64,000 nucleotides of DNA from Promethearchaeota archaeon (GTDB lineage Archaea; Asgardarchaeota; Thorarchaeia; Thorarchaeales; Thorarchaeaceae). Positions 1 through 64,000 of the stretch are shown piece by piece. Where the stretch lies: contig WJIL01000068.1 of assembly GCA_014730275.1 (NCBI GenBank), positions 87,527 through 151,526 on the forward strand, read 5' to 3'. Within the stretch, counting starts at the first letter, position 1. Each line of letters opens with the position of its first letter. Position numbers and translations under genes: made by a program. Under the pieces are notes generated by a model that was not told the origin of the DNA, did not search any database, and worked only from the letters and a program-made list of their open reading frames with translations.

Positions 1-732
1 CAGGGGTGGGATACCGTTTCATATCGAGAAGCAGCTGAAGAACTCATTGACATGGGATACGATCACATCGCAATAGGAGGGCTAACACGGTCGCCCACCA
101 CAACAGTTCTTGATATGTTGAATTCGGTTCACGGCGTCCTTGAGAGGTATGATCAAGATATCTCCGTCCATCTTTTTGGTGTAGCACGTCTCAAAGCCAT
201 ACAAAAACTAATACGATTAGGAGTGACTTCCTTTGATTCTGCATCATATCTGCGTCGTGCCTGGTTAGGAGCAGGAAGCAATTACATGATGCCCGGAGAC
301 AGAGGTTATGCTGCTATTCGCATACCCCAATCCGATCGTAGTCCTTCAGCACGGAAAATTTTGGAAACCGGCCAAGTCGATATTGACACACTTAGAGAAA
401 TTGACAGAGGGTGTATGAACCTGATGAGAAAATACGATCGGGGAGAAGCTGATATCGATGAAGTAATGGACGCTATTCTTTGGTATGATTCTATGCTTGG
501 AGATGATAGAGACCACGAAGAACACTACCTGAAAACACTGAAGGATAAGCCGTGGAAAGAATGTCAATGCGCAATATGCCAGAATATCGGTGTGGAGGTT
601 ATCATCTTTCGTGGCAATAATAGAAACAGGCGAAGGGGATTCCACAATACGAGGGTTTTCTATAACGAGCTCCAACGAATTCTTTCGCAGGAGAAAAAGA
701 AGAGCGGGCAGACTTTCCTCGACGAGTATTAA
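1..732 (+). CDS. tgt: tRNA-guanine transglycosylase family protein (queuine/archaeosine tRNA-ribosyltransferase-like), 5'-truncated by the window edge. Catalytic domain only, with no C-terminal PUA domains.
   Basis: Translation carries the TGT zinc site C-x-C-x2-C-x(about 25)-H (CQCAICQNIG...GFHN) and TGT-like core motifs (IAIGGL). The ORF continues upstream of position 1. The stop falls about 45 aa after the zinc site, so no PUA/C-terminal domains. Confidence 0.6.
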   Translation, partial: QGWDTVSYREAAEELIDMGYDHIAIGGLTRSPTTTVLDMLNSVHGVLERYDQDISVHLFGVARLKAIQKLIRLGVTSFDSASYLRRAWLGAGSNYMMPGDRGYAAIRIPQSDRSPSARKILETGQVDIDTLREIDRGCMNLMRKYDRGEADIDEVMDAILWYDSMLGDDRDHEEHYLKTLKDKPWKECQCAICQNIGVEVIIFRGNNRNRRRGFHNTRVFYNELQRILSQEKKKSGQTFLDEY

Positions 733-796
733 TCGGGGTTCTAACAAAACAACTGATACATATTTGAAGGAGAGGAGGTATGGTCTACTCTGGTGG

Positions 797-1309
797 ATGG
801 CCCCTTTGAAGTCACCTCATGTAACACATCGATTTGATAGTCCTGTAGTACTCAAGTTCACAGAATCAGTAATCGAATCATGGTATCCAAATGAACAACC
901 AATTCTTTTCGTGCCCTGTGCTAAATCGAAGCCCATACAAAACTCCAGGAGTCACAAACAGCTCTTTCATAGATTCCAAGACTGTTGCGAGATGCTCATC
1001 ATATCTGAACCGATGACAGTAATTCCCTATAGCTTCTTTGATTATCCAGCGTATGAATATCCCCCCTCTGCCCTTTGGCGAATTGAAGGAGAAGCTGAGA
1101 AATTCAAACGCAGACTTGCCCGATTCTTACAAAGAAAACGGTTGAACGAAAGGTGTTGTCGTTTTCTGTTACCTCAACATCACCTACTTATTCTCTGGGC
1201 CGCTTGGGAAAGAGCCTTTGGGAATGTGAAGAATCTAGATGGGTATGGCTATACCTATGCAACACGCTGGTTCTTTGCAAAAAAACTCATGCAAGAACTG
1301 TGTGACTAA
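797..1309 (+). CDS. Hypothetical Cys-containing protein immediately downstream of the TGT-family gene, possibly a TGT-associated partner domain.
   Basis: The 590..1309 ORF overlaps the tgt frame. The first in-frame ATG after the tgt stop is at 797, preceded by GGAGGAGG at 771-778. Motif [10 protein letters not shown] recognise no family with confidence. Confidence 0.4.
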
Positions 1310-2706
1310 ATTGGTTCGTACACGCCGCGCTCCTTGGCCCACTCAATGGTATCAGGATCACATCGTTTCAATTCTCGTTCAGGAAATGCACTGAGTAGAT
1401 TCCATCCAAGGTCCAAGGTCTCTTCAAATGTTCTATCTTCGGTTTCTCCCTGGTTGATGAAATTCTCTTCAAAGTCATCCGCAAAATTCAGGTATTTCTG
1501 ATCACGTTCCGTAAGTGCTTCTTCACCTACAACCGCAACAAGATCACGTAAATCTGTACCCTCTGAGTATGCATAGTACAGCTGAGCCTGTACCTCCTTG
1601 TGGTCGAAACGTGTCATACCCTCACCAATTCCTTCTTTCATTAGCCTACTCAATGAAGGACCCGGATCAATGGGAGGGTAGATACCCCTACGATGGAGTG
1701 GTCTTCCCACAATCATCTGTCCCTCAGTTATGTACCCGGTCAAGTCAGGGATAGGATGTGTCATGTCGTCTTGAGGCATTGATAGTATAGGCATTTGAGT
1801 TATTGTTCCTTTTCGACCTTTGATTCTCCCTGCGCGCTCATAGATCAGGCTCAAGTCTGTGTAAAGGTAACCAGGATAGCCCCGTCTTCCAGGGACTTCA
1901 TTTCTTGCGGCACTTATCTCTCGTAGGGCTTCTGCGTAGTTTGTCATATCAGTAAGTATCACAAGAACATGCATATCAGCCTCATAAGCAAGATACTCAG
2001 CCGCAGTAAGCGCAGTCCGAGGAGTAATCATCCGTTCAATTGCTGGATCATTTGCCAGGTTCAAGAACAGAGCTGTATGCTCTAGCGCCCCGGTTTCTTC
2101 AAATGTATTAATGAAATATTGTGCCTCTGTAGCAGTAATCCCCATCGCAGCGAATACTATAGCGAAATTCCCTTCTTCTTCAGTAATCTTTGCTTGTCTA
2201 ACAATCTGTGCAGCGATTCGATTATGTGGAAGGCCTGAACCCGAGAAAATAGGGAGTTTCTGGCCACGTATCAATGTATTTAGACCATCAATCACAGAAA
2301 GACCAGTCTGGATTGGTTGCCGAGGGTACTGTCGGGCGTATGGATTGATTGCAGAACTATAGATGTCCCGTTCTTCTTCCGCGGTTAACGGTGGGCCGTC
2401 ATCCAGAGTATCTCCAGAGCCATCCAAAACACGACCGAGGATGTCAGTTGATACAGGAATCTTGAGTGTTTCACCAATGAAACGTACCGAGGTTCTATCC
2501 GTATCAAGTCCAGTTGTGCCTTCAAAGACCTGTACTACAGCCTTACCTCTTCCAGTCTCCAATACTGTTCCAGTCAGAATCTCTCCATCGGGCGAGCGTA
2601 TTTTCACTACTTCATTATAGGCAACATTGTGAGTGTTCTCTACAACTAGCAGTGGGCCGCTTATGTCTACAACAGTCCGATATACGATTGATGTCTTCTT
2701 AGTCAT
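1306..2706 (-). CDS. atpB: A/V-type ATP synthase subunit B
   Basis: 466 aa, typical A-ATPase B subunit sequence throughout ([48 protein letters not shown]). Confidence 0.95.
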
Positions 2707-2717
2707 ATCAGAAGCCG

Positions 2718-2758
2718 CCTCAACTAGGGATACTGACCCTTTGCGGTCCTAGTTGAGG
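2718..2758. promoter_or_regulatory. Perfect 11-bp inverted repeat CCTCAACTAGG-N19-CCTAGTTGAGG in the atpB 5' leader and downstream of the membrane-protein gene stop. Hairpin or operator.
   Basis: Arms at 2718-2728 and 2748-2758 are exact reverse complements. It lies 12 nt upstream of the atpB start codon. Confidence 0.4.
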
Positions 2759-2793
2759 TATAGTTTTAAGAGTTGCGAACTACCCAGTTGAAA

Positions 2794-3303
2794 TCAAACC
2801 CAAGGGACGACATGAAGAAAAGCAAGGATAGACGCCAATACGAGCCCTCGTATGATAAGCGAGTGCCCCTTCGATTTGAGATCGATTGAACTTGGAGTGA
2901 AGTACAGAATTGCTCCAACGAGTATAGCAATTGCAACGATTATCTCTGCAAATAGTACAAGAACCGATATTACTTCCAGATAACTCAGTCCCAGCACATT
3001 ATACCATACTGAGCTAGCATTCTCAGGTGTTGCGGGGGTAACATTGCAAAAATCAGCGACTGCATGCACCACATAGGGGCCAACGAAATAGAAACCTATA
3101 CCGAAAGCAATCAAATGCTTTGATAGGCCATCGCTCAGTCCAGTTGCAAAAACCATCAGTCCTACGAGAATAAGTAAGAGATACCCTCTAGTCGATAATG
3201 CCAAAAAGAAATTCAGAAGCCAATTCATGATGTTGAACCACTGGGTTGGAGGCTCAAAATCAAATGGGAATTGGAGTAAAGGAAGAGGGAACATACATCT
3301 CAC
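2794..3303 (-). CDS. Hypothetical integral membrane protein (about 4 TM segments)
   Basis: 169-aa ORF with several hydrophobic stretches, co-directional and tightly spaced between udg and atpB. No recognisable family. Confidence 0.5.
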   Translation of the reverse strand: MRCMFPLPLLQFPFDFEPPTQWFNIMNWLLNFFLALSTRGYLLLILVGLMVFATGLSDGLSKHLIAFGIGFYFVGPYVVHAVADFCNVTPATPENASSVWYNVLGLSYLEVISVLVLFAEIIVAIAILVGAILYFTPSSIDLKSKGHSLIIRGLVLASILAFLHVVPWV

Positions 3304-3337
3304 GGGAAGCTATCTATAGAGAGGAATATAACGGCCC

Positions 3338-3895
3338 CTACATCAGTTCAGTTGCCAGCTGGTCAAAATCCTCTTCTATTAGCCTTTTATATTTGGAGAA
3401 ACGCAAAGCTGCAGCAGGATGATAAGTCATGAAATACCGATGGTTCGTATCATCGCAGAACGTACCATGAACACTGGATACTGTTGTGTAACCAAGCAAA
3501 GTGGAAATTGCAACGCCCCCAAGTAAGACAACAATATCGGGCTTAATCAGATTCAACTGTTCTTCAAGATATGGAACACAGGTCTCAATTTCTTCGTTCT
3601 TTGGTGTGCGATTATTAGGAGGGCGACATTTTATCACAGAGGTTATGAAAACATCTTTTCGGCTACAGGGGAGTCGATTTTCTATAAGGTCTGTTAGAAG
3701 CTTCCCGGACCGCCCGACAAAGGGTCTTCCCGTTTCATCTTCTCGTTTTCCTGGTGCTTCACCTATGAAAGCGAGCCTCGTATCTATGCTTCCCTCTCCC
3801 GGGACTGCATTCTTGCGGCCCTTGTGAAGAGGGCACTTTGTACATGACCGTATGGTTTCATGTAGTTTTGCTATTTTTTTCTTAACAGACATCAT
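3338..3895 (-). CDS. udg: Uracil-DNA glycosylase, family 4 (Fe-S type)
   Basis: 185 aa. N-terminal Cys cluster (CTKCPLHKGRKNAVPGEG), FIGEAPG motif, HPAAALR near the C-terminus. All typical of family-4 UDG. Confidence 0.85.
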   Translation of the reverse strand: MMSVKKKIAKLHETIRSCTKCPLHKGRKNAVPGEGSIDTRLAFIGEAPGKREDETGRPFVGRSGKLLTDLIENRLPCSRKDVFITSVIKCRPPNNRTPKNEEIETCVPYLEEQLNLIKPDIVVLLGGVAISTLLGYTTVSSVHGTFCDDTNHRYFMTYHPAAALRFSKYKRLIEEDFDQLATELM

Positions 3896-3950
3896 GTCAT
3901 TGTATCAGGCAAGGGTAGATAAACACACCACGTATGTTCTTAGTGGATAA

Positions 3951-5762
3951 TCAGGCAAAGTCAGACATAACAGTAGCCGATTCAGAGAATTCTCTAAACA
4001 GGGTCTTGAATTCTTGTTCCATCTTCTCTTCAATGGAATCCATAACGTCATTATAGCTATCCCAGGGAGCCAGTTTCATTCGTGCAATATTGTCAAGCAC
4101 GCTGAACTCCAATACTCTCCGTACGCTTACTCCAAGCTTGACTGCTTTTGACATATTCTTGGAGAATTCAATAATAATCCTGAGCATTCTGTATGTTTTC
4201 TCAAGGGGACAATATGTGTCTATTTCATGAAGGGCACTTTGCGTTAGGAAGTCCTCTTTAAGGATTGTAGCTGATTCAAGTACGGCTCGTTCGGACTCGG
4301 GTAAAGCATCAGGGCCGACCAGCTGTACAATTTCACGAAGCTCTTGGTCTTTCTGAAGAATCGCCATCGCTTCCTTTTCCAGCTTTGGCCAATCCTCTCC
4401 AAGATTGTTCTTGTACCAGTCTTTGAGATTTCCCTTGTAAAGGGAATAACTTTGCAATGTGTTGATAGCGGGGAAGAATCGTCGTGCGGCAAGATCCTTA
4501 TCAAGTGCCCAGAATACTTTAACGATTCTCAGTGTGGCCTGTGTTACGGGCTCGGAGAAATCGCCACCAGGTGGGGATACAGCCCCACATATAGTAACGG
4601 AACCTACTCGTTCCTCAGAACCTAGAACTTCGACTTTTCCTCCTCGCTCATAGAATTGGGCCAATCGAGAACCCAGATAAGCCGGATAACCTTCTTCAGA
4701 AGGCAGTTGTCCCAATCGTCCGGAAATCTCACGAAGAGCTTCGGCCCATCGGGAAGTAGAGTCAGCCATGAGGGCAACATCGTACCCTTGGTCCCGGAAA
4801 TACTCCGCTATTGTAACACCCACGTAGATAGATGCTTCACGTGCGGCAACGGGCATATTTGATGTATTAGCTATGAGTACCGTACGTTCCATCAAAGGCC
4901 GACCGGTTTGTGGATCTTCAAGTTCAGGCCAATCCTCCAACGCTTCAGTCATTTCATTTCCACGTTCACCACAACCAACATAGACAACCACCTGAGCATC
5001 TGCCCATTTTGCAAACTGATGTAGAGTCACTGTTTTTCCGGTGCCAAAACCACCAGGAATGGCCCCCGTCCCCCCTTTCGCTTGAGGCATAAATGTGTCA
5101 ATTACTCTCTGTCCCGTTACAAGAGGGGTATCGAGTTCGACGCGTTCTTTAAAGGGGCGCCTTCGTCTAACTGGGGCACGTTGCATCATGATAATCTCAT
5201 GTATTTCGCCTTTTTTATCCTCTATCTCACAAATAGAATCTACAACTGTGTATTTTCCTTCAGGTACAATTTTCGTCACCGTTCCGCCTTTTCCTGCAGG
5301 AACCAAAATCTTGGAAGTGATAATTTCATTCTCTGGTACTTCACCAAGAACATCACCTTCCACAACAGCATCACCCACCTCGACAGCGGGTTTGAAGTCC
5401 CATTCCTTCTCTCTGTCCAGACTTGGTACCGTTAACCCTCGGGATATGAAGTCTCCTGAGGCTTTTCGTAGCTCCGGAAGAGGTCTTTGAATACCGTCAT
5501 AAATGGAGCCGAGAAGTCCAGGACCAAGCTCAACTGAGAGTGTGTCACCAGTGGGTGCAACCGGTTCGCCAGGTGATACTCCGCTTGTCTCCTCGTAAAC
5601 CTGTACAGTGAAGTCCTTTTCGCCAACCTCTATTACTTCTCCAACCAGCTCTTCCTCTCCCACACGTACAACTTCATACATACGGACAGAGGGAATGCCA
5701 CTGCATGTGACAACAGGTCCGGAAATTGATTCGATTTGTCCAGTGCTTCTTGTCAGTATCAA
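3951..5762 (-). CDS. atpA: A/V-type ATP synthase catalytic subunit A
   Basis: 603 aa, Walker A GAIPGGFGTGKT, A-subunit-specific non-homologous region, end-to-end A-ATPase A similarity. Confidence 0.95.
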   Translation of the reverse strand: MILTRSTGQIESISGPVVTCSGIPSVRMYEVVRVGEEELVGEVIEVGEKDFTVQVYEETSGVSPGEPVAPTGDTLSVELGPGLLGSIYDGIQRPLPELRKASGDFISRGLTVPSLDREKEWDFKPAVEVGDAVVEGDVLGEVPENEIITSKILVPAGKGGTVTKIVPEGKYTVVDSICEIEDKKGEIHEIIMMQRAPVRRRRPFKERVELDTPLVTGQRVIDTFMPQAKGGTGAIPGGFGTGKTVTLHQFAKWADAQVVVYVGCGERGNEMTEALEDWPELEDPQTGRPLMERTVLIANTSNMPVAAREASIYVGVTIAEYFRDQGYDVALMADSTSRWAEALREISGRLGQLPSEEGYPAYLGSRLAQFYERGGKVEVLGSEERVGSVTICGAVSPPGGDFSEPVTQATLRIVKVFWALDKDLAARRFFPAINTLQSYSLYKGNLKDWYKNNLGEDWPKLEKEAMAILQKDQELREIVQLVGPDALPESERAVLESATILKEDFLTQSALHEIDTYCPLEKTYRMLRIIIEFSKNMSKAVKLGVSVRRVLEFSVLDNIARMKLAPWDSYNDVMDSIEEKMEQEFKTLFREFSESATVMSDFA

Positions 5763-5773
5763 CTACCTCCAAA

Positions 5774-6109
5774 TTAGAGTTTGACTTCAATGCCGACTGC
5801 TTTGCGAACGAGCTCATTGAGCATGGCTTCATAGGCTCCCGTAGCTCCACTGCGATCTGGAATAAGCAGGATAACTGGTACGGGGGCTTCTGATAGCTCC
5901 ATTATCGTATCTTCAACTTCCGAGGCAAGTGGCTCCGTTATCAGAATAAGACCCATACTGGGATTGCGAAAATACTCTCGAAGAGCTTCCCGTGTATCTT
6001 GCGGTGAATTGGGGATGGTGCAACGTTGGACTCCGGCCATCTTCAGGCCAGTAATTGTATCCCGGTCACCAATAGCCGATATCTCATCACTTGACATATA
6101 GAACTCCAC
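5774..6109 (-). CDS. atpF: A/V-type ATP synthase subunit F
   Basis: About 105-111 aa ORF directly upstream of atpA with a 12-nt gap. Sequence resembles the V/A-ATPase F subunit (ITGLKMAGV...ILLIPD). Confidence 0.75.
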   Translation of the reverse strand: MEFYMSSDEISAIGDRDTITGLKMAGVQRCTIPNSPQDTREALREYFRNPSMGLILITEPLASEVEDTIMELSEAPVPVILLIPDRSGATGAYEAMLNELVRKAVGIEVKL

Positions 6110-6120
6110 GCCACAATCGG

Positions 6121-6140
6121 ACTTCAGGCTGTGCTGAAGT
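6121..6140. other. Hairpin ACTTCAG-N6-CTGAAGT between the pyrI stop and the atpF start
   Basis: 7-bp perfect stem with a 6-nt loop, seen directly in the sequence. Confidence 0.3.
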
Positions 6141-6200
6141 GAAATCCTAAAAAGGGTTTGGAAAGAGTCGATGGGGGTGAGGAATCATTAGAATTCTTGC

Positions 6201-6761
6201 TCATCGCCGCTCCGTAAATTGCGAAATGATGTCGCTTTCTTCGATAAGAGTCCAGCAATATAGGCATTTCAACTGAGTTGGACACCGCGAAAGAACCTGA
6301 TACTTGGGTTCAATGGGTTCTCGTTCTTTGTTGGTAATGCAACGAGCGTTTGGACACTCTACAACATTGGTAATTCTGTCAGGAAGTTGAACACGTGTTT
6401 TTTTCACAACTTCTTCATTCTCAATTACGTTAATGGTTGCGTCTGGTGCTACAAGTGCAATCTTCGCAACCTCTTCATCTTCCAATATACGGTCTTCGAG
6501 TTTCACTATATCCTTTCTTCCGATGCGTGAGCTGGTGATATTCATGGCAAGTGTCATAATGTTATCTTCTTCACCGGTAATGCCAAGGATATTGAGTACA
6601 TCAAGTGCGTGTCCTGCCGCAATGTGATCTATGACAGTGCCAGCAGCAATTTTCACAATCCGAATTTTCTGGCTTCCTTCTTTAGGCACTGAGAGTTCCT
6701 CTTTTTGGTCTCTTCCCCCTGTCCTATCTTTTAGACCTTCCCATATTTGTTCTATCGACAA
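6201..6761 (-). CDS. pyrI: Aspartate carbamoyltransferase regulatory subunit (PyrI) with an N-terminal extension of about 30 aa. Orphan: no pyrB is adjacent.
   Basis: GTVIDHIAAG, GRKDIVKLED, ALVAPDATINVIENEEVV, and a C-terminal zinc domain CPNARC...CLYC. All hallmark PyrI motifs. Confidence 0.8.
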   Translation of the reverse strand: MSIEQIWEGLKDRTGGRDQKEELSVPKEGSQKIRIVKIAAGTVIDHIAAGHALDVLNILGITGEEDNIMTLAMNITSSRIGRKDIVKLEDRILEDEEVAKIALVAPDATINVIENEEVVKKTRVQLPDRITNVVECPNARCITNKEREPIEPKYQVLSRCPTQLKCLYCWTLIEESDIISQFTERR

Positions 6762-6837
6762 TGAATGAAAAATAATATCGCCATATAGGCGAAGCTTGAT
6801 ATTTGTATTTTCAAGACCTCAACGTGAGGTGCCCTAT

Positions 6838-8181
6838 TTGGTACTAGAAGGTCTTGGAAAATCACTCAACTCTGCATTGAAGAAACTCTTTGGTGCCGGA
6901 GTCGTAGATGAAGAGCTAGTGAAAGAGCTCGTCAAGGATATTCAGCGGGCCTTGCTCCAAGCTGACGTAGATGTTAACCTCGTGATGGCAATCACCAAAC
7001 GAGTTGAGGAACAGGCACTAGATGAAGATCTTCCACGTGGTATCTCCAGGCGCGAGCATATAGTACGTGTGGTCTGGGATACACTCGCTCATTTCCTCGG
7101 CGAAAAGCGGGTTCCTCTCAGAATCGAACCCGGGAAGCCCAATCTCGTTATGCTTGTTGGAATACAGGGTTCAGGGAAGACGACAACAACTGCAAAACTA
7201 GCCAGATACTTCCAGAAAAGGGGTATCAAATCAGGGGTCATTTGTGCAGATAATTTCCGACCTGGCGCATATAATCAACTCAAGCAATTAGCTGAGCAAT
7301 CAAATGTCCCATTCTATGGGGACGAAGACGAAGACAGCGCCGTCAAGCTTGCCAAACGAGGCTACAAAGCCATGAAGCAAGCTGGAGTCGAACTTATTCT
7401 CTTAGATACCTCAGGACGACATAGGGAAGAAACAGGCCTCATCAAAGAAATGCAGAACATTTCAAAAGCAGTTAAGCCCCAAGAAATCATACTTGTTATC
7501 GATGGAACACTTGGACAGCAAGCAGGCTCCCAGGCTGCAGCATTCAATGAAGCAACTGATGTGGGTTCAATTATCGTTACAAAATTGGATGGAAGTGCAA
7601 AGGGAGGTGGTGCACTTTCTGCAGTAGCTGCGACAGATGCTCCAATCAAGTTTATTGGCACCGGTGAAGATTTGGACGCACTTGAGCCCTTCAAACCTAC
7701 TAAATTCGTCGGCCGTCTTCTAGGAATGTCAGACATAAAGGGCCTCATTGAGAAAGTGCGCGAGGCGCAAATCGAAGTTGATGATGACGCTGCTATGAGA
7801 ATGATGAAGGGGCAATTCTCTCTGAAAGACATGATGGCTCAACTGAAACAGTTGAAGAAAATGGGACCAATAGGGAAGGTCATGGAGATGTTGGGATTGA
7901 AATATAAGCTACCAGACAATGTGGCTGAAATTCAGCAAGAGAACCTCCAGAATTTCGAAGTCATTATGAACTCAATGACCAAAGACGAACTAGAAGAACC
8001 GGATATCATCAAATCATCCAGAATTGAAAGAATCGCCCAGGGATCAGGTACTAGCAAAAGAGATGTTCGCGAACTCCTAAAGCAACATTCGCAAATGCAG
8101 AAAATGATGAAGAAACTAAGCAAATCTCGTCGCGGAAGAAGAGGCGGCATTCCGGGCATGGAAGGACTTCCAGGGCTCTAA
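6838..8181 (+). CDS. ffh: Signal recognition particle protein SRP54
   Basis: N, G and M domains. GIQGSGKTTT P-loop, DTSGR, TKLDG, Met-rich M domain with a C-terminal RRGRRGG. Likely start is the TTG at 6838 (MVLEGLGKSL); the ORF track starts it at 6796. Confidence 0.95.
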   Translation: MVLEGLGKSLNSALKKLFGAGVVDEELVKELVKDIQRALLQADVDVNLVMAITKRVEEQALDEDLPRGISRREHIVRVVWDTLAHFLGEKRVPLRIEPGKPNLVMLVGIQGSGKTTTTAKLARYFQKRGIKSGVICADNFRPGAYNQLKQLAEQSNVPFYGDEDEDSAVKLAKRGYKAMKQAGVELILLDTSGRHREETGLIKEMQNISKAVKPQEIILVIDGTLGQQAGSQAAAFNEATDVGSIIVTKLDGSAKGGGALSAVAATDAPIKFIGTGEDLDALEPFKPTKFVGRLLGMSDIKGLIEKVREAQIEVDDDAAMRMMKGQFSLKDMMAQLKQLKKMGPIGKVMEMLGLKYKLPDNVAEIQQENLQNFEVIMNSMTKDELEEPDIIKSSRIERIAQGSGTSKRDVRELLKQHSQMQKMMKKLSKSRRGRRGGIPGMEGLPGL

Positions 8182-8217
8182 GCGAAAACATTGTTTTGTG
8201 TTACTTGATGTGATGAC

Positions 8218-8784
8218 ATGAGGCGCCGATTCTTAGTTTCATTCCCAAACTTGCCCATAGACCGTGGAGATGTTAAGAAGGGGGCGAACAAACCGGCGGT
8301 GGCAAGGGCTTGTCGGTGTGTAAATGTTGGTTTGTTCCTTTCTCATGACCTGCGAAGAGATGTTGAGGTTCTTCTGTTGATTGGACCAAAAGAGAATTTG
8401 GGGTCAATAGCATTTCCCGGTAAAACACTGAAGAGAGTTGCACCCGATGAGAGGTCTGTATCATTCTTCTTACTCAAAGCATATAGAATCTTACAGGGTC
8501 TTCAACCAGATTCCTCTGAAACAATGGACAATGGCATAGTTGTAAGTAGGACATCATTGGATAAACTATACAAGTTCAATAGTTCAAAAGCAGTCTATCT
8601 CTCCAGAGATACGAAAGCAAGTCATCTCATTGGAGGCGGCATCAAACAGTATGCAGACTATATCTACGAGTGTGAGGAGGGTTATTTTGGATCACTTAGT
8701 CATTCTTCGCAGATCATCTTCAGACCCCCAAATCCGGAACGAATGATACTAGACGTGAATGTATACTGCGACCAGATGAAGTAG
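8218..8784 (+). CDS. trmY: tRNA (pseudouridine54-N1)-methyltransferase TrmY-like (SPOUT, DUF358 family)
   Basis: ARACRCVNVGLFLSHDLRRDVEVLLLIGP closely matches the conserved TrmY block (RxDxxCRCxxxxFFLSHDLRKDVEVYL). Confidence 0.7.
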   Translation: MRRRFLVSFPNLPIDRGDVKKGANKPAVARACRCVNVGLFLSHDLRRDVEVLLLIGPKENLGSIAFPGKTLKRVAPDERSVSFFLLKAYRILQGLQPDSSETMDNGIVVSRTSLDKLYKFNSSKAVYLSRDTKASHLIGGGIKQYADYIYECEEGYFGSLSHSSQIIFRPPNPERMILDVNVYCDQMK

Positions 8785-8852
8785 CATTAAGAAATCTTCA
8801 TAATGCTAAACTGAGAGTTTCTGTTTGATGACCAGAAGCGAGTGTGAACTGA

Positions 8853-10028
8853 GTGCCAACAAATGTCTCGCCTGAATTCGATGCTCAAAGGAAGGTTTAC
8901 GAGGAGGAAACCAACTTAGAGCAGAAAATTAAGGAGTTGGAGAAGCTAATTTCTCTATTACCCCGTCACAAAGGCGCAGAAAACATGCGAGGGCATTATC
9001 GCAGAAAACTTGCCAAGCTAAAGGAAGAACTACAAAAAAAGAGAGAACAAGAGAAACTAAGACGGAGCGGGAGGGCAGAAGAGGGAGCTGTACGAAAGGA
9101 GGGCGCAGGACAAGTATGTCTTCTTGGGATGGCAAATAGTGGGAAGTCTAGTATCATAAACGCGGTTACAAACGCTGAATTTGACATTGCAGATTATCCC
9201 TATACCACCCCGAAACCCACACCGGCGATGCTCAAACTCGAAGATATCAACATCCAGCTTGTCGAATTGCCTGGCGTATTTAAAGGCAGTTATGATTCCG
9301 ACATGGGTAGAAAGTCATTATCTGTGGCAAGAAATGCTGATTGTATTGCACTCATCATCGATTTATCCAGAAACGTTTTAGACCAGATGGAAACAATCAA
9401 ACGTGAGCTAGACCGTGCGGGAATACGTCTCAACAGAGAACCTAGTGCTGTCAGAGTTGAACGGGTAGGAATGGGAGGGCTGCAGGTATACGGAGTCGAT
9501 AAGTTTCACGGATCCAAGAAAGAAGTCTATGAATTCCTCCAGAAACGAAAAATACGTAATATGATAGTTAGATTCCAGAAAGAAGCAACACTGCAAGACT
9601 TGGAGGATGCCCTTGATGCGAGTGTTGCATACGTTCGAGCACTTATAATAGCAACCAAGGGTGATGCCCCAGGTTCCGAAGAGCAGTATGAATCTCTTCA
9701 AGAACACTATTCTGACAGATTTGAAATAGTTCCAATTTCCATAGCTGAAGATAAGAATATAGAGAAGATGAATTGGGCGCTATATGATAATCTGGATATT
9801 CTACGAGTTTACACGAAGATTCCAGGAAAGGACAGAGAAGACAAACCGATAGTCCTTCCAAAGGGATCGATAGTCGAGGACGCAGCGGAGAAAGTTCACA
9901 AGGAGCTTTTCGTAGAGAGATTTCGTGCTGCAGTTATTATTCGAAACGATGCCAAAGTTCAACGTCGACAGGTCGGCTTGAAGTATCCCCTCAACGATGG
10001 GGATATACTACAGTTAATGCATTCATAA
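8853..10028 (+). CDS. GTP-binding protein of the OBG/DRG family with a C-terminal TGS domain
   Basis: N-terminal coiled/HTH region, GTPase G1 GMANSGKSS, and a C-terminal TGS-like segment (LRVYTKIPGK...DGDILQLM). Confidence 0.8.
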   Translation: MPTNVSPEFDAQRKVYEEETNLEQKIKELEKLISLLPRHKGAENMRGHYRRKLAKLKEELQKKREQEKLRRSGRAEEGAVRKEGAGQVCLLGMANSGKSSIINAVTNAEFDIADYPYTTPKPTPAMLKLEDINIQLVELPGVFKGSYDSDMGRKSLSVARNADCIALIIDLSRNVLDQMETIKRELDRAGIRLNREPSAVRVERVGMGGLQVYGVDKFHGSKKEVYEFLQKRKIRNMIVRFQKEATLQDLEDALDASVAYVRALIIATKGDAPGSEEQYESLQEHYSDRFEIVPISIAEDKNIEKMNWALYDNLDILRVYTKIPGKDREDKPIVLPKGSIVEDAAEKVHKELFVERFRAAVIIRNDAKVQRRQVGLKYPLNDGDILQLMHS

Positions 10029-10046
10029 TTAGGTGGTGCCGTTATT

Positions 10047-10781
10047 GTGAGTGAATTCCCCAATATTATCGTGGTGCTTGTTGAGCCGGAGACACCGGGT
10101 AATGTGGGGTTCACCTCTAGAGTGCTTGCAAATTTTGGGGTATCTAAGCTTAGGATAGTAGGTGTGGATCCTCGATATGATGATGAAGCACAGATATTCG
10201 CAGTTAACGCAAAAGATGTCTTAGAATCAGCACAAATATACGAGACGCTAGATGCTGCTCTTGAAGACATCCATGAAGCGTGGGCAGCAACAGCTAGAAT
10301 TGGAAAAAATCACAACGTGACGCGGGCTGCTGTTCCCTTGCCCGATATACCAAATCCGAAAACTCTCGATGCAAATGTTGCATTGGTATTTGGACGGGAA
10401 AGCAACGGATTGACAAATGATGAGGTTTCTCTTTGTGATTTGATATTCACAATTCCAGCTTCAGAGGAATACAATAGTCTGAATCTAAGTCATGCTGTCG
10501 CAGTGACACTGTATCACCTTTTCGAAAACTATGCTGAAGAAGAGCCTCCTGAGCCCAGTGATGCAAGACCTGCAACCAGACAGCAACGAGAAATCGTCAA
10601 CAGGTTTTTCGAAAAAGCAATCGATTGTGTAGATATCCAAGATTACCGCCGGCCTATAGCAAAGCAAGTCTTCCGCAATCTCCTAGGTCGTGCATATATG
10701 ACTGGCCGGGAAGTAGCAACATTAACCGGAATAATCCGCAAATTCAAGGAATTGGCCTGTGATAGTGAGCCGGAGGATTAG
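10047..10781 (+). CDS. trmJ: SpoU/TrmH-class tRNA 2'-O-methyltransferase (TrmJ-like)
   Basis: IVVLVEPETPGNVGFTSRVLANFG ... VALVFGRESNGLTNDE ... SLNLSHAVAV. A clear SPOUT TrmJ pattern. Confidence 0.75.
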   Translation: MSEFPNIIVVLVEPETPGNVGFTSRVLANFGVSKLRIVGVDPRYDDEAQIFAVNAKDVLESAQIYETLDAALEDIHEAWAATARIGKNHNVTRAAVPLPDIPNPKTLDANVALVFGRESNGLTNDEVSLCDLIFTIPASEEYNSLNLSHAVAVTLYHLFENYAEEEPPEPSDARPATRQQREIVNRFFEKAIDCVDIQDYRRPIAKQVFRNLLGRAYMTGREVATLTGIIRKFKELACDSEPED

Positions 10782-11320
10782 TATGTACCATATCCTAGTT
10801 TTCGGCGGAGCTCAGGATCGATTTCATCAAATTCAATCCTACATGAAGTTGGAAGCTTGTATGAGGCCTTCTTCAGGGCTTTCCTTGCATCTTTTAGGCT
10901 CTCCCGATTACATCGCACAGTAAGAATCGCCTGATGCCTGTCCACTCTTGCGGCCCTTCCAATAACCTTCCCAAATGCTTTCCGCATACCATCTTGAACA
11001 CGGTCTGCACCTGCTCCTGAAATCATTTTGTTCTCCCTGAGGAAATGGAAAGGCTTGATTCTTACCCGCAGATGGTATTTTGGACGAGTTACATTACGAA
11101 GTAGCCATCTATTAGCGGCGACACGAGCTGCTTCAAGTGAATGATGTCGTATCTGGCAGGTTTGAAGAGCCACCAATGATATCTTGATTTCGAAGTCTCC
11201 CTTTGTGTTTCCCATGTCAAAGCTTGTTATCCTCATGGGTGGTTGTCGATGTATGTACTTCTTGCGTACAAAGGGGGGACGGTCTTGAAGTCTGTAACAA
11301 TGTCCGGGTCGTCTTCCCAT
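10778..11320 (-). CDS. rpl10e: Ribosomal protein L10e (uL16)
   Basis: MGRRPGHCYR N-terminus and overall L10e similarity. Confidence 0.9.
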   Translation of the reverse strand: MGRRPGHCYRLQDRPPFVRKKYIHRQPPMRITSFDMGNTKGDFEIKISLVALQTCQIRHHSLEAARVAANRWLLRNVTRPKYHLRVRIKPFHFLRENKMISGAGADRVQDGMRKAFGKVIGRAARVDRHQAILTVRCNRESLKDARKALKKASYKLPTSCRIEFDEIDPELRRKLGYGTY

Positions 11321-11469
11321 TCTACTTCACCTAGTTGTTTGGTCTGAGGCCTTATGCAGCCAACTTATAGCCGCACACTTTGTGAAATCAATAAAAGGAT
11401 TGCGGCATGGAGGGCGAAAGGTGTTCCAAACCATATATGGAGGATAACTAGCAAAACAGGAAACAGAAT

Positions 11470-12411
11470 CTAATTCAACAGCGCGGCAATCATAAACGGA
11501 AAAATGATTGTTGCGTCGCCAATCACCGTCTCAAAAGCACCAGTTTCCTGCACTTTCTCCCATGATACGCCTTCTTTAAGTGGTGCACCACCGAGACTCC
11601 CCCCTTCCGGCCGATCTAGAGTTATTTGTATTGCAAGATCCAACCCACCTCTCAAGATGGTGCTACCCATTGTGAAATGCTTCGTAAGTCCACCGCCCAA
11701 AATCACTGCACCGGTACGGTTAGCTGACTGCACCATTTTACCCAAAATTCTCATATCTTTGACAAAATCCAGTGAGCACATCTTTGTAGTACTGTATGTG
11801 TACAAATGAAAGCCAAGCATGGAATCAATCAAACCAGGTGAAAAGATGGGAACATCTGCTTTCGCAGCCTGAAAGGTAATAGAGTTTTCATCATTCAAAG
11901 AAAGCCCAAGTTTGTAAAGGAACTCGCTTGGTGATATATTCGTTCTTTGTTTCTGAGGAAGACTGTCAAGGAAATCATAGATTTTTCCTTCAAAAAGCTC
12001 GAAATCATCATCCCGAACGGTTATGTCTGCAATGCGACCCAATCCTCCTTTTCGTAATTCGCCATCAGTTTTCCCCCCTGGAACTCTGTAGTGTGAACCA
12101 CCATATGCCTCAATCAAATCATGAACAATGTTGGCACCACTCGTTACTATAGCATCAACCATGCCATTCTCAACAAGGCGTGTTATCACCAATCTAAGAC
12201 CGCCTGGAACCATCGGGCCAGACATCGCTAGGAAAGTGAAACACTGTGGTTCATTAACTATCCGCTCCAAGATTGCCATAGAACGTCCCAGCCTTCCAGC
12301 ACCAAGAACACCAATTTTTCGCATTGAGTGGATGATTTCCTTTGCGGAAGACTCGCTTCGTGGATCGATGTGTTCCACCTTATCCATTCGGTTCACCAAT
12401 TGGAACAGCAT
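11470..12411 (-). CDS. dys: Deoxyhypusine synthase
   Basis: 313 aa, DHS family motifs (SGPMVPGGLR, VDAIVTSGANIVHDL, GGGLTKHF). Confidence 0.85.
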   Translation of the reverse strand: MLFQLVNRMDKVEHIDPRSESSAKEIIHSMRKIGVLGAGRLGRSMAILERIVNEPQCFTFLAMSGPMVPGGLRLVITRLVENGMVDAIVTSGANIVHDLIEAYGGSHYRVPGGKTDGELRKGGLGRIADITVRDDDFELFEGKIYDFLDSLPQKQRTNISPSEFLYKLGLSLNDENSITFQAAKADVPIFSPGLIDSMLGFHLYTYSTTKMCSLDFVKDMRILGKMVQSANRTGAVILGGGLTKHFTMGSTILRGGLDLAIQITLDRPEGGSLGGAPLKEGVSWEKVQETGAFETVIGDATIIFPFMIAALLN

Positions 12412-12651
12412 ATTTCAGGGTGATAAGGGTATTGAAGAAAAAGTAACGCGAGTCCAGATTCATTCCGGGAGGGCATTTATCTGGACACGCGTATCTGCAC
12501 GAAGCATATGATGTGATGAAAGATACAGGATTCAGTCTTTTGCCATGAATGTTTCTTCTTAATCGAACTCCTGTGTTGGGGAGAGGGATAACTGAAAGTA
12601 TTGAGTGCACCACTCAACAAGTTTAAGCGTAGTTGAAGCTCACCTTTCATT

Positions 12652-13302
12652 ATGCAAATAACGATACCCGCGGAGCTGCTCACATATTTGATTATAGGAG
12701 CCGCCTTGCTCATCCAATTCATGTGGATGTGGCTAATCAGAAAAGGGCGTGATTTCTACCTTCGAGATATTGCCCATTTGAGAAAGCCTTCTGGAACACT
12801 ATCAAAATACTATCATTGGCGTATCTCAAAGATACGGAATGCGGTGGGAGAAGGAGTGGCATTCGAATTGATTCTCATAGCGGGGATACTGGGGATTTCC
12901 TATTTGATTTCGTCAATATCTGCCCTCCTTCAAACATTGCCAATAGTATTGATGGTGACAGTATTGTCTCTCATTAGCATCATTCAAGGAGTCAGACGAG
13001 TAAGAAGACTCACTCAAGAAGAACAGAAGGTACTTGGCAGGTTGGAAAAGGCTGAATACAAGGTTGAGGAAGTGCGAGACATCGTTGATAATTTGGCACA
13101 GGCCGGCAAAGAAGGCAGTGGCGAAACTTGGTTTGTGCTATTTAAGCTTGCAACCAAGCAGACCCCAATAGGCGTATCTATCAGAGAAGTATTACAGGAA
13201 AGAGCTAAACAACTGTCCAAGAAAGCGAAAAAAGCACAGCTTGACTTGCCATTGAAAGAGGAATCTGAGGGGGATAAAGGTCCAGCCATTGAATTTGAAT
13301 AA
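12652..13302 (+). CDS. Hypothetical membrane protein with a C-terminal coiled-coil, charged tail
   Basis: Three hydrophobic segments followed by a K/E-rich region. No family recognised. Confidence 0.45.
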   Translation: MQITIPAELLTYLIIGAALLIQFMWMWLIRKGRDFYLRDIAHLRKPSGTLSKYYHWRISKIRNAVGEGVAFELILIAGILGISYLISSISALLQTLPIVLMVTVLSLISIIQGVRRVRRLTQEEQKVLGRLEKAEYKVEEVRDIVDNLAQAGKEGSGETWFVLFKLATKQTPIGVSIREVLQERAKQLSKKAKKAQLDLPLKEESEGDKGPAIEFE

Positions 13303-13376
13303 AATCTTATTCAGCAAGTCTTATATGAAATATATAGAGCGTGAACGAGAACGCCCCAAAAGGAGAAACAAACACA

Positions 13377-13661
13377 ATGTCCAACAATGAAATGCTAAAG
13401 GGTCGAAAAGGCGTTGTAACTAGCTACAGAAGAGGCAAACATAAGCAGCATACAAACCAAGTTCTTCTAAAGTTTCAGGAAATAGATTCTAGATCTACAG
13501 CTTCGGCTCTTATTGGCCGCGGAGTAAAATGGACGTCCCCGAAGGGAAAGGAAATCCAAGGAAAAATCGTGGGCGTTCATGGAAACAATGGTGTTGTCCG
13601 CGCAAGTTTCAGGAGGAACCTCCCCGGGCAAGCAATAGGAACTGGCGTTCAACTGAAATAG
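13377..13661 (+). CDS. rpl35ae: Ribosomal protein L35Ae
   Basis: KGVVTSYRRGKH...ALIGRGVKWTSPKGKEIQGKIVGVHGNNGVVRASFRRNLPGQAIG. AGGAG sits 11 nt upstream of the ATG at 13377. Confidence 0.85.
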   Translation: MSNNEMLKGRKGVVTSYRRGKHKQHTNQVLLKFQEIDSRSTASALIGRGVKWTSPKGKEIQGKIVGVHGNNGVVRASFRRNLPGQAIGTGVQLK

Positions 13662-13855
13662 TCATATCCGTATGTTTTTGATTGATGGATGACTACTGAG
13701 TATTGGCTCCGATGACGATAATGGCTAGCTGAGGGTGTTCAACCCAATGAAGTTTCATAGTTAAGCCGAGGAGTCACTATCATGTTTGAATGTCCCAAGT
13801 GTACCGACTACTTCTTGCCCATAGCTAGACAGCATGACAAATGGAGTGAGTTCAC

Positions 13856-14410
13856 GTGATAGAAGTGGTTTTGTTCTTACTAGCTTATTTCGGGGCAGGT
13901 TTCACTCTGAAAATGGGTGATGATTTTTTGGATGATTATGGACAACCAAGCTACGCGTGGTTGCCATTTGCTGTATCTGGTGCATTGTTCGGGTTTCTGA
14001 TGGCAGAATCCCAATGGGACTTGCTGTTGTTTTCATCGATTGTAATTGGGGTTTTGGTATCCGGGAAAGTGAATAAACCCCAATTTAGTATTGGATTCAT
14101 CATGATTGGAATCATGTTGTTAATACGAGGTTTTCCAATCATTACTTCTCTAACCGAGTGGTTGCTAGTTCTTGTAATCCTCTTGATAGCATCCGTTGTT
14201 GACGAACGAGGAAATGATTGGGCGGACAGACAACAGACCATTTTTGCATCCAATTTTTTCAAATACCGATTCACTTTGAAGATTTCAGTTCTGTTTCTAA
14301 GCGTATTTTGGCCAGGATTCTGGAAAACTGCGGTGGGTTTGTGGTTATTTGATATGGGATACGAAATTGCCGGCATGGTGGATAGAAAACGCGTTCAAGA
14401 CAACCATTGA
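13856..14410 (+). CDS. Hypothetical integral membrane protein
   Basis: 184-aa ORF with 5-6 hydrophobic helices. No family recognised. Confidence 0.45.
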   Translation: MIEVVLFLLAYFGAGFTLKMGDDFLDDYGQPSYAWLPFAVSGALFGFLMAESQWDLLLFSSIVIGVLVSGKVNKPQFSIGFIMIGIMLLIRGFPIITSLTEWLLVLVILLIASVVDERGNDWADRQQTIFASNFFKYRFTLKISVLFLSVFWPGFWKTAVGLWLFDMGYEIAGMVDRKRVQDNH

Positions 14411-15414
14411 TATGCGAGGGTACAACAGACATCTAAGAAGACTGGATGTAGTCCTTTTTCCTTGGCAAAATCTACGCCCTCTTGGCTTGGCAAAGCAATT
14501 CCATTAACACCCGCCTGAATTGCCAATTTATCAGTTTGTATCTTATGGTCTCCAAGGGGTCTCGCACAACCTAGCAAGAGGGGAATTTGTTCTAAACCAA
14601 GTCTTGCGATAGTGAGTATTTTTCCGACAACTTCTGGAGCTGGGGGCGTAACCTCTTCCATGGGGGTATTCCGGACAGGGCTGAGGACAATTATCACAAG
14701 AGCTGCGGGTGAGAAGCCTGCAATCATGTCCAGCGCCTCAAGTTCACCCCCAAGTTTGCCATAATTCAAACCAACCAGAATATGAGGAGCAGTAGGAATC
14801 TTAAAGTTGTTTAACATTCGCAATGATTCAATCATTTTCTCTGGTGCATTATCAATGTGATAGACCTGCTCTGCTACATCTGAGGATCCGATGATATCAA
14901 GCATAACAGCATCAACATCCGCTTTCTTCAGCATAAGAGCTGTATCCTCGGTCACAAGACCTGTATGAACCACGACTTTCAGTCCTAATTCCTTCTTTGC
15001 ATAGGCAATTGCCTCACCGAATTGATTAATGGGTACATGTCCAGAGGGATCTGAGCCCCCACTAATCAGCGCTCCCTCGCCGCCCCGTTCACTAATCTTC
15101 TTGCATTCAGACATCAGTTCCTCAGGAGTCACAGTAGGTTTCATACCGTTGAGCAATCGACCCTTACAATGTTCACACATTAGTGAACATGATAAGCCGG
15201 TTACACTAAGTGAGGGATAATTAAACCGATTTGATTGTTCGTGACTATCTATCTTGTAAGGATAAGCAGTAGGACTATAGCAGAGAAGGTCATTGCCAAA
15301 GCGACTCAGTCGTGATTCAAAAGCTTCTTCCATAAGTGGCATAGTGTATTCAAATGGGGATTCAAGAATCTCTTGTCCTTCCTCTAATATCCTAAAGGTC
15401 AAGTTGGTAGCCAA
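14395..15414 (-). CDS. Radical SAM domain protein (BioB/ThiH/HydE-like size and layout)
   Basis: CSLMCEHC (Cx3Cx2C) cluster motif about 75 aa from the N-terminus. 339 aa. Glycine-rich SAM-binding segment (GGEGALISGGSDP). Confidence 0.7.
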   Translation of the reverse strand: MATNLTFRILEEGQEILESPFEYTMPLMEEAFESRLSRFGNDLLCYSPTAYPYKIDSHEQSNRFNYPSLSVTGLSCSLMCEHCKGRLLNGMKPTVTPEELMSECKKISERGGEGALISGGSDPSGHVPINQFGEAIAYAKKELGLKVVVHTGLVTEDTALMLKKADVDAVMLDIIGSSDVAEQVYHIDNAPEKMIESLRMLNNFKIPTAPHILVGLNYGKLGGELEALDMIAGFSPAALVIIVLSPVRNTPMEEVTPPAPEVVGKILTIARLGLEQIPLLLGCARPLGDHKIQTDKLAIQAGVNGIALPSQEGVDFAKEKGLHPVFLDVCCTLAYQWLS

Positions 15415-15534
15415 ATATCTCTATGTGATGCGGACTATTAGCATTTTGATGTCGGACCGAAATGCCACACACAAAGTTACAAGTATAGCTTCTTCATGGG
15501 GGAACAAGAGCCTCATGACAGTATCTAAGACTGG

Positions 15535-16977
15535 GTGATTGATGTGGCAAACAACAATACTGATGAAATTGATGTCTTCTTCAACGCTAGAAGTGTTGCA
15601 ATTTATGGCGCTTCTCAGTCACCAAATAGCGTTGGACAGGCAATAGTCCAGAATTTCATAAAACCGCAGTATACTGGAAAAGTGTACGCTGTTAATCCGA
15701 AGTATGATCAAGTACTCGGTGTTCCTTGCTTTCCCAACCTACAAGAGATACCAGGCCCTGTCGATCTCGTTGTAGTAGCTGTACCCGCCCGAATAGCACC
15801 ACGTGTTTTCGAAGATATTGGTAAGAAGGGATCAAAAGCTGCAATCGTAATTTCAGGCGGTTTCTCTGAGACTGGGGAGAAGGGGGCACAGTTAGAAAAC
15901 GAGATTGTCGATATCGCACAGAAGTATGGGATTCGCATAATCGGGCCCAATTGTGTTGGTGTTATTGACACGCAAACAAATGTCGATACATTCTTCTTAC
16001 CAGAATACCGGTGCGGTAGGCCAAAACCAAGTAACGTCGCCAATATTTCGCTTGTCTCCCAGTCAGGCGCATTCGCAGCTGCAATTGCAGACTGGACATC
16101 AGAACTAGGACTAGGGATTAGCAAGATTATCAGTTTGGGGAACAAATGCGATGTCGATGATGACGATCTCCTTTCCTACCTCGCTGAGGATGATTCAACA
16201 CAGGTCATCTGTTACTACACCGAAGGCTATGATAAAATGGGAGGGCGTTCCTTCTACAGACATGCAAAAGAGATTACTCATCACAAGCCAGTAATCGTTT
16301 GTAAGTCAGGTAGAGGTGAAAGAGCCAAACGTGCCGCCAGCTCCCACACTGGTTCAATTGCAGGATCAGATAACATTGCAGATGCGGCGTATAAGCAATC
16401 CGGTATTATCCGCGCAGACAACTTCGAGTACATGTTTGATATGGCAAAAGGATTGGCAATGCAACCAGCCGCTAAAGGTGATCGGGTCCTCATAGTAACT
16501 AACGGCGGAGGCCTGGGCGTAATGACCACAGATGCTCTTGAGGCAATTGGATTGGCTATTCCACCACCATCCCCAGAATTGCATGAGAAATTGAACGAAA
16601 GGCTACCCGGCTACTGTGCCATAGGTAACCCAATTGATGTTGTAGGGGATTCGGATTCTAGCCGGTATGATATCGCATTTGAGGAGGCCATCAGTAGCGG
16701 CGAGTATGATATCATTGTTGTAGGGATGTTGCTACAAACACCGAGTCTCGGCATGGATATCACCAACGTAATAGCAAATCACCAACGCCAATCAGAATTC
16801 CCGTTTGTTGTAGTGTCAATGGGCGGGGCTTTTACGACGAAAGCAGGCGAGGTAATGGAATTAATGGGTTGCCCCACATATGCCACAGGAGAAAAAGCAG
16901 CACTGGCAGCTAAGGCACTTGCCGAGTTTGGAGAAGTCAAATTCGGCGATGAATTCAATAAGACTGTAGATGCCTGA
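15535..16977 (+). CDS. acdA: Acetyl-CoA synthetase (ADP-forming), alpha subunit (CoA-binding/ligase-CoA domains)
   Basis: SVAIYGASQSPNSVG, VVVAVPA, GPNCVG, SQSGAF. Typical NDP-forming acyl-CoA synthetase alpha. Confidence 0.85.
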   Translation: MIDVANNNTDEIDVFFNARSVAIYGASQSPNSVGQAIVQNFIKPQYTGKVYAVNPKYDQVLGVPCFPNLQEIPGPVDLVVVAVPARIAPRVFEDIGKKGSKAAIVISGGFSETGEKGAQLENEIVDIAQKYGIRIIGPNCVGVIDTQTNVDTFFLPEYRCGRPKPSNVANISLVSQSGAFAAAIADWTSELGLGISKIISLGNKCDVDDDDLLSYLAEDDSTQVICYYTEGYDKMGGRSFYRHAKEITHHKPVIVCKSGRGERAKRAASSHTGSIAGSDNIADAAYKQSGIIRADNFEYMFDMAKGLAMQPAAKGDRVLIVTNGGGLGVMTTDALEAIGLAIPPPSPELHEKLNERLPGYCAIGNPIDVVGDSDSSRYDIAFEEAISSGEYDIIVVGMLLQTPSLGMDITNVIANHQRQSEFPFVVVSMGGAFTTKAGEVMELMGCPTYATGEKAALAAKALAEFGEVKFGDEFNKTVDA

Positions 16978-17031
16978 GAAACCATAAATATGAGTGACAA
17001 ATGTTCATGATAAAGACAGAGGTCTGATAGA

Positions 17032-17760
17032 TTGAAGATTGCAAAGGAGATATTCGAAACCGCGCGCGAAGAAGGAAGGACCTTCGTTTTGGAACACGAA
17101 GCCAAGAGAATCATGCAGGAGTATGATCTTCCAATACCTGAATTCAGTACGGCTGCAACAGCTGAGGAAGCTGTCAAGGAAAGCAAAAAGATAGGATATC
17201 CAGTAGTTTTGAAGATTCTATCAAAAGATGTACTCCATAAATCCGATGCGGGCGGAGTCAAAGTCAATTTGAATAGTGATGATGAGGTCAAAGAGGCCTT
17301 CCAAGAAATCATGGAGAATGCCAAGAAATATGGGAAAGAGCAAGACCACGAGGTGGATCTCAGCAGGGGCGTATTCATTTCAGACTTCGCAGAAGAAGGA
17401 ACTGAAGTGATTGTAGGGGTTACAGAAGATCCCCAGTTTGGGCATGCACTGATGTTTGGCCTTGGGGGCATATTCGTAGAAGTCCTCAAGGACGTGACCT
17501 TCCGATTGATTCCGCTAACAGAAGTAGATGCACGCGAAATGGTCAAGGAGATAAAGGCCTCCAAGATTCTTGAAGGAGTTAGGGGTGAGCCTCCAAGGGA
17601 TGTTGATGCCCTAGTTGAGATAATCATGGCAGTCTCTAAAATGGTAGAAGAGAATCCAGAGATATCGGAACTGGACTGCAACCCCACATTTGTGTACGCT
17701 GAAGGGAAAGGGGCCACGGTCGTGGATGCCCGGATTCTGATAGAGGAAGAACAGAACTAA
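17032..17760 (+). CDS. acdB: Acetyl-CoA synthetase (ADP-forming), beta subunit (ATP-grasp)
   Basis: ATP-grasp pattern (GYPVVLKILSKDVLHKSDAGGVKVNL), directly downstream of acdA. Confidence 0.85.
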   Translation: MKIAKEIFETAREEGRTFVLEHEAKRIMQEYDLPIPEFSTAATAEEAVKESKKIGYPVVLKILSKDVLHKSDAGGVKVNLNSDDEVKEAFQEIMENAKKYGKEQDHEVDLSRGVFISDFAEEGTEVIVGVTEDPQFGHALMFGLGGIFVEVLKDVTFRLIPLTEVDAREMVKEIKASKILEGVRGEPPRDVDALVEIIMAVSKMVEENPEISELDCNPTFVYAEGKGATVVDARILIEEEQN

Positions 17761-17765
17761 TAGAT

Positions 17766-19004
17766 TTACTTACTCAGAAGCTCATAAACTGCTATCAGAC
17801 CACGCTTCAAATCCGAGTGCGAGAAGGTATCTGCATTCTCGGGTACTGAACCGATTGAGAGTAGAAGAACAAGTGACAGTAAACGGGGAACAAGGGCTGT
17901 GTGCTCAAGCAGAAACTCCCTGTTCCCAGTTGCATCGACAATGAGACCCTCCAATCTACGACTCAGCAAGCTCAAATGATGACCAAGTGTTTCTGAGAAG
18001 GTGATTTCTCTAAACAGTTTCCTAAAACGAGAAGTGTTGTCCAACAACTCTGGTGGCATTCCGGCTTGTTGAAGAAGAGTCATTGCGTTGACAATGGCCG
18101 CTTCGTACTCATTTGGCCCAACTACAGGACGGGCATGCTTGGCATTATCGAGCTGTACAAGAAAACGTAAAGAATTGGTCAAGATGTTCCTTGAGATACT
18201 TGGTAGAGTGGAGGACACCTTGGTGAGCAGTTGACTATGCTCATCTTCGAACTTCGCCGCTTGGGAAGACTCCAGACTATTTTCAAATTCGCTGGATATT
18301 CTGACTTCAACAATTCTGGGTAATTGTTCGTGAGTTCCAATCCTTCGTACCGCAGTCAATGCGAGAAATTCCTCTCGAGAAACATAGAATAGGAGAATCC
18401 GAACCAAATCATATGCAATTTCGAAATCCTCCTCATTGATTCTTGATTTTCCTTTACTCCGAGCCAAAGCTGCACAGAGGATAGCCCACGAGCTGATAGC
18501 CCCGTCACAGATGCTCTTGCGCTGCTTCTGTTCGAAATCATGTTGTTTGAGAAAACGGGAAAGGCGTTCAGCAGCCCCATCAATTCTTCCTAGCGCGCTA
18601 CTTCCCAGTTTTACCTCACTCAACGATTGTAGGAAATCACGAGGGTCACGAGATGGAGGGCGGATAATGAAGCTTGGAGCCGACCTACTCATGCGCCACC
18701 ATTTACTTGTCGAAAGAAAGTAATCAAGAACATCGACAGACAGGGTTACATCAGAGGGGGTAGAGGTATCTCTTGAGTCAAGGTAGGTTACGAGTTGAGA
18801 GAAGAGGGAAAGAAATCGAGACAGGTGAGTGGGTAGATTTTTACCTGCAAATTGATATTCAGAAAATCTTTCAACAAGAGATTTAATTCTATTCAAAGCT
18901 CCTGTTGAAAGCTCACATTTCGCTAAGCCGTGATATACATCTATTGGCTTTCGTGCCAAAGTTCGATATCTCCACTTGTCTCTGTTGTAGAGAGAAGAAA
19001 TCAT
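17766..19004 (-). CDS. Uncharacterised all-alpha protein (412 aa)
   Basis: Long ORF, leucine-rich helical composition, no recognisable catalytic motif. Co-directional downstream of uppS. Confidence 0.5.
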   Translation of the reverse strand: MISSLYNRDKWRYRTLARKPIDVYHGLAKCELSTGALNRIKSLVERFSEYQFAGKNLPTHLSRFLSLFSQLVTYLDSRDTSTPSDVTLSVDVLDYFLSTSKWWRMSRSAPSFIIRPPSRDPRDFLQSLSEVKLGSSALGRIDGAAERLSRFLKQHDFEQKQRKSICDGAISSWAILCAALARSKGKSRINEEDFEIAYDLVRILLFYVSREEFLALTAVRRIGTHEQLPRIVEVRISSEFENSLESSQAAKFEDEHSQLLTKVSSTLPSISRNILTNSLRFLVQLDNAKHARPVVGPNEYEAAIVNAMTLLQQAGMPPELLDNTSRFRKLFREITFSETLGHHLSLLSRRLEGLIVDATGNREFLLEHTALVPRLLSLVLLLSIGSVPENADTFSHSDLKRGLIAVYELLSK

Positions 19005-19047
19005 CCTGTGAATATAAAAGACTGTGTCATTGAGCTAACTAAAGAGG

Positions 19048-19824
19048 TCAGCGGCCATAGCGTCTGGAACGCTGTTCGTAAGCTCGTAGAGCACGCCATA
19101 TATCTATACGCCGCACTGCCGGCCAGTATATTTGAGCAAAGTACAGCTCTGAGTAGGCAGATTGCCAAAGCAGGAAACCAGACAAACGCTCTTCTCCAGA
19201 GGTTCGTATTATCAAATCCGGATCCTTTATGCCATTGGTGTAAAGGTGGTTTTCAACAATGTTTTCATCAATTTCCTCAGGTGAGAGTTCCCCCGATTTA
19301 ATCTCCCGACCAATTTTCTTCACTGCGTCAACGAGTTCAGCTCTACCAGAATAACCTATAGCAACATTGAGAATGTGCTTATCATACTCTTTCGTTTCCT
19401 CTTCTGCCATTTGTATAGCTTCAGCAACTTCGTCGGGTAATAAATCGACTCTGCCAATCGCCCGAATTCGAACTTGGTGTTTGTGGATATCAGGATTTCC
19501 AACTACCTCGGAGAATTTCTCACGAGCTATCTTCATGATTTCGCTGACTTCTCGTTCGGCTCTTTTGAAATTCTCGAGTGAGAAGGCATATATTGTACAT
19601 ATTTTGACGCCAGATTCCCAGAGGATTTTGAGCACTTCCATGACTTTCTGTGCGCCTTTTCGATGGCCATACCATGGTGTATCGAGGCCATGTTCTCTGG
19701 CATATCTTCTATTTCCATCAAGAATCATACCAACATGCTCTGGAGCATTCTCCGTATCCAGCTGGCGATTCAGCCACCACTCATACAGTCGGTAAACTGG
19801 TCCGGCGATATTCATGCTCAGCAC
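19048..19824 (-). CDS. uppS: cis-Prenyltransferase (undecaprenyl-diphosphate synthase family)
   Basis: HVGMILDGNRRYA and RTSGEERLSGFLLWQS, the signature UPP synthase motifs. Confidence 0.9.
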   Translation of the reverse strand: MLSMNIAGPVYRLYEWWLNRQLDTENAPEHVGMILDGNRRYAREHGLDTPWYGHRKGAQKVMEVLKILWESGVKICTIYAFSLENFKRAEREVSEIMKIAREKFSEVVGNPDIHKHQVRIRAIGRVDLLPDEVAEAIQMAEEETKEYDKHILNVAIGYSGRAELVDAVKKIGREIKSGELSPEEIDENIVENHLYTNGIKDPDLIIRTSGEERLSGFLLWQSAYSELYFAQIYWPAVRRIDIWRALRAYEQRSRRYGR

Positions 19825-19887
19825 ATATCCTCGTGAATCAAGCCTGAACTAGACGTTAAAAGATTTAATGATGTAGGACCGCTTCTA

Positions 19888-20271
19888 TCAAATCATGGTT
19901 GCGACTTTTTCTGCCGCTCGTTTCATGTCCAAGAAAACCAAACCCAATTTTGCATCGGCAGTAGTGGATACAGTAAGGCAGGCATTCATGCCAGCTTGAA
20001 TTACAAGAAGCCAACCGTCATTACCCTTGATATTTACCTGCTCCAAATCCCCCTTTCCTAGCTCAATGGCAGCTTTCTCTCCCAAAGTCAACATTGCGGC
20101 CGTCATCGCAGCTACCTTTGCCTCATCAACATTTGTGGGCAGGGCTGAAACGATAGGCAATCCTTCGACACTAACTATCGCACATGCCTGTATTTCAGGA
20201 ATACTACCTTGTAACTCGTTTAGTACGCTTTCCAGCGTTTCACCGCGCGATTCCGCCATCTGTTTTTTCAC
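19888..20271 (-). CDS. mglB: Roadblock/LC7 domain protein, MglB-like partner of the upstream GTPase
   Basis: 127 aa, Roadblock/LC7 fold pattern (ACAIVSVEGLPIVS...GWLLVIQAG). Its start is 3 nt after the mglA stop. Confidence 0.8.
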   Translation of the reverse strand: MKKQMAESRGETLESVLNELQGSIPEIQACAIVSVEGLPIVSALPTNVDEAKVAAMTAAMLTLGEKAAIELGKGDLEQVNIKGNDGWLLVIQAGMNACLTVSTTADAKLGLVFLDMKRAAEKVATMI

Positions 20272-20273
20272 CT

Positions 20274-20837
20274 TTACTTGTACATTCGCTTGAGTATTAC
20301 CTCTCGTGCTATAGCTTGGAACGCCCTCTTAACTCCAACGCCCTGTATAGCAATAGTTTCATACACGGGTATATTCCCGCCTAATCCTAAAACATCGAGC
20401 ATCTCGTCTCGTGACATCCTGTTTGGAAGATCTCTCTTGTTGAGCATGATTACTATGGGGACCTCACGCTGTAAAGCATCGCCCATAAACATCTTCAGCT
20501 CTTCAAAGCTCTCCGCGTTCTCATCTCTCTGATCTGGAGATGAATCAGCAACGAAGAGGATGCCATCGGTACCTTGGAGGACGACCTTTCTCTGATGCCG
20601 ATGTCGCTTTTGGCCAGCCACTGTAAATACGTCAAACAGAACCCGGCCGCCTGCACTCATGGGTACATAGTCGAAGAAGAGTGTTCGGTTTGTCTCATCT
20701 TCAATAGATGTGAAATCACCCTTTTGTAGTCCTTCAACTTTACCGTACAACCATCGTAGTGCTGTGGTCTTTCCACCTAGGCTTGGGCCATAGAATACGA
20801 TTTTCAGATGAATGCGACCTTTATCGTCCTTCCGCAT
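20274..20837 (-). CDS. mglA: MglA-like small Ras-superfamily GTPase
   Basis: KIVFYGPSLGGKTT (G1), TLFFDYVPMS (switch I), FTVAGQ (G3), NKRDLPN (G4), GVGV. Near-collinear with Myxococcus MglA motifs. Confidence 0.85.
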   Translation of the reverse strand: MRKDDKGRIHLKIVFYGPSLGGKTTALRWLYGKVEGLQKGDFTSIEDETNRTLFFDYVPMSAGGRVLFDVFTVAGQKRHRHQRKVVLQGTDGILFVADSSPDQRDENAESFEELKMFMGDALQREVPIVIMLNKRDLPNRMSRDEMLDVLGLGGNIPVYETIAIQGVGVKRAFQAIAREVILKRMYK

Positions 20838-21073
20838 AGCAAACCACCTTTGTATTTTCTACAGTTCCGTAACTGCCAAATGGAGACATGTGAGGGCCCA
20901 AGTCTGGGCCATATGGCAGGGAATATGTAGGGGTAATAATCGTCACGTCCTTTAGTGAAAGGAAGATTCCTAGGTTGTATCCCCTGGTACGGGGTCGGCT
21001 GCCGTAAGAGGTTGCCCTCATAAAAGGCTTTGTGGCACACATCTCAAGGTCCTTGCCAATAATGGGAGATCCC

Positions 21074-21547
21074 CTAGACCTTCTCGAGCTCTTCCAAAGC
21101 CTGTTTGAGTCCTTCCTCGTCAAGCTCTTTACTCTTAGCAGGAGTTGATGTCTCGACTGCCAAGAACTTGTCGAGCTCGTCAGCCAATTCCTTGCCTTGC
21201 TTTTTCATGACAAGACGAATGAGTCCAATGTTTACCTCAGCTCCAGAAACGACGCTAAGAACACCTTTCCCACAAGCCGATGCGAAGATTTTCCCATCGG
21301 AGAACTCAGAGGTGACTATTTCCAAATCACCGATCTGAAGATTCTTACCTTGTTCTTCACTTGCACAGAAAACCGCGCTAGCAATAGCACCAATCGAATC
21401 GGTATCAACAGGGAAAGGGGCCAACTTTGATACGTTGGCAATGGTAAGGCCGGTCTTATCAGTCAAGATAACGCGTTTAATCCCCTTATCCTGCCTAATA
21501 ATCTCAGTCAAGATTTTGTCGAATTGTTTTGGGTCGCTCATAATCAT
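21074..21547 (-). CDS. Roadblock/LC7 domain protein with a C-terminal helical extension
   Basis: N-terminal 110 aa show the Roadblock pattern (VILTDKTGLTIAN...GDLEIVTSEF). The C-terminus is K/E-rich. Confidence 0.75.
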   Translation of the reverse strand: MIMSDPKQFDKILTEIIRQDKGIKRVILTDKTGLTIANVSKLAPFPVDTDSIGAIASAVFCASEEQGKNLQIGDLEIVTSEFSDGKIFASACGKGVLSVVSGAEVNIGLIRLVMKKQGKELADELDKFLAVETSTPAKSKELDEEGLKQALEELEKV

Positions 21548-21561
21548 TACCCTCTCAATCT

Positions 21562-21855
21562 TTATTTCTTAAGGACTATCAGAATCAAGCCCTCTTTCTC
21601 ATCAGGCGCGATATTAATCTGACCTTTAGATGTGTCAAGTGTGAGGAACGACAGCGAGCCCTCTTTGAGCTCTCGTACTGCGTCCAAAGCTTTGCCAACA
21701 AGAGAAGTCACAATTGCTGCGATATTCTCTGTTGTTTGAGCGTCTAGGTCGCTGCTCAGGGGTAGTCCTTCCATGCTTGTTACGATTACGCCGCGAACCC
21801 CTTCCTGAGCTTTGAGCTTGGAAAGGATTGATTGTAGTTTTTCTTGGCTTATCAA
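21562..21855 (-). CDS. Roadblock/LC7 domain protein
   Basis: 97 aa ([13 protein letters not shown]...GLILIVLKK). 15-nt gap to the next Roadblock gene. Confidence 0.75.
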
Positions 21856-22036
21856 CTTCTGGAATCCCCGCTGATGGCAATCATGCTCTTGGCATTTTGA
21901 AGCACACTTTTGCCTATTTTAGACTTGTGGCAATGTGCTATCTGAAATATGTCCTAATTGCGCAAAATATACCATCATTGGTTAAAAGATGGCCAGATTT
22001 AGCATATCGGAACAAGATTTCAGGCGTAGTGAGTTG

Positions 22037-23668
22037 TTACTCTTCGTCCTCATCGTCATCTTTCAGTAGCGCCCGAGAATTTCGCCTCATCTGTGCAAAG
22101 CTCTTTGTTGATGCTAAATCGGCAGCTGCTGATGGCCCCGCGCGAGGTGCTTTTTTCATCATCTCTTGGGTCTGCTGAAGTTCTTCCTCTTCAGAAGCCA
22201 GAGCTTCATCTACCCGCCTTATGTTGTTTTCAATCGATGAGGGTGCTTGTTTCGCGCGGCTTGTCATAGCTTTCCTGAAGGATGCTATTCTCTTTGCGCC
22301 TTCGCTGTGTTTTCCACGGAAAGCTTCTTCACCAGCCTTCTGGGTGGTGAATGTAGCAGCAAGCTTCGGATCAAAACTTGCCATGATTTCATCCTCGTCT
22401 TTTGTGACATTCAAACGGGTCGTTACAGAACGAATACGCCTTGCTCCACTCTTATCGAGGTACTCCACCTGTAGCTGTACAGGAATGCTATCAGTATCGA
22501 GTTCCTCTTCTGGTTCCATTTCAAAGTAGAGTTCGTGATTTTCTCCTACAACGCCCACTTTTCCGGACTTCTTTGATTTCATTTCATCAATCACTGCACG
22601 TGACATACCTGATGCATCCTTGACACGTACACCGGGTGGAGTTATCATGCGGACAGTAACATCTCGTGCAATGGAGGAAGCACCCGCAAGGGCAGACATA
22701 CTTCTGTCAAGCTCATTTGGCGTTACATAGTACATCTGACCGCCTGTTGCCTCTGGAAGGAGGCCAAGCGTCTTAAGCTCCATTCCAGAACCCCCGGCGA
22801 TTCCCACCACATCAAAAGCTGTACCAATATCACGAAACATCTGCCCCATCTGTTCATAGTAATCAGTTGCGGGTGTAACCTGGAATCCTTCCAACGAGCC
22901 AACACCTTCATTGGCAAGACCATCTGTAAGAAGTAAAAGCCGCCCAATATCTCGATGTTTCGCAATAGTATATCCCATAGCAACCGCGGGGCCTAATGCA
23001 GTACCTCCTTTCGGGCCCAAGTCTGCTACGTGCCTTTTTAACCGGTCACTATTTTTCCCGACAGCGACCATTTTCACGTCATCCAATAGAGTCCGACTTG
23101 TTTCTAATATCCGGTTCAAACTGGGGAAAGCCTCCCTTGGAAGATGGACAGCTTCTCCAGTCAGCGGATTTCTATAGGCGACCGAGCTTTCAAACTCAAT
23201 TATGCCGAATAGAGTCTCTGGTGAATTCGCTGCCAGAGAGTCAATTGAATTCCGTAGACTTCTTTTAACGGCCTCAAGATTTGCGCCACCCATCGAGCCA
23301 GATACGTCTATGAGCGCTAAGAAAGCGCCACTGGCAGTTGACACTTCTTGTTCAGTAGATTCATCTTCGGAAGGGGGTGGTGCAATCAGAAAGTCGGATT
23401 CATCTCCTGCTGTAATAATCTCGCCTTCTACGACATTGAGAGTTCCACAGAACGGACAGATGAAATGTTTTCCAACTTTGGGATCTTCCACAATCTGGTC
23501 AGTACTGATAAGATATCCTCCACAACGTTCACAAGCAATTGGTTTTCCTACGATTTTCCTAACCTCGTGGGTAAGACCGCTGAATTCCACACGCATGACA
23601 TAGGGGATATCGTCTAGAATTTTCTTTGAGGCCGGAAATGAGTTAGATGTGGGCTTGAGTAGGGGCAT
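22037..23668 (-). CDS. Zinc-ribbon + von Willebrand A (vWA) + beta-sandwich protein with an acidic disordered tail. Resembles the Sec23/24 zinc finger and trunk.
   Basis: C-x2-C-x21-C-x2-C zinc finger (CERCGG...CPFCG). MIDAS DVSGSM about 30 aa later. LFGIIEFESSV resembles the Sec23 trunk VGLITFGRMV block. Beta-rich segment, then an E/D-rich tail. Confidence 0.55.
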   Translation of the reverse strand: MPLLKPTSNSFPASKKILDDIPYVMRVEFSGLTHEVRKIVGKPIACERCGGYLISTDQIVEDPKVGKHFICPFCGTLNVVEGEIITAGDESDFLIAPPPSEDESTEQEVSTASGAFLALIDVSGSMGGANLEAVKRSLRNSIDSLAANSPETLFGIIEFESSVAYRNPLTGEAVHLPREAFPSLNRILETSRTLLDDVKMVAVGKNSDRLKRHVADLGPKGGTALGPAVAMGYTIAKHRDIGRLLLLTDGLANEGVGSLEGFQVTPATDYYEQMGQMFRDIGTAFDVVGIAGGSGMELKTLGLLPEATGGQMYYVTPNELDRSMSALAGASSIARDVTVRMITPPGVRVKDASGMSRAVIDEMKSKKSGKVGVVGENHELYFEMEPEEELDTDSIPVQLQVEYLDKSGARRIRSVTTRLNVTKDEDEIMASFDPKLAATFTTQKAGEEAFRGKHSEGAKRIASFRKAMTSRAKQAPSSIENNIRRVDEALASEEEELQQTQEMMKKAPRAGPSAAADLASTKSFAQMRRNSRALLKDDDEDEE

Positions 23669-23798
23669 AGTTGTATCAACCTCAGCAGGTTTTATCTTTC
23701 AGTAGTCAAGATGTTATTAAGTGAATCGTCGTACGTTTAGAATAGAGAGGTTGACTACAAGTACGTGGGATTACACGAGCAACCCTCTATCGTAGAAG

Positions 23799-23808
23799 AT
23801 ATATATCC
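23799..23808 (+). promoter_or_regulatory. TATA-like box (ATATATATCC) for the + strand Roadblock gene. SD AAGGAGGA at 23843-23850.
   Basis: AT-rich box about 55 nt upstream of the ATG at 23859. The SD is 9 nt before the ATG. Confidence 0.3.
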
Positions 23809-23858
23809 TGCAACAGCCCAGTAGCAAGAACACGACAGAACCAAGGAGGACAAGAATA

Positions 23859-24224
23859 TTGGTTGATGAAGGTAGAGTTGAAGAGATTATAGCAGAAACC
23901 ATGTCAGAAAATGCCGTAATCGAAGGAATGGTAGCGTGTAACGCAGAAGGAGAGGTAATCTTTGGTCATACGTTATCTGACAGCATAAAGCACAAAAAAG
24001 TAGCAGATTTGGTGGTAAAGCTCAGCTCGCTTTCCTCACAACTCAGTGGAACTGTTGATAAAGGCGAATTGAAAGAAGTGAGCATCACTTCAGAGAATGG
24101 ATATGTCATCATCCTTGGGGATGTGGAGCTAGTACTCGCCGCCATCGTAGGTGAAGAAGGACGGGAATCAATGGGGCTTATCCGGATGACCCTTAGAAGA
24201 GCGCTAGTATCCATGTTGGACTAA
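23859..24224 (+). CDS. Roadblock/LC7 domain protein (divergent from the vWA gene)
   Basis: 121 aa (MVACNAEGEVIFG...GYVIILGDVELVLAAIV). Confidence 0.75.
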   Translation: MVDEGRVEEIIAETMSENAVIEGMVACNAEGEVIFGHTLSDSIKHKKVADLVVKLSSLSSQLSGTVDKGELKEVSITSENGYVIILGDVELVLAAIVGEEGRESMGLIRMTLRRALVSMLD

Positions 24225-24410
24225 ATACTAGTTGAGCGACATTCTTTTCAATCATAAGAGTGAACGCAAAAGTATACTAGGTATATATCAAGTATTACGC
24301 AGATATTACCAAGCGTGATATTCCACATAATATCTCATAATCATGATGGTAGAGCGGACATAATGGACCGTATTTGAATTTGCGCTACAAAAACCGGATG
24401 GGAATGAATA

Positions 24411-27400
24411 TTGGTACACATCGAACGGCTTGAATGTAAAGGCTTCAAATCCTTTGGCCGGAAAAAAGTATCAATAAAGTTCAATCCGGGGTTCACATGT
24501 ATTGTGGGTCCAAATGGGTCAGGCAAGTCCAATGTAGTTGACGCTATTCTTTTTGTACTTGGACAACTCAGCGCTAAAACACTTAGAGCAAATGTTTTTG
24601 CGGATCTACTCTATTCACCTCCAAAGCCGAATATGCCTCCGGAGGCAAAATCAGCAACTGTTAAGCTGTATTTCAACAACAGAGATCGCAAGCTCCAAGT
24701 CGAGTCTGATAAGGTAGTAATCGAGAGAGAACTAGATGAATCGGGAAGGTCAACATGTCGAGTAAATGGAAAGGTTGTTACTCGTTCGACAGTAGTAGAC
24801 ATCCTCGGGGGCATTGGCGTTGATCCCAACGGATACAATCTGGTACTTCAAGGGGAAATAGCTCAGATTGTGAAATCCAGCCCAACACAGAGACGAGAAC
24901 TCATAGAAGAAATAGCAGGCATCTCTGCGTACGATGAGCAAAAGGAGAAAGCGCTGAAGAAGCTTACCGAGAGCGAGAACAATCTTGGAAAAGTGGAAAT
25001 GCAACTCCGAGAACGTCAACGGCAACTTGACAAGCTAGAGGAGGAAAGGGGCGATGCACTACAGTACCAGAAAACACGCCAACTTAAACGAGAGACTAGA
25101 ATTGACAGCCTCGCTTGGAATATTGTGAAATCAGAAAGCCGAATTGAGACGATCAAAGAGACCCTTGCAGAAAAGGCCGAGGAGTATGAACAGCTCGAAA
25201 AGGAGCTCCACAATACTATTCAAAAAATAGAGAATACAGAAGAAGAGATTGGAAGAATAGATGATGAAATTGATCAGATTGCGGGTGAAGATTCAGCGCG
25301 AATATCAGAAAGGTTTGGTGTCGTGTCAGCTGCTGTAGAGCATTTGATAGAGGAACTAGATGAGGCCAATCGTAGTCTCAATGAAGCAAAAACAAGGAAA
25401 GAAAGGAAAGAAGAGAGACTTGAAAAGATTAAAGAAGAAATTCAAAAACTGAATGAGAAACATGGCCTAAAACAGGATTACCTAGAAGAGGTTACCGAAG
25501 AAGTTTCATCAGTAGAAACCAAGATTGAGCGATTGGAAAAGAGATTCGAAGAAGAACAGTCCAATTACTATAGGATTACACAGGAACTACAGCAATACAA
25601 CAACAAGATGCGTTCTCTTGATGAAAGCATAGCACAGATTAGATCCACAATCAAATCAAATAACAGAGAATTGGGCTATGCCTATGAGGAACTTAGAGAC
25701 AGTAAGGAGGGGCTGAAGCGGGTAACGGGAGAGGTAGCACAGCTTGAGAAGGAGATACCAGAGAGGGCCCAGAACATAGAGCAAATGAAAACATCAGAAA
25801 GATCCAAACGAAACGAGTTCCAGGACATCGAAGAGCAACTCGAAAGGGTCAATGCAGAAGTAGATGAAACGACCAAGGTCCTGTCATCTACGAGAGAAGA
25901 GTTAATCAGATTACAGGCCAGACAAGATGCGCTGAAAGAAGCTGAAGAATCGTTCCTGAAACGTAGAGAAGCAGTTGCTAGAGTATTGGAACTACGAGAT
26001 GCAGGTGCTATAGAAGGGATTCATGGCACGGTCGCAGAATTAGGTACGATTGACCCAGATTATGCCGTTGCAATGGAAATAGCGGGTGGTAGCCGTCTTT
26101 CATATGTGGTTGTGGAAAACGAGAAAACTGCAACAAAATGCATAAACGCGTTGAAGACTGAACGGGTTGGAAGAGCCTCATTCATTCCCCTAAATAAGAT
26201 AAAAACGAGGTCTCCTGGAAAACTTCCCGATAATGAGGGAGTAGTTGGATTTGCACTCAATCTTGTGAATTTCGATCCGAAGTTCCGCCCAGCCTTTGAA
26301 TTCGCCTTTTCGGATACTCTGATAACCGAAGATTTCAGAACAACGAAGAGAATGGGATTTAGTGGGTGGAGGGCAGTTTCACTAGAAGGAGATATTGTTG
26401 AACGATCAGGTTTGGTTACGGGTGGACACTATCAGCACAAATCGAGGGGTCTCACCTTACAGGTGAAAGATGAAAGCCCCCAAATCATCGAGAAGCTAAA
26501 TGGTCTCAAGAAAATATTAGGCGACTTGCGAGCTAAGCAGGAATCCCTCCGTAATCGAAAGGAACAGTTGGAGAAAGAAATAAACCAACTCGGAAATGAA
26601 AGATATAGACAAGAAATTAAGCTTGATAGACTAAAGGGGAACTTGTCCGAAAACGAAGAGAGAAGGTCTCGCCTAACTGAGCGAATTCATAAGTTGAATA
26701 TAACAATCGAAGAGCTGGAATCTCAGACTGAAGAGCTCCAAGAGAAGGACGAACAACTGACCAGTGAACGAAATCGAGTAAGAAGAGAACGTGATGATTG
26801 TAACGAGAGATTAGCAAAATCGGATGCAGCACAGATAAACCAAGATCTCAAGGATTTGAAGAAAGTTCTAGAGCACGAGAAACAAAAAAGGGAGAGAACT
26901 GAGAAAGAGATAACAAAAATCAGACTCACTATTGATGAGAGATTGTCACCAAGAGCAGATGAACTGGCAAATGATGTTGAATCTATAGAGAGAACCCTTC
27001 CTGAGCTGAAAGAGCACATACAGGAATTGGAGTACAAACTAAGGAAGAAGAAGAGCGAGTATCAGGAGCTGCAGACCAAAAGAGAAGAAATCGAAGATGC
27101 GGTCAAGGACAAGAGAGTCTATCAACTTGACTTAAAGGAAGAAGTCAGGAATCTCCGCCTTCGTCATGAGGAAATACGAGAAGAGCAGACATCCAATGAG
27201 AAAGCGGTATATCGGCTTCAAACCGAACAGAGTAAGCTGGAAGAAGAAACTGTCGCTTTTTCGGCTGAATTGGATGAAATTGCTGATAAAGACAAGGAAC
27301 TGGAGAAACGAAGAGACGCTGAAGAGTTAACATATAGCGAGATTGAGGATTTGGAGGAGGAGGTTAAAGAATTCCAGCGCGAATTGGAAGAGATGGGGCC

Positions 27401-28001
27401 CGTAAATCTTAAGGCCTTAACAGACTACGATATTGAGAAAGAGAAATACAACGAGATTGTTGAGAAGAAGGCCAGGCTTGAAGAAGAACACAAAGAGATT
27501 CTGAGTTTTATGGAGGAGCTAGAACAGGAAAAGACTCGAAAATTCTTAGAAGTCTATAATGAAATAGCCGACAATTTCTCTGAAGTTTTCGCTAAACTAT
27601 CACCGGGAGGAGAAGCACATCTGATGCTCGAAAATCCCGAACATCCACTCATGGGAGGCATTACGGTCAAATCCAAGCCTAGAGGAAAAGATTTGGTATC
27701 GCTGGAAGCTATGAGTGGTGGGGAGAAAACAATAACAGGTTTGGCACTGATCTTCTCCATCCAAATGTATAACCCTGCGAGTTTCTACATTTTCGATGAA
27801 ATTGATGCCGCCCTGGATGATGTTAATGCTCATAGCGTCGCAACACTCATATCTGAAATGTCCAAGACATCTCAATTCATTGTGATATCACTCAGAGATA
27901 CTACAGTTCGTAAGGCAGATAAACTCGTAGGCGTTTCAAACCAAGATGGTATATCCAGTATTGTCACAGTTGATTTAGAAGAGGTGGCAGCTACAGCATG
28001 A
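24411..28001 (+). CDS. smc: Chromosome segregation protein SMC
   Basis: 1196 aa. N-terminal Walker A GPNGSGKSN, long E/K/R-rich coiled coils, hinge, and a C-terminal signature LSGGEKT plus Walker B IFDEIDAALD. Confidence 0.95.
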   Translation: MVHIERLECKGFKSFGRKKVSIKFNPGFTCIVGPNGSGKSNVVDAILFVLGQLSAKTLRANVFADLLYSPPKPNMPPEAKSATVKLYFNNRDRKLQVESDKVVIERELDESGRSTCRVNGKVVTRSTVVDILGGIGVDPNGYNLVLQGEIAQIVKSSPTQRRELIEEIAGISAYDEQKEKALKKLTESENNLGKVEMQLRERQRQLDKLEEERGDALQYQKTRQLKRETRIDSLAWNIVKSESRIETIKETLAEKAEEYEQLEKELHNTIQKIENTEEEIGRIDDEIDQIAGEDSARISERFGVVSAAVEHLIEELDEANRSLNEAKTRKERKEERLEKIKEEIQKLNEKHGLKQDYLEEVTEEVSSVETKIERLEKRFEEEQSNYYRITQELQQYNNKMRSLDESIAQIRSTIKSNNRELGYAYEELRDSKEGLKRVTGEVAQLEKEIPERAQNIEQMKTSERSKRNEFQDIEEQLERVNAEVDETTKVLSSTREELIRLQARQDALKEAEESFLKRREAVARVLELRDAGAIEGIHGTVAELGTIDPDYAVAMEIAGGSRLSYVVVENEKTATKCINALKTERVGRASFIPLNKIKTRSPGKLPDNEGVVGFALNLVNFDPKFRPAFEFAFSDTLITEDFRTTKRMGFSGWRAVSLEGDIVERSGLVTGGHYQHKSRGLTLQVKDESPQIIEKLNGLKKILGDLRAKQESLRNRKEQLEKEINQLGNERYRQEIKLDRLKGNLSENEERRSRLTERIHKLNITIEELESQTEELQEKDEQLTSERNRVRRERDDCNERLAKSDAAQINQDLKDLKKVLEHEKQKRERTEKEITKIRLTIDERLSPRADELANDVESIERTLPELKEHIQELEYKLRKKKSEYQELQTKREEIEDAVKDKRVYQLDLKEEVRNLRLRHEEIREEQTSNEKAVYRLQTEQSKLEEETVAFSAELDEIADKDKELEKRRDAEELTYSEIEDLEEEVKEFQRELEEMGPVNLKALTDYDIEKEKYNEIVEKKARLEEEHKEILSFMEELEQEKTRKFLEVYNEIADNFSEVFAKLSPGGEAHLMLENPEHPLMGGITVKSKPRGKDLVSLEAMSGGEKTITGLALIFSIQMYNPASFYIFDEIDAALDDVNAHSVATLISEMSKTSQFIVISLRDTTVRKADKLVGVSNQDGISSIVTVDLEEVAATA

Positions 28002-28720
28002 ATGAGAACAATGACCCATTCTGGACGATGCCACCATACGTTCTACTCACAGATATACTACAACTCGATAAAGTTGAGCCATGGAACGTCGACGTTGGGA
28101 AGCTTGTCCGACAGTTTCTTCGAGAGATGAAAAATGTCGGTGATGTCAATTTTCGTGTATCAGGGAATGCACTCTACTCTGCTTCAGTCATTTTTATGAA
28201 GAAAACCAGAGATTTGGTGGACTTGGGTCTCATTCCTGAGGAAGAGGAGGAGCAAGAGGAAGATATCGAGATTCCCCTTATTCGCCCACCGTTCAGGCTA
28301 AATAATCGACGTGTTACTCTTGAAGAACTAGTCGTTGCAATGGACGAAGTCCTTTCTAAAAAATCCCGAAGCAGTTCAAGGTCAAAGAAAAAGAAGTCCG
28401 AACCACCGCCCGAACCTGTTTCGTTCAAGGTGGACATGACGAGGGCAGACATAGAAGAGACCATTGGGGAAGTATACAAAGATCTGCAGGGGCTTATGGA
28501 AGTCGGAGAGACATCGAAATTCATGAATCTTTTGATGAATAATACTCGAAGAGAAATTGTTCGAATTTTCTTCGCATTATTGCATCTTCATTCTAGGGCC
28601 TATGTCGAAATATGGATGGATGAAGACGATATCATCTGGGTGCAGCTTTGTGAACCCCCAGAAGAAGAGGAGAAAGAGAAGATTAGTAAATCAGAAGTTC
28701 AGACACTCCTTTCAGATTAG
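27998..28720 (+). CDS. scpA: Segregation and condensation protein A (kleisin)
   Basis: Overlaps the smc stop by 4 nt. ScpA-like N-terminus (LDKVEPWNVDVGKLVRQFL), acidic linker. Confidence 0.85.
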   Translation: MNENNDPFWTMPPYVLLTDILQLDKVEPWNVDVGKLVRQFLREMKNVGDVNFRVSGNALYSASVIFMKKTRDLVDLGLIPEEEEEQEEDIEIPLIRPPFRLNNRRVTLEELVVAMDEVLSKKSRSSSRSKKKKSEPPPEPVSFKVDMTRADIEETIGEVYKDLQGLMEVGETSKFMNLLMNNTRREIVRIFFALLHLHSRAYVEIWMDEDDIIWVQLCEPPEEEEKEKISKSEVQTLLSD

Positions 28721-28722
28721 AG

Positions 28723-29277
28723 TTGAGAGAAATGGATGAGGATTTGAAGACACTTGAAGCAGCACTGTATGCCGCTGGCAGGCCCCTCACCATAGAAGAG
28801 ATGTCAGAATTAATCGACAAGGCGGAATCATCCACACGGGAATTGGCAGAGGAACTAGGTTATCGCTATCACAAGCGGGACGGGGCCTTAGAGGTTGTGG
28901 AGCTCCCTAGAGACCGATTCGTTCTACAATTGAAACCTGAGCTTACTCCAAGAGTAGGCAAACTCATACCTGGTGGATTGCTTTCGTTTGCAACACTTCA
29001 GACGTTGGTGTACATAGCACTAAAACAGCCCATCCTCCAATCGGATGTTGTCTCTCACAGAGGTACCCACTGTTATGAGCACATACATGAATTAGAAGAG
29101 CTAAAATTTCTAGAGTCGACTCCACATGGTCGAACAAAACTACTGAAGACCACTCGTCTGTTTGCAGACTATTTCGGATTACATCCAGAGAAGGTCAAAA
29201 TGAAAGCGCAGCTCCGGCACAAAATGAAAAAGATACTTGAAGAGCAGAAAGCGAGAGAAGAGAGTTCAAACGCATGA
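28723..29277 (+). CDS. scpB: Segregation and condensation protein B
   Basis: LEAALYAAGRPLTIEEMSELI, a ScpB winged-helix pattern. Immediately follows scpA. Confidence 0.85.
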   Translation: MREMDEDLKTLEAALYAAGRPLTIEEMSELIDKAESSTRELAEELGYRYHKRDGALEVVELPRDRFVLQLKPELTPRVGKLIPGGLLSFATLQTLVYIALKQPILQSDVVSHRGTHCYEHIHELEELKFLESTPHGRTKLLKTTRLFADYFGLHPEKVKMKAQLRHKMKKILEEQKAREESSNA

Positions 29278-29281
29278 TACT

Positions 29282-30301
29282 CTAACAGACCCTTGGAACT
29301 GGTTCACCATACGGGACCTGAATCACTTTTCGCCCACCGATTCCTGTTTCAAGAATGACTCTCGCAGGGCCAGCTTCTACTTTACCGATAGCTTTGGCTT
29401 CTTTGGTTGCAGCGTGACGGTGTAGGACATCAAGTAAATCGTCTGTTTTCTCAGAATCAACGACCATAACTGCGGTACCTTCACAGCTCATATTGAAGAA
29501 ATCTAGGCCTAATATCTCACAGAGTGATCTAACGGCGGGGCGAACAGGTACTTCTCCGTCCTCAATAACAATCTGGGCATTGGATTTTGAAGCAATTTCG
29601 TTGAGAGCAACAGAGCTGCCACCTCTAGTAGGGTCTTTCATTGAATGTACGCCACCAATATCCAGACAGTCGCGCAAAGGTTCCCACAGTGGGGCGACAT
29701 CACTTATCAAGTCGGTATCGAAGTCAAGGCCTTCACGATGAGCTAAGAGGGTGGTGCCATGATCACCAATAGGACCCGTAACAATAACATCATCTCCAGG
29801 AAGGGCACCTCTATCAGTAATCGGTTCTTCAAGGTAACTCACACCTATACCCGTTGTGGAGAAGACCAGTTGATCGATGGTGCCTCGAGGCATGACCTTG
29901 GTATCACCTGCAATCATGGCAATACCAAGTGGCTCAATGATGCTGTTCAAATCCTTGAGAATCTGAGCCAATCGTTGTATTTCGAACCCCTCTTCTACAA
30001 TTATGGTATTGGTCATAGCAAGGGGTTTTGCGCCCATTACAGCCAAGTCATTAACAGTACCGCAGGCGGTCAACGTGCCTATGCTTCCACCGGGGAAACT
30101 CAGAGGCTGTACTGTATGGGCATCGCTACACACAATCAGGTTTCCATGATCAGACAGGAGTGTTGCACCATCATCCATTTCATCTAAGCCAATCGGACCT
30201 AATCTCCGATTACCAAATGATGGGATTATTACCTCTTCCAGGAGCTGTTGCATAATCTTTCCACCAGCCCCGTGTGAATTTTCTATTTTCTCCATGTCCA
30301 T
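29282..30301 (-). CDS. hypE: [NiFe]-hydrogenase maturation protein HypE
   Basis: AIR-synthase-like fold motifs and the diagnostic C-terminal PRVC (PRIC-type) terminus. Confidence 0.9.
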   Translation of the reverse strand: MDMEKIENSHGAGGKIMQQLLEEVIIPSFGNRRLGPIGLDEMDDGATLLSDHGNLIVCSDAHTVQPLSFPGGSIGTLTACGTVNDLAVMGAKPLAMTNTIIVEEGFEIQRLAQILKDLNSIIEPLGIAMIAGDTKVMPRGTIDQLVFSTTGIGVSYLEEPITDRGALPGDDVIVTGPIGDHGTTLLAHREGLDFDTDLISDVAPLWEPLRDCLDIGGVHSMKDPTRGGSSVALNEIASKSNAQIVIEDGEVPVRPAVRSLCEILGLDFFNMSCEGTAVMVVDSEKTDDLLDVLHRHAATKEAKAIGKVEAGPARVILETGIGGRKVIQVPYGEPVPRVC

Positions 30302-30345
30302 AGGGATTCCTCTGAGCCACTTGGTGAATGGAATTGGTAATATTT

Positions 30346-30381
30346 CAAAGAAGCGTTATGACAATCACAACGCTTGCTTTT
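30346..30381. promoter_or_regulatory. Inverted repeat CAAAGAAGCGTT-N11-AACGCTTGCTTTG in the divergent hypE/rps8e intergenic region
   Basis: 12-bp arms with one mismatch, seen directly in the sequence. Confidence 0.3.
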
Positions 30382-30446
30382 GTCACTGAGGAAAATTTAA
30401 AACAGCTTTGAAGTTTGCGTGATTTGATTATTGAAAGGTGGCATAA

Positions 30447-30824
30447 ATGGGTGTCTGGCATCGCAGATCTCGGAGAACTAAGACCGGCGCAAGGAAAAGC
30501 CGATTCAAGAGCAAAAGGAAGTACGAACTTGGACGGACACCGACTGAGACTGTAATGGGCGAACCTAAACGCCGACGGATTGATAGTAGAGGCAGTCACA
30601 AGAAGACACCAGCACTCCGCCTTAACATGGTCAACGTAACAGATCCAGAGAAGGGTGAGACATCGCGTGCAGAATTGGAGGATGTCATCAAAAACCCTGC
30701 AAATATGGATTACCAGCGTAGGAAAGTCATTACAAAGGGTACCATCATCAAGACTTCAAAGGGCAAGGCGAGAGTAACAAGCCGACCGGGTCAAGATGGA
30801 GTATTGAACGCAGTTCTTATCTGA
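30447..30824 (+). CDS. rps8e: Ribosomal protein S8e
   Basis: MGVWHRRSRRTKTGARK...KRRRIDSRG, typical S8e. Confidence 0.9.
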   Translation: MGVWHRRSRRTKTGARKSRFKSKRKYELGRTPTETVMGEPKRRRIDSRGSHKKTPALRLNMVNVTDPEKGETSRAELEDVIKNPANMDYQRRKVITKGTIIKTSKGKARVTSRPGQDGVLNAVLI

Positions 30825-30848
30825 TCCATACTACTATACTCGGATAGG

Positions 30849-31241
30849 TTAGGATTCATCCGAATCGAGCTCTGCTTCTATATTGGTGATTACGAATCCG
30901 CGACCGCCAGTAATGGTGGTATTGCTGCTTTTGCATTTTGGACACTTCATAGGAGCGAAGGCTGCAATTTCAGGGGGAACATCATCTGGGCTCTGTGCTT
31001 CCCCTTCGAAGCCACATTCTGCACACCGAATGCTCCCCTTAACTTTCTCGATATTAAGCTCAGCACCTTCAAGAATGGTACCTTCAGTGGCTATTTCAAA
31101 ATTGAATTTCAGTTGTTGAGGCATCAGAAAGGTGAATTCACCGACCTCCACGTTAACGCCCAGAATCTGCTTCACATCATGGCCTTTTGCTGCTTCCAAT
31201 GCAGTATCACGAATGGAACACGCGGCTGAAAATTCGTGCAT
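30849..31241 (-). CDS. hypA: [NiFe]-hydrogenase nickel-insertion protein HypA
   Basis: MHEFS start, and CxxC...CxxC zinc site (CAECG...CPKC). The ORF-track ORF extends upstream, but the HypA-like start is the MHE at 31241. Confidence 0.85.
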   Translation of the reverse strand: MHEFSAACSIRDTALEAAKGHDVKQILGVNVEVGEFTFLMPQQLKFNFEIATEGTILEGAELNIEKVKGSIRCAECGFEGEAQSPDDVPPEIAAFAPMKCPKCKSSNTTITGGRGFVITNIEAELDSDES

Positions 31242-31365
31242 TATCCCTTTTTCCCTGGAGATGGTCCTTGGTTGTTTGTTAAGGCGTTTTTGTTGTGAAC
31301 ATCTGCTAGACACTCTTTATATACAACCACGAAATATAGATTCGAAAACGGATGGAGGATGTGGA

Positions 31366-31998
31366 TTGAACAAACCACCCAACAAAAAGGCAGACACAAA
31401 AGACAATCCTCCAGATTTTTCCGACATACCAGGCATCGGTCCAACACTCAGTAAACGGCTAAAGAAGGCAGGATATGATTCATTGCAGCAAATTAGTGAA
31501 AGTATCCCTGCTGAAGTAGCAGAAGGTGTGAAAGGAATCAGTAGGGACAAAGCCCGAGAGATAGCGATTAGTGCAAGCAGACTGCTCGAGAAGACTAGTG
31601 AGGGGGAAAAGGCAAAAATAGCCGAGGGGGAAGCCGATTCAGAGATTGATGATCTTGCAAAAGAGTTACGAAGTAAGGATCAGCAAGTCGCTTTAGGAGC
31701 CATTGACAGGTTAGGCAAAATCGAAGATAAGAGAGCCACAGAGCAGCTGATGAGTTGCCTAGAAGATCCAAGATACATGGTAAGAATGTTCGCTGCGGTG
31801 CAGCTTGGAGAACGGGAAGATGAGAAAGCAGTTGATGCTCTAATTCAGGCACTACATGACGATTCACTTTTTGTGCGTCAGACTGTCGCCGGGGCTCTAG
31901 AGAATATTGGCTCTAAGAAGGGTCTAGATGCAATAGCAGATGCAGAAAATGAGGGAATTCTGCTTAACGAGCTTCCCGAAGGCAAAAGACTAAACTGA
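31366..31998 (+). CDS. Helix-hairpin-helix + HEAT/PBS-lyase repeat protein
   Basis: TTG start at 31366 with GGAGGA 7 nt upstream. HhH (DIPGIGPTLSKRLKKAGY), then about three HEAT-like repeats (ALGAIDRLG..., MVRMFAAVQLGE..., FVRQTVAGALENIG). Confidence 0.6.
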   Translation: MNKPPNKKADTKDNPPDFSDIPGIGPTLSKRLKKAGYDSLQQISESIPAEVAEGVKGISRDKAREIAISASRLLEKTSEGEKAKIAEGEADSEIDDLAKELRSKDQQVALGAIDRLGKIEDKRATEQLMSCLEDPRYMVRMFAAVQLGEREDEKAVDALIQALHDDSLFVRQTVAGALENIGSKKGLDAIADAENEGILLNELPEGKRLN

Positions 31999-32034
31999 TT
32001 AGAGATGAATCTGAGGGTATAAACCCCCTTCAAA

Positions 32035-32598
32035 ATGAAACTACAGGAGAACTGTTCAGTGGAAGACCGGTCAGTGGATGAAATTCAAACCAAAATCAGC
32101 GATTTGGATTTAGACTATATGCGTGGATTGGTTTCTGAAGAAGAATACAAAGCTAAGATGGAAGAATTGCAGGAGAAGTTGGAGGCAGCAGGAGGGAAAC
32201 CTTCTGGTCTCTCTGCAGCACAAAAAGCCAAAGAGTCTCTCAAATCGCCACCAGAAGAGGAATTCACTCAGCAACGAGGAGTGGCAACAACAGACCCGGT
32301 TACAGCCGTCAAAAGAGCTGTACAGAAGTTCAGAAGGATTCCAATAGAACGGATTGCCCAAGAAGCTGGTGTGAGCGCAATCAACACAGCTAAGATATTA
32401 ACCGATCTACTGGATGGACGAGAGTTATCTGGGCGGATAGATCGTGAAAGGGGAGATCTGCTATTGGGAACCGGTAGTGGCCCTGCACCGAAAAACATCG
32501 TAGTTTGCCCATTCTGTGGTCGAAAGATGGACAAGATAGCAGTACGGGGAGAAACCGTCACCTGTAATATGTGTCAAGAATCTTTTGTCATTTCATAG
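32035..32598 (+). CDS. Hypothetical protein with a C-terminal zinc ribbon
   Basis: 187 aa, helical N-terminus, C-terminal CPFCG...CNMC. Confidence 0.45.
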   Translation: MKLQENCSVEDRSVDEIQTKISDLDLDYMRGLVSEEEYKAKMEELQEKLEAAGGKPSGLSAAQKAKESLKSPPEEEFTQQRGVATTDPVTAVKRAVQKFRRIPIERIAQEAGVSAINTAKILTDLLDGRELSGRIDRERGDLLLGTGSGPAPKNIVVCPFCGRKMDKIAVRGETVTCNMCQESFVIS

Positions 32599-32674
32599 TG
32601 ATGTTGAATGGGCGATTCAGTCTCCAAAAGGGAGACGGGAGCAGCTGGTCCTACTCCCGGAAGATAGATTGGCC

Positions 32675-34243
32675 TTATTCTCCCTGGCTTCCTTTTCTAT
32701 AGGATTCGAGCAGCAAATCTGGTAGATATAAGGCCTCGATTCCTGTGCCTTGCAGAAGGTCTTTCAGTTGAATTGTACAGAAGGGGCATTCAGTAGTTAC
32801 AAGCTCTGCCCCCGTGTCCAATATATACTCCCGTTTTGTATCAGCGATTTTCATAGAGAGATCCCGTTGTCCAGCTCGTACACCACCACCAGCCCCACAA
32901 CACCGATTCTTGTATGGGTCGTCAATATACTCAATTCCTGGGACCATCTTGAGAATTTCTAGCGGCTCATTGACAACTCCTTGACCTCTGCCCAAGTGGC
33001 AGGGCTCATGATATGTGACTTTCAAATCGAGTTCACCTTTTGGTGGGACCATGTTTTCTTTACCCAGCACCTCAATCAGATATTCGGTAAGGTCCATAAC
33101 CTTGAACTTTGGAGGCTCTCCGCGTTCTTCCTCAATGAGTGGATAGTGGTCTTCCCTCATCGTCTTTCCGCAGCCAGCACATGCAACAATGACTGTGTCG
33201 AAATCCCATTTTTCCATAGCATCTTCAAAAATCTGTGTGGTTTTTCTCGCTGCTTCTTTAGCAGTCTCCATGGCACCCGTTCTGAAGGCAGGACTTGCGC
33301 AGCACCATTGTTCTTTGGGAACCACGACATCGACATTGTTCTGATTAAGAACCTCGATTAGTGCCTCACCCGTATTCTGCATTCTATAATCAATAAGACA
33401 TCCTGTGAAGAACGCTACACGCCCCTGAGGGTTCTCTACGAAGAATTCCTCTGTCTCTATTTCTTCAAGAAGGGGAGTTTCCTTCCGAGATACTGAGCGG
33501 CCGGTTTCCTGCATACGTTCCACGAAAGTCTGTGCCCCCTCTGGGAGTGGATAACCAGCATCTACTGCTTTCGCTCGTAGAAGTTCTACCGCTAGACTTG
33601 GTATCTTAATGTCCTTCGGACAAATGTCCTCACAAAGCTTGCAGGTTGTACAGTAATACACGGATTCGTCAAGAGCCATCGATACTCTGTCTTCAACATC
33701 TCGTGGATCGAGCTCAAGTCGTGCAAGCTGCCGGATAATCATTGGTCCTGCATAATCCCAAGTTTCCTTGATGACCGGACAGTTTGCAATACAAGCGCTA
33801 CATTCGATACATTTCCGAATCTCACGCAGCTTTTCAATCTCACTGGAGTGAATTATCTCAGGGCGTTCTGGTCTTTTATCTCGTGATACATATGGACGAG
33901 TCCGTCGCAGCCTCCCAATAGTTTGTTCTAAATCAACTACCAGGTCCTTTATGACAGGCATCTTATCCATCGGCTCGATAACCAGTTCCTCATCAGGATC
34001 GACCTTTGTCCTGCAGGCAATACGGGCAATTGTGTTTACTGTAACTGCACAGGAACCGCATTGTCCGCCTCTGCATTCCCAGCGGAATGCCAGACTCGAG
34101 TCGTATTTGTCTTGGATGTAAAGAAGTACATCCAGCACGGTCATACCCGGTTCGAATTCTACATCATACTCTTCAAAGTATGGGGCATCATCGACATCAG
34201 GGTTATATCGCTGAACTTTCGTCTTGACAGTTTCCTTGGACAT
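32675..34243 (-). CDS. tfrB: Thiol:fumarate reductase subunit B-like: a succinate dehydrogenase/fumarate reductase Fe-S subunit fused to HdrD-like CCG domains
   Basis: N-terminal [2Fe-2S] (CRGGQCGSC) plus two ferredoxin-type clusters (CIECSACIANCP, CTTCKLCEDICP). C-terminal two Cys-rich CCG motifs (CCASPAF, CCGAGGG). Confidence 0.8.
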   Translation of the reverse strand: MSKETVKTKVQRYNPDVDDAPYFEEYDVEFEPGMTVLDVLLYIQDKYDSSLAFRWECRGGQCGSCAVTVNTIARIACRTKVDPDEELVIEPMDKMPVIKDLVVDLEQTIGRLRRTRPYVSRDKRPERPEIIHSSEIEKLREIRKCIECSACIANCPVIKETWDYAGPMIIRQLARLELDPRDVEDRVSMALDESVYYCTTCKLCEDICPKDIKIPSLAVELLRAKAVDAGYPLPEGAQTFVERMQETGRSVSRKETPLLEEIETEEFFVENPQGRVAFFTGCLIDYRMQNTGEALIEVLNQNNVDVVVPKEQWCCASPAFRTGAMETAKEAARKTTQIFEDAMEKWDFDTVIVACAGCGKTMREDHYPLIEEERGEPPKFKVMDLTEYLIEVLGKENMVPPKGELDLKVTYHEPCHLGRGQGVVNEPLEILKMVPGIEYIDDPYKNRCCGAGGGVRAGQRDLSMKIADTKREYILDTGAELVTTECPFCTIQLKDLLQGTGIEALYLPDLLLESYRKGSQGE

Positions 34244-34259
34244 CGTTATTGGTCCTCCT

Positions 34260-35981
34260 TCATGGTGGCGTGATGCGAGTTATCACGAGATCTTCCTTCC
34301 GGAGCTCGGGTTCCCCGTCTTCGCCTTTTCGAATGACAATATTGTAATAGCCCTTATCATTGCGGTCTGCGTCACTGCGGTAGTGAGCACCTCTGCTGCC
34401 CTTTCGCATGAAAGCAGCTTCAGCGACTAAGCGAGAAGTAATCACCATGTGGCCAAATTCAATAGCCTGATGCCATCCCGGATTGAATCGCTTGATTGGT
34501 ACATCTACTTTGATGTTGGGAACAACCTCTTCTTCAATGCGCTTCAGATCCTCAACAGCTTCTGCGAGACCTTCATCATCTCTGAAAATCTGCACCTTAT
34601 CCCACATCAGACTGGTCAATTCGTCTCGGGCATCAGCTGGCGAAATTCCTTCCTTCCGCCGCAACATCGTCTCAACCCGGCTGAATTCCCCTTTGACATC
34701 GTCAATATCCATTCCGGGGAGACCATGTTCGTTCGCGAATTTGGCTGCATTCTCACCTGCCAGGGCACCGAAAACTTGAGTGTCAGCTAAAGCATTACCA
34801 CCCAAACGGTTTCCACCGTGAAGTCCGCCCATACATTCACCTGCAGCATACAGGCCAGGTAATGTCGATGAAGCGTTCGCATCTACCTTGATGCCGCCCA
34901 TCAAGTGATGAGCCGTGGGTGATACTTGCATAGGCTCTTCGCGGATATCTACTCCAGCGTCACCAAACTGCTCAATCATACTCTCAAGCCGGTATTCGAT
35001 GATTCGCTTTGGTAGATGAGCGATACTGAGGTAAACCCCTCCATCAGGAGATCCACGTCCTTCTCTGACTTCAGTCATGATAGACCTCGCCACTTGGTCT
35101 CGACCAGCCAGCTCCATAACCTTCGGATAGTACTTGTCCATGAAGCGTTCCCCTTCACTATTCAGGAGTATACCACCTTCGCCCCGAACGGCCTCGGTAA
35201 CGAGTCTCCCCTTTGCAGATTCAGGCTTAATCATGCCAGTCGGGTGAAATTGGCACATTTCCATATCAATCATTTCGCAGCCTGCTTCATAGGCCATAGC
35301 ATAACCATCACCGACATCGAGGGCTGCATTGCTTGTGACCTTGAAAATACGACCTGCACCACCTGTGGCCATAACAATTGATTTTGCTCGGAAGACAACA
35401 TAGTCCCCGTACTTGAGATCAATAGCAGTAACTCCTGCAGCTCTGCCGTCCTTCACCAGGATTTTAGTAGCAAACATTTCGTCGAAAACGCGAACAGAGC
35501 TCTTTCGAATCGCTTCGGTAAGTGTGACCATGATTTCTGAGCCTGTGCGGTCTGAAGCATAGGCAGTTCTCCGATAGGTCTGTTTTCCGAATGGGCGCTG
35601 TGCGATTTTGCCCTGTGGAGTTCTATCGAATACTGCACCCATTTCTTCGAGATCGTATATTCGGTCTGGCGCTTCATCAACAAGTATCTCGACTAATTCT
35701 TGGTTGTTGATGTAATTTCCGCCCACAACTGTGTCTTTGAAATGAACTTCAGGATCATCATCAGGATCTACATTTCCGATGGCTACATTCATACCACCTT
35801 CGGCCATGGATGTGTGGGCCTTGCCAAGCATCTCCTTGCTAAGCATAATCACGTCAGCATTGTGCTGTTCTGCTTCAATAGCGGCACGACAGCCAGCACC
35901 ACCAGCACCTACAACCAAAACATCGCATAATATTGTCTTATAACTAGGTGAATCTTCCAAACAAAAGCCTCCGATGGCCAA
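34260..35981 (-). CDS. tfrA: Thiol:fumarate reductase / fumarate reductase flavoprotein subunit
   Basis: VLVVGAGGAGCRAA FAD fold, QFHPTG, HHLMGG, RLGGNALAD. SdhA/FrdA family. Confidence 0.85.
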   Translation of the reverse strand: MAIGGFCLEDSPSYKTILCDVLVVGAGGAGCRAAIEAEQHNADVIMLSKEMLGKAHTSMAEGGMNVAIGNVDPDDDPEVHFKDTVVGGNYINNQELVEILVDEAPDRIYDLEEMGAVFDRTPQGKIAQRPFGKQTYRRTAYASDRTGSEIMVTLTEAIRKSSVRVFDEMFATKILVKDGRAAGVTAIDLKYGDYVVFRAKSIVMATGGAGRIFKVTSNAALDVGDGYAMAYEAGCEMIDMEMCQFHPTGMIKPESAKGRLVTEAVRGEGGILLNSEGERFMDKYYPKVMELAGRDQVARSIMTEVREGRGSPDGGVYLSIAHLPKRIIEYRLESMIEQFGDAGVDIREEPMQVSPTAHHLMGGIKVDANASSTLPGLYAAGECMGGLHGGNRLGGNALADTQVFGALAGENAAKFANEHGLPGMDIDDVKGEFSRVETMLRRKEGISPADARDELTSLMWDKVQIFRDDEGLAEAVEDLKRIEEEVVPNIKVDVPIKRFNPGWHQAIEFGHMVITSRLVAEAAFMRKGSRGAHYRSDADRNDKGYYNIVIRKGEDGEPELRKEDLVITRITPP

Positions 35982-36015
35982 TCGTTTTCACTTTGACATC
36001 GGTCTATGGAGGCGC

Positions 36016-36022
36016 TATATAA
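36016..36022 (-). promoter_or_regulatory. TATA-like box (TATATAA) about 35 nt upstream of the tfrA start. Suggests tfrAB has its own promoter.
   Basis: Seen in sequence. The palindromic hairpin GGGACAGTCCC at about 36055-36065 follows the stop of the upstream sdhA-like gene. Confidence 0.3.
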
Positions 36023-36118
36023 CTTGTAAGGTATGGGAGGACTATCCCCAGAAGACAGATTCAATGGGGACAGTCCCGCACGTTCCTCTTGCAAAGGTCT
36101 ATGCAGGAACGTAGAGTG

Positions 36119-37831
36119 TCAGGCAAATAGGTCGAGGCGCCGCTTGAACGGTTTCTCTTTGCCGTAGCCAGTGGCTTTCATGGTATTCTGTCCGAGATAG
36201 TTGGGGAGGATGATGGGGGTCCTACGCTCAGTCTCTATACCAGCTTTCTCCAGTTCCTTAGAATACCTATCGAGATGGGCAAGAGAAAGATCAGATTTCT
36301 TTGGCATTTTTGCCTTCTTCGCATGCTTGGCCGCGCTTATGCCGGACTTGCGACCAAATACAACGATTTCCAGCCATGAGTTGCCCATCAGACGGTTGTC
36401 GCCATGAACACCACCCGTGGTTTCACCAGAGGCGAAGAGGTTCTCAATCGGGCTGCCGTCGGGTTTCACAACCTGAGTCTCGCGATTGATTGCGATTCCA
36501 CCATTCTGATAGTGGAGTGTGGGATGCACCAAAACAGGGTATTCTGTCGGGTCAATACCAAAACGTGTGAAAAGGCGGTAGATAGCAGCAAGGCCGTCTT
36601 CGAGTGCTCCTTCACCGCGCTTCTCATCAATCATCGGGGTATCGAGCCAAATCCCATCTTGACCCGTGGGAGTAGTAATACCTCTTCCTTCCCCGATTTC
36701 TTTCAATTCTGCCGCAGATTCGACGTCTCGTGGCTCCAATGGATAGATGAAAGCCTCGCCATCATCATTAACCAGCTGGGCTCCCATACTTCTGCACTTT
36801 TCTGTGACTAGCAAACCAACGATTTGCTCAGGGTACGCCGCACCAGTGGGATGATATTGGGTTGATTGCATGTGGATGATATCTGCGCCCACTCTATAAG
36901 CTGAAACCAATCCGTCACAGGTCGCTGCATAGTGGTTAGTGGTAGGAAAGCCAGCAACATGTAGCCGACCAAAGCCACCTGTTGCAATGACGGTAGCCTT
37001 TGAACGTACTACATGATATTCTTCGGTTTCCATGTTCCATAGTAGTCCACCAGCGACAGCACCACTCCCATCCGTTAGAAGAGATACGGTGGGACAAAAC
37101 TCAAGGGTGTTAACATCGCGGCTAAGCGCTTCATCCATAAGGACTCTGGTCAGTTCAAGGCCGGTATAGTCCTTGCAACTGTGTATTCGCTTCCGTGAAG
37201 CACCTCCTGCCATGAGAAGCTGCATATCTCCATCCTGTTCCTTATCGAATGTAGCTCCCAGTGATTCAAGCCATTTGATTGCGAGTGGGCCCTTCTCAAC
37301 TAGGTCTCGAGCCAGCGGCCGGTCATTTGTCCAGTGGCCCCCAGACAAGACATCAAGCCAGTGAATCATTGGAGAATCATCCTCTCCATCGCACGCCTGT
37401 ATGCCGCCTTGGCTCATTTTGCTGTTAGAGTCACCCAATCGAAGGGCAGTCGAAACAAGGATGTCTTCCATTGCTATCCCTTCGTTATTCGCCCAGAGGA
37501 TAGCAGAAAGACCGGCTCCACCAGTGCCAATCACAAGAAGCTCCGTGCTGTACTCTACTTCGGACAAATCTACATCAGCAGGATCCACACGGGGATAGGC
37601 CTCCAAGACATTTGCAACCTCTGTTGGCACGACTTTCCCTTTTGCCGGGCCGATAGCTAGTTCCCGGAAGAAAGCAGGATCCGATTTCCTATAGTCGGGA
37701 TGCCATTGTCTCAGAAGCTCGTCGGATTCCTCCTCCGGAATCCTGTCGAACTCCATGTCTTTGCGTTCATCTCTGGTAGCATTGACTCGCCTTACTGATT
37801 CCATCATATGTTCCGGATATGGGTCTGTCAT
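36119..37831 (-). CDS. Second SdhA/FrdA-family flavoprotein with an N-terminal extension of about 100 aa
   Basis: LLVIGTGGAGLSA at about residue 100, HYAATCDG, QYHPTG, HPTLHYQNGG, DNRLMGNSWLEIVVFGR. Last gene of the hdr-mvh unit. Confidence 0.8.
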   Translation of the reverse strand: MTDPYPEHMMESVRRVNATRDERKDMEFDRIPEEESDELLRQWHPDYRKSDPAFFRELAIGPAKGKVVPTEVANVLEAYPRVDPADVDLSEVEYSTELLVIGTGGAGLSAILWANNEGIAMEDILVSTALRLGDSNSKMSQGGIQACDGEDDSPMIHWLDVLSGGHWTNDRPLARDLVEKGPLAIKWLESLGATFDKEQDGDMQLLMAGGASRKRIHSCKDYTGLELTRVLMDEALSRDVNTLEFCPTVSLLTDGSGAVAGGLLWNMETEEYHVVRSKATVIATGGFGRLHVAGFPTTNHYAATCDGLVSAYRVGADIIHMQSTQYHPTGAAYPEQIVGLLVTEKCRSMGAQLVNDDGEAFIYPLEPRDVESAAELKEIGEGRGITTPTGQDGIWLDTPMIDEKRGEGALEDGLAAIYRLFTRFGIDPTEYPVLVHPTLHYQNGGIAINRETQVVKPDGSPIENLFASGETTGGVHGDNRLMGNSWLEIVVFGRKSGISAAKHAKKAKMPKKSDLSLAHLDRYSKELEKAGIETERRTPIILPNYLGQNTMKATGYGKEKPFKRRLDLFA

Positions 37832-38577
37832 TATTCTTCACCGCCATTCTGGTCGAGACTGAATTCATTGCCAGCGCGCACATCGAGGAAGAGCTCCCGA
37901 ATCCGATCTTCAGGTAGTTCAATTAGTTCATCCATCTGATCATCATATTGGCCTTCCTCAATTTCACTAACACGTTGGGTAACATGTTCCGCCTTTGGCT
38001 GGATATATTTTCCATAAAGCCGGCGAACAAGTTGAAACACATGGTAGTGGGTGATTTCCGCAGGACATCTTGCAGAGCAAGCACCACAGGATATACAATC
38101 AAAACTCAGGTCGGCTGCCTTCTCAAGATCACCCCGCCGTATCGCTTGGATTGCCCTCATTGGCTCCAAATTCTGTGGACAAGCTTGTGTGCAGGTATTA
38201 CAAGAAACGCATCGGGTTATCTCAGGAAATATGCGGATAACTTCCTCAGAAGTGGCCTCTAGTTCATCTAAGTCCCATTCGGGTTTCCGAGCGGGAACAA
38301 AAGGTAACTGAACAAGATACATACCATCTTCCACTTTTGTTTGACATGCTAGGTCGATATAGAGTTTGTAATCATCCTTTTTTCTGTAAATCGTGGTACA
38401 AGCACCACAATAACCACCCCGACAACCCACACCTCTAATGAGCCGATAGCCTGCATATTCTTGTGCCTGCATTATCGTAAGCTCACTTGGCACTTCGTAT
38501 GGTTTTCCCATTATGTAGATTGTTGCCATTTCACTCTCGGGTCGGTCTTTCTTCTCAACTTCTTGATTTTGTGACAT
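37831..38577 (-). CDS. SdhB/FrdB-like iron-sulfur subunit (unfused)
   Basis: [2Fe-2S] CRGGYCGAC, plus CVSCNTCTQACP and CISCGACSARCP ferredoxin motifs. Start overlaps the stop of the flavoprotein gene. Confidence 0.8.
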   Translation of the reverse strand: MSQNQEVEKKDRPESEMATIYIMGKPYEVPSELTIMQAQEYAGYRLIRGVGCRGGYCGACTTIYRKKDDYKLYIDLACQTKVEDGMYLVQLPFVPARKPEWDLDELEATSEEVIRIFPEITRCVSCNTCTQACPQNLEPMRAIQAIRRGDLEKAADLSFDCISCGACSARCPAEITHYHVFQLVRRLYGKYIQPKAEHVTQRVSEIEEGQYDDQMDELIELPEDRIRELFLDVRAGNEFSLDQNGGEE

Positions 38578-38581
38578 GTAA

Positions 38582-39445
38582 TCAACTCCCTTGTAGATTC
38601 TTCAAAACCAATTCTTCCCTTTCGGGTGATAAGTATGAATCAACTTCCAAAGCCATTGCAAGAACCTGTGTGAAGAATAGAACGGGCACATCCTTGCCCA
38701 AGTTCTCCACTCCAAGTCCAAGATTGTATGTACACAGAGGGCATGGAGAAATAATCAGGTCTGCCCCCGCTGAAACAGCGGATTCAACTATCGCTTTGCT
38801 TCGAATCTCTACAATTTCTTTTCTGAAAGCAGCGTGATAGTTTCCGCAGCATTCCATCTTGTAGGGGTAGTCAACTGATGTAGCCCCTATTGCACGGATG
38901 AATTCTTCAATAATCGTAGGGCTTTCACGTTTGTCAACAGCAACATCCTCAGGCCTCAATAGAGCACAACCATAATAGGGTGCAATCTTCAAATCTGAAA
39001 GCGGATTAGTGATTTTGTCGAAGATTGTGTCAAAGCCTATCTTATCTCGGAGTAATTGGAGGAAATGAGAAACCTCAAGATTTCCTTTGTAATTTGGTGC
39101 GTCGTCTATGTAATCATTCACGTTCTCACGGGTATCTTGTTCTGTTTTCAATGCAATATTAGTTCGTTTCAGAACATTGTAACACATAGAGCACAGAGTA
39201 GTAATCTCATTACCTGCTGTTGAACTAAGCTCTTCTTGTGCATCTATCAAGGTACGAACTGCTCCAAGATGGCGCATAATGTTATCAGAAAGACTGAAGT
39301 TAACACCACAGCAGTTCCACTCAGGTATCTCTTCCAGTTCTATGTCCAGCTTCTTACAAACCTCTAGAGCACTCTTTTCGAACTCAGGATAGCTATTTCT
39401 AAGACTACAACCGGGATAGTAGATTACGCGTATCACGATTACCAC
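38582..39445 (-). CDS. hdrB: Heterodisulfide reductase subunit B-like (two CCG domains)
   Basis: CCGVNFS... and ...CCGNYHA CCG-domain cysteine patterns. 287 aa. Confidence 0.85.
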   Translation of the reverse strand: MVIVIRVIYYPGCSLRNSYPEFEKSALEVCKKLDIELEEIPEWNCCGVNFSLSDNIMRHLGAVRTLIDAQEELSSTAGNEITTLCSMCYNVLKRTNIALKTEQDTRENVNDYIDDAPNYKGNLEVSHFLQLLRDKIGFDTIFDKITNPLSDLKIAPYYGCALLRPEDVAVDKRESPTIIEEFIRAIGATSVDYPYKMECCGNYHAAFRKEIVEIRSKAIVESAVSAGADLIISPCPLCTYNLGLGVENLGKDVPVLFFTQVLAMALEVDSYLSPEREELVLKNLQGS

Positions 39446-39810
39446 GTCAGTTTCTGTGCTGCTGCGGTCAAAGCAATTTGCGGCAAATCCTTGAGATTCT
39501 CTATCTTTCTCAAATCTATTGTTTCATAACCCCGCTCTCGGATTCTAAGCTCTCTAAGTGACTCCATTACGGCTGCAACATCGACACCACGTGGACATCG
39601 CACCGAACAAGTAAAACAACTAGCACAAATCCATGGGGTCTCATTGTCAAGCACGCTTTCGTCACCCCGTTGGATATACATGAGTACTTGATGCGGCAAT
39701 AGATCCATATGAGCAGTAAAAAGGCAACCTGCAGAACACTTGCCACACTGATAGCAAGCATCTACATTCACGCCAGATATCTCACTTATCCGTTCTTCCA
39801 ATTCATTCAA
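39439..39810 (-). CDS. hdrC: Heterodisulfide reductase subunit C-like (2x[4Fe-4S])
   Basis: CYQCGKCSAGC and CASCFTCSVRCP motifs. 123 aa. Overlaps the hdrB start. Confidence 0.75.
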   Translation of the reverse strand: MNELEERISEISGVNVDACYQCGKCSAGCLFTAHMDLLPHQVLMYIQRGDESVLDNETPWICASCFTCSVRCPRGVDVAAVMESLRELRIRERGYETIDLRKIENLKDLPQIALTAAAQKLTW

Positions 39811-40373
39811 GCTGATTCACCTGTTAATTCGCATTGTATCAAATTGAGCAAGTTGTTAATTCCTGTTTCAAGTTCATAGGTAATTTCGTTGGTCATCTCT
39901 GGGTTATTGATACACAGACCGTATACAATTACACGGCTAGGAAATCGTAGAGGATAGAGTTCTCTGTAAATCTTCAAAACATCAAGGATACTAGCTGTAT
40001 GCGGAGTAAGCATGCTTAGGGGTTTCTGATCAGCGAGCCCGGTAAACCGGATAATCTCGCCAGATTCTCTATCTGTACCTACAAAAGCGTCTATCAAAAC
40101 AGCTCGGTCATAGCCTAAGAACCGCTCTGCAACAGAGAAGGGTGAAGAGGATGACCATGCCACCTCAACGGTGCTAGGCAGGTTGCATTCATTAAGCTGT
40201 CGGGCGGCTTGAATGCCTGCAGCGTCATCTCCGAATATCGGGTTACCCCATCCATAGATTATGGTCTTCTGCTCTTGAATAGGTTTGGTTACGGTAACTG
40301 CTAATTCGTTCCCCTCCTTATTCGCCGTATCACATTTCCATCGGAATCGCGGAATACTAGTTCCAATGGGCAT
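39807..40373 (-). CDS. Hydrogenase maturation endopeptidase (HycI/FrhD/HyaD family)
   Basis: GWGNPIFGDDAAGI motif. Located immediately after mvhA, which carries a C-terminal extension beyond DPCLSCSTH. Confidence 0.8.
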   Translation of the reverse strand: MPIGTSIPRFRWKCDTANKEGNELAVTVTKPIQEQKTIIYGWGNPIFGDDAAGIQAARQLNECNLPSTVEVAWSSSSPFSVAERFLGYDRAVLIDAFVGTDRESGEIIRFTGLADQKPLSMLTPHTASILDVLKIYRELYPLRFPSRVIVYGLCINNPEMTNEITYELETGINNLLNLIQCELTGESA

Positions 40374-41788
40374 CTACCAGGCAAAGAGTGAGTTGAACAT
40401 GAAAGACAGGGATCATAGGCCCGATATGCCATCTCAACGCGGTTCAGAATTCCTTCAGAAACATCGCCATTGTGCACCAAAGCCTCAGCTGCTTTTCTCA
40501 CGTCCAAGGATATTGCTGCATTATTCATGGTAGTAGGTACTATCAAGTTGGCTGAAGTGATTCGTCCCTTTTTATCAGCCTTGTAGTGATGAATCAATGT
40601 GCCCCGTGGAGCTTCAACACACCCAACACCCTCGCCTGTGAAACTACCATCCTTACTTCGGGGAGTTCCATGAATGATGTCGGGATCATCAAGTATCTCA
40701 AGCATCCGCTCAATGTTGTATACTGATTCAATTAATCGAGCCCAATTATAACCTAGAGTAGCATGAGCGGGTTTGCCTAGCGTATCAATGAATTCCTCGT
40801 ATGCCTCCTGAGCAAGAGGGGTTGGCATTCCATCTGTCACGTTTAACCGAGGTAAGGCATTCACTCGGTAGATGCCACTCTCTTCTCCATCAGCAAAACC
40901 CTTCCAACCGATGTTTTTCAGGTAGGGGAATTTCGAATAGCTCCATGGTTGGCTGACTTCCTCTATGTGGTCAAGGTAATCATTCGGTGAGAATGTGAAA
41001 CTATCATCTCCGCTAGGATTGATGACTTTCAGATTTCCGTCATAGAAATTCATCTGGTCGTTTTCATCAACGAGCCCCATATAGTAGGTTTCAAGCCGAT
41101 ACATGTTACCGAAGAACAAATCATGATACTTCTCGTTCTCGATAATATTTGATTTGAAGAAATCGTGGAAATCTAGCGTAAATTCCAAGATTTCCTTTGA
41201 CATCTCTTCAATAGTGTTTCTCTCTTCCTCGGTTATGAGTCGAGATACTCCTCCAGGTAGGGCGATGACCGGATGAACAGCCTTCCCTGCTATGATTTCT
41301 TGGATTTTTTCTGCATCAGCATGGTACTTGAGAGCATCTTTTGCTATGTCCGGGTGTTCCTGAAGCAATCCAATGATATTCCGAGTTGAGGGTTCACTAT
41401 TTTCGGAGAGAAAGAAGTCAGGGGAAGCTAAAACGAAGAAGTGTAGAAGATGTGAATGCAAATTGTGAGCATTATAGGATAACTCCCGTAGCTTCTTGCT
41501 AGCAGGTGTTGGCTCTAATCCGAAAAGCTGATCCATAGCTTTGGCAGCAGACATATGATGAGCCCAAGAACAAACACCACAAACCCGTGATGCAATCCGT
41601 GGTACTTCTTCTGCTTGCCGTCCCTTTAGAAAGCCTTCAAAGCCACGGTAATCAAGCACTTGGAAGTAGGCATTCTTCACATTGCCTTCATCATCAAGAA
41701 TGATATTGATTTTCCCCTCACCCTCAAGACGGGTACAAGGTTGAATCCTGATGATTTCATCGTCAGATCCTATGTCTAGTTCGGTCAT
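40301..41788 (-). CDS. mvhA: [NiFe] hydrogenase large subunit, F420-non-reducing (Mvh/Vhu type)
   Basis: N-terminal RVCGVCSWAH and C-terminal DPCLSCSTH nickel-binding motifs, followed by a cleavable extension of about 28 aa. Confidence 0.9.
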   Translation of the reverse strand: MTELDIGSDDEIIRIQPCTRLEGEGKINIILDDEGNVKNAYFQVLDYRGFEGFLKGRQAEEVPRIASRVCGVCSWAHHMSAAKAMDQLFGLEPTPASKKLRELSYNAHNLHSHLLHFFVLASPDFFLSENSEPSTRNIIGLLQEHPDIAKDALKYHADAEKIQEIIAGKAVHPVIALPGGVSRLITEEERNTIEEMSKEILEFTLDFHDFFKSNIIENEKYHDLFFGNMYRLETYYMGLVDENDQMNFYDGNLKVINPSGDDSFTFSPNDYLDHIEEVSQPWSYSKFPYLKNIGWKGFADGEESGIYRVNALPRLNVTDGMPTPLAQEAYEEFIDTLGKPAHATLGYNWARLIESVYNIERMLEILDDPDIIHGTPRSKDGSFTGEGVGCVEAPRGTLIHHYKADKKGRITSANLIVPTTMNNAAISLDVRKAAEALVHNGDVSEGILNRVEMAYRAYDPCLSCSTHSLPGRCPLELVFRDSDGNVIRRIRRGTN

Positions 41789-41794
41789 CGTATA

Positions 41795-42775
41795 TCATTT
41801 CTCCTGATGTTTTCTGTTGATTATTGCCACTGGAAGTGCAAACCTGTAGAAGAGTCCAACCGGATCGATAAACCCTTCCGACAGAAGACGCATGAGCTCC
41901 TCTTCACTGATTTGTTTCTCTTTGCCCAACATAATCGATGAAGCTATACTCGAAAGGAATTTTGTTCCTTGGTCGCGTATCTTTGGCGTTGGACCAAAGC
42001 ATCCACGGCAGGGCATATTCCTATACGTGCACCGGGGTTCGTCTCCACATCCAGCCCGCGTTACTGGACCAAGACAGAGAACACCCTGACTCAAAAAGCA
42101 CTCCTCTTCGTTTAAGTCGCTCTCATGAACTCTCATTACTTTGTCAATCGAGATTTTGTCAGGCTTTTCTCGTTCGCAGTACTCACATACTGTCCCTTCT
42201 TTCGCAAGGAAAAGAGCATCCGGAATGTTGCCATTCTCACGGTAGTCTCTTACGAAATCAATCAAATCAATTACAGATTGTACAGGGGGAGGACAGCCAG
42301 GAACAAATACATCGAATTCTACCAAATCTGCGGGAGAAGATGTATAATCCCGTAGCTCGGGCATTTTCAGTTCTTCGATTGTGATTTCTTCAAGGCTAGG
42401 AACACCTTCAGCTCTCGTATTAGGAGCGTTGGAATATGCAGTTGTAAGAAGTGATTCCTTCGTTTCTACATTTCCTAAACCAGGAATCCCTCCGTAACAT
42501 GAACAGGTACCGAAGGCAACAAGGACATCAGATTTTTCCTCCAGAAGACGCAGAACAGTCTCATGTTCATCCGTTCTGACTGCTCCGAAGTACACACCAA
42601 CGTCAATGTTTTTGACAGCCTCTAATTGTTCAATCTTGCCATCTACAACAGCTGGCCAGTACACAATCTCTGCAATCTCAGCCAAATCCGCGAGTTTCGT
42701 ACCTACATCTGTGAAAGCAACATCACAGCCGCCACAGATTGATCCATATCCTACAGCCAGTTTTGCTTTCTTCAT
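41795..42775 (-). CDS. mvhG: [NiFe] hydrogenase small subunit (Mvh/Vhu type)
   Basis: GSICGGC proximal cluster motif, GTCSCYGG, and overall small-subunit Cys pattern. Confidence 0.9.
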   Translation of the reverse strand: MKKAKLAVGYGSICGGCDVAFTDVGTKLADLAEIAEIVYWPAVVDGKIEQLEAVKNIDVGVYFGAVRTDEHETVLRLLEEKSDVLVAFGTCSCYGGIPGLGNVETKESLLTTAYSNAPNTRAEGVPSLEEITIEELKMPELRDYTSSPADLVEFDVFVPGCPPPVQSVIDLIDFVRDYRENGNIPDALFLAKEGTVCEYCEREKPDKISIDKVMRVHESDLNEEECFLSQGVLCLGPVTRAGCGDEPRCTYRNMPCRGCFGPTPKIRDQGTKFLSSIASSIMLGKEKQISEEELMRLLSEGFIDPVGLFYRFALPVAIINRKHQEK

Positions 42776-43200
42776 TGCACTACCTCACTCTGTTCCATGA
42801 CAAAGGGTCCAAGATCACGCAATTCATCAGTAAATGCACTAATTGTCTCAGCGAATTTTCGGCCCTCGCTAGCGCTAATCCAGTCTAAACGGACACGCTT
42901 CGGATTCACTCCCATCTGCTTTAGGAAAGTTTTGAGAACAGTAATCCGTTTGAAGGCCTGATAATTTCCGCGAATATAGTGACAGTCATTGGGAGTGTGA
43001 CATCCTGCGATGAGAACACCATCGGATTCTCGTAGTGCCTCAAGGATATGAGACAAGTCGATCCTTCCAGTACACGGAAAGCGCACTGGAGTCACGGTTG
43101 GGGGATACTTAATTCGACTTGTTCCCGCCATATCGGCACCAGCATATCCGCACCATTTGCACAAGAAAGCAGTTATCTTTGGTTCGAAAGTCATCATCAT
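42772..43200 (-). CDS. mvhD: Methyl-viologen-reducing hydrogenase delta subunit
   Basis: 142 aa. FLCKWCGY...PCTGR...AGCHTPNDCHY MvhD Cys pattern. Overlaps the hdrA stop. Confidence 0.9.
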   Translation of the reverse strand: MMMTFEPKITAFLCKWCGYAGADMAGTSRIKYPPTVTPVRFPCTGRIDLSHILEALRESDGVLIAGCHTPNDCHYIRGNYQAFKRITVLKTFLKQMGVNPKRVRLDWISASEGRKFAETISAFTDELRDLGPFVMEQSEVVQ

Positions 43201-45182
43201 AACCCTCCAGTGATAGCATGAATCATGTCCATAGCCTGTCTATCGGTCATGTTGATTAGCTCGATAGCTCCAGCTGGGCATGTTGATGCACATGAGCCAC
43301 AGCCTTCACATAGCACATCTTCTACTTTCGCTTTACCATTATCCATTGAAATCGCGCCATACGGACATACATTCACACATAATCGACAGCCGGAACAGAG
43401 GTCCCGCTCGATACGTGAGACCATCGGAGGATGTGATATCTGATCGTGTGATAGAAGATCCAGTGCTTTACTAGCTGCTCCACTAGCCTGAGCTACTGTG
43501 GTCTGGATGTCTTTGGGACCATGTGCCAACCCAGCAACAAAGATGCCAGAAGTGGGAGACTCGACAGGCCTCAATTTCGGATGTTCTTCTTTTATCCAGC
43601 CATATTCATCATACTGAGCCCCCAACTTGGTTGCCAGGTCTCTTACACCCTTTGGAGCAACCATGCTCAAAGCTAGTACAACCATATCGAAGTCTTCTTC
43701 CAACCGCTCCCCTTTCAGTGTGTCAACTCCAAATACAGTAACCTTTCCATCCTGCTCAAAAATCTTGGAAACCTTGCCGCGAATATAGTTGACTCCCGCA
43801 TCCTCGCGAACCCGATTGATGAACTGCTCGTAGTTCTTTCCGGAAGCTCTCAAATCGATGTAGAAATTGCATACCTCAGCATTTGGATAATGTTCATGGA
43901 AAAGCAGAGCATGTTTACTTGAATACATACAACAGATTGCCGAGCAGTAATCATTATGATTCTCATCCCGTGAGCCAGCACAATGAATGAAAGCTATTTT
44001 TTCGGGTATTTTTCCATCACTTGGACGTCGAGGAATACCACTTGTCGGACCGTTTGGCGACAGCAATCGCTCGAATTGCAATGATGTAATGACGTCAGGA
44101 TATGTACCTGCGCCGTATTCTCCGATATTCTTGGGAGAATACATCTCATAACCCGTTGCTACAATCATTACTCCTACGTCTTCTTCAACAATCTCGGGCT
44201 TCTGATCATAATCAATTGCATCTGCTTCACAGACTTCTTGACACTTGGAGCAAACTATGTGTTTCATTCCCTTAGGATTCAAACACGCGTCAATATCGAT
44301 TGTGTAAGTAGAAGGAATTGCTTGGGGGAATGGTATGTAAATTGGTCTTCGAAATGTAAGGCCTTCGTCAAAATCAGATAATGTAAACTCCGGACATACA
44401 TCTTCGCACTCAGCACAGAGATTACACGCATCTGGGTCGATATAGGTGGGGTTTTTTCGAATCTTTACATGGAAATTGCCAACATAGCCTTCAACATCCA
44501 CTACTTCTGAAGATGTAAGCAACTTGATATTCGGATGGTTGGCAACTTCCGACATGCGTGGTGTTAGTATGCATGATGCACAGTCGAGTGTCGGAAATGT
44601 TTCTGCTAGTTTGGCCATATGTCCCCCAATTGTAGATTCTTTCTCAACCAGAAGTACCTCGTGACCGGCATCAGCAATATCAAGCGCTGCCTGAATACCG
44701 GCTATTCCCCCACCGATAACTAGGGCTCTTCGATGAAGGTCAACCTGAATAGAATCTAGTTCCTCATTGGAGGCAACTTTTTCAATCATAGTTCTGGCAA
44801 TTCGCACCGCTTTATCTGTCGCCTTCATTCGGTCTTCGTGTACCCATGAGTCTTGTTCGCGTATGTTTGCGATTTCACATTTGTAGCGGTTCATACCGGC
44901 TCGTTCAACCACATCACGAAAAGTGCGCTCATGAAGGGATGGAGAACAAGCTGCGACCACTACAGAAGTGAGATCGTGTTCATTTATGGCGTTCTGAATA
45001 AGTTCTTGGCCAGGTTGGCTGCACATATAGTCATAGTCTTCACTATGCACAACAGAGGGGTGTTTACCAATTCGTGCAGCTACCTCTTCAACATCTACCG
45101 TCTCAGCAATGTTTCTGCCGCAGTGACACACAAATACGCCAATTCTCTCATCGGGTTTTTTCTCGTTATCTGTCAAACTCAC
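43197..45182 (-). CDS. hdrA: Heterodisulfide reductase subunit A (FAD, multiple Fe-S; bifurcating flavoprotein family)
   Basis: VFVCHCGRNI N-terminal cluster, ALVIGGGIAGIQAA FAD site, two ferredoxin domains (CNLCAECEDVCP, CSGCRLCVNVCP, CEGCGSCASTCP). GTG start with a GGAGAG SD. Confidence 0.9.
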   Translation of the reverse strand: MSLTDNEKKPDERIGVFVCHCGRNIAETVDVEEVAARIGKHPSVVHSEDYDYMCSQPGQELIQNAINEHDLTSVVVAACSPSLHERTFRDVVERAGMNRYKCEIANIREQDSWVHEDRMKATDKAVRIARTMIEKVASNEELDSIQVDLHRRALVIGGGIAGIQAALDIADAGHEVLLVEKESTIGGHMAKLAETFPTLDCASCILTPRMSEVANHPNIKLLTSSEVVDVEGYVGNFHVKIRKNPTYIDPDACNLCAECEDVCPEFTLSDFDEGLTFRRPIYIPFPQAIPSTYTIDIDACLNPKGMKHIVCSKCQEVCEADAIDYDQKPEIVEEDVGVMIVATGYEMYSPKNIGEYGAGTYPDVITSLQFERLLSPNGPTSGIPRRPSDGKIPEKIAFIHCAGSRDENHNDYCSAICCMYSSKHALLFHEHYPNAEVCNFYIDLRASGKNYEQFINRVREDAGVNYIRGKVSKIFEQDGKVTVFGVDTLKGERLEEDFDMVVLALSMVAPKGVRDLATKLGAQYDEYGWIKEEHPKLRPVESPTSGIFVAGLAHGPKDIQTTVAQASGAASKALDLLSHDQISHPPMVSRIERDLCSGCRLCVNVCPYGAISMDNGKAKVEDVLCEGCGSCASTCPAGAIELINMTDRQAMDMIHAITGGL

Positions 45183-45586
45183 TTATCTCTCCTAGAATCA
45201 GTAGGGTAAACTCTTGAAAACGGTCGTTTAGTCGGAAAGGTTCTTTTGAACTGAGCAACAACGGGAAATGCCTTCGTATTTTACGAGAGCCCCACACCCA
45301 CTAAATAACTCTGCCGAATCGGCAGAAAAAAAACGATAGTAAACCGATTCTAAGGGCAGAATTTTGCTTTTTTGGTTTTGTTCTGCTTTGCGCATTGGGC
45401 GAGGAGACGAACACATACGTCCAGCGAAGGTTAAATTAGGTCAAATTGCAGAGGATTTGATATCGGGGGTTCAATATCATCGAAAGGGAAGACTTGGCTC
45501 TATTGTTTGCATTGCTTGTACTTGCATTAGTGGCCTTGTATGGCGTATCAGTTCCGATTTTGCGAGCACTTGCAGATTGAGAAAGC

Positions 45587-45630
45587 AAAAAAAAGCAAGA
45601 TTAGTAGCAGGGAAGCGATGTCCCTGCTAC
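45587..45630 (-). terminator. Intrinsic-terminator-like structure for the fumarase operon: 10-bp perfect stem (GTAGCAGGGA/TCCCTGCTAC) followed on the minus strand by a T8 run
   Basis: Stem at 45604-45613/45621-45630. A8 on the + strand at 45587-45594. Lies 30 nt past the fumB stop. Confidence 0.45.
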
Positions 45631-45659
45631 GTGGCTACTCTACATTCTCAATAAGGATT

Positions 45660-46268
45660 CTACTCTTCTACACCAATTATCGAGTACACTTCTGCCTTTT
45701 TTGTACTGACTTGGTCATCTGCATCATCATGCAGGCTGTTACCATGGGAGTCCATAGTTACCATGAGTGGTCCGAATTCCTCGGCTGTGATTACCCATAA
45801 AGCTTCAGGCATCCCAAGATCTGACCATTCATAAGCTCGAACCTCCTTTAGCCCTCGAGCAGCAAGAGCTCCACAACCTCCAGTAAAACTGCAGTAAACC
45901 GCTCCAACCTCCTTTAGAGCCGCCAGTGTTCTATCAGCCATACCACCTTTCCCGATGATAACACGAGCTTTATAGTTCCGTAAGAACTCATCCTCGAAGA
46001 TTTCCATTCGAATACTCGTCGTTGGGCCAGCGGAAACAATATTCCATTCTCCGTCCTTCTTCTGCGCAACTGGACCTACGTGATAGACAACACTGCCTTC
46101 AAATTCGACAGGGGGTTTCTCTCCCTTTTCATACATCTCAAGCGCGCGCTCGTGGGCCTCATCTCTAGCAGTATAGACGTGTTCACCGCTCACATAGATG
46201 ACATCGCCAACCTTTAGCTTGCGAGCTTCTTCTTCTGAAATCGGTGTAGTTAGATGATACTCTGCCAT
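45660..46268 (-). CDS. fumB: Class I (Fe-S) fumarate hydratase, beta subunit
   Basis: 202 aa. CSFTGGCGALAARGL and overall FumB/TtdB similarity. Confidence 0.85.
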   Translation of the reverse strand: MAEYHLTTPISEEEARKLKVGDVIYVSGEHVYTARDEAHERALEMYEKGEKPPVEFEGSVVYHVGPVAQKKDGEWNIVSAGPTTSIRMEIFEDEFLRNYKARVIIGKGGMADRTLAALKEVGAVYCSFTGGCGALAARGLKEVRAYEWSDLGMPEALWVITAEEFGPLMVTMDSHGNSLHDDADDQVSTKKAEVYSIIGVEE

Positions 46269-46269
46269 T

Positions 46270-47157
46270 TTACTTACCCTCCAATGGATGCGTGATATAT
46301 TCTACTTTGAGATCCTTCGAAATAGTAGCTGTGCTCCGTCTCGCAGCCCAGCATTGTACGGCAACTCCAACTGGAAGGCTAGCCGGATGGCGCATAGCAT
46401 AGTCCACCTTTACATCGAGAACAGTGGTCTTACCACCAAGCCCCATTGGGCCGATGCCTGTTGCGTTCAAAGCCTCAATAAGTTCCTCCTCGATTTCTGC
46501 TACTTCAGGTTCGGGGTGCCTTTGATTAAGTGGACGTAACAACTGCTTCTTTGCTATCTTCAAACTAATATCGGCCCCACCGCCAATTCCAACACCGATG
46601 ATATTCGGGGAGCATGCCTTGCCCATGTAATCCATGGCATTATCAACAACTAGCTTCTTTACACCTGCTAGACCGACACCGGGTTTCAGCATTCCAACAA
46701 TGCTTACATTCTCACTACCTCCACCTTTAGGAAATGCAGTAATCTCCAGGGAATCACCAGGTACTAATTCCCAGTTGAGCCATGGGATTTTCTCACCAGT
46801 GTTGTCTCCCGAATTACCTCCAACGATAGGATTCACGGCATTGGGTCTGAGTGGAACGTTCTCAGTTGCCTTCCTCGTCGCTTTCGCTAATGCATCCTCT
46901 ACTTCACTCAAGTAAGGGAAATCGTATCCTGCCTTCAAATAAAAAATCATTATGCCAGTATCTTGGCACATGGGTACACCAGTTGATGCGATTTCCAGAT
47001 TCTTGAGGATAGCAGACAATTGCGTCTTCGCGTTTTCGTTTGTCTCACGCTCATATGCTTCGCGAAGCGCCGTTTCAACTTCATCGGGCAACTCCGTTGC
47101 AGCTTTCGTGAGCAAACGAACTGTAGCGTCTGTGATTACCTGCTGCGGGTCCTTCAT
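46270..47157 (-). CDS. fumA: Class I (Fe-S) fumarate hydratase, alpha subunit
   Basis: 295 aa. GVPMCQDTG and FumA/TtdA pattern. 1-nt gap to fumB. Confidence 0.85.
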   Translation of the reverse strand: MKDPQQVITDATVRLLTKAATELPDEVETALREAYERETNENAKTQLSAILKNLEIASTGVPMCQDTGIMIFYLKAGYDFPYLSEVEDALAKATRKATENVPLRPNAVNPIVGGNSGDNTGEKIPWLNWELVPGDSLEITAFPKGGGSENVSIVGMLKPGVGLAGVKKLVVDNAMDYMGKACSPNIIGVGIGGGADISLKIAKKQLLRPLNQRHPEPEVAEIEEELIEALNATGIGPMGLGGKTTVLDVKVDYAMRHPASLPVGVAVQCWAARRSTATISKDLKVEYITHPLEGK

Positions 47158-47411
47158 TCTATCAGCTTCTTTTTGTGTTTGAAAGAGGGTAATTTCCCTC
47201 TATCTAAGTGAAAGCCGGGAGGGGCTAATCTTTGTTGTGATTTGTAAATGAACATGGCAATACAAACGGATAATTCCATAGTCTTTCTTTCCAAGTCCAC
47301 AATCATAATGTACCAAGACAAGATTAGTTCTTATTCTACTCCGCGGAACCTTTAATCAAGATAGGCAAGTAGGTGTTACAGTCAAATGGTATCAGTGCAG
47401 AATGAATCGAG

Positions 47412-47927
47412 TTGGTGAGGAGTTTGGAACATACGCTTTCGGGAATGCTGGCATTTATCGCGTCAGTAGTGTTTCTTTCACTCGTAAGTTACCAAGATCT
47501 CAAGAATCGTCATGTCGAGAACAAGATAATGATTGCAAGTGCTATTATTGGCACTTTGCTTACGTTAGTATCAGGGCATTTTTTTCAGTTCGTGTGGCAA
47601 CATATACTTGCAATATCAGTCACGTTTCTTCTCGCCACGGTCCTTTTCCGAGCTGGTTCCATTGGTGGAGCAGATTTCAAATCGCTTCTCATTATAGCGG
47701 TCATGAGTCCCGGAGCTGAATTCCATAGTATTGGCAATCCACTATTCGAGAGTGTGATAGTGCCCATGCTACAGGTACTTCTCATGTTAATTATGGGGAA
47801 GATTTGGTGCATTTTCAAATGGGGAAAGAAACTAGATGATGAAGCAGTACCACCCCTATTACCTTTCCTCTTAGCAGGTTATCTTCTGCTCCAGACTCTT
47901 CCGCCTCTAGTGATGATTGCACTATGA
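47412..47927 (+). CDS. A24-family prepilin/preflagellin (pre-archaellin) signal peptidase
   Basis: Polytopic membrane protein with the two catalytic Asp contexts (SYQDLKNRHV and GGADFKSL). Confidence 0.75.
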   Translation: MVRSLEHTLSGMLAFIASVVFLSLVSYQDLKNRHVENKIMIASAIIGTLLTLVSGHFFQFVWQHILAISVTFLLATVLFRAGSIGGADFKSLLIIAVMSPGAEFHSIGNPLFESVIVPMLQVLLMLIMGKIWCIFKWGKKLDDEAVPPLLPFLLAGYLLLQTLPPLVMIAL

Positions 47928-47929
47928 GG

Positions 47930-48640
47930 TTACGCCTCAACCCTGATGCCATTCTCAGAGATTACGAATCTGTGCTTCTTCATGCTATGTGCAGTTCTTC
48001 GCATCTTCCAGATCAATAGATTTCGATTGAGCTTGTCATTGATTATGTCAAGATCCAAGAGAATCAAACCCTGGGTAACGAATTCCTCAACTCCAGTTCG
48101 GCTGAGTGCATTTGGGGTCGTAGTGTCGCAAACCAAAATTGAGGTTACACCAAGCTGTCGAAGAAGCGCACTCAGTTTGTATATCTCTTTTCGAACATTA
48201 GAAGTCTCATCGAAGTTCATATTCAGAGCGGATAAGCTATCTATAACAACCCGATTTGCTCGTACTTCTTCAACAGCATCGTAGATTTCTTGTGCGAGTG
48301 TGCTCAAATCAAAGCCGCGCCTTAAGGCATGAGTCTCTGAAGTTGGCAATCCTGCCTTGCTGGAAGCGGCATCAATCATTACGAGTGTTTCTTCTTGTTC
48401 TAGTGTTCCGATATCCCAATTGAATTGGAGTGCTTCTGCTCTTAGTTCGTCAGGTCTAGATTCAAGCGTAACGAAAACACCTGATTCATCATAGTTTCGA
48501 GCTCCCATACAAAGAAACTGAAGCCCAAAAACTGTTTTCCCAGATCCCGCCGGTCCAGAGAGTAATATGGAGCTGCCTTCTACGAGACCTCCTTCTACTA
48601 GCTCATCGAGGCCTGGAATGCCAGTCTTGACCCGCTTCAT
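47930..48640 (-). CDS. KaiC/RecA-superfamily ATPase (single KaiC-like domain)
   Basis: GIPGLDELVEGGL...LLSGPAGSGKT Walker A, Walker B VVIDSLSAL. 236 aa. Confidence 0.75.
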   Translation of the reverse strand: MKRVKTGIPGLDELVEGGLVEGSSILLSGPAGSGKTVFGLQFLCMGARNYDESGVFVTLESRPDELRAEALQFNWDIGTLEQEETLVMIDAASSKAGLPTSETHALRRGFDLSTLAQEIYDAVEEVRANRVVIDSLSALNMNFDETSNVRKEIYKLSALLRQLGVTSILVCDTTTPNALSRTGVEEFVTQGLILLDLDIINDKLNRNLLIWKMRRTAHSMKKHRFVISENGIRVEA

Positions 48641-49128
48641 TCCGAATCAAACTCCCTAATTTGACTTAGTTCCCAACCCTTAACAACTTCAGCCAAAGAT
48701 ACTGAATCAACCGAAACTACATCAGGAGCCTTTTTGAGTTGGTTAACCTTGTCAGCTATTGCATTCTCGCTGGAGCCCATCAAAACTGCATGAATAACCA
48801 TTGGTTCTTTCGCCACAGCTACCAGTAGATAATCGTCATCCTCAGCCAATTCCTCGGCAAAAGTCAATGTTCGATCTTGGCTGATATCTGGTATTATATG
48901 CCCACCAATTTCGATTCGCAGCAGAGAAGCATCATGATATCCACAAGCTTCAGGTTCAACAAGAGCAGCGAAGCGCGTAACTACACCTTTTTCCTGTAGC
49001 TTCTTTGTTCTGAAATGTACCGTTGTATCAGGACGGCCTACTTCCTCTGCAATTTGAGTAAATGGCTTTCTTGCATCTTCCTGAAGAAGATGAAGCAATT
49101 TTTGGTCTAGTTCATCTAGATTTTCCAT
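48637..49128 (-). CDS. lrp: Lrp/AsnC-family transcriptional regulator
   Basis: HTH (LDELDQKLLHLLQEDARKPFTQIAEEVG) plus a C-terminal RAM domain. Likely start is MENLDE at 49128; the ORF track extends 32 codons further. Stop overlaps the KaiC-like start. Confidence 0.8.
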   Translation of the reverse strand: MENLDELDQKLLHLLQEDARKPFTQIAEEVGRPDTTVHFRTKKLQEKGVVTRFAALVEPEACGYHDASLLRIEIGGHIIPDISQDRTLTFAEELAEDDDYLLVAVAKEPMVIHAVLMGSSENAIADKVNQLKKAPDVVSVDSVSLAEVVKGWELSQIREFDSE

Positions 49129-49353
49129 GCGTCCAAGACCCCAATGCAGGCAGCATGCTGCTGAGCAGATAATCCCCTTAGTCAGTAGCCTATTAAGGGT
49201 TGCCCGATTCGCAACAAAACACAAGGGGATTGAGAGATTCGCGTTTCATCGCAGGTATAATGTGAAGGCCTCAGTTTTTGCAAGATTGAAGATACAAGGG
49301 GTAACAATTCGCAATTTGTGAAACAAATACAAATCACGAACTGAAAGTGGAAT

Positions 49354-49695
49354 CTAGCTCTCAATCAATGATGGGGGTAAAGTGAATGCGTAGATGAGCG
49401 TCCACAATAGAACCCAAAGGAGCAAATATGAAGGTAAGGAATCGGTAACCAGCTTTTGGTAGCCTCCAAGTGCTTCTGGATCCATGTTCATAATGTAGAC
49501 CAATACGTACAGACTTATGACGTAGATGAGCAAGCCAAAGACGATACCCCTTGTCCCTGCAAAAGCAGGCCCAGCAACACCACAGATAATTGCGCTAATG
49601 CAAGCGAAGAAAATTTTGACGTAATAATTGAGATCGCTTGGATCATCTTTCCATCTGTCGAAAATGGTGTGAAAGACTGAGCTAAGGGGGTCCAT
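49354..49695 (-). CDS. Hypothetical small membrane protein
   Basis: 113-aa ORF with three hydrophobic helices. Weak support. Confidence 0.4.
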   Translation of the reverse strand: MDPLSSVFHTIFDRWKDDPSDLNYYVKIFFACISAIICGVAGPAFAGTRGIVFGLLIYVISLYVLVYIMNMDPEALGGYQKLVTDSLPSYLLLWVLLWTLIYAFTLPPSLIES

Positions 49696-49755
49696 TTGGA
49701 ATCACCTATCTGATGTGAATCGTAAATCGACTGTGTTATAAAAGCCTCGGTCTGA

Positions 49756-51765
49756 TTGCTACACATAATGAAGGAGTCGATGAGCAATACAGACATTCGG
49801 GCAATCATGCCGGAGATAAAGGAAGTAGGACAAGGTGCCTTTGTAAACAACGTCTATCAGTACAATGGTATCTTTGTTCTAAAGGTCCATAAAACAACAG
49901 TAGGAACTAGACAAATTCTCATCGAGCCAGGTCGCCGGATACATGTGACACGTTATCGGAGAGACGCTCCGCGTTTTCCTCCCGAATTCTGTATGGTGCT
50001 TCGGAAATACCTCAGGAATCGCGTGATTACGAATATTGAACAATATGATTTGGACAGGATAGTGGTTTTTGAAGTTGGAAACGACGAGAACAAATACAAG
50101 CTTATCGTGGAACTGTTTGGGAAGGGTAATGTCGTACTTGTTGACCCTGATGACGAAATATTCGTTGGGCTTTACTACAAGAAGATGCGTGATCGCAATG
50201 TAGTTCCAAATGCTACGTATCAGTTCCCCCCGCAAAGAGGGCGAGATATACTTGCGGTGGAGCTTCAAGACTTAGAAGATGTAATTGAAGATTCCAATGC
50301 GAGCCTAATACGAACATTAACACGGGGATTCAATGTAGATTCCTTAAGCTGCGAAGAAGTCTGTGCTTTGGCAGGGATTTCTCCAACTGAATCATCCCAG
50401 AATGTCACAGAGAATCAAATTCGCGATTTGATGTACGGTTTCAAGGAATACCTTGGAAAAATAGAGAAGGGGGCTGATGAACCAAGGATAGTCCTAGACG
50501 ATGAAGGGCAATATCTTTCATTCGTTCCCTTCAAATTCGAGACTTACGCGGGGATGTCAGAGGAGGTATTTGACACCTACAGTCAGGCCATTGACGAGTT
50601 CTTTGGCTTCCCGGAGCTTGAGAAAGAAATAGATAAGAAACAAGCAGCATTAAGAGAGGAAAAAGAAAGGCTTGAGACTATTATCGAGAAACAAAAAGAG
50701 AATCTAGATGAACTGGAAGAGGAGGCCAGCCTATTACGAGAGACTGGCGAGGCGATGTACGCAAATTTCCAAGAAATAAATGAGATACTGCACACTGTCG
50801 AACAAGCGAGATCTGATGGCGTTCCGTGGGCGAGAATTCAGGAAAAAATAGAGGTGGGAAAGAAAAAGGAAATTCCATCTGCTGAGATGATTACTGAAAT
50901 CCATCCTGAAAGAGGGGAAGTTATTCTAGAAGTAGATGGTAAAACGACTAGCTTGGATATACGAAAAAGTGTTCAGCAAAATGCGTCGAAGCTGTATAAC
51001 CGGGCAAAGAAAATCGAGGGGAAAATGAAAGGCGCAAGGCAACAAATAGAGAAAACCAGAAAAGAACTCGAGAATCTCGATGAAAGCGAAATTGAACCTA
51101 TAGAAGAACAGAAACCCGTAAAGGTCAGGAGAAAGCACTGGTATGAAAAATACCGGTGGTTCAAGTCTTCCGAGGGGCATTTGGTTTTAGGTGGGAGAGA
51201 TGCTAAAACAAACGAAGAGCTTGCTAAGAAGCACTTGGGTCCGAATGACGTTTTCATACACGCTGCTGTGCACGGTGCTCCTTACGTTATCATAAAAGTC
51301 CCAGATGAGCAACCCGGAGACATAACCCTTAGAGAAGCCGGAAAATTCTCAATTACATTCTCAAAAGCTTGGCAAGAGAATCTTGTAAGCGCGGATGCTT
51401 ATTGGGTAGAACCAAATCAGGTAAGCTTCAGTCCTCCTTCTGGGGAGTACCTTCCTTCAGGTGCCGTTATGATATATGGCTCAAAGAACTACATCGAGAA
51501 CATATCTATTGAGCTGGCAGTGGGATTGTTGTTTGAAGGAGAACACGCGGTACCCATGTCAGGACCATATTCAGCAGTAGAAAGCCACACAGAGTTCAAT
51601 ATCAAAGTAGGTCCAGGAAGGCAGAAGAAGAGCAATCTTGTCAAGTCAATAATGCATCGATTTGAAGAAATGCTGCCCGAAGACAAGGCAAGAATCCTGA
51701 GCCGGACGCCAGAAGAGGAGATTATGAGGGTCCTCCCCCCAGGTGAAGGTCATATTTTGGAGTGA
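49756..51765 (+). CDS. rqcH: RqcH/NEMF (Tae2, FbpA) family ribosome-quality-control protein (NFACT-N, coiled coil, NFACT-R/DUF814)
   Basis: 669 aa. Central coiled-coil. HWYEKYRWFKSSEGHLVLGGRDAKTNEEL...VFIHAAVHGAPYVIIK is the DUF814/NFACT-R signature. Confidence 0.8.
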   Translation: MLHIMKESMSNTDIRAIMPEIKEVGQGAFVNNVYQYNGIFVLKVHKTTVGTRQILIEPGRRIHVTRYRRDAPRFPPEFCMVLRKYLRNRVITNIEQYDLDRIVVFEVGNDENKYKLIVELFGKGNVVLVDPDDEIFVGLYYKKMRDRNVVPNATYQFPPQRGRDILAVELQDLEDVIEDSNASLIRTLTRGFNVDSLSCEEVCALAGISPTESSQNVTENQIRDLMYGFKEYLGKIEKGADEPRIVLDDEGQYLSFVPFKFETYAGMSEEVFDTYSQAIDEFFGFPELEKEIDKKQAALREEKERLETIIEKQKENLDELEEEASLLRETGEAMYANFQEINEILHTVEQARSDGVPWARIQEKIEVGKKKEIPSAEMITEIHPERGEVILEVDGKTTSLDIRKSVQQNASKLYNRAKKIEGKMKGARQQIEKTRKELENLDESEIEPIEEQKPVKVRRKHWYEKYRWFKSSEGHLVLGGRDAKTNEELAKKHLGPNDVFIHAAVHGAPYVIIKVPDEQPGDITLREAGKFSITFSKAWQENLVSADAYWVEPNQVSFSPPSGEYLPSGAVMIYGSKNYIENISIELAVGLLFEGEHAVPMSGPYSAVESHTEFNIKVGPGRQKKSNLVKSIMHRFEEMLPEDKARILSRTPEEEIMRVLPPGEGHILE

Positions 51766-51871
51766 ATCAGCAAGAGGATTATAGCCTGTTCACTAGAACA
51801 AACACATTTAAAGCGAAACCAAAAGCTTGAGCTCAAACGGTACCCAGTACCGAATTAATTGAGGAATTGAG

Positions 51872-52438
51872 ATGGATGACCCGTCGCAATCAATGGCTAT
51901 TCGGGATATCATGACTATGGATGTTGTAAGTACTGCTCCAGACGCCACTGTCCTGGAAGTGGCCAAGTCTATGAGTCGAATGGATATAGGTTCAATCGTA
52001 ATTGTGGATAAAGAAAGGGCAATCGGATTGATTACCGAAGCAGACATTGTAAGACGAGTTGTAGCAAAAGAGCGTGATGTCCGTGCTACACGAGCCAGAG
52101 AAATAATGTCATCACCGATAATACATGTGGAACCTCAAACCGCGCTTACGAAGGCGATGAGGATTATGGCACAGAGCAAAATCCGTCGATTAGCAGTTCT
52201 GAAAAATCATTCACTGGTGGGGATTGTCACATCAAGAGACATTCTCCGATGGTCGCCCGAATTGATTGATATTCTCATTGAATCATTGAAGATTAAAGAG
52301 GGGGAGCATGTATCAGGCCAAGAAGAGAAAGAAGATCGTCTTATCGCATATGGTGGAACCTGTGATATATGTGGCGGGTATTCAACCGAGTTGGCCCTCG
52401 TAGATGGCCAGTATGTTTGCGAGGACTGTAGGAGGTAA
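51872..52438 (+). CDS. CBS-pair protein with a C-terminal zinc ribbon
   Basis: Two CBS motifs (IRDIMTMDVVS..., AREIMSSPIIHV...) and a C-terminal CDICGG...CEDC. Confidence 0.7.
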   Translation: MDDPSQSMAIRDIMTMDVVSTAPDATVLEVAKSMSRMDIGSIVIVDKERAIGLITEADIVRRVVAKERDVRATRAREIMSSPIIHVEPQTALTKAMRIMAQSKIRRLAVLKNHSLVGIVTSRDILRWSPELIDILIESLKIKEGEHVSGQEEKEDRLIAYGGTCDICGGYSTELALVDGQYVCEDCRR

Positions 52439-52501
52439 TTAGCAGAACCAGAAGACCGGTTCTACCCGGTCATGAACTAAACACTCAAGGAGGTCTATGC
52501 T

Positions 52502-53320
52502 ATGGAAGTAGAGAAAATAATGTCTGAGCCGGAAACAATCGACAAGGACCAGCGTTTATCACATGCACTGGATTTGCTGGAGAAGAAAGGTGTGGATAGA
52601 CTGATTGTAACACAAGATAAGGAGCTAACTGGTATACTCACATATGCCGATATTGCAGATAGGTTAGATGTTAGCAAGGTAGTAGCTGTATCTATCAGTA
52701 GACTTCATGTATCAAGTGCAATGAGTAGCTCGGTAATTACTGTCTCGCCAAAGGACGATATAACAGATGTCGCTAAGCTCATGCTCGAGAGAGGAATGAG
52801 CGGATGCCCTGTAGTGGATGAGGAGAATAACATAGTTGGTGTGATTACCAAGATTGAGTTATCCCGACTTGTGCAGAAATTCGACAATGTAGCTGTGGAA
52901 GATTTGATGACCGCAGAAGATCTATTGGTGGCGAGTCCAGTTGACCGTCTCGTAAAAGCAAGATTGGATATGCTAACAGCAGGCTTCTCGGGTCTGCCCG
53001 TGACCGATGGTGGGGCAGTTGTAGGGTTGCTTACTGAGAAGCTGGTTGCCGAGGCAATGGCGAGATTCACATCAGAGGTCCCCGATAAGTATAGATCAAA
53101 TCAGGTAAGACAAATACGGGTAGTTGATGCCATGCAGCAACAACCTCCAGTCGTGAATACGGAAACGTCTATTGCTGAAGCATCTACCAGAATGCTTGAT
53201 GCTAAGCTAAACACTCTACCAGTCGTAGATGAGAACGATAGACTTGTGGGCATAATTAGCGCAACTGACTTTACTCGCTTCGTTGCCAATAATTTTCAAG
53301 TTCCCGAAACTAGCAACTGA
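52502..53320 (+). CDS. CBS domain protein (four CBS motifs)
   Basis: Repeated CBS-like blocks along 272 aa. Confidence 0.7.
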   Translation: MEVEKIMSEPETIDKDQRLSHALDLLEKKGVDRLIVTQDKELTGILTYADIADRLDVSKVVAVSISRLHVSSAMSSSVITVSPKDDITDVAKLMLERGMSGCPVVDEENNIVGVITKIELSRLVQKFDNVAVEDLMTAEDLLVASPVDRLVKARLDMLTAGFSGLPVTDGGAVVGLLTEKLVAEAMARFTSEVPDKYRSNQVRQIRVVDAMQQQPPVVNTETSIAEASTRMLDAKLNTLPVVDENDRLVGIISATDFTRFVANNFQVPETSN

Positions 53321-53373
53321 GCGAAGACATCAAATAGCACGGGTGTATCCAAGGGCCTAAGAGGCCTAAGCAT

Positions 53374-54693
53374 ATGACCGCAGAGTTGATTCTTCGTGGC
53401 GGCAGCATTGTTCAAAATGGGGAATTATGCAAAAGGTCGGTGGTTGTTGATAAAGGGAAGATAGAGGGAATCTACGAAGTTGGACAAGAACCTGCTGCAG
53501 AAACTGACATTGATTGTACGGGATTGTACATTCTGCCAGGAATGATTGATATCCACACCCATCTCAGAGATTTGAAGCAGTCAAACAAGGAGGACTATCG
53601 CTCGGGAACCATGGCCGCTGCCGCTGGGGGTGTAACTACAGTTGTTGATATGCCTAACTCTCAACCTCCTGTTTTGTCCCACAATGTTTTACAGCAAAAG
53701 ATAGAGCGAGCTCGGGAAAACAGTTTCGTCAATATTGGCTTTTACGGAGGCATTCCTAAGAGTGCTAAGGCACCAAATGAGAAATTCTTCAATGATATAC
53801 TCGGATTGAAGGTTTATCCACATGCCCCCCTTGACAAGGACATACAATATACCAAAGAAAGAATCAGAGAATGCCTCAATCTTGCGAGAAGATGGGACCT
53901 TCCACTCCTTCTCCACCCGGATTTCTCGGATCCAGACGCACGACCCGAAACGGTTCAGGATTTCTTTGAGATACATAGTTGCGAAGCTGAGAGGAGGGCA
54001 GTTGTAACTTTCATTGACGCTCTAAAGGAAATTGAGAGCAGAGTACATGTATGTCATGTCAGCTGTGCATTTACTGCCAAGCTGATTAAGAAGCACAGAG
54101 CAGAAAACACACTAACTGCCGAGGTGACGCCCCATCACTTGCTTTTGACCGGGGACAAATTCACAAATAAGAATGGAGAAGCAAAGGTACTACCTCCACT
54201 TAGGTCACCACATGACAGAAGATTCTTGCAGGAATCTGTATCACACTGTGTAATCGATTGTGTTGCTTCGGATCATGCGCCACACACTAAGAAGGAGAAA
54301 CATGCTCCGTTCCTGCATGCATCATCCGGTTTTCCAGGTTTGGAAACAACTGTGCCACTCATGTTAACACGGGTTCTCAAAGGAGAGATGCACTGGGTAG
54401 AATATCTTAGATGCTGCTGTTCAGCCCCTGCGAGAATACTGAATATCCCAGGAAAGGGTATCCTCTGCAAGGGTTATGACGCCGATTTAATAGTAGTAAA
54501 AGAAGACAAATATGAAATCAGGGGCGATAAGTTTCATTCCAAAACAACTGTCACACCCTTTGAAGGTCAAGAAGTGCTCGCACGTCCCGTAATGACCTTT
54601 GTTGGAGGTAGGTTAGTATATCGAGATGGTAGTTTCAAAGTAAGGCCAGGAACAGCAGGCATTGTACCAGTACGTAACGTAATAGAGCATTAA
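53374..54693 (+). CDS. pyrC: Cyclic amidohydrolase, dihydroorotase-like
   Basis: DIHTHLRD metal site, 439 aa, Gly-rich AAAAGGVTTVVDMPN segment, conserved downstream His/Asp. Confidence 0.6.
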   Translation: MTAELILRGGSIVQNGELCKRSVVVDKGKIEGIYEVGQEPAAETDIDCTGLYILPGMIDIHTHLRDLKQSNKEDYRSGTMAAAAGGVTTVVDMPNSQPPVLSHNVLQQKIERARENSFVNIGFYGGIPKSAKAPNEKFFNDILGLKVYPHAPLDKDIQYTKERIRECLNLARRWDLPLLLHPDFSDPDARPETVQDFFEIHSCEAERRAVVTFIDALKEIESRVHVCHVSCAFTAKLIKKHRAENTLTAEVTPHHLLLTGDKFTNKNGEAKVLPPLRSPHDRRFLQESVSHCVIDCVASDHAPHTKKEKHAPFLHASSGFPGLETTVPLMLTRVLKGEMHWVEYLRCCCSAPARILNIPGKGILCKGYDADLIVVKEDKYEIRGDKFHSKTTVTPFEGQEVLARPVMTFVGGRLVYRDGSFKVRPGTAGIVPVRNVIEH

Positions 54694-54731
54694 ACAAATA
54701 ACCCGGGTCGTATACCGTTTCAAGTGAGTGT

Positions 54732-55367
54732 GTGAAAGTGGACCAAGTTTACTCCAAAGATGATGGTGAGTTCCTAGTCAAATTAGCTAGAAGAACTGTA
54801 GAGCAATTTGCTCGGGAAAGCACAAAACCAAACGTTCCAGATGACACACCAAGCCATCTGAAGAGAGAATCCGGTGTATTTGTCACACTGAATTCCACTT
54901 CCTCGAGCAAGAATAATCTTCGGGGATGTATTGGTAGACCATATCCCACGGATCCGTTGGTTCAAGCAACAATAGACTCTGCATTCGATGCCGCAGCCAA
55001 CGATCCTAGATTCTCACCGGTCAAGGAAAAGGAACTCGATTCTATCATAATAGAGGTTAGTTTGTTGACTCCACCCGAAGAAATTGAATGCTCAAACCCG
55101 GACGAGTTGATGAAGGAAATAGAGGTGGGATGTGATGGTTTGATTGCAGCAAAAGGTGGAAGAAGGGGGCTACTATTACCGCAGGTTGCAGTAGAATGGA
55201 ACTGGGATGCCGAGGAGTTTCTCAGACATACTTGCAGAAAGGCAATGCTACCTATGGAAGCTTGGAGAGAACCAGACACCAAGTTCATGAAGTTCCAAGC
55301 AGAGATTTTCGGTGAAGTTTCCCCACGTGGGAATGTAGTTCGTAAAGACAATTCAGCAAAGGAATGA
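54732..55367 (+). CDS. AMMECR1 domain protein
   Basis: LRGCIG hallmark motif. GTG start. Confidence 0.8.
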   Translation: MKVDQVYSKDDGEFLVKLARRTVEQFARESTKPNVPDDTPSHLKRESGVFVTLNSTSSSKNNLRGCIGRPYPTDPLVQATIDSAFDAAANDPRFSPVKEKELDSIIIEVSLLTPPEEIECSNPDELMKEIEVGCDGLIAAKGGRRGLLLPQVAVEWNWDAEEFLRHTCRKAMLPMEAWREPDTKFMKFQAEIFGEVSPRGNVVRKDNSAKE

Positions 55368-55371
55368 GGTC

Positions 55372-56238
55372 ATGAGGAAAATGTACGAATCGCCGCCCTC
55401 TGTGATTGAAAGTCTTGAATCCTTCCTTCAAGAAGATATCAGATCAGGAGACATTACCACCCAAGCTTTAGTCCCATCGTTAAGAAAGGGGGTCGGTGAA
55501 ATTGGAGCAAAGGAGAAAACCGTTGTTGCGGGTTTGAAGGAGATTAGGGACCTTACCCGTCTTACTGATTTGAAATACGAAACAAAGGTCCAAGAAGGCG
55601 TCTGGGTTGATTCTGGAGAAACAGTAATCACATTGTCTGGAAAAGCAGTAGCTCTTCTCACTGTCGAAAGACTGGCTCTGAATATCATCATGAGAATGAG
55701 TGGAATAGCAACAAAGACTCGTAAGATTGTTGATAGAATACGGGAGGTAAATCAAGATGTCCTACTTGCCGCGACCCGCAAGACAACACCAGGTTTCCGA
55801 TATTTCGAGAAGCGGGCAGTGGAAATTGGCGGGGGTGACTCCCATCGGTATGCTCTCGATGACATGGTTTTGATCAAGAACAACCATCTGGTTTCTGTTG
55901 AGAGTATTGAGCAAGCCGTCCTTGAATCAAAGAAAGCAGTCTCATTCTCAAAGAAAGTATCCTGTGAGGTGCGAAGTTTGGAGGGCGCTCTGAAGGCGGC
56001 AAGATCTGGAGCCGACATCATCTTACTGGATAATCAAACACCCTCTTCCGTTACGGAAATATGTCAAGCCCTTGACAAGGCAAACTTGAGAGATGAAGTA
56101 CTTCTGGAAGTATCTGGTGGAATCACAGAGCATAATGCGACTGAGTACGCTGAATGCGATGTGGACATACTATCCTCTGGCGCATTAACGCATTCGTACA
56201 AAAGTGCTGACTTCAGCATGAGTTTGGAGATTACGTAG
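55372..56238 (+). CDS. nadC: Nicotinate-nucleotide pyrophosphorylase (carboxylating) / quinolinate phosphoribosyltransferase
   Basis: 288 aa. RKTTPGFRYFEKRAVEIGGGDSHRYALDDMVLIKNNH is a typical NadC/ModD core. Confidence 0.85.
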   Translation: MRKMYESPPSVIESLESFLQEDIRSGDITTQALVPSLRKGVGEIGAKEKTVVAGLKEIRDLTRLTDLKYETKVQEGVWVDSGETVITLSGKAVALLTVERLALNIIMRMSGIATKTRKIVDRIREVNQDVLLAATRKTTPGFRYFEKRAVEIGGGDSHRYALDDMVLIKNNHLVSVESIEQAVLESKKAVSFSKKVSCEVRSLEGALKAARSGADIILLDNQTPSSVTEICQALDKANLRDEVLLEVSGGITEHNATEYAECDVDILSSGALTHSYKSADFSMSLEIT

Positions 56239-56245
56239 AAATAGT

Positions 56246-56323
56246 TGGTGCCCCGGCCGGGATTCGAACCCGGGTCATAGGGTCGAAAACCCTAGATGCT
56301 GGGCCGAGCTACACTACCGGGGC
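56246..56323 (-). tRNA. tRNA-Glu (anticodon UUC), CCA encoded
   Basis: Reverse complement gives a 7-bp acceptor stem GCCCCGG/CCGGGGC, D-arm, anticodon loop UUUUCGA (UUC), T-arm GGGTTCGAATCCC, and ACCA. Confidence 0.85.
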
Positions 56324-56471
56324 CTGTCGAGGTTTGACAAACTAGCACGGTTATTAAGATTGTGTCGTATGCGATGGTGATAAATAGATTCCGCGCTACT
56401 AATTTGCCGTCACAGTCTTGTTCTATCGGAGGCTGGTTTAAAGTGATGGTCTTCGGAAATGAAACTTGCTT

Positions 56472-56819
56472 TCAAGCGAAAAGATGACCCTCAGGGGCGC
56501 TCTCTTCTTTGGAAGATTCCTGATGGTTCTCGGAGGTGTTTTCGTTCAAAGATAGTTCACCAAAACAAATGCCATCCTCCGAGGAGGCCTGTAGAACGAA
56601 ATTCTGTAAATCGGAAGGTGTGGGAAGACCGGCAAGTGTGCGACCGCCAGCAACTAGGGTCGGAACTACTAGGATTCCAAATGCTCGAGCCAAGCGGCGG
56701 TACCTATCAATGTTGATTTCATACACCGAGATATCAGGCATGCACGTGTCCTCTCGTTGCAGCATCTTGCGTACAACTTCACACCAAACACAGTGATCGG
56801 ACGTGAACATGAGTATCAT
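56472..56819 (-). CDS. Thioredoxin-fold protein (glutaredoxin/thioredoxin-like, CxxC)
   Basis: CVWC active-site motif near the N-terminus, about 80-aa Trx-like core, then an acidic/Ser-rich tail. Confidence 0.6.
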   Translation of the reverse strand: MILMFTSDHCVWCEVVRKMLQREDTCMPDISVYEINIDRYRRLARAFGILVVPTLVAGGRTLAGLPTPSDLQNFVLQASSEDGICFGELSLNENTSENHQESSKEESAPEGHLFA

Positions 56820-57038
56820 TCGCTAGGCTCTCGCTGAGTTTTCCCGTAGTTCCAATCTTGAGATTTAAACTCAAACCAATCAGCCCCCTTCATCTTTGCA
56901 TCCAGTTGTGTGAATCAGCTACTTGGGGGCTCAGGGTCGCGAACCAGTATCAGTCTTCGGAGCCTGTATACGGTGATTCCCTCTTTCGCAACCTTTATCT
57001 CATTCCTTCAACCAAATCGTGTTTGAGTACGTAACCAC

Positions 57039-57143
57039 GGGCCCATAGCTCAGGTTGGTAGAGCGTCAGGCTCATAACCTGCCGGTCGAGCGTTCAAGAC
57101 AGTAGGGATTTCCCGCTGTGAGCAAATCGCTCTGGGCCCACCA
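57039..57143 (+). tRNA. tRNA-Met/Ile2-type (anticodon CAU) with an intron of about 28 nt at a non-canonical T-loop position. CCA encoded.
   Basis: Acceptor GGGCCCA/TGGGCCC + A + CCA. D-arm GCTC-AGGTTGGTA-GAGC. Anticodon loop CTCATAA. T-stem GAGCG...CGCTC interrupted by GACAGTAGGGATTTCCCGCTGTGAGCAA, whose removal restores a TTCAAAT T-loop. Followed by a T5 tract. Confidence 0.7.
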
Positions 57144-57165
57144 TTTCAACCTAAAATCCGCGCTC

Positions 57166-57170
57166 TTTTT
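57166..57170 (+). terminator. Oligo-T tract 23 nt after the tRNA-Met
   Basis: CTCTTTTTA seen in the sequence. Confidence 0.3.
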
Positions 57171-57184
57171 ACCCGGAATATCTT

Positions 57185-57565
57185 TCAATCATTCTGCCTG
57201 TCATCTTTTCTGGGATGATCTTTGTTATCCTCCCTCATAATCAGGAGTTCCTTTTCGTAGGCTTTCCGATCAGCTTCTGCCATAGCTTTCTTGTATTCTT
57301 CAGTCCGTTCGTACCATGGAGTGAGATAGTACCACTTTCTCGGCTTTGCACCCTTCCTATTGTAGGAGACAGATGTTTCCCCTTTAATCCAGGGAACACG
57401 ATCCACATCGAAGCCTCGTTCGCGAAGTTTCTGGATTGCGGCATCTTCCCCGATATTTCCAAGTAATTTTTCGGATTCACAGGATTGAAGCAGCCTCAAA
57501 AGGGTCTGTTCTACTTCAGGTAGGTTTCGCCATTTTTCTGACATCGATTGCAATGGGCATGACAT
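57185..57565 (-). CDS. Hypothetical small basic protein (weak)
   Basis: 126-aa ORF. Its 5' end overlaps the 3' end of the large downstream gene by 50 nt in another frame. No family recognised. Confidence 0.3.
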   Translation of the reverse strand: MSCPLQSMSEKWRNLPEVEQTLLRLLQSCESEKLLGNIGEDAAIQKLRERGFDVDRVPWIKGETSVSYNRKGAKPRKWYYLTPWYERTEEYKKAMAEADRKAYEKELLIMREDNKDHPRKDDRQND

Positions 57566-59816
57566 TACGGTAAGCCTTTGATGAGGAATTTCGTCTCATC
57601 TCAGGATCATTGTACGCATTGTGGGAAGCAGAAAGGTCTGAAGTTTCAGAAATTCCGAGCACGAAAGACCCCATCCAGTCATCCATCGACGGTGCAGACT
57701 CTTCTTCCAGCATCTGCCACCACGCCTCATCCGTCAGCCTTTCACTCATGGGCCATGCGAACTCATAGTGAGAATACATTGCCCCTCTCGCAAGGAAGAC
57801 CTTATCCTCCTCATTGGGAACCGCAACTAAAATCACCATTGGGTTCCCTGTAGCCTCTTCCAGCACTTTTCCGGACATGGGATCGGTGTGGACATCAGCA
57901 ACCAATGCCGCCCTTCCTCCCTCATTGTAGGTTCCCTCAATGTGCGCCAGTATACCTCCGATGTTCTCAAGCAGGGACCACTCCGTTGCGTTCAAGGGTG
58001 TCTGCGAGAGCTCCTTTTCAGAAATAACTTGGAATTCACGAAGCAGGTCATGCAATCTCACGAGTCGCTCCGTAAAATCATCTACAACAAGACCACGGCT
58101 GTCCAAACCTTGTAGCATCATCCTACACAGGGAGGCAAGCTTGGCATAGAACTTAGGGACGGGTTCTACATATCCAGGAGGGGGATAGGAAGCACCATAT
58201 GTTTGGGAATAGGATTGCTTAGCGTAGAGAATGGTGTCATGTCTCAATTCTGTCCACGTTCCCAAACAAGTCGTAAGCTGTTTGTCAATCCACTGGTCAG
58301 TGAGCATGAAAGAAGGATGACCAAGCTCTGGCTCATCAAGCAAGGTTTTGAAGCTGTAAAGCCATGACCAGTAAAGGCTCTGTGTCCAGTTGCTAAGATT
58401 CAAATCACCATAAGTCTCTTTGAGACGGTTCATCTGCGTGGTATAGTTCAGATAGTCCTTCTGATCATCTAGCAAGTCCCAAGCTCTTTGGGAGCCTAGT
58501 ACAGCCATGACATCTAATGCCTTGGGCATCATTCGATACTTCACTGCTGCATGCGTTAGTTCGCTGAACATGTAGGAGTCCGGGACAAATCGTTGCCCCA
58601 TGAATCGGAGACCCTTGGTGACATTGATGCTTTGCGAATCCCACACCCAACCGGATATAATCTGTGGGCTTCGTGACTCCCTTGCTGTTGCGATGAATGT
58701 CCCAAGTTTCGTTCTATTGCACAGCTCAACGATGTTGACCGGATCATCATATATGGCGTTGAAGATAGTGAGATACTCATCCACCGTGAGGTCATCACTC
58801 GTACTCACAAAGAACGAGGTCGTATCGTATAGTTCTCGCCATAGGCGAAGAGGTGTTTCCCCGTCGATGAATAGATGGCTAGGTTGCTCGAAAGCTCGAC
58901 ACAACAAAACTGCCTGCCCAGTCTCATTCTCAGCCCGTTCTGCGTTCTGCTCCGCTGTGAGCCCGTCGTCATCAGGCTGTACACGGAATGCAACCCGAGA
59001 TAACCACATTATGGTCTTGAAGAATCGTTTCAGGGATTCAGTCCGAGTGTAGTGCCCCCGGGGAATAAACTGACTGAAGTCCAATCGCTGGTTCATGAAC
59101 CAGTCCGTGGTGAATCCCCCGGCGTTTTCTATGAAGTGGAGGGTTTGATAGACCCAACCGGTCACCGGATCAGGAACTGTCCAGTCAGGGTCATGTAGCT
59201 TCGCAGCGACCGAGAAGAAGGCGGCATTCTTCTTTGCAAGGGCCCGCCATAAATCACTCTCCAATAGATTGTACTGATCCAGTGAGACGTTTACCATATG
59301 TCTGGAGAGATTTCCTATGTGGTTCATGAAATGAGTTTCCTCAATTTCCCGTAGGGCAAGGTCATAGAGTACATGATAGGCATGCAGTACAGAATCGGAA
59401 GTCACGAATGAAGGGAGCTCGTAGTCGTCATTCATGCAATATATATCTGCGAACATCTTGAAGTTTGAAGGAACGGCGAAGAAGTAGTGATCAACGATTG
59501 CGTTTCTGGCATTCTCCGGGAGGTAAGAAAAGGAGTCCAGGTTGATAATGTTGGAGAGGTCGGAGTTGATATCATAGGATGAAACGTTAAGAGTAAAATC
59601 TGTTTCATACTCCTCGTAGTCAGCAAACGGCTGAGACTCAAAGCGAATAGGCAATGGGTCCCCAAAAGGCTCATCCACAAAAGAGTCCGCTGACTGATTT
59701 GGTCGAAACAAGCTCCCGATGAGAGCACCTGAAACACCGGATACCGCGATTATTATAGTAATCACAATTGTTATGAATTCGTTGGATTTTCCCTCAAACT
59801 GACCGCGTGGAGACAT
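57516..59816 (-). CDS. Large N-terminally membrane-anchored extracellular protein (766 aa). Size and layout suggest a DUF3160-like family.
   Basis: Single N-terminal TM (FITIVITIIIAVSGVSGALIG), then a 740-aa Trp/Tyr-rich soluble domain. The family assignment is only a recollection of the size class. Confidence 0.55.
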   Translation of the reverse strand: MSPRGQFEGKSNEFITIVITIIIAVSGVSGALIGSLFRPNQSADSFVDEPFGDPLPIRFESQPFADYEEYETDFTLNVSSYDINSDLSNIINLDSFSYLPENARNAIVDHYFFAVPSNFKMFADIYCMNDDYELPSFVTSDSVLHAYHVLYDLALREIEETHFMNHIGNLSRHMVNVSLDQYNLLESDLWRALAKKNAAFFSVAAKLHDPDWTVPDPVTGWVYQTLHFIENAGGFTTDWFMNQRLDFSQFIPRGHYTRTESLKRFFKTIMWLSRVAFRVQPDDDGLTAEQNAERAENETGQAVLLCRAFEQPSHLFIDGETPLRLWRELYDTTSFFVSTSDDLTVDEYLTIFNAIYDDPVNIVELCNRTKLGTFIATARESRSPQIISGWVWDSQSINVTKGLRFMGQRFVPDSYMFSELTHAAVKYRMMPKALDVMAVLGSQRAWDLLDDQKDYLNYTTQMNRLKETYGDLNLSNWTQSLYWSWLYSFKTLLDEPELGHPSFMLTDQWIDKQLTTCLGTWTELRHDTILYAKQSYSQTYGASYPPPGYVEPVPKFYAKLASLCRMMLQGLDSRGLVVDDFTERLVRLHDLLREFQVISEKELSQTPLNATEWSLLENIGGILAHIEGTYNEGGRAALVADVHTDPMSGKVLEEATGNPMVILVAVPNEEDKVFLARGAMYSHYEFAWPMSERLTDEAWWQMLEEESAPSMDDWMGSFVLGISETSDLSASHNAYNDPEMRRNSSSKAYRNVMPIAIDVRKMAKPT

Positions 59817-60018
59817 TTATTCCATCACCACTCGTAAACCTTCGTATAGTAGGGGCACCATTTGAACTCTGTTGTGTATGGTTGGGCACCTCATTTCAGC
59901 GAAAAATCCGAATGAGCTTCGATTGTAGGGGTGAATGGTGATTGATAATTGATGGTTTCTGCTCTTCAAAGCGGATTCAAGTGCGCAAAATACTGTTCAC
60001 AAGAGAATGCGAGACAAA

Positions 60019-60453
60019 TCATTCACTCTGCTTGTTTTGGCAGTCCCCACACATGCCATAGACCTCAAAGCTTCCGCCAGTCACCTTGAAATCGGTGTCT
60101 GCTTCTATTGCATTATTGATATCCCGTAGATTTTCACAGAAGACGTCCTGGATCTTCCCACACATATTGCAGATGAGATTGATATGAGCTTCATCTCGCA
60201 GGTCATATCGGGTTGATTCCTCTTTGAGGGCCATCTCCCTTGCAAGACCAACCTTTGTGAAAATCTGCAGAGTTTTGTATACTGTAGCCAGACTGATAGT
60301 TGGATGCTCTTCTGCAACAGATTCATGGACGGCGGCCACAGTTGGATGCGAATCAGCAGTACGAAGTGCTTCGTAAATGGCCAACCGTTGCGACGTAGCA
60401 CGGTACCCGTTCTCACGGAGGATTCTTGCTACATCTTCCTTCTGCGGCTTCAT
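60019..60453 (-). CDS. fur: Fur/PerR-family metal- or peroxide-responsive transcriptional regulator
   Basis: 144 aa. TSQRLAIYEALRTADSHPTVAAV (DNA-binding helix), HINLICNMCG, C-terminal CGDC. The Fur-family His/Cys pattern. Confidence 0.85.
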   Translation of the reverse strand: MKPQKEDVARILRENGYRATSQRLAIYEALRTADSHPTVAAVHESVAEEHPTISLATVYKTLQIFTKVGLAREMALKEESTRYDLRDEAHINLICNMCGKIQDVFCENLRDINNAIEADTDFKVTGGSFEVYGMCGDCQNKQSE

Positions 60454-60532
60454 GACTGTACAGAGATAAGTATAGGTTCTAATAAGGATTATTAAGAAGG
60501 AAGCTTCCTCAATTAGGAAAATTTATTAAATA

Positions 60533-60556
60533 ATAATTATTATCGATAATTAAGCG
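60533..60556. promoter_or_regulatory. Fur-box-like palindrome (core ATTATCGATAAT) in the divergent fur/peroxiredoxin promoter region
   Basis: Inverted GATAAT hexamers at 60539-60550 within an AT-rich spacer. Confidence 0.45.
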
Positions 60557-60634
60557 ATGCCAAGAACCCAGATCACGAAACCATGTTTCTTGGTAGAGAA
60601 GAAAATACTGTGAAAAAACAGGATGTAACTAAAA

Positions 60635-61300
60635 ATGAGTGAAGTTGAAACTGAAACCAAACCAGAACAACGAAGAATGCTGCTTATTGGTGAAAAGGTG
60701 CCTGATTTTGAAACGAATACTACTGATGGCCCGATTAAATTCAGCGAGTGGGCGAAAGACAGTTGGGTGATTCTCTTTTCACACCCAGCGGACTTTACAC
60801 CGGTATGCACGACCGAATTTATGGCCTTCACCGACATTGAGCCAGAACTGACGGAGCGAAATGTGAAGCTGATTGGACTCAGTGTGGACAGCAACTACAG
60901 TCACATTGCCTGGATCCGTACTATCAAGGAGAAAATGGGTGTCGATGTCCCATTCCCAATCATCGAAGATTTGAGCATGGATGTGGCCCGAAAATACGGC
61001 ATGATTCATCCAGCCCAGAGTGGAACATCCGCGGTCAGAGCGGTTTTCTTCATTGACCCTGACTTCAAGCTGCGCGCGCTGATCTATTACCCGCTTAGTA
61101 ACGGCCGAAACATGCAAGAAATCCTACGTGTGATTGATGCGTTCCAGACCAGCGATGAGCACAGTGTTGCTACTCCTGCGAATTGGGAGCCTGGCCAAGA
61201 AGTTATTGTGCCCCCTCCGAAGACAAAGGAGCAAGCAGAGAAGCGCATGGCAGAAGGTTTCGATTGCAAAGACTGGTTCTTCTGTAAGAAGAAACTGTAG
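60635..61300 (+). CDS. 1-Cys/archaeal-type peroxiredoxin (AhpC/Prx6 family)
   Basis: FTPVCTTE peroxidatic Cys motif, SHPADFTPV, 221 aa. Confidence 0.9.
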   Translation: MSEVETETKPEQRRMLLIGEKVPDFETNTTDGPIKFSEWAKDSWVILFSHPADFTPVCTTEFMAFTDIEPELTERNVKLIGLSVDSNYSHIAWIRTIKEKMGVDVPFPIIEDLSMDVARKYGMIHPAQSGTSAVRAVFFIDPDFKLRALIYYPLSNGRNMQEILRVIDAFQTSDEHSVATPANWEPGQEVIVPPPKTKEQAEKRMAEGFDCKDWFFCKKKL

Positions 61301-61394
61301 ATTACAGTACAAAGACTTCGGGGCCTCTCGCCCCGATTTTACTTTTCTTTTTGACCGAAAGTATCTTAGCGAGAACACAACCCGTTAATCTGTA

Positions 61395-62456
61395 ATGGAA
61401 GAGCGAAGGCCCTACGTCAAAGTGCCCGTACAATCGGGTGAAAGAGTACGTAGCATATTAGCAGATGAAGGGCTATTGGACAACGATTACCGAATAGTTC
61501 GGATTGAAGACAGTCTCTATCTTCCGCTTATCGGCAACGCATCAAAAAACGACGTTGAAGAGACTATTGACCTCGCCGATTACGAATTTGGTACGAGGAA
61601 ATTCGAAACGATTATAGAGGGTCCACGGAGTTTGGAAGAAGCCCTAGAGGACGAACTGGATTCAGAAGAGCTTGAATTGCTTCCTCGAGCTTATGATTTG
61701 GTTGGAGATATCGCGGTATTGGAGATACCCGAAGAGCTAGAGGAATATGACGAAGTAATAGGCCACGCCTTCCTGTCAATCTACCCGCACTTCTCTACGA
61801 TCCTCTCAAAGAAAGGCGCTATTTCCGGTGTCAAAAGGACACGTTCATACAAGTTTCTTGCAGGAGAGAAGAAGACCTCAACGGTTCACACTGAATACGG
61901 GATTGATATGGCTGTAGACCTTTCCAAGGCTTATTTCAGTCCCCGGCTTCTTGAAGAACATCGAAGAGTTGCAGAGCAAGTTCATGACGACGAACTCGTT
62001 GTGGATATGTTCACGGGCGTCGGCCCCTTTGCTCTTCATATTGCAAAACGGACAGCAGCAAAAATCGTAGCGATTGATATTAATCGTGATGCAATCGATC
62101 TTCTTGAGAAGAGTATCGGTCTCAACCGACTGAAAGGGGACATAGAATGCGTCGCGGCTAATGCAGAAGAATATGTTCAATCGCGTTTCCACAAAGATGT
62201 TGATCGAATTATTATGAATCATCCATCTGCAGCAGATGATTATGTAGATGTTGCTTCAAATGCATTGATGCCGGGGGGCATGCTCCATTACTATGAATTC
62301 ATATCTGAGCCGGAGCCAGAGAAAAAGGCACATGACAAGATCACGCGACTAATCAAAGAATCACACCGTCAAGTTGATGAAATCCTCGAGATTCGGAGGG
62401 TTAGAGATAGCGCGCCATACGAGTATCAAATGGCTATTGAGGTGAGGGTTATTTGA
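61395..62456 (+). CDS. trm5: Trm5/TYW2-family SAM-dependent tRNA methyltransferase (Met-10+ like)
   Basis: DMFTGVGPFALHIAK class-I MTase motif, NHP motif, 353 aa. Confidence 0.8.
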   Translation: MEERRPYVKVPVQSGERVRSILADEGLLDNDYRIVRIEDSLYLPLIGNASKNDVEETIDLADYEFGTRKFETIIEGPRSLEEALEDELDSEELELLPRAYDLVGDIAVLEIPEELEEYDEVIGHAFLSIYPHFSTILSKKGAISGVKRTRSYKFLAGEKKTSTVHTEYGIDMAVDLSKAYFSPRLLEEHRRVAEQVHDDELVVDMFTGVGPFALHIAKRTAAKIVAIDINRDAIDLLEKSIGLNRLKGDIECVAANAEEYVQSRFHKDVDRIIMNHPSAADDYVDVASNALMPGGMLHYYEFISEPEPEKKAHDKITRLIKESHRQVDEILEIRRVRDSAPYEYQMAIEVRVI

Positions 62457-62874
62457 ATGTCAGAACACATCGTAATAGCGAGTTCGGGTTCTGCAGCTTG
62501 GTTATGAAGGCCCGATTCAAATTAGACGCAGCCTTGTTAGCCGACACCATCAAAGTGCGATCACACTGATAGTTGCTCGTTCTAGCTACCATACTTGTGC
62601 TATCATCATACGTTAGGCCCTGGGCTCCATGCCCGATTACAGTCTCGGTGTGCCCTTCAACAGTCATTCTAAGCTCAATTACTGTCTCACTTGACTTTAC
62701 TGCAGATTTGATATCTGAACTCAAGTCTGAAAGTGCTAATTCCGCATCTACGCCGACAATACACGTACCTCGGCGGGTCAACTGGTTTTCAGTTGTTAAT
62801 TCAAGAGTTGAATTGTGTTTACCAACGATATTCTTGTGGCCATGAGCAACAAATGATACTCTGAGCATATACAT
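62449..62874 (-). CDS. Small archaeal protein, DUF371-like
   Basis: 141 aa. N-terminal HGHKN...RRGTCIVGVDAE pattern, recalled as DUF371-like. Unverified. Confidence 0.45.
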   Translation of the reverse strand: MYMLRVSFVAHGHKNIVGKHNSTLELTTENQLTRRGTCIVGVDAELALSDLSSDIKSAVKSSETVIELRMTVEGHTETVIGHGAQGLTYDDSTSMVARTSNYQCDRTLMVSANKAASNLNRAFITKLQNPNSLLRCVLTFK

Positions 62875-62915
62875 TGTATTTCGATAATCCTTTTTATGAA
62901 TGAATCTAACACATC

Positions 62916-63602
62916 ATGATTGGAATGCCTGAAGATAATCTACAGAAACAGAAAGAACGCCTGATCAAGCGGTTGAAAAGAGGAGGGTATTTGGAGACAG
63001 AATCTGTCGAAAGAGCATTCAGAGAAGTACCCCGGTCACAATTCCTTCAACCAGGTCATCAGGATGCAGCATATCGAGATACGCCCCAACCAATATCGCA
63101 TGGGCAGACCATATCGGCACCACACATGTGTGTGATAATGTGTGAGAAACTAGATCTTAGAGAGGGGTTGAAAGTCCTAGAGGTTGGCGCGGGTTCAGGG
63201 TATCATGCAGCATTATGTGCCGAACTCGTTGCCCCTGAAGGCGCAGAAAATCCAGGGCATGTGTATACAGTCGAAATTGTAGAACATTTGATAGAATTTG
63301 CGGAGACCAATCTAGAACGGGCAGGATACATGGACAGGGTAACACTGATACATGGAGATGGTGCAAAAGGACTTCCTGATAAAGCTCCTTTCGATAGGAT
63401 ATTGGTAACAGCTGCGGCGCCCGGTATTCCGGATCCTCTGACTGAGCAATTGGATAAAGGGGGCAAGATGCTGATACCAGTTGGAGGAAGAGGGTTCTTT
63501 CAAGAACTCATCAAAGTTAAGAAGGATCAAGATGGAGATATATCCAAAGAGAAATGGGGCGGAGTCGCGTTTGTACCACTTACAGGCGAATTTGGGGCCT
63601 AA
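62916..63602 (+). CDS. pcm: Protein-L-isoaspartate O-methyltransferase
   Basis: VLEVGAGSGY SAM motif, QTISAPHM, overall PIMT pattern. Confidence 0.9.
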   Translation: MIGMPEDNLQKQKERLIKRLKRGGYLETESVERAFREVPRSQFLQPGHQDAAYRDTPQPISHGQTISAPHMCVIMCEKLDLREGLKVLEVGAGSGYHAALCAELVAPEGAENPGHVYTVEIVEHLIEFAETNLERAGYMDRVTLIHGDGAKGLPDKAPFDRILVTAAAPGIPDPLTEQLDKGGKMLIPVGGRGFFQELIKVKKDQDGDISKEKWGGVAFVPLTGEFGA

Positions 63603-63606
63603 GGCA

Positions 63607-64000
63607 TTACGTGGCTTTGTGCAGAGGAATTACGCGGAGTTCGATTTCGTCTTCATCCTCTAGGTCTAGAGCATCTCTGAGCTTCACAGGTGCAATGACC
63701 TCAAGAATATCTGGGCTGTGATGAGTGCGCTGGGCAATAACGATTGCGCCCTCAATGCGATCCTCTATCCGCGCGCGGTAGCAGATAACATCACCAAAAG
63801 TGCGATCTTTGTGACTGAATCCAGGCACGACCAAAGGAGTGCTGTGTTTCATTCGCTTTACTGCCTGTCGAGACATTTCGCCCGTTACTCTCACATTTAA
63901 CGTTCCAGAATACGGTTCAAAACCGAGTGCCTTTTTGAAACGAGGGGCGTACATATCAACATAGTATGCTCCTTCGCCAATACCATCTACAACCTCGCCC
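63607..64000 (-). CDS. ribK: CTP-dependent riboflavin kinase (archaeal RibK), 5' end beyond the window
   Basis: LGFEPYSGTLNV and GAIVIAQRTHHSPDILEVIAPVKLR match the MJ0056-type RibK. The reading frame continues to the window edge. Confidence 0.8.
   Translation of the reverse strand, partial: GEVVDGIGEGAYYVDMYAPRFKKALGFEPYSGTLNVRVTGEMSRQAVKRMKHSTPLVVPGFSHKDRTFGDVICYRARIEDRIEGAIVIAQRTHHSPDILEVIAPVKLRDALDLEDEDEIELRVIPLHKAT

Follow-up and report, generated by a model that had tools for sequence, protein, structure and literature searches.

The question raised by this locus is whether H2 oxidation by a bifurcating hydrogenase is wired directly to fumarate reduction, as the original prediction proposed, or whether the genes for the two activities are merely neighbours. 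Within the window (the whole 64,000-nucleotide stretch of DNA that was analysed), nine co-directional genes were found on the minus strand between positions 36119 and 45182, each where it had been predicted: hdrA, mvhD, mvhG, mvhA, a hydrogenase endopeptidase, hdrC, hdrB, a 2Fe-2S/2x[4Fe-4S] protein (named FeS here) and a SdhA-superfamily flavoprotein (named Flav). The domain assignments agree with the labels given earlier, namely a complete Mvh/HdrABC set and an unfused flavoprotein/Fe-S pair in one operon. All junctions had been described as 7 nt or less, and this holds for seven of them, with overlaps of 4 nt (hdrA/mvhD, mvhD/mvhG and protease/hdrC), 7 nt (hdrC/hdrB) and 1 nt (FeS/Flav) and gaps of 6 nt (mvhG/mvhA) and 4 nt (hdrB/FeS). 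The exception is the mvhA/protease junction, where the longest protease ORF overlaps mvhA by 73 nt and the start codon is uncertain. The unit is bounded by spacers of 477 nt upstream and 137 nt downstream, and the nine genes are probably carried on one transcript.

The presumed electron-bifurcating hub is HdrA (43197..45182), a FAD/Fe-S flavoprotein (NF040770, 825 bits) with a GTG start codon preceded by aggagag. It is homologous along its whole length to a bifurcating methanogen HdrA of known structure (PDB 8rvu_a; 670 bits, query residues 7-656). MvhD (42772..43200; PF02662 FlpD, 158 bits) is the [2Fe-2S] adaptor from hydrogenase to HdrA, and the [NiFe]-hydrogenase itself consists of the small subunit MvhG (41795..42775; PF01058 69 bits, VhuG 169 bits) and the large subunit MvhA (40301..41788; PF00374 124 bits, VhuA 381 bits), whose translation contains the RVCGVCSWAH and DPCLSCSTH motifs and ends in a C-terminal tail of 28 residues. 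The HdrC-like protein (39439..39810) is a short 2x[4Fe-4S] ferredoxin of 123 aa, compared with about 185-198 aa for HdrC of methanogens; its match to NF041779 (67 bits) spans positions 26-120 of the 198-position model, and the short form is typical of related clusters (median 134 aa, n=35). The HdrB-like protein (38582..39445) contains PF02754 twice and scores 155 bits against TIGR03288, 131 bits against HdrB 8rvv_B and 129 bits against the SdhE-type MFR anchor. Its two complete CCG motifs supply ten cysteines that ligate two non-cubane [4Fe-4S] clusters, and with all ten cysteines of the heterodisulfide-reducing site present, this subunit may have a catalytic role in thiol/disulfide chemistry.

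The hydrogenase maturation endopeptidase (39807..40373; TIGR00072 74.5 bits, above the cutoff of 47.45) keeps the invariant GxGNP, D49/D50, D95 and H125 when aligned with five homologues. These homologues begin three to four residues ahead of the GxGNP motif and no ATG, GTG or TTG protease start was found downstream of the mvhA stop, which leaves the true start uncertain. The protease matches the 28-residue MvhA tail after DPCxxCxxH and thus belongs to ordinary hydrogenase maturation. Its position between mvhA and hdrC had been regarded as atypical, a view that we do not retain, as the gene also follows mvhA in six of the 19 MvhA loci detected with phmmer and in loci L081 and L086.

FeS (37831..38577) combines an N-terminal plant-type [2Fe-2S] domain with a 2x[4Fe-4S] helical domain of the HdrC/RnfC-like type, followed by a C-terminal helical tail. 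Twelve cysteines are invariant (C52/57/60/78, C123/126/129/133 and C161/164/167/171), and this cofactor layout is the part of the proposed 'SdhB-like' label that stands. The label is weakened by a TIGR00384 score of 38.8 bits, under the cutoff of 88, and by the fold search of the AF2 model (pLDDT 77, moderate confidence), in which no SdhB/FrdB chain occurred among the top 50 matches and no whole-chain match to SdhB was found. Domain-level matches were to RnfC, the NuoG/HydA N-terminus and HdrC, which the ferredoxin domain resembles.

Flav (36119..37831) is a divergent soluble flavoprotein of the fumarate reductase/succinate dehydrogenase type that matches PF00890 only (221 bits). It falls below the cutoff of all NCBIfam families, including the curated Sdh, Frd, Tfr and NadB models, and is about 30% identical to each of SdhA, FrdA, TfrA and NadB, so that comparison with known families places it in the superfamily but its substrate is not assignable by homology. 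The fumarate-reductase-like active site claimed for it was nevertheless confirmed, since the complete fumarate/succinate catalytic set is kept: H327, T343/E344, R368, H440 and R480 correspond to FrdA His232, Thr244/Glu245, Arg287, His355 and Arg390, and are invariant family-wide and in E. coli FrdA, SdhA and NadB. The AF2 model (pTM 0.79, moderate confidence) has E. coli FrdA as its best fold match (1kf6_A, E 2e-27, identity 29%). The covalent-FAD His is replaced by Asn, and FAD is predicted to be bound non-covalently, a feature usual in enzymes that reduce fumarate rather than oxidise succinate. An assignment as L-aspartate oxidase, named in advance as an example of an outcome that would overturn the proposal, was rejected: NadB Glu121 is Ala here and Ala or Gly in the family, and TIGR00551 gives 236 against a cutoff of 453. 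The description of the pair as SdhA/SdhB proper did not survive either, as Flav has a family-specific 95-aa N-terminal extension and is without the Succ_DH_flav_C domain and the covalent-FAD His. Identification of Flav and FeS with SdhA/SdhB, TfrAB or NadB was rejected in favour of a distinct, highly conserved family.

Fumarate-related genes that had gone unreported lie beyond both spacers, also on the minus strand. Upstream of hdrA, a separate transcription unit encodes class I (Fe-S) fumarate hydratase alpha (46270..47157; PF05681 309 bits, NF004885 325 bits, cutoff 276) and beta (45660..46268; PF05683 157 bits, TIGR00723 210 bits, cutoff 145), which would supply fumarate from malate. A hairpin with a T8 run (gtagcaggga...ttccctgctac; 45587..45630), read from the sequence 30-70 nt past the fumarase beta stop, is probably a terminator-like element parting fumAB from hdrA. 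Downstream, a canonical TfrA/SdhA-type flavoprotein (34260..35981) and a TfrB-type fusion (32675..34243) start 137 nt beyond Flav. The former (PF00890 339 bits, PF02910 89 bits; TIGR01812 569 bits, above the cutoff of 567.3; NF004900 TfrA 683 bits, cutoff 718) has both the His motif for covalent FAD (GKAHT) and the C-terminal domain, and Flav is 33% identical to it. The latter joins an SdhB-like Fe-S part (Fer2_3 and Fer4_8) to two CCG domains (NF004898 TfrB 533.6 bits, above the cutoff of 385), and FeS is 27% identical to its N-terminal half. A TATA-box-like element, TTATATAG (36015..36022), read some 35-40 nt ahead of where the tfrA-like gene starts, might be a separate promoter for this gene. 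The contrast originally drawn, of an unfused pair in place of TfrAB, overlooks these downstream genes, and the TfrA/TfrB pair keeps a thiol-mediated route open in the same organism.

In a collection with one genome per species, at least 599 matched stretches contain relatives of Flav and FeS, and the proposed synteny search, carried out on 80 related loci from more than 20 phyla, showed that the arrangement recurs across phyla. FeS lies directly upstream of Flav in 76 of the 80 (median gap 4 nt) and is its obligate partner. The commonest arrangement is hdrB followed by FeS, found in 38 of the 72 loci whose sequence reaches 1.5 kb or more upstream of FeS, with 6 nt as the median gap. Genes for HdrB and for HdrC were each found in 59 loci, and for HdrA in 52. 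The donor module is the MvhAG hydrogenase in 19 loci and an NAD(P)H-type (Flx-like) set of NAD_binding_1/DHODB Fe-S, Fer4 and MvhD in 23; such swapping around a constant hdrCB-FeS-Flav core is the pattern expected of an acceptor module on a bifurcating hub. The same nine-gene block was observed amid unrelated flanking genes in a Thorarchaeota MAG (GCA_004524435.1; Flav 77% identical), and the order hdrA-mvhD-mvhG-mvhA ... hdrC-hdrB-FeS-Flav in ten further loci of six phyla (with the protease between mvhA and hdrC in four of the ten), so the block is not due to chance. Neither FeS-HdrB nor FeS-Flav fusions were found when the top 120 homologues of each protein were inspected. The arrangement is present in many uncultured archaea and bacteria. 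Recurrent neighbours are predicted enzymes of the reductive TCA branch, namely KorA/KorB (2-oxoacid:ferredoxin oxidoreductase; 31 of 80), a homologous fumarase alpha/beta pair within 10 kb of Flav (17), succinyl-CoA synthetase SucCD (13), malic enzyme (11) and glutamate dehydrogenase (GDH; 7), and an Asp-Al_Ex permease was found in eight loci. Such synteny across phyla is a strong argument that Mvh/Hdr and FeS-Flav are functionally linked.

Our preferred reading, to which we assign a probability of about 0.45, is that the operon encodes a cytoplasmic, quinone-independent H2:fumarate oxidoreductase built on the HdrA hub that also reduces ferredoxin. It draws directly on the gene content, tight coupling, intact fumarate active site, conserved cluster and metabolic neighbourhood; from these we infer a physical complex, its direction of electron flow, bifurcation, and HdrB as a relay rather than a disulfide reductase. 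H2 would be oxidised by MvhAG, with MvhA matured by the co-encoded endopeptidase, and electrons would pass through MvhD to the HdrA flavin, where each pair would be split. The low-potential electron would reduce ferredoxin, and the high-potential electron would travel through HdrC and the non-cubane clusters of HdrB to the 2x[4Fe-4S] and then the [2Fe-2S] centres of FeS, and on to the non-covalent FAD of Flav and fumarate, yielding succinate. The neighbouring, naturally occurring TfrB fusion shows that CCG domains and an Fe-S chain of the SdhB type can function together in one electron path. The net reaction would be 2 H2 + fumarate + Fd(ox) -> succinate + Fd(red) + 2 H+, with fumarate drawn from malate via the class I fumarase. 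Both succinate and the reduced ferredoxin might then be used by the reductive TCA branch (succinyl-CoA synthetase, 2-oxoglutarate:ferredoxin oxidoreductase (OGOR), glutamate dehydrogenase), or the reaction might serve as an electron sink. An OGOR neighbour would use up the reduced ferredoxin that the model yields, which favours this reading. The H2 potential is -414 mV. With an E0' of +33 mV (PMC5861303), the fumarate/succinate couple would thus leave ample driving force for ferredoxin reduction. Counting against this reading are the ten retained HdrB cysteines, the adjacent TfrA/TfrB pair, the loci in which FeS-Flav and Hdr occur apart, the missing fusions and whole-chain SdhB match, and the moderate confidence of both AF2 models.

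A rather unlikely alternative is coupling through thiols as in Methanothermobacter, in which Mvh-HdrABC reduces a (hetero)disulfide or protein disulfide, FeS-Flav and/or TfrAB re-oxidises the thiols as a separate fumarate reductase, and the shared operon reflects co-regulation only. The full CCG cysteine set of HdrB and the adjacent TfrAB genes fit this explanation, as do a Korarchaeota locus (kor-hdrA-mvhDGA-protease-hdrCB) where FeS-Flav is not adjacent and the 14 of 80 loci where FeS-Flav has no Hdr within reach; it is also the default assumption of Asgard and other MAG papers (PMC9723677, PMC9635834, PMC8542988). However, domain and profile searches and the cysteine alignment found no CCG domain or recognisable thiol-oxidising site in FeS, which means that FeS-Flav would be unable to use thiols on its own, and hdrB immediately precedes FeS in the commonest arrangement. 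No thiol-carrier candidate gene recurs in the neighbourhood of the related loci. Many carriers of the cluster are bacteria (Bacillota, Anaerolineae, Spirochaetota, WOR-3) that to our knowledge make no CoM or CoB, and CoM-S-S-CoB therefore cannot be the general intermediate.

Improbable, in our view, is a stand-alone FeS-Flav enzyme that merely shares a location with Mvh-Hdr, either a ferredoxin- or NAD(P)H-dependent fumarate reductase or an enzyme for another enoate or amino-dicarboxylate. The 14 loci without Hdr and the sub-threshold curated models would suit such an enzyme, and the soluble five-subunit NADH-FRD of Hydrogenobacter/Aquifex has FrdA and FrdB subunits of comparable size (PMC13147460, PMC10052474). 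Against this, the C4-dicarboxylate catalytic set is complete and invariant with the NadB-specific Glu121 replaced, fumarate/succinate is the substrate pair suggested by the fumarase, malic enzyme, SucCD and OGOR neighbours, and at least 59 of the 80 loci have Hdr genes together with FeS-Flav even though contigs are truncated. Reverse operation in fermentative or syntrophic growth, with electrons from succinate and reduced ferredoxin confurcated to evolve H2, is highly improbable: the cultured Asgard MK-D1 has been proposed to use Mvh-HdrABC for H2 evolution (PMC7015854), SdhA/Hdr clusters of Culexarchaeia have been suggested to couple succinate oxidation to H2 (PMC9723716) and Sdh/Frd flavoproteins are reversible in principle, but on standard potentials the midpoint of fumarate/succinate and ferredoxin (about -450 to -500 mV), near -210 to -235 mV, would be too positive for proton reduction save at extremely low H2, and the Asn-type FAD site and the reductive-branch neighbours (OGOR, malic enzyme, fumarase, GDH) also speak against it.

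Direct bifurcation from Flx-Hdr to fumarate reductase and OGOR was proposed by Rubin-Blum 2019 (PMC6315080, suppl. note 3), and a Cloacimonadota cluster of TFR, OGOR, fumarase, SCS, Mvh and Hdr was described by Williams 2021 (PMC8542988), so that both similar clusters and the idea of a direct complex are already published. To these the present locus adds an Asgard (Thorarchaeota-like) operon in which the H2-splitting, bifurcating Mvh/HdrABC module is tightly united with a divergent soluble fumarate-reductase pair.

A total of nine co-directional open reading frames were found on the minus strand between positions 36119 and 45182 of the window, and the coordinates re-read from the sequence agree exactly with those of the original prediction. 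Their identities were assigned with Pfam and NCBIfam profiles. In gene order, the unit encodes HdrA (661 aa; NF040770, 825 bits, the cutoff of 1100 not being reached), MvhD (142 aa; FlpD, PF02662, 158 bits; VhuD, 118 bits), MvhG (326 aa; PF01058; VhuG, 169 bits), MvhA (495 aa; PF00374; VhuA, 381 bits), a hydrogenase maturation endopeptidase (39807-40373, minus strand; 188 aa as the longest ORF; TIGR00072, 74.5 bits, above cutoff), an HdrC-like ferredoxin (123 aa; NF041779, 67 bits), an HdrB-like protein (287 aa) with two CCG domains, a 2Fe-2S/2x[4Fe-4S] protein (FeS; 37831-38577, minus strand; 248 aa) and an SdhA-superfamily flavoprotein (Flav; 36119-37831, minus strand; 570 aa) matched by PF00890 only. 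The junctions are overlaps of 1-7 nt or gaps of 4-6 nt with the exception of mvhA and the protease gene, which overlap by 73 nt when the longest protease ORF is taken. No ATG, GTG or TTG start was found in the sequence 3' of the mvhA stop codon, and the N-terminus of protease homologues lies just ahead of the GxGNP motif, about 37 residues later than in the longest ORF. This gene would have either an unusually long N-terminus or a non-canonical (ATA/ATC) start codon. The translated MvhA contains the RxCGxC and DPCxxCxxH NiFe-binding motifs followed by a tail of 28 residues, which explains the presence of a protease gene in the unit.

The Hdr and Mvh subunits are recognizable throughout, although every curated Hdr/Vhu equivalog model scores the window proteins below its cutoff, VhuA, VhuG and VhuD among them. 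HdrA is full length, with 670 bits to 8rvu_a across query residues 7-656, and has the FAD domain and the inserted and C-terminal ferredoxin domains of a group 3c partner HdrA. 8rvu_a is the HdrA of a structurally solved bifurcating complex, and the HdrA of the window would presumably carry out the same flavin-based bifurcation as the methanogen protein. HdrB matches PF02754 twice and 8rvv_B with 131 bits, and its translation retains all ten CCG cysteines (C13...C45C46...C85xxC88 and C160...C199C200...C234xxC237), a pattern that is predicted to ligate two non-cubane [4Fe-4S] clusters. HdrC keeps both cluster motifs in a chain that is short compared to the usual ~185-198 aa with a C-terminal extension, aligning to model positions 26-120 of 198 only; a short HdrC is the rule among the 80 related loci analyzed.

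Flav shares about 30-33% identity in alignment with E. coli FrdA, SdhA and NadB and with a TfrA-like protein encoded next to it, and misses all the curated cutoffs: TfrA NF004900 (273 against 718 bits), sdhA_frdA TIGR01812 (270 against 567) and nadB TIGR00551 (236.5 against 452.75). The catalytic residues of FrdA (His232, Thr244/Glu245, Arg287, His355 and Arg390; E. coli numbering verified) are kept as H327, T343/E344, R368, H440 and R480, and they are invariant in the family and in both alignments. Opposite His44 of FrdA, the covalent-FAD residue in an R-S-H-T motif, Flav has Asn136 (D-S-N-S), which is also invariant in the family. Glu121 of E. coli NadB, the residue recognizing the amino group, aligns with Ala208 of Flav, and FrdA and SdhA have phenylalanine there. 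A family-specific N-terminal extension of 95 residues is well predicted by AF2 (pLDDT ~80-94), no match to the Succ_DH_flav_C domain (PF02910) was found with Pfam, and the chain stops ~90-130 residues short of the ends of FrdA, SdhA and the TfrA-like protein in the alignment. At ~29% identity, the AF2 model (pLDDT 73, pTM 0.79) is closest in fold to chains of E. coli FrdA, Shewanella flavocytochrome c3 and SdhA. Checked in this way against the SdhA, FrdA, TfrA and NadB profiles and by alignment, the flavoprotein is not an L-aspartate oxidase and has a fumarate-type active site. An L-aspartate oxidase was rejected on the replacement of Glu121 by alanine, the TIGR00551 score and the lack of an NAD-biosynthesis context, as no NAD-biosynthesis genes were observed among the recurrent neighbor families of the 80 loci.

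FeS contains 12 invariant cysteines forming a plant-type 2Fe-2S motif and two CxxCxxCxxxCP motifs. This layout is analogous to that of SdhB/FrdB, but profile and fold are unlike: the score to TIGR00384 (SdhB/FrdB, cutoff 88) is 38.8 bits over residues 118-147 only, the Pfam match is to Fer2 and not to Fer2_3, and no SdhB/FrdB chain occurs in the top 50 Foldseek matches of the FeS model. For this AF2 model, which is of moderate confidence, no whole-chain fold match was found and the matches are at domain level only (TM ~0.2-0.4). FeS aligns weakly with the N-terminal half of a fused TfrB-like protein (27% identity) and also with HdrC. FeS and HdrB, which are two separate genes, score 35.7 and 36.4 bits against TfrB NF004898 (cutoff 385), and no FeS-HdrB or FeS-Flav fusions were found among the top 120 homologs of FeS, Flav or HdrB.

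A classical SdhAB or a TfrAB was rejected as the identity of the pair on the curated cutoffs, the missing covalent-FAD histidine and C-terminal domain, and the fold search. The original prediction of an SdhA/SdhB-like pair holds for the unfused arrangement and the fumarate-type active site and fails at the SdhA/SdhB profile cutoffs and the covalent-FAD histidine. Both proteins are members of large families under tight conservation (55-58% identity across the domains of life), and Thorarchaeota proteins are 77% (Flav) and 92% (FeS) identical to those of the window. In public annotation the families are named ‘FAD-binding protein’ and ‘4Fe-4S dicluster domain-containing protein’ respectively. 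As judged from profile scores, they make up a large flavoprotein/Fe-S family that is captured by no curated model, so that metabolic reconstructions may miss a fumarate reductase or mislabel it as Sdh or Tfr.

The genes on both sides of the unit, absent from the original prediction, are also related to fumarate. On the 5' side lie the alpha and beta subunits of a class I Fe-S fumarate hydratase (45660-47157, minus strand; PF05681, 309 bits; PF05683, 157 bits; NF004885 above cutoff). On the 3' side lie a canonical TfrA/SdhA-type flavoprotein (34260-35981, minus strand; PF00890 and PF02910; 683 bits to TfrA, cutoff 718; 569 bits to TIGR01812, above cutoff) and a fused TfrB (32675-34243, minus strand; Fer2_3, Fer4_8 and two CCG domains; 533.6 bits to NF004898, cutoff 385). 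With fumarase upstream and TfrA and fused TfrB downstream, the region forms a fumarate island that houses two distinct enzymes of the SdhA superfamily, both predicted to be soluble and of the fumarate-reductase type and encoded by neighboring genes of the window. The host being archaeal, the flanking spacers were read by eye: a terminator-like hairpin with a T8 run lies at ~45587-45630 inside the 477-nt spacer between fumarase and hdrA, and a TATA-like TTATATAG lies in the 137-nt spacer 3' of Flav. Genes for 2-oxoglutarate:ferredoxin oxidoreductase (OGOR) and succinyl-CoA synthetase (SCS) are absent within the 64-kb window.

Several other genes of the window were also noted. A KaiC-like ATPase (PF06745, 238 bits) and an AsnC-type HTH gene overlap by 4 nt on the same strand 5' of fumarase (47930-49224, minus strand) and might be regulators of the fumarate island. 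A 543-aa protein (22037-23668, minus strand) with weak Sec23/Sec24 trunk, beta-sandwich and VWA matches, all below gathering cutoffs, may be a eukaryote-signature protein in keeping with the Asgard origin. A 187-aa protein (32035-32598, plus strand) has a borderline match of 22.9 bits (cutoff 22) to the PCI domain, a characteristic domain of subunits of the eukaryotic proteasome lid, COP9 and eIF3. At 24411-29277 (plus strand), the gene of an SMC protein (1196 aa) precedes two short ORFs in the same orientation (240 and 184 aa), possibly its kleisin/ScpB partners. The catalytic A (603 aa) and B (466 aa) subunits of an A/V-type ATPase occur at the window start (1306-5762, minus strand), and a DUF3160 protein of 766 aa (594 bits) occurs at 57516-59816 (minus strand).

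A scan of a one-genome-per-species collection found at least 599 stretches with a Flav relative among the 600 matches listed, and the best 80 of at least 600 matched stretches were analyzed in detail. The archaeal members are from Thermoplasmata, Bathyarchaeota, Heimdall-, Thor- and Borrarchaeota, Theionarchaea, Thermococci, Desulfurococcales and Culexarchaeia, and the bacterial ones from Bipolaricaulota/Acetothermia, WOR-3, Cloacimonadota, Anaerolineae, Dehalococcoidia, Spirochaetota, Aminicenantes, Thermodesulfobacteriota and gut Bacillota. Genes were counted by ORF calling and phmmer with the window proteins as queries, and as many contigs are incomplete the counts are lower bounds. FeS lies directly 5' of Flav in 76 of the 80 loci (median gap 4 nt) and hdrB directly 5' of FeS in 38 (median gap 6 nt). 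HdrB and HdrC are each present in 59 loci, HdrA in 52, MvhD in 39 and MvhA in 19, and no Hdr was found within reach in 14. The arrangement hdrA-mvhD-mvhG-mvhA ... hdrC-hdrB-FeS-Flav recurs across phyla in 10 of 80 loci. The closest relative, L081 (Thorarchaeota MAG GCA_004524435.1), has an identical nine-gene block between unrelated flanks. The nine-gene operon is real and conserved, as the synteny search envisaged in the original prediction bears out. The constant part of the loci is hdrC-hdrB-FeS-Flav together with hdrA, and the donor module changes. The window follows the same pattern, with junctions of at most 7 nt from hdrC to Flav, hdrA-mvhDGA upstream and fumarase beyond. The TfrAB pair is not adjacent to the nine-gene block in L081.

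The remaining ORFs of the 80 loci were clustered and representatives scanned with profiles. The most common neighbor is the 2-oxoacid:ferredoxin oxidoreductase alpha/beta pair (31/80 loci), followed by an NAD_binding_1/DHODB Fe-S protein (23/80), which together with a 330-aa Fer4 protein and MvhD forms a Flx-like NAD(P)H donor set. Fumarase alpha/beta (17/80), succinyl-CoA synthetase (13/80), malic enzyme (11/80), an Asp-Al_Ex permease (8/80) and glutamate dehydrogenase (7/80) were also found. By these annotations, the metabolic context is predicted to be malate to fumarate, succinate, succinyl-CoA, 2-oxoglutarate and glutamate.

Variants of the arrangement were also observed. Gut Bacillota MAGs (L045, L049, L062, L069, L075, L078 and similar loci) have hdrB-hdrC-hdrA-mvhD-(Fer4 330 aa)-(NAD-binding Fe-S, two copies)-FeS-Flav, and fumarase alpha/beta and an Asp-Al_Ex family permease frequently come after Flav. 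The donor of this variant appears to be NAD(P)H, and the human and animal gut bacteria that carry it may be culturable test organisms. A Thermodesulfobacteriota locus (L067, 17256-20813) has, in addition to FeS-Flav, a TfrA-like gene and after it an SdhB-like gene and an HdrB-like CCG gene that are not fused to each other, which by their domains would amount to a split TfrB. The window HdrB is 100% identical to a JGI protein and 90% to a ‘Promethearchaeia’ protein, and these identities, with those of FeS and Flav to Thorarchaeota proteins, place the window in an Asgard archaeon. Among its closest homologs outside the Thor-like group is that of a Korarchaeota locus (L086, 1-8870, ENA ERZ23486261; 55% identity), where a korABG-hdrA-mvhD-mvhG-mvhA-protease-hdrC-hdrB operon has no adjacent FeS-Flav. 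HdrB orthologs do not, on this example, always track FeS-Flav, and the OGOR inside this operon suggests that in certain lineages OGOR may be the direct partner of the Hdr block.

On the observed gene content, active-site integrity and synteny, the best-supported reading of the nine-gene unit is an H2:fumarate oxidoreductase that co-reduces ferredoxin through HdrA-based bifurcation. HdrA would bifurcate electrons from H2, one branch reducing ferredoxin and the high-potential branch passing from HdrC to HdrB, FeS, the FAD of Flav and finally fumarate. The H2 couple lies at -414 mV. The E0' of fumarate/succinate is +33 mV (PMC5861303). We infer the transcript structure, the physical association of the subunits, the direction of the reaction and the relay role of HdrB. 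In its strictest form, to which we assign a probability of roughly 0.4, the subunits would make up one soluble supercomplex. The non-cubane clusters of its HdrB would be a relay and not a disulfide-reducing site, and the electrons of H2 would be bifurcated to fumarate and ferredoxin directly, a thiol carrier playing no part. In the Flx-type variants NAD(P)H would replace H2 as the donor.

The main rival to this direct wiring is a classical thiol shuttle between Mvh-Hdr and a fumarate reductase, which stays plausible in view of the complete CCG site of HdrB and the adjacent TfrAB genes. However, FeS-Flav itself lacks a thiol-oxidizing domain, and many of the organisms that carry the pair are bacteria which are not known to make CoM or CoB. 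The bifurcating H2-to-fumarate reading of the original prediction is partly supported, as regards the operon, the active site and the synteny; the pair is not SdhA/SdhB proper, and the idea itself had already been published.

Outside methanogens, Mvh-HdrABC has a wide distribution that takes in Asgard archaea, Chloroflexota, Bipolaricaulota, WOR-3 and Cloacimonadota, and genome papers usually enter CoM-S-S-CoB as its high-potential acceptor by analogy; papers on Asgard and other archaeal MAGs assume a CoM/CoB shuttle (PMC9723677, PMC9635834). The constant hdrCB-FeS-Flav core, the swappable donors and the neighbors from the reductive TCA branch make fumarate a concrete candidate acceptor, and the four proteins of the core are a concrete acceptor module, open to expression and assay. 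Direct wiring, if true, would be a new acceptor class for flavin-based electron bifurcation and would change the modeling of hydrogen and carbon metabolism in Asgard archaea. The supercomplex, if real, would provide quinone-free, thiol-free, energy-conserving fumarate reduction and would name what Mvh-HdrABC reduces in lineages that do not make CoM-S-S-CoB, Asgard archaea included.

Among known systems, the H2:CoM-S-S-CoB, ferredoxin oxidoreductase MvhADG-HdrABC of hydrogenotrophic methanogens (PDB 5odc, 8rvu) has the same six core subunits. The window unit differs in lacking the MvhB polyferredoxin, in having the maturation protease inside the operon, in its Asgard host and in the addition of FeS and Flav, which by their gene junctions are predicted to be translationally coupled to hdrB; its terminal acceptor is probably fumarate and not CoM-S-S-CoB.

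The thiol:fumarate reductase TfrAB of Methanothermobacter, reportedly described by Heim et al. in 1998, is likewise cytoplasmic and quinone-independent with a role in the reductive TCA branch, and also combines an SdhA-superfamily flavoprotein, a 2Fe-2S/4Fe-4S chain and CCG domains. In contrast, the FeS of the window is not fused to CCG domains and has no Fer2_3 match, and Flav lacks the covalent-FAD histidine and is only 33% identical to the true TfrA-like protein next door. Type E (non-classical) succinate:quinone reductases (MFR SdhABE) also place a CCG-domain HdrB-like subunit with SdhA/SdhB. HdrB of the window scores 129 bits to the SdhE MFR-anchor model, far below its cutoff of 500, the scores of Flav and FeS likewise fall well short of the cutoffs for MFR SdhA/SdhB, and the window differs in having HdrA and a hydrogenase and no quinone context.

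The FrdABCDE of Hydrogenobacter thermophilus and Aquifex, reportedly described by Miura et al. in 2008 as a soluble NADH-dependent enzyme, shares solubility, quinone independence and the reductive TCA cycle. Its A and B subunits (63.9 and 27 kDa in A. aeolicus; PMC10052474) are similar to Flav and FeS in size; its donor is NADH. An Hdr-like link through FrdC, FrdD and FrdE was rejected, as the A. aeolicus genes for these subunits go by the names aq_116, ‘nox’ and ‘dmsB2’ and not HdrB or HdrC (PMC10052474).

The unit also resembles the published Flx/Hdr- or Mvh/Hdr-linked ‘TFR’ clusters, in which fumarate-reductase genes lie amid hdrABC and a donor module (flxABCD or mvh), together with OGOR, fumarase and SCS. 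Rubin-Blum et al. 2019 (PMC6315080, suppl. note 3) described frdB/frdA-hdrC-hdrB-korDABC-hdrA-flxDCBA clusters, among them the rTCA cluster of Endoriftia and Thioflavicoccus, and proposed a complex bifurcating directly to fumarate reductase and OGOR. This rTCA cluster was shown to be co-expressed, the tfrAB genes themselves excepted (Mitchell et al. 2024, PMC11636981), and TFR, OGOR, fumarase, SCS, Mvh and Hdr were reported in Cloacimonadota, Ca. Celaenobacter (Williams et al. 2021, PMC8542988). These ‘tfrAB/frdAB’ genes, which may be of the FeS-Flav family or of the fused TfrAB type, are likened here by gene description; our 80 loci include both donor types (Flx-like and Mvh) and Cloacimonadota members. 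Our literature search found no biochemical characterization of any Hdr-linked FeS-Flav or ‘TFR’ cluster. The published clusters are bacterial, whereas the window is archaeal and lacks OGOR and SCS; bifurcation to fumarate reduction and to ferredoxin for OGOR was proposed there too. The original prediction is thus anticipated in print, and the unit of the window is a new Asgard, Mvh-driven example of a cluster described from genomes.
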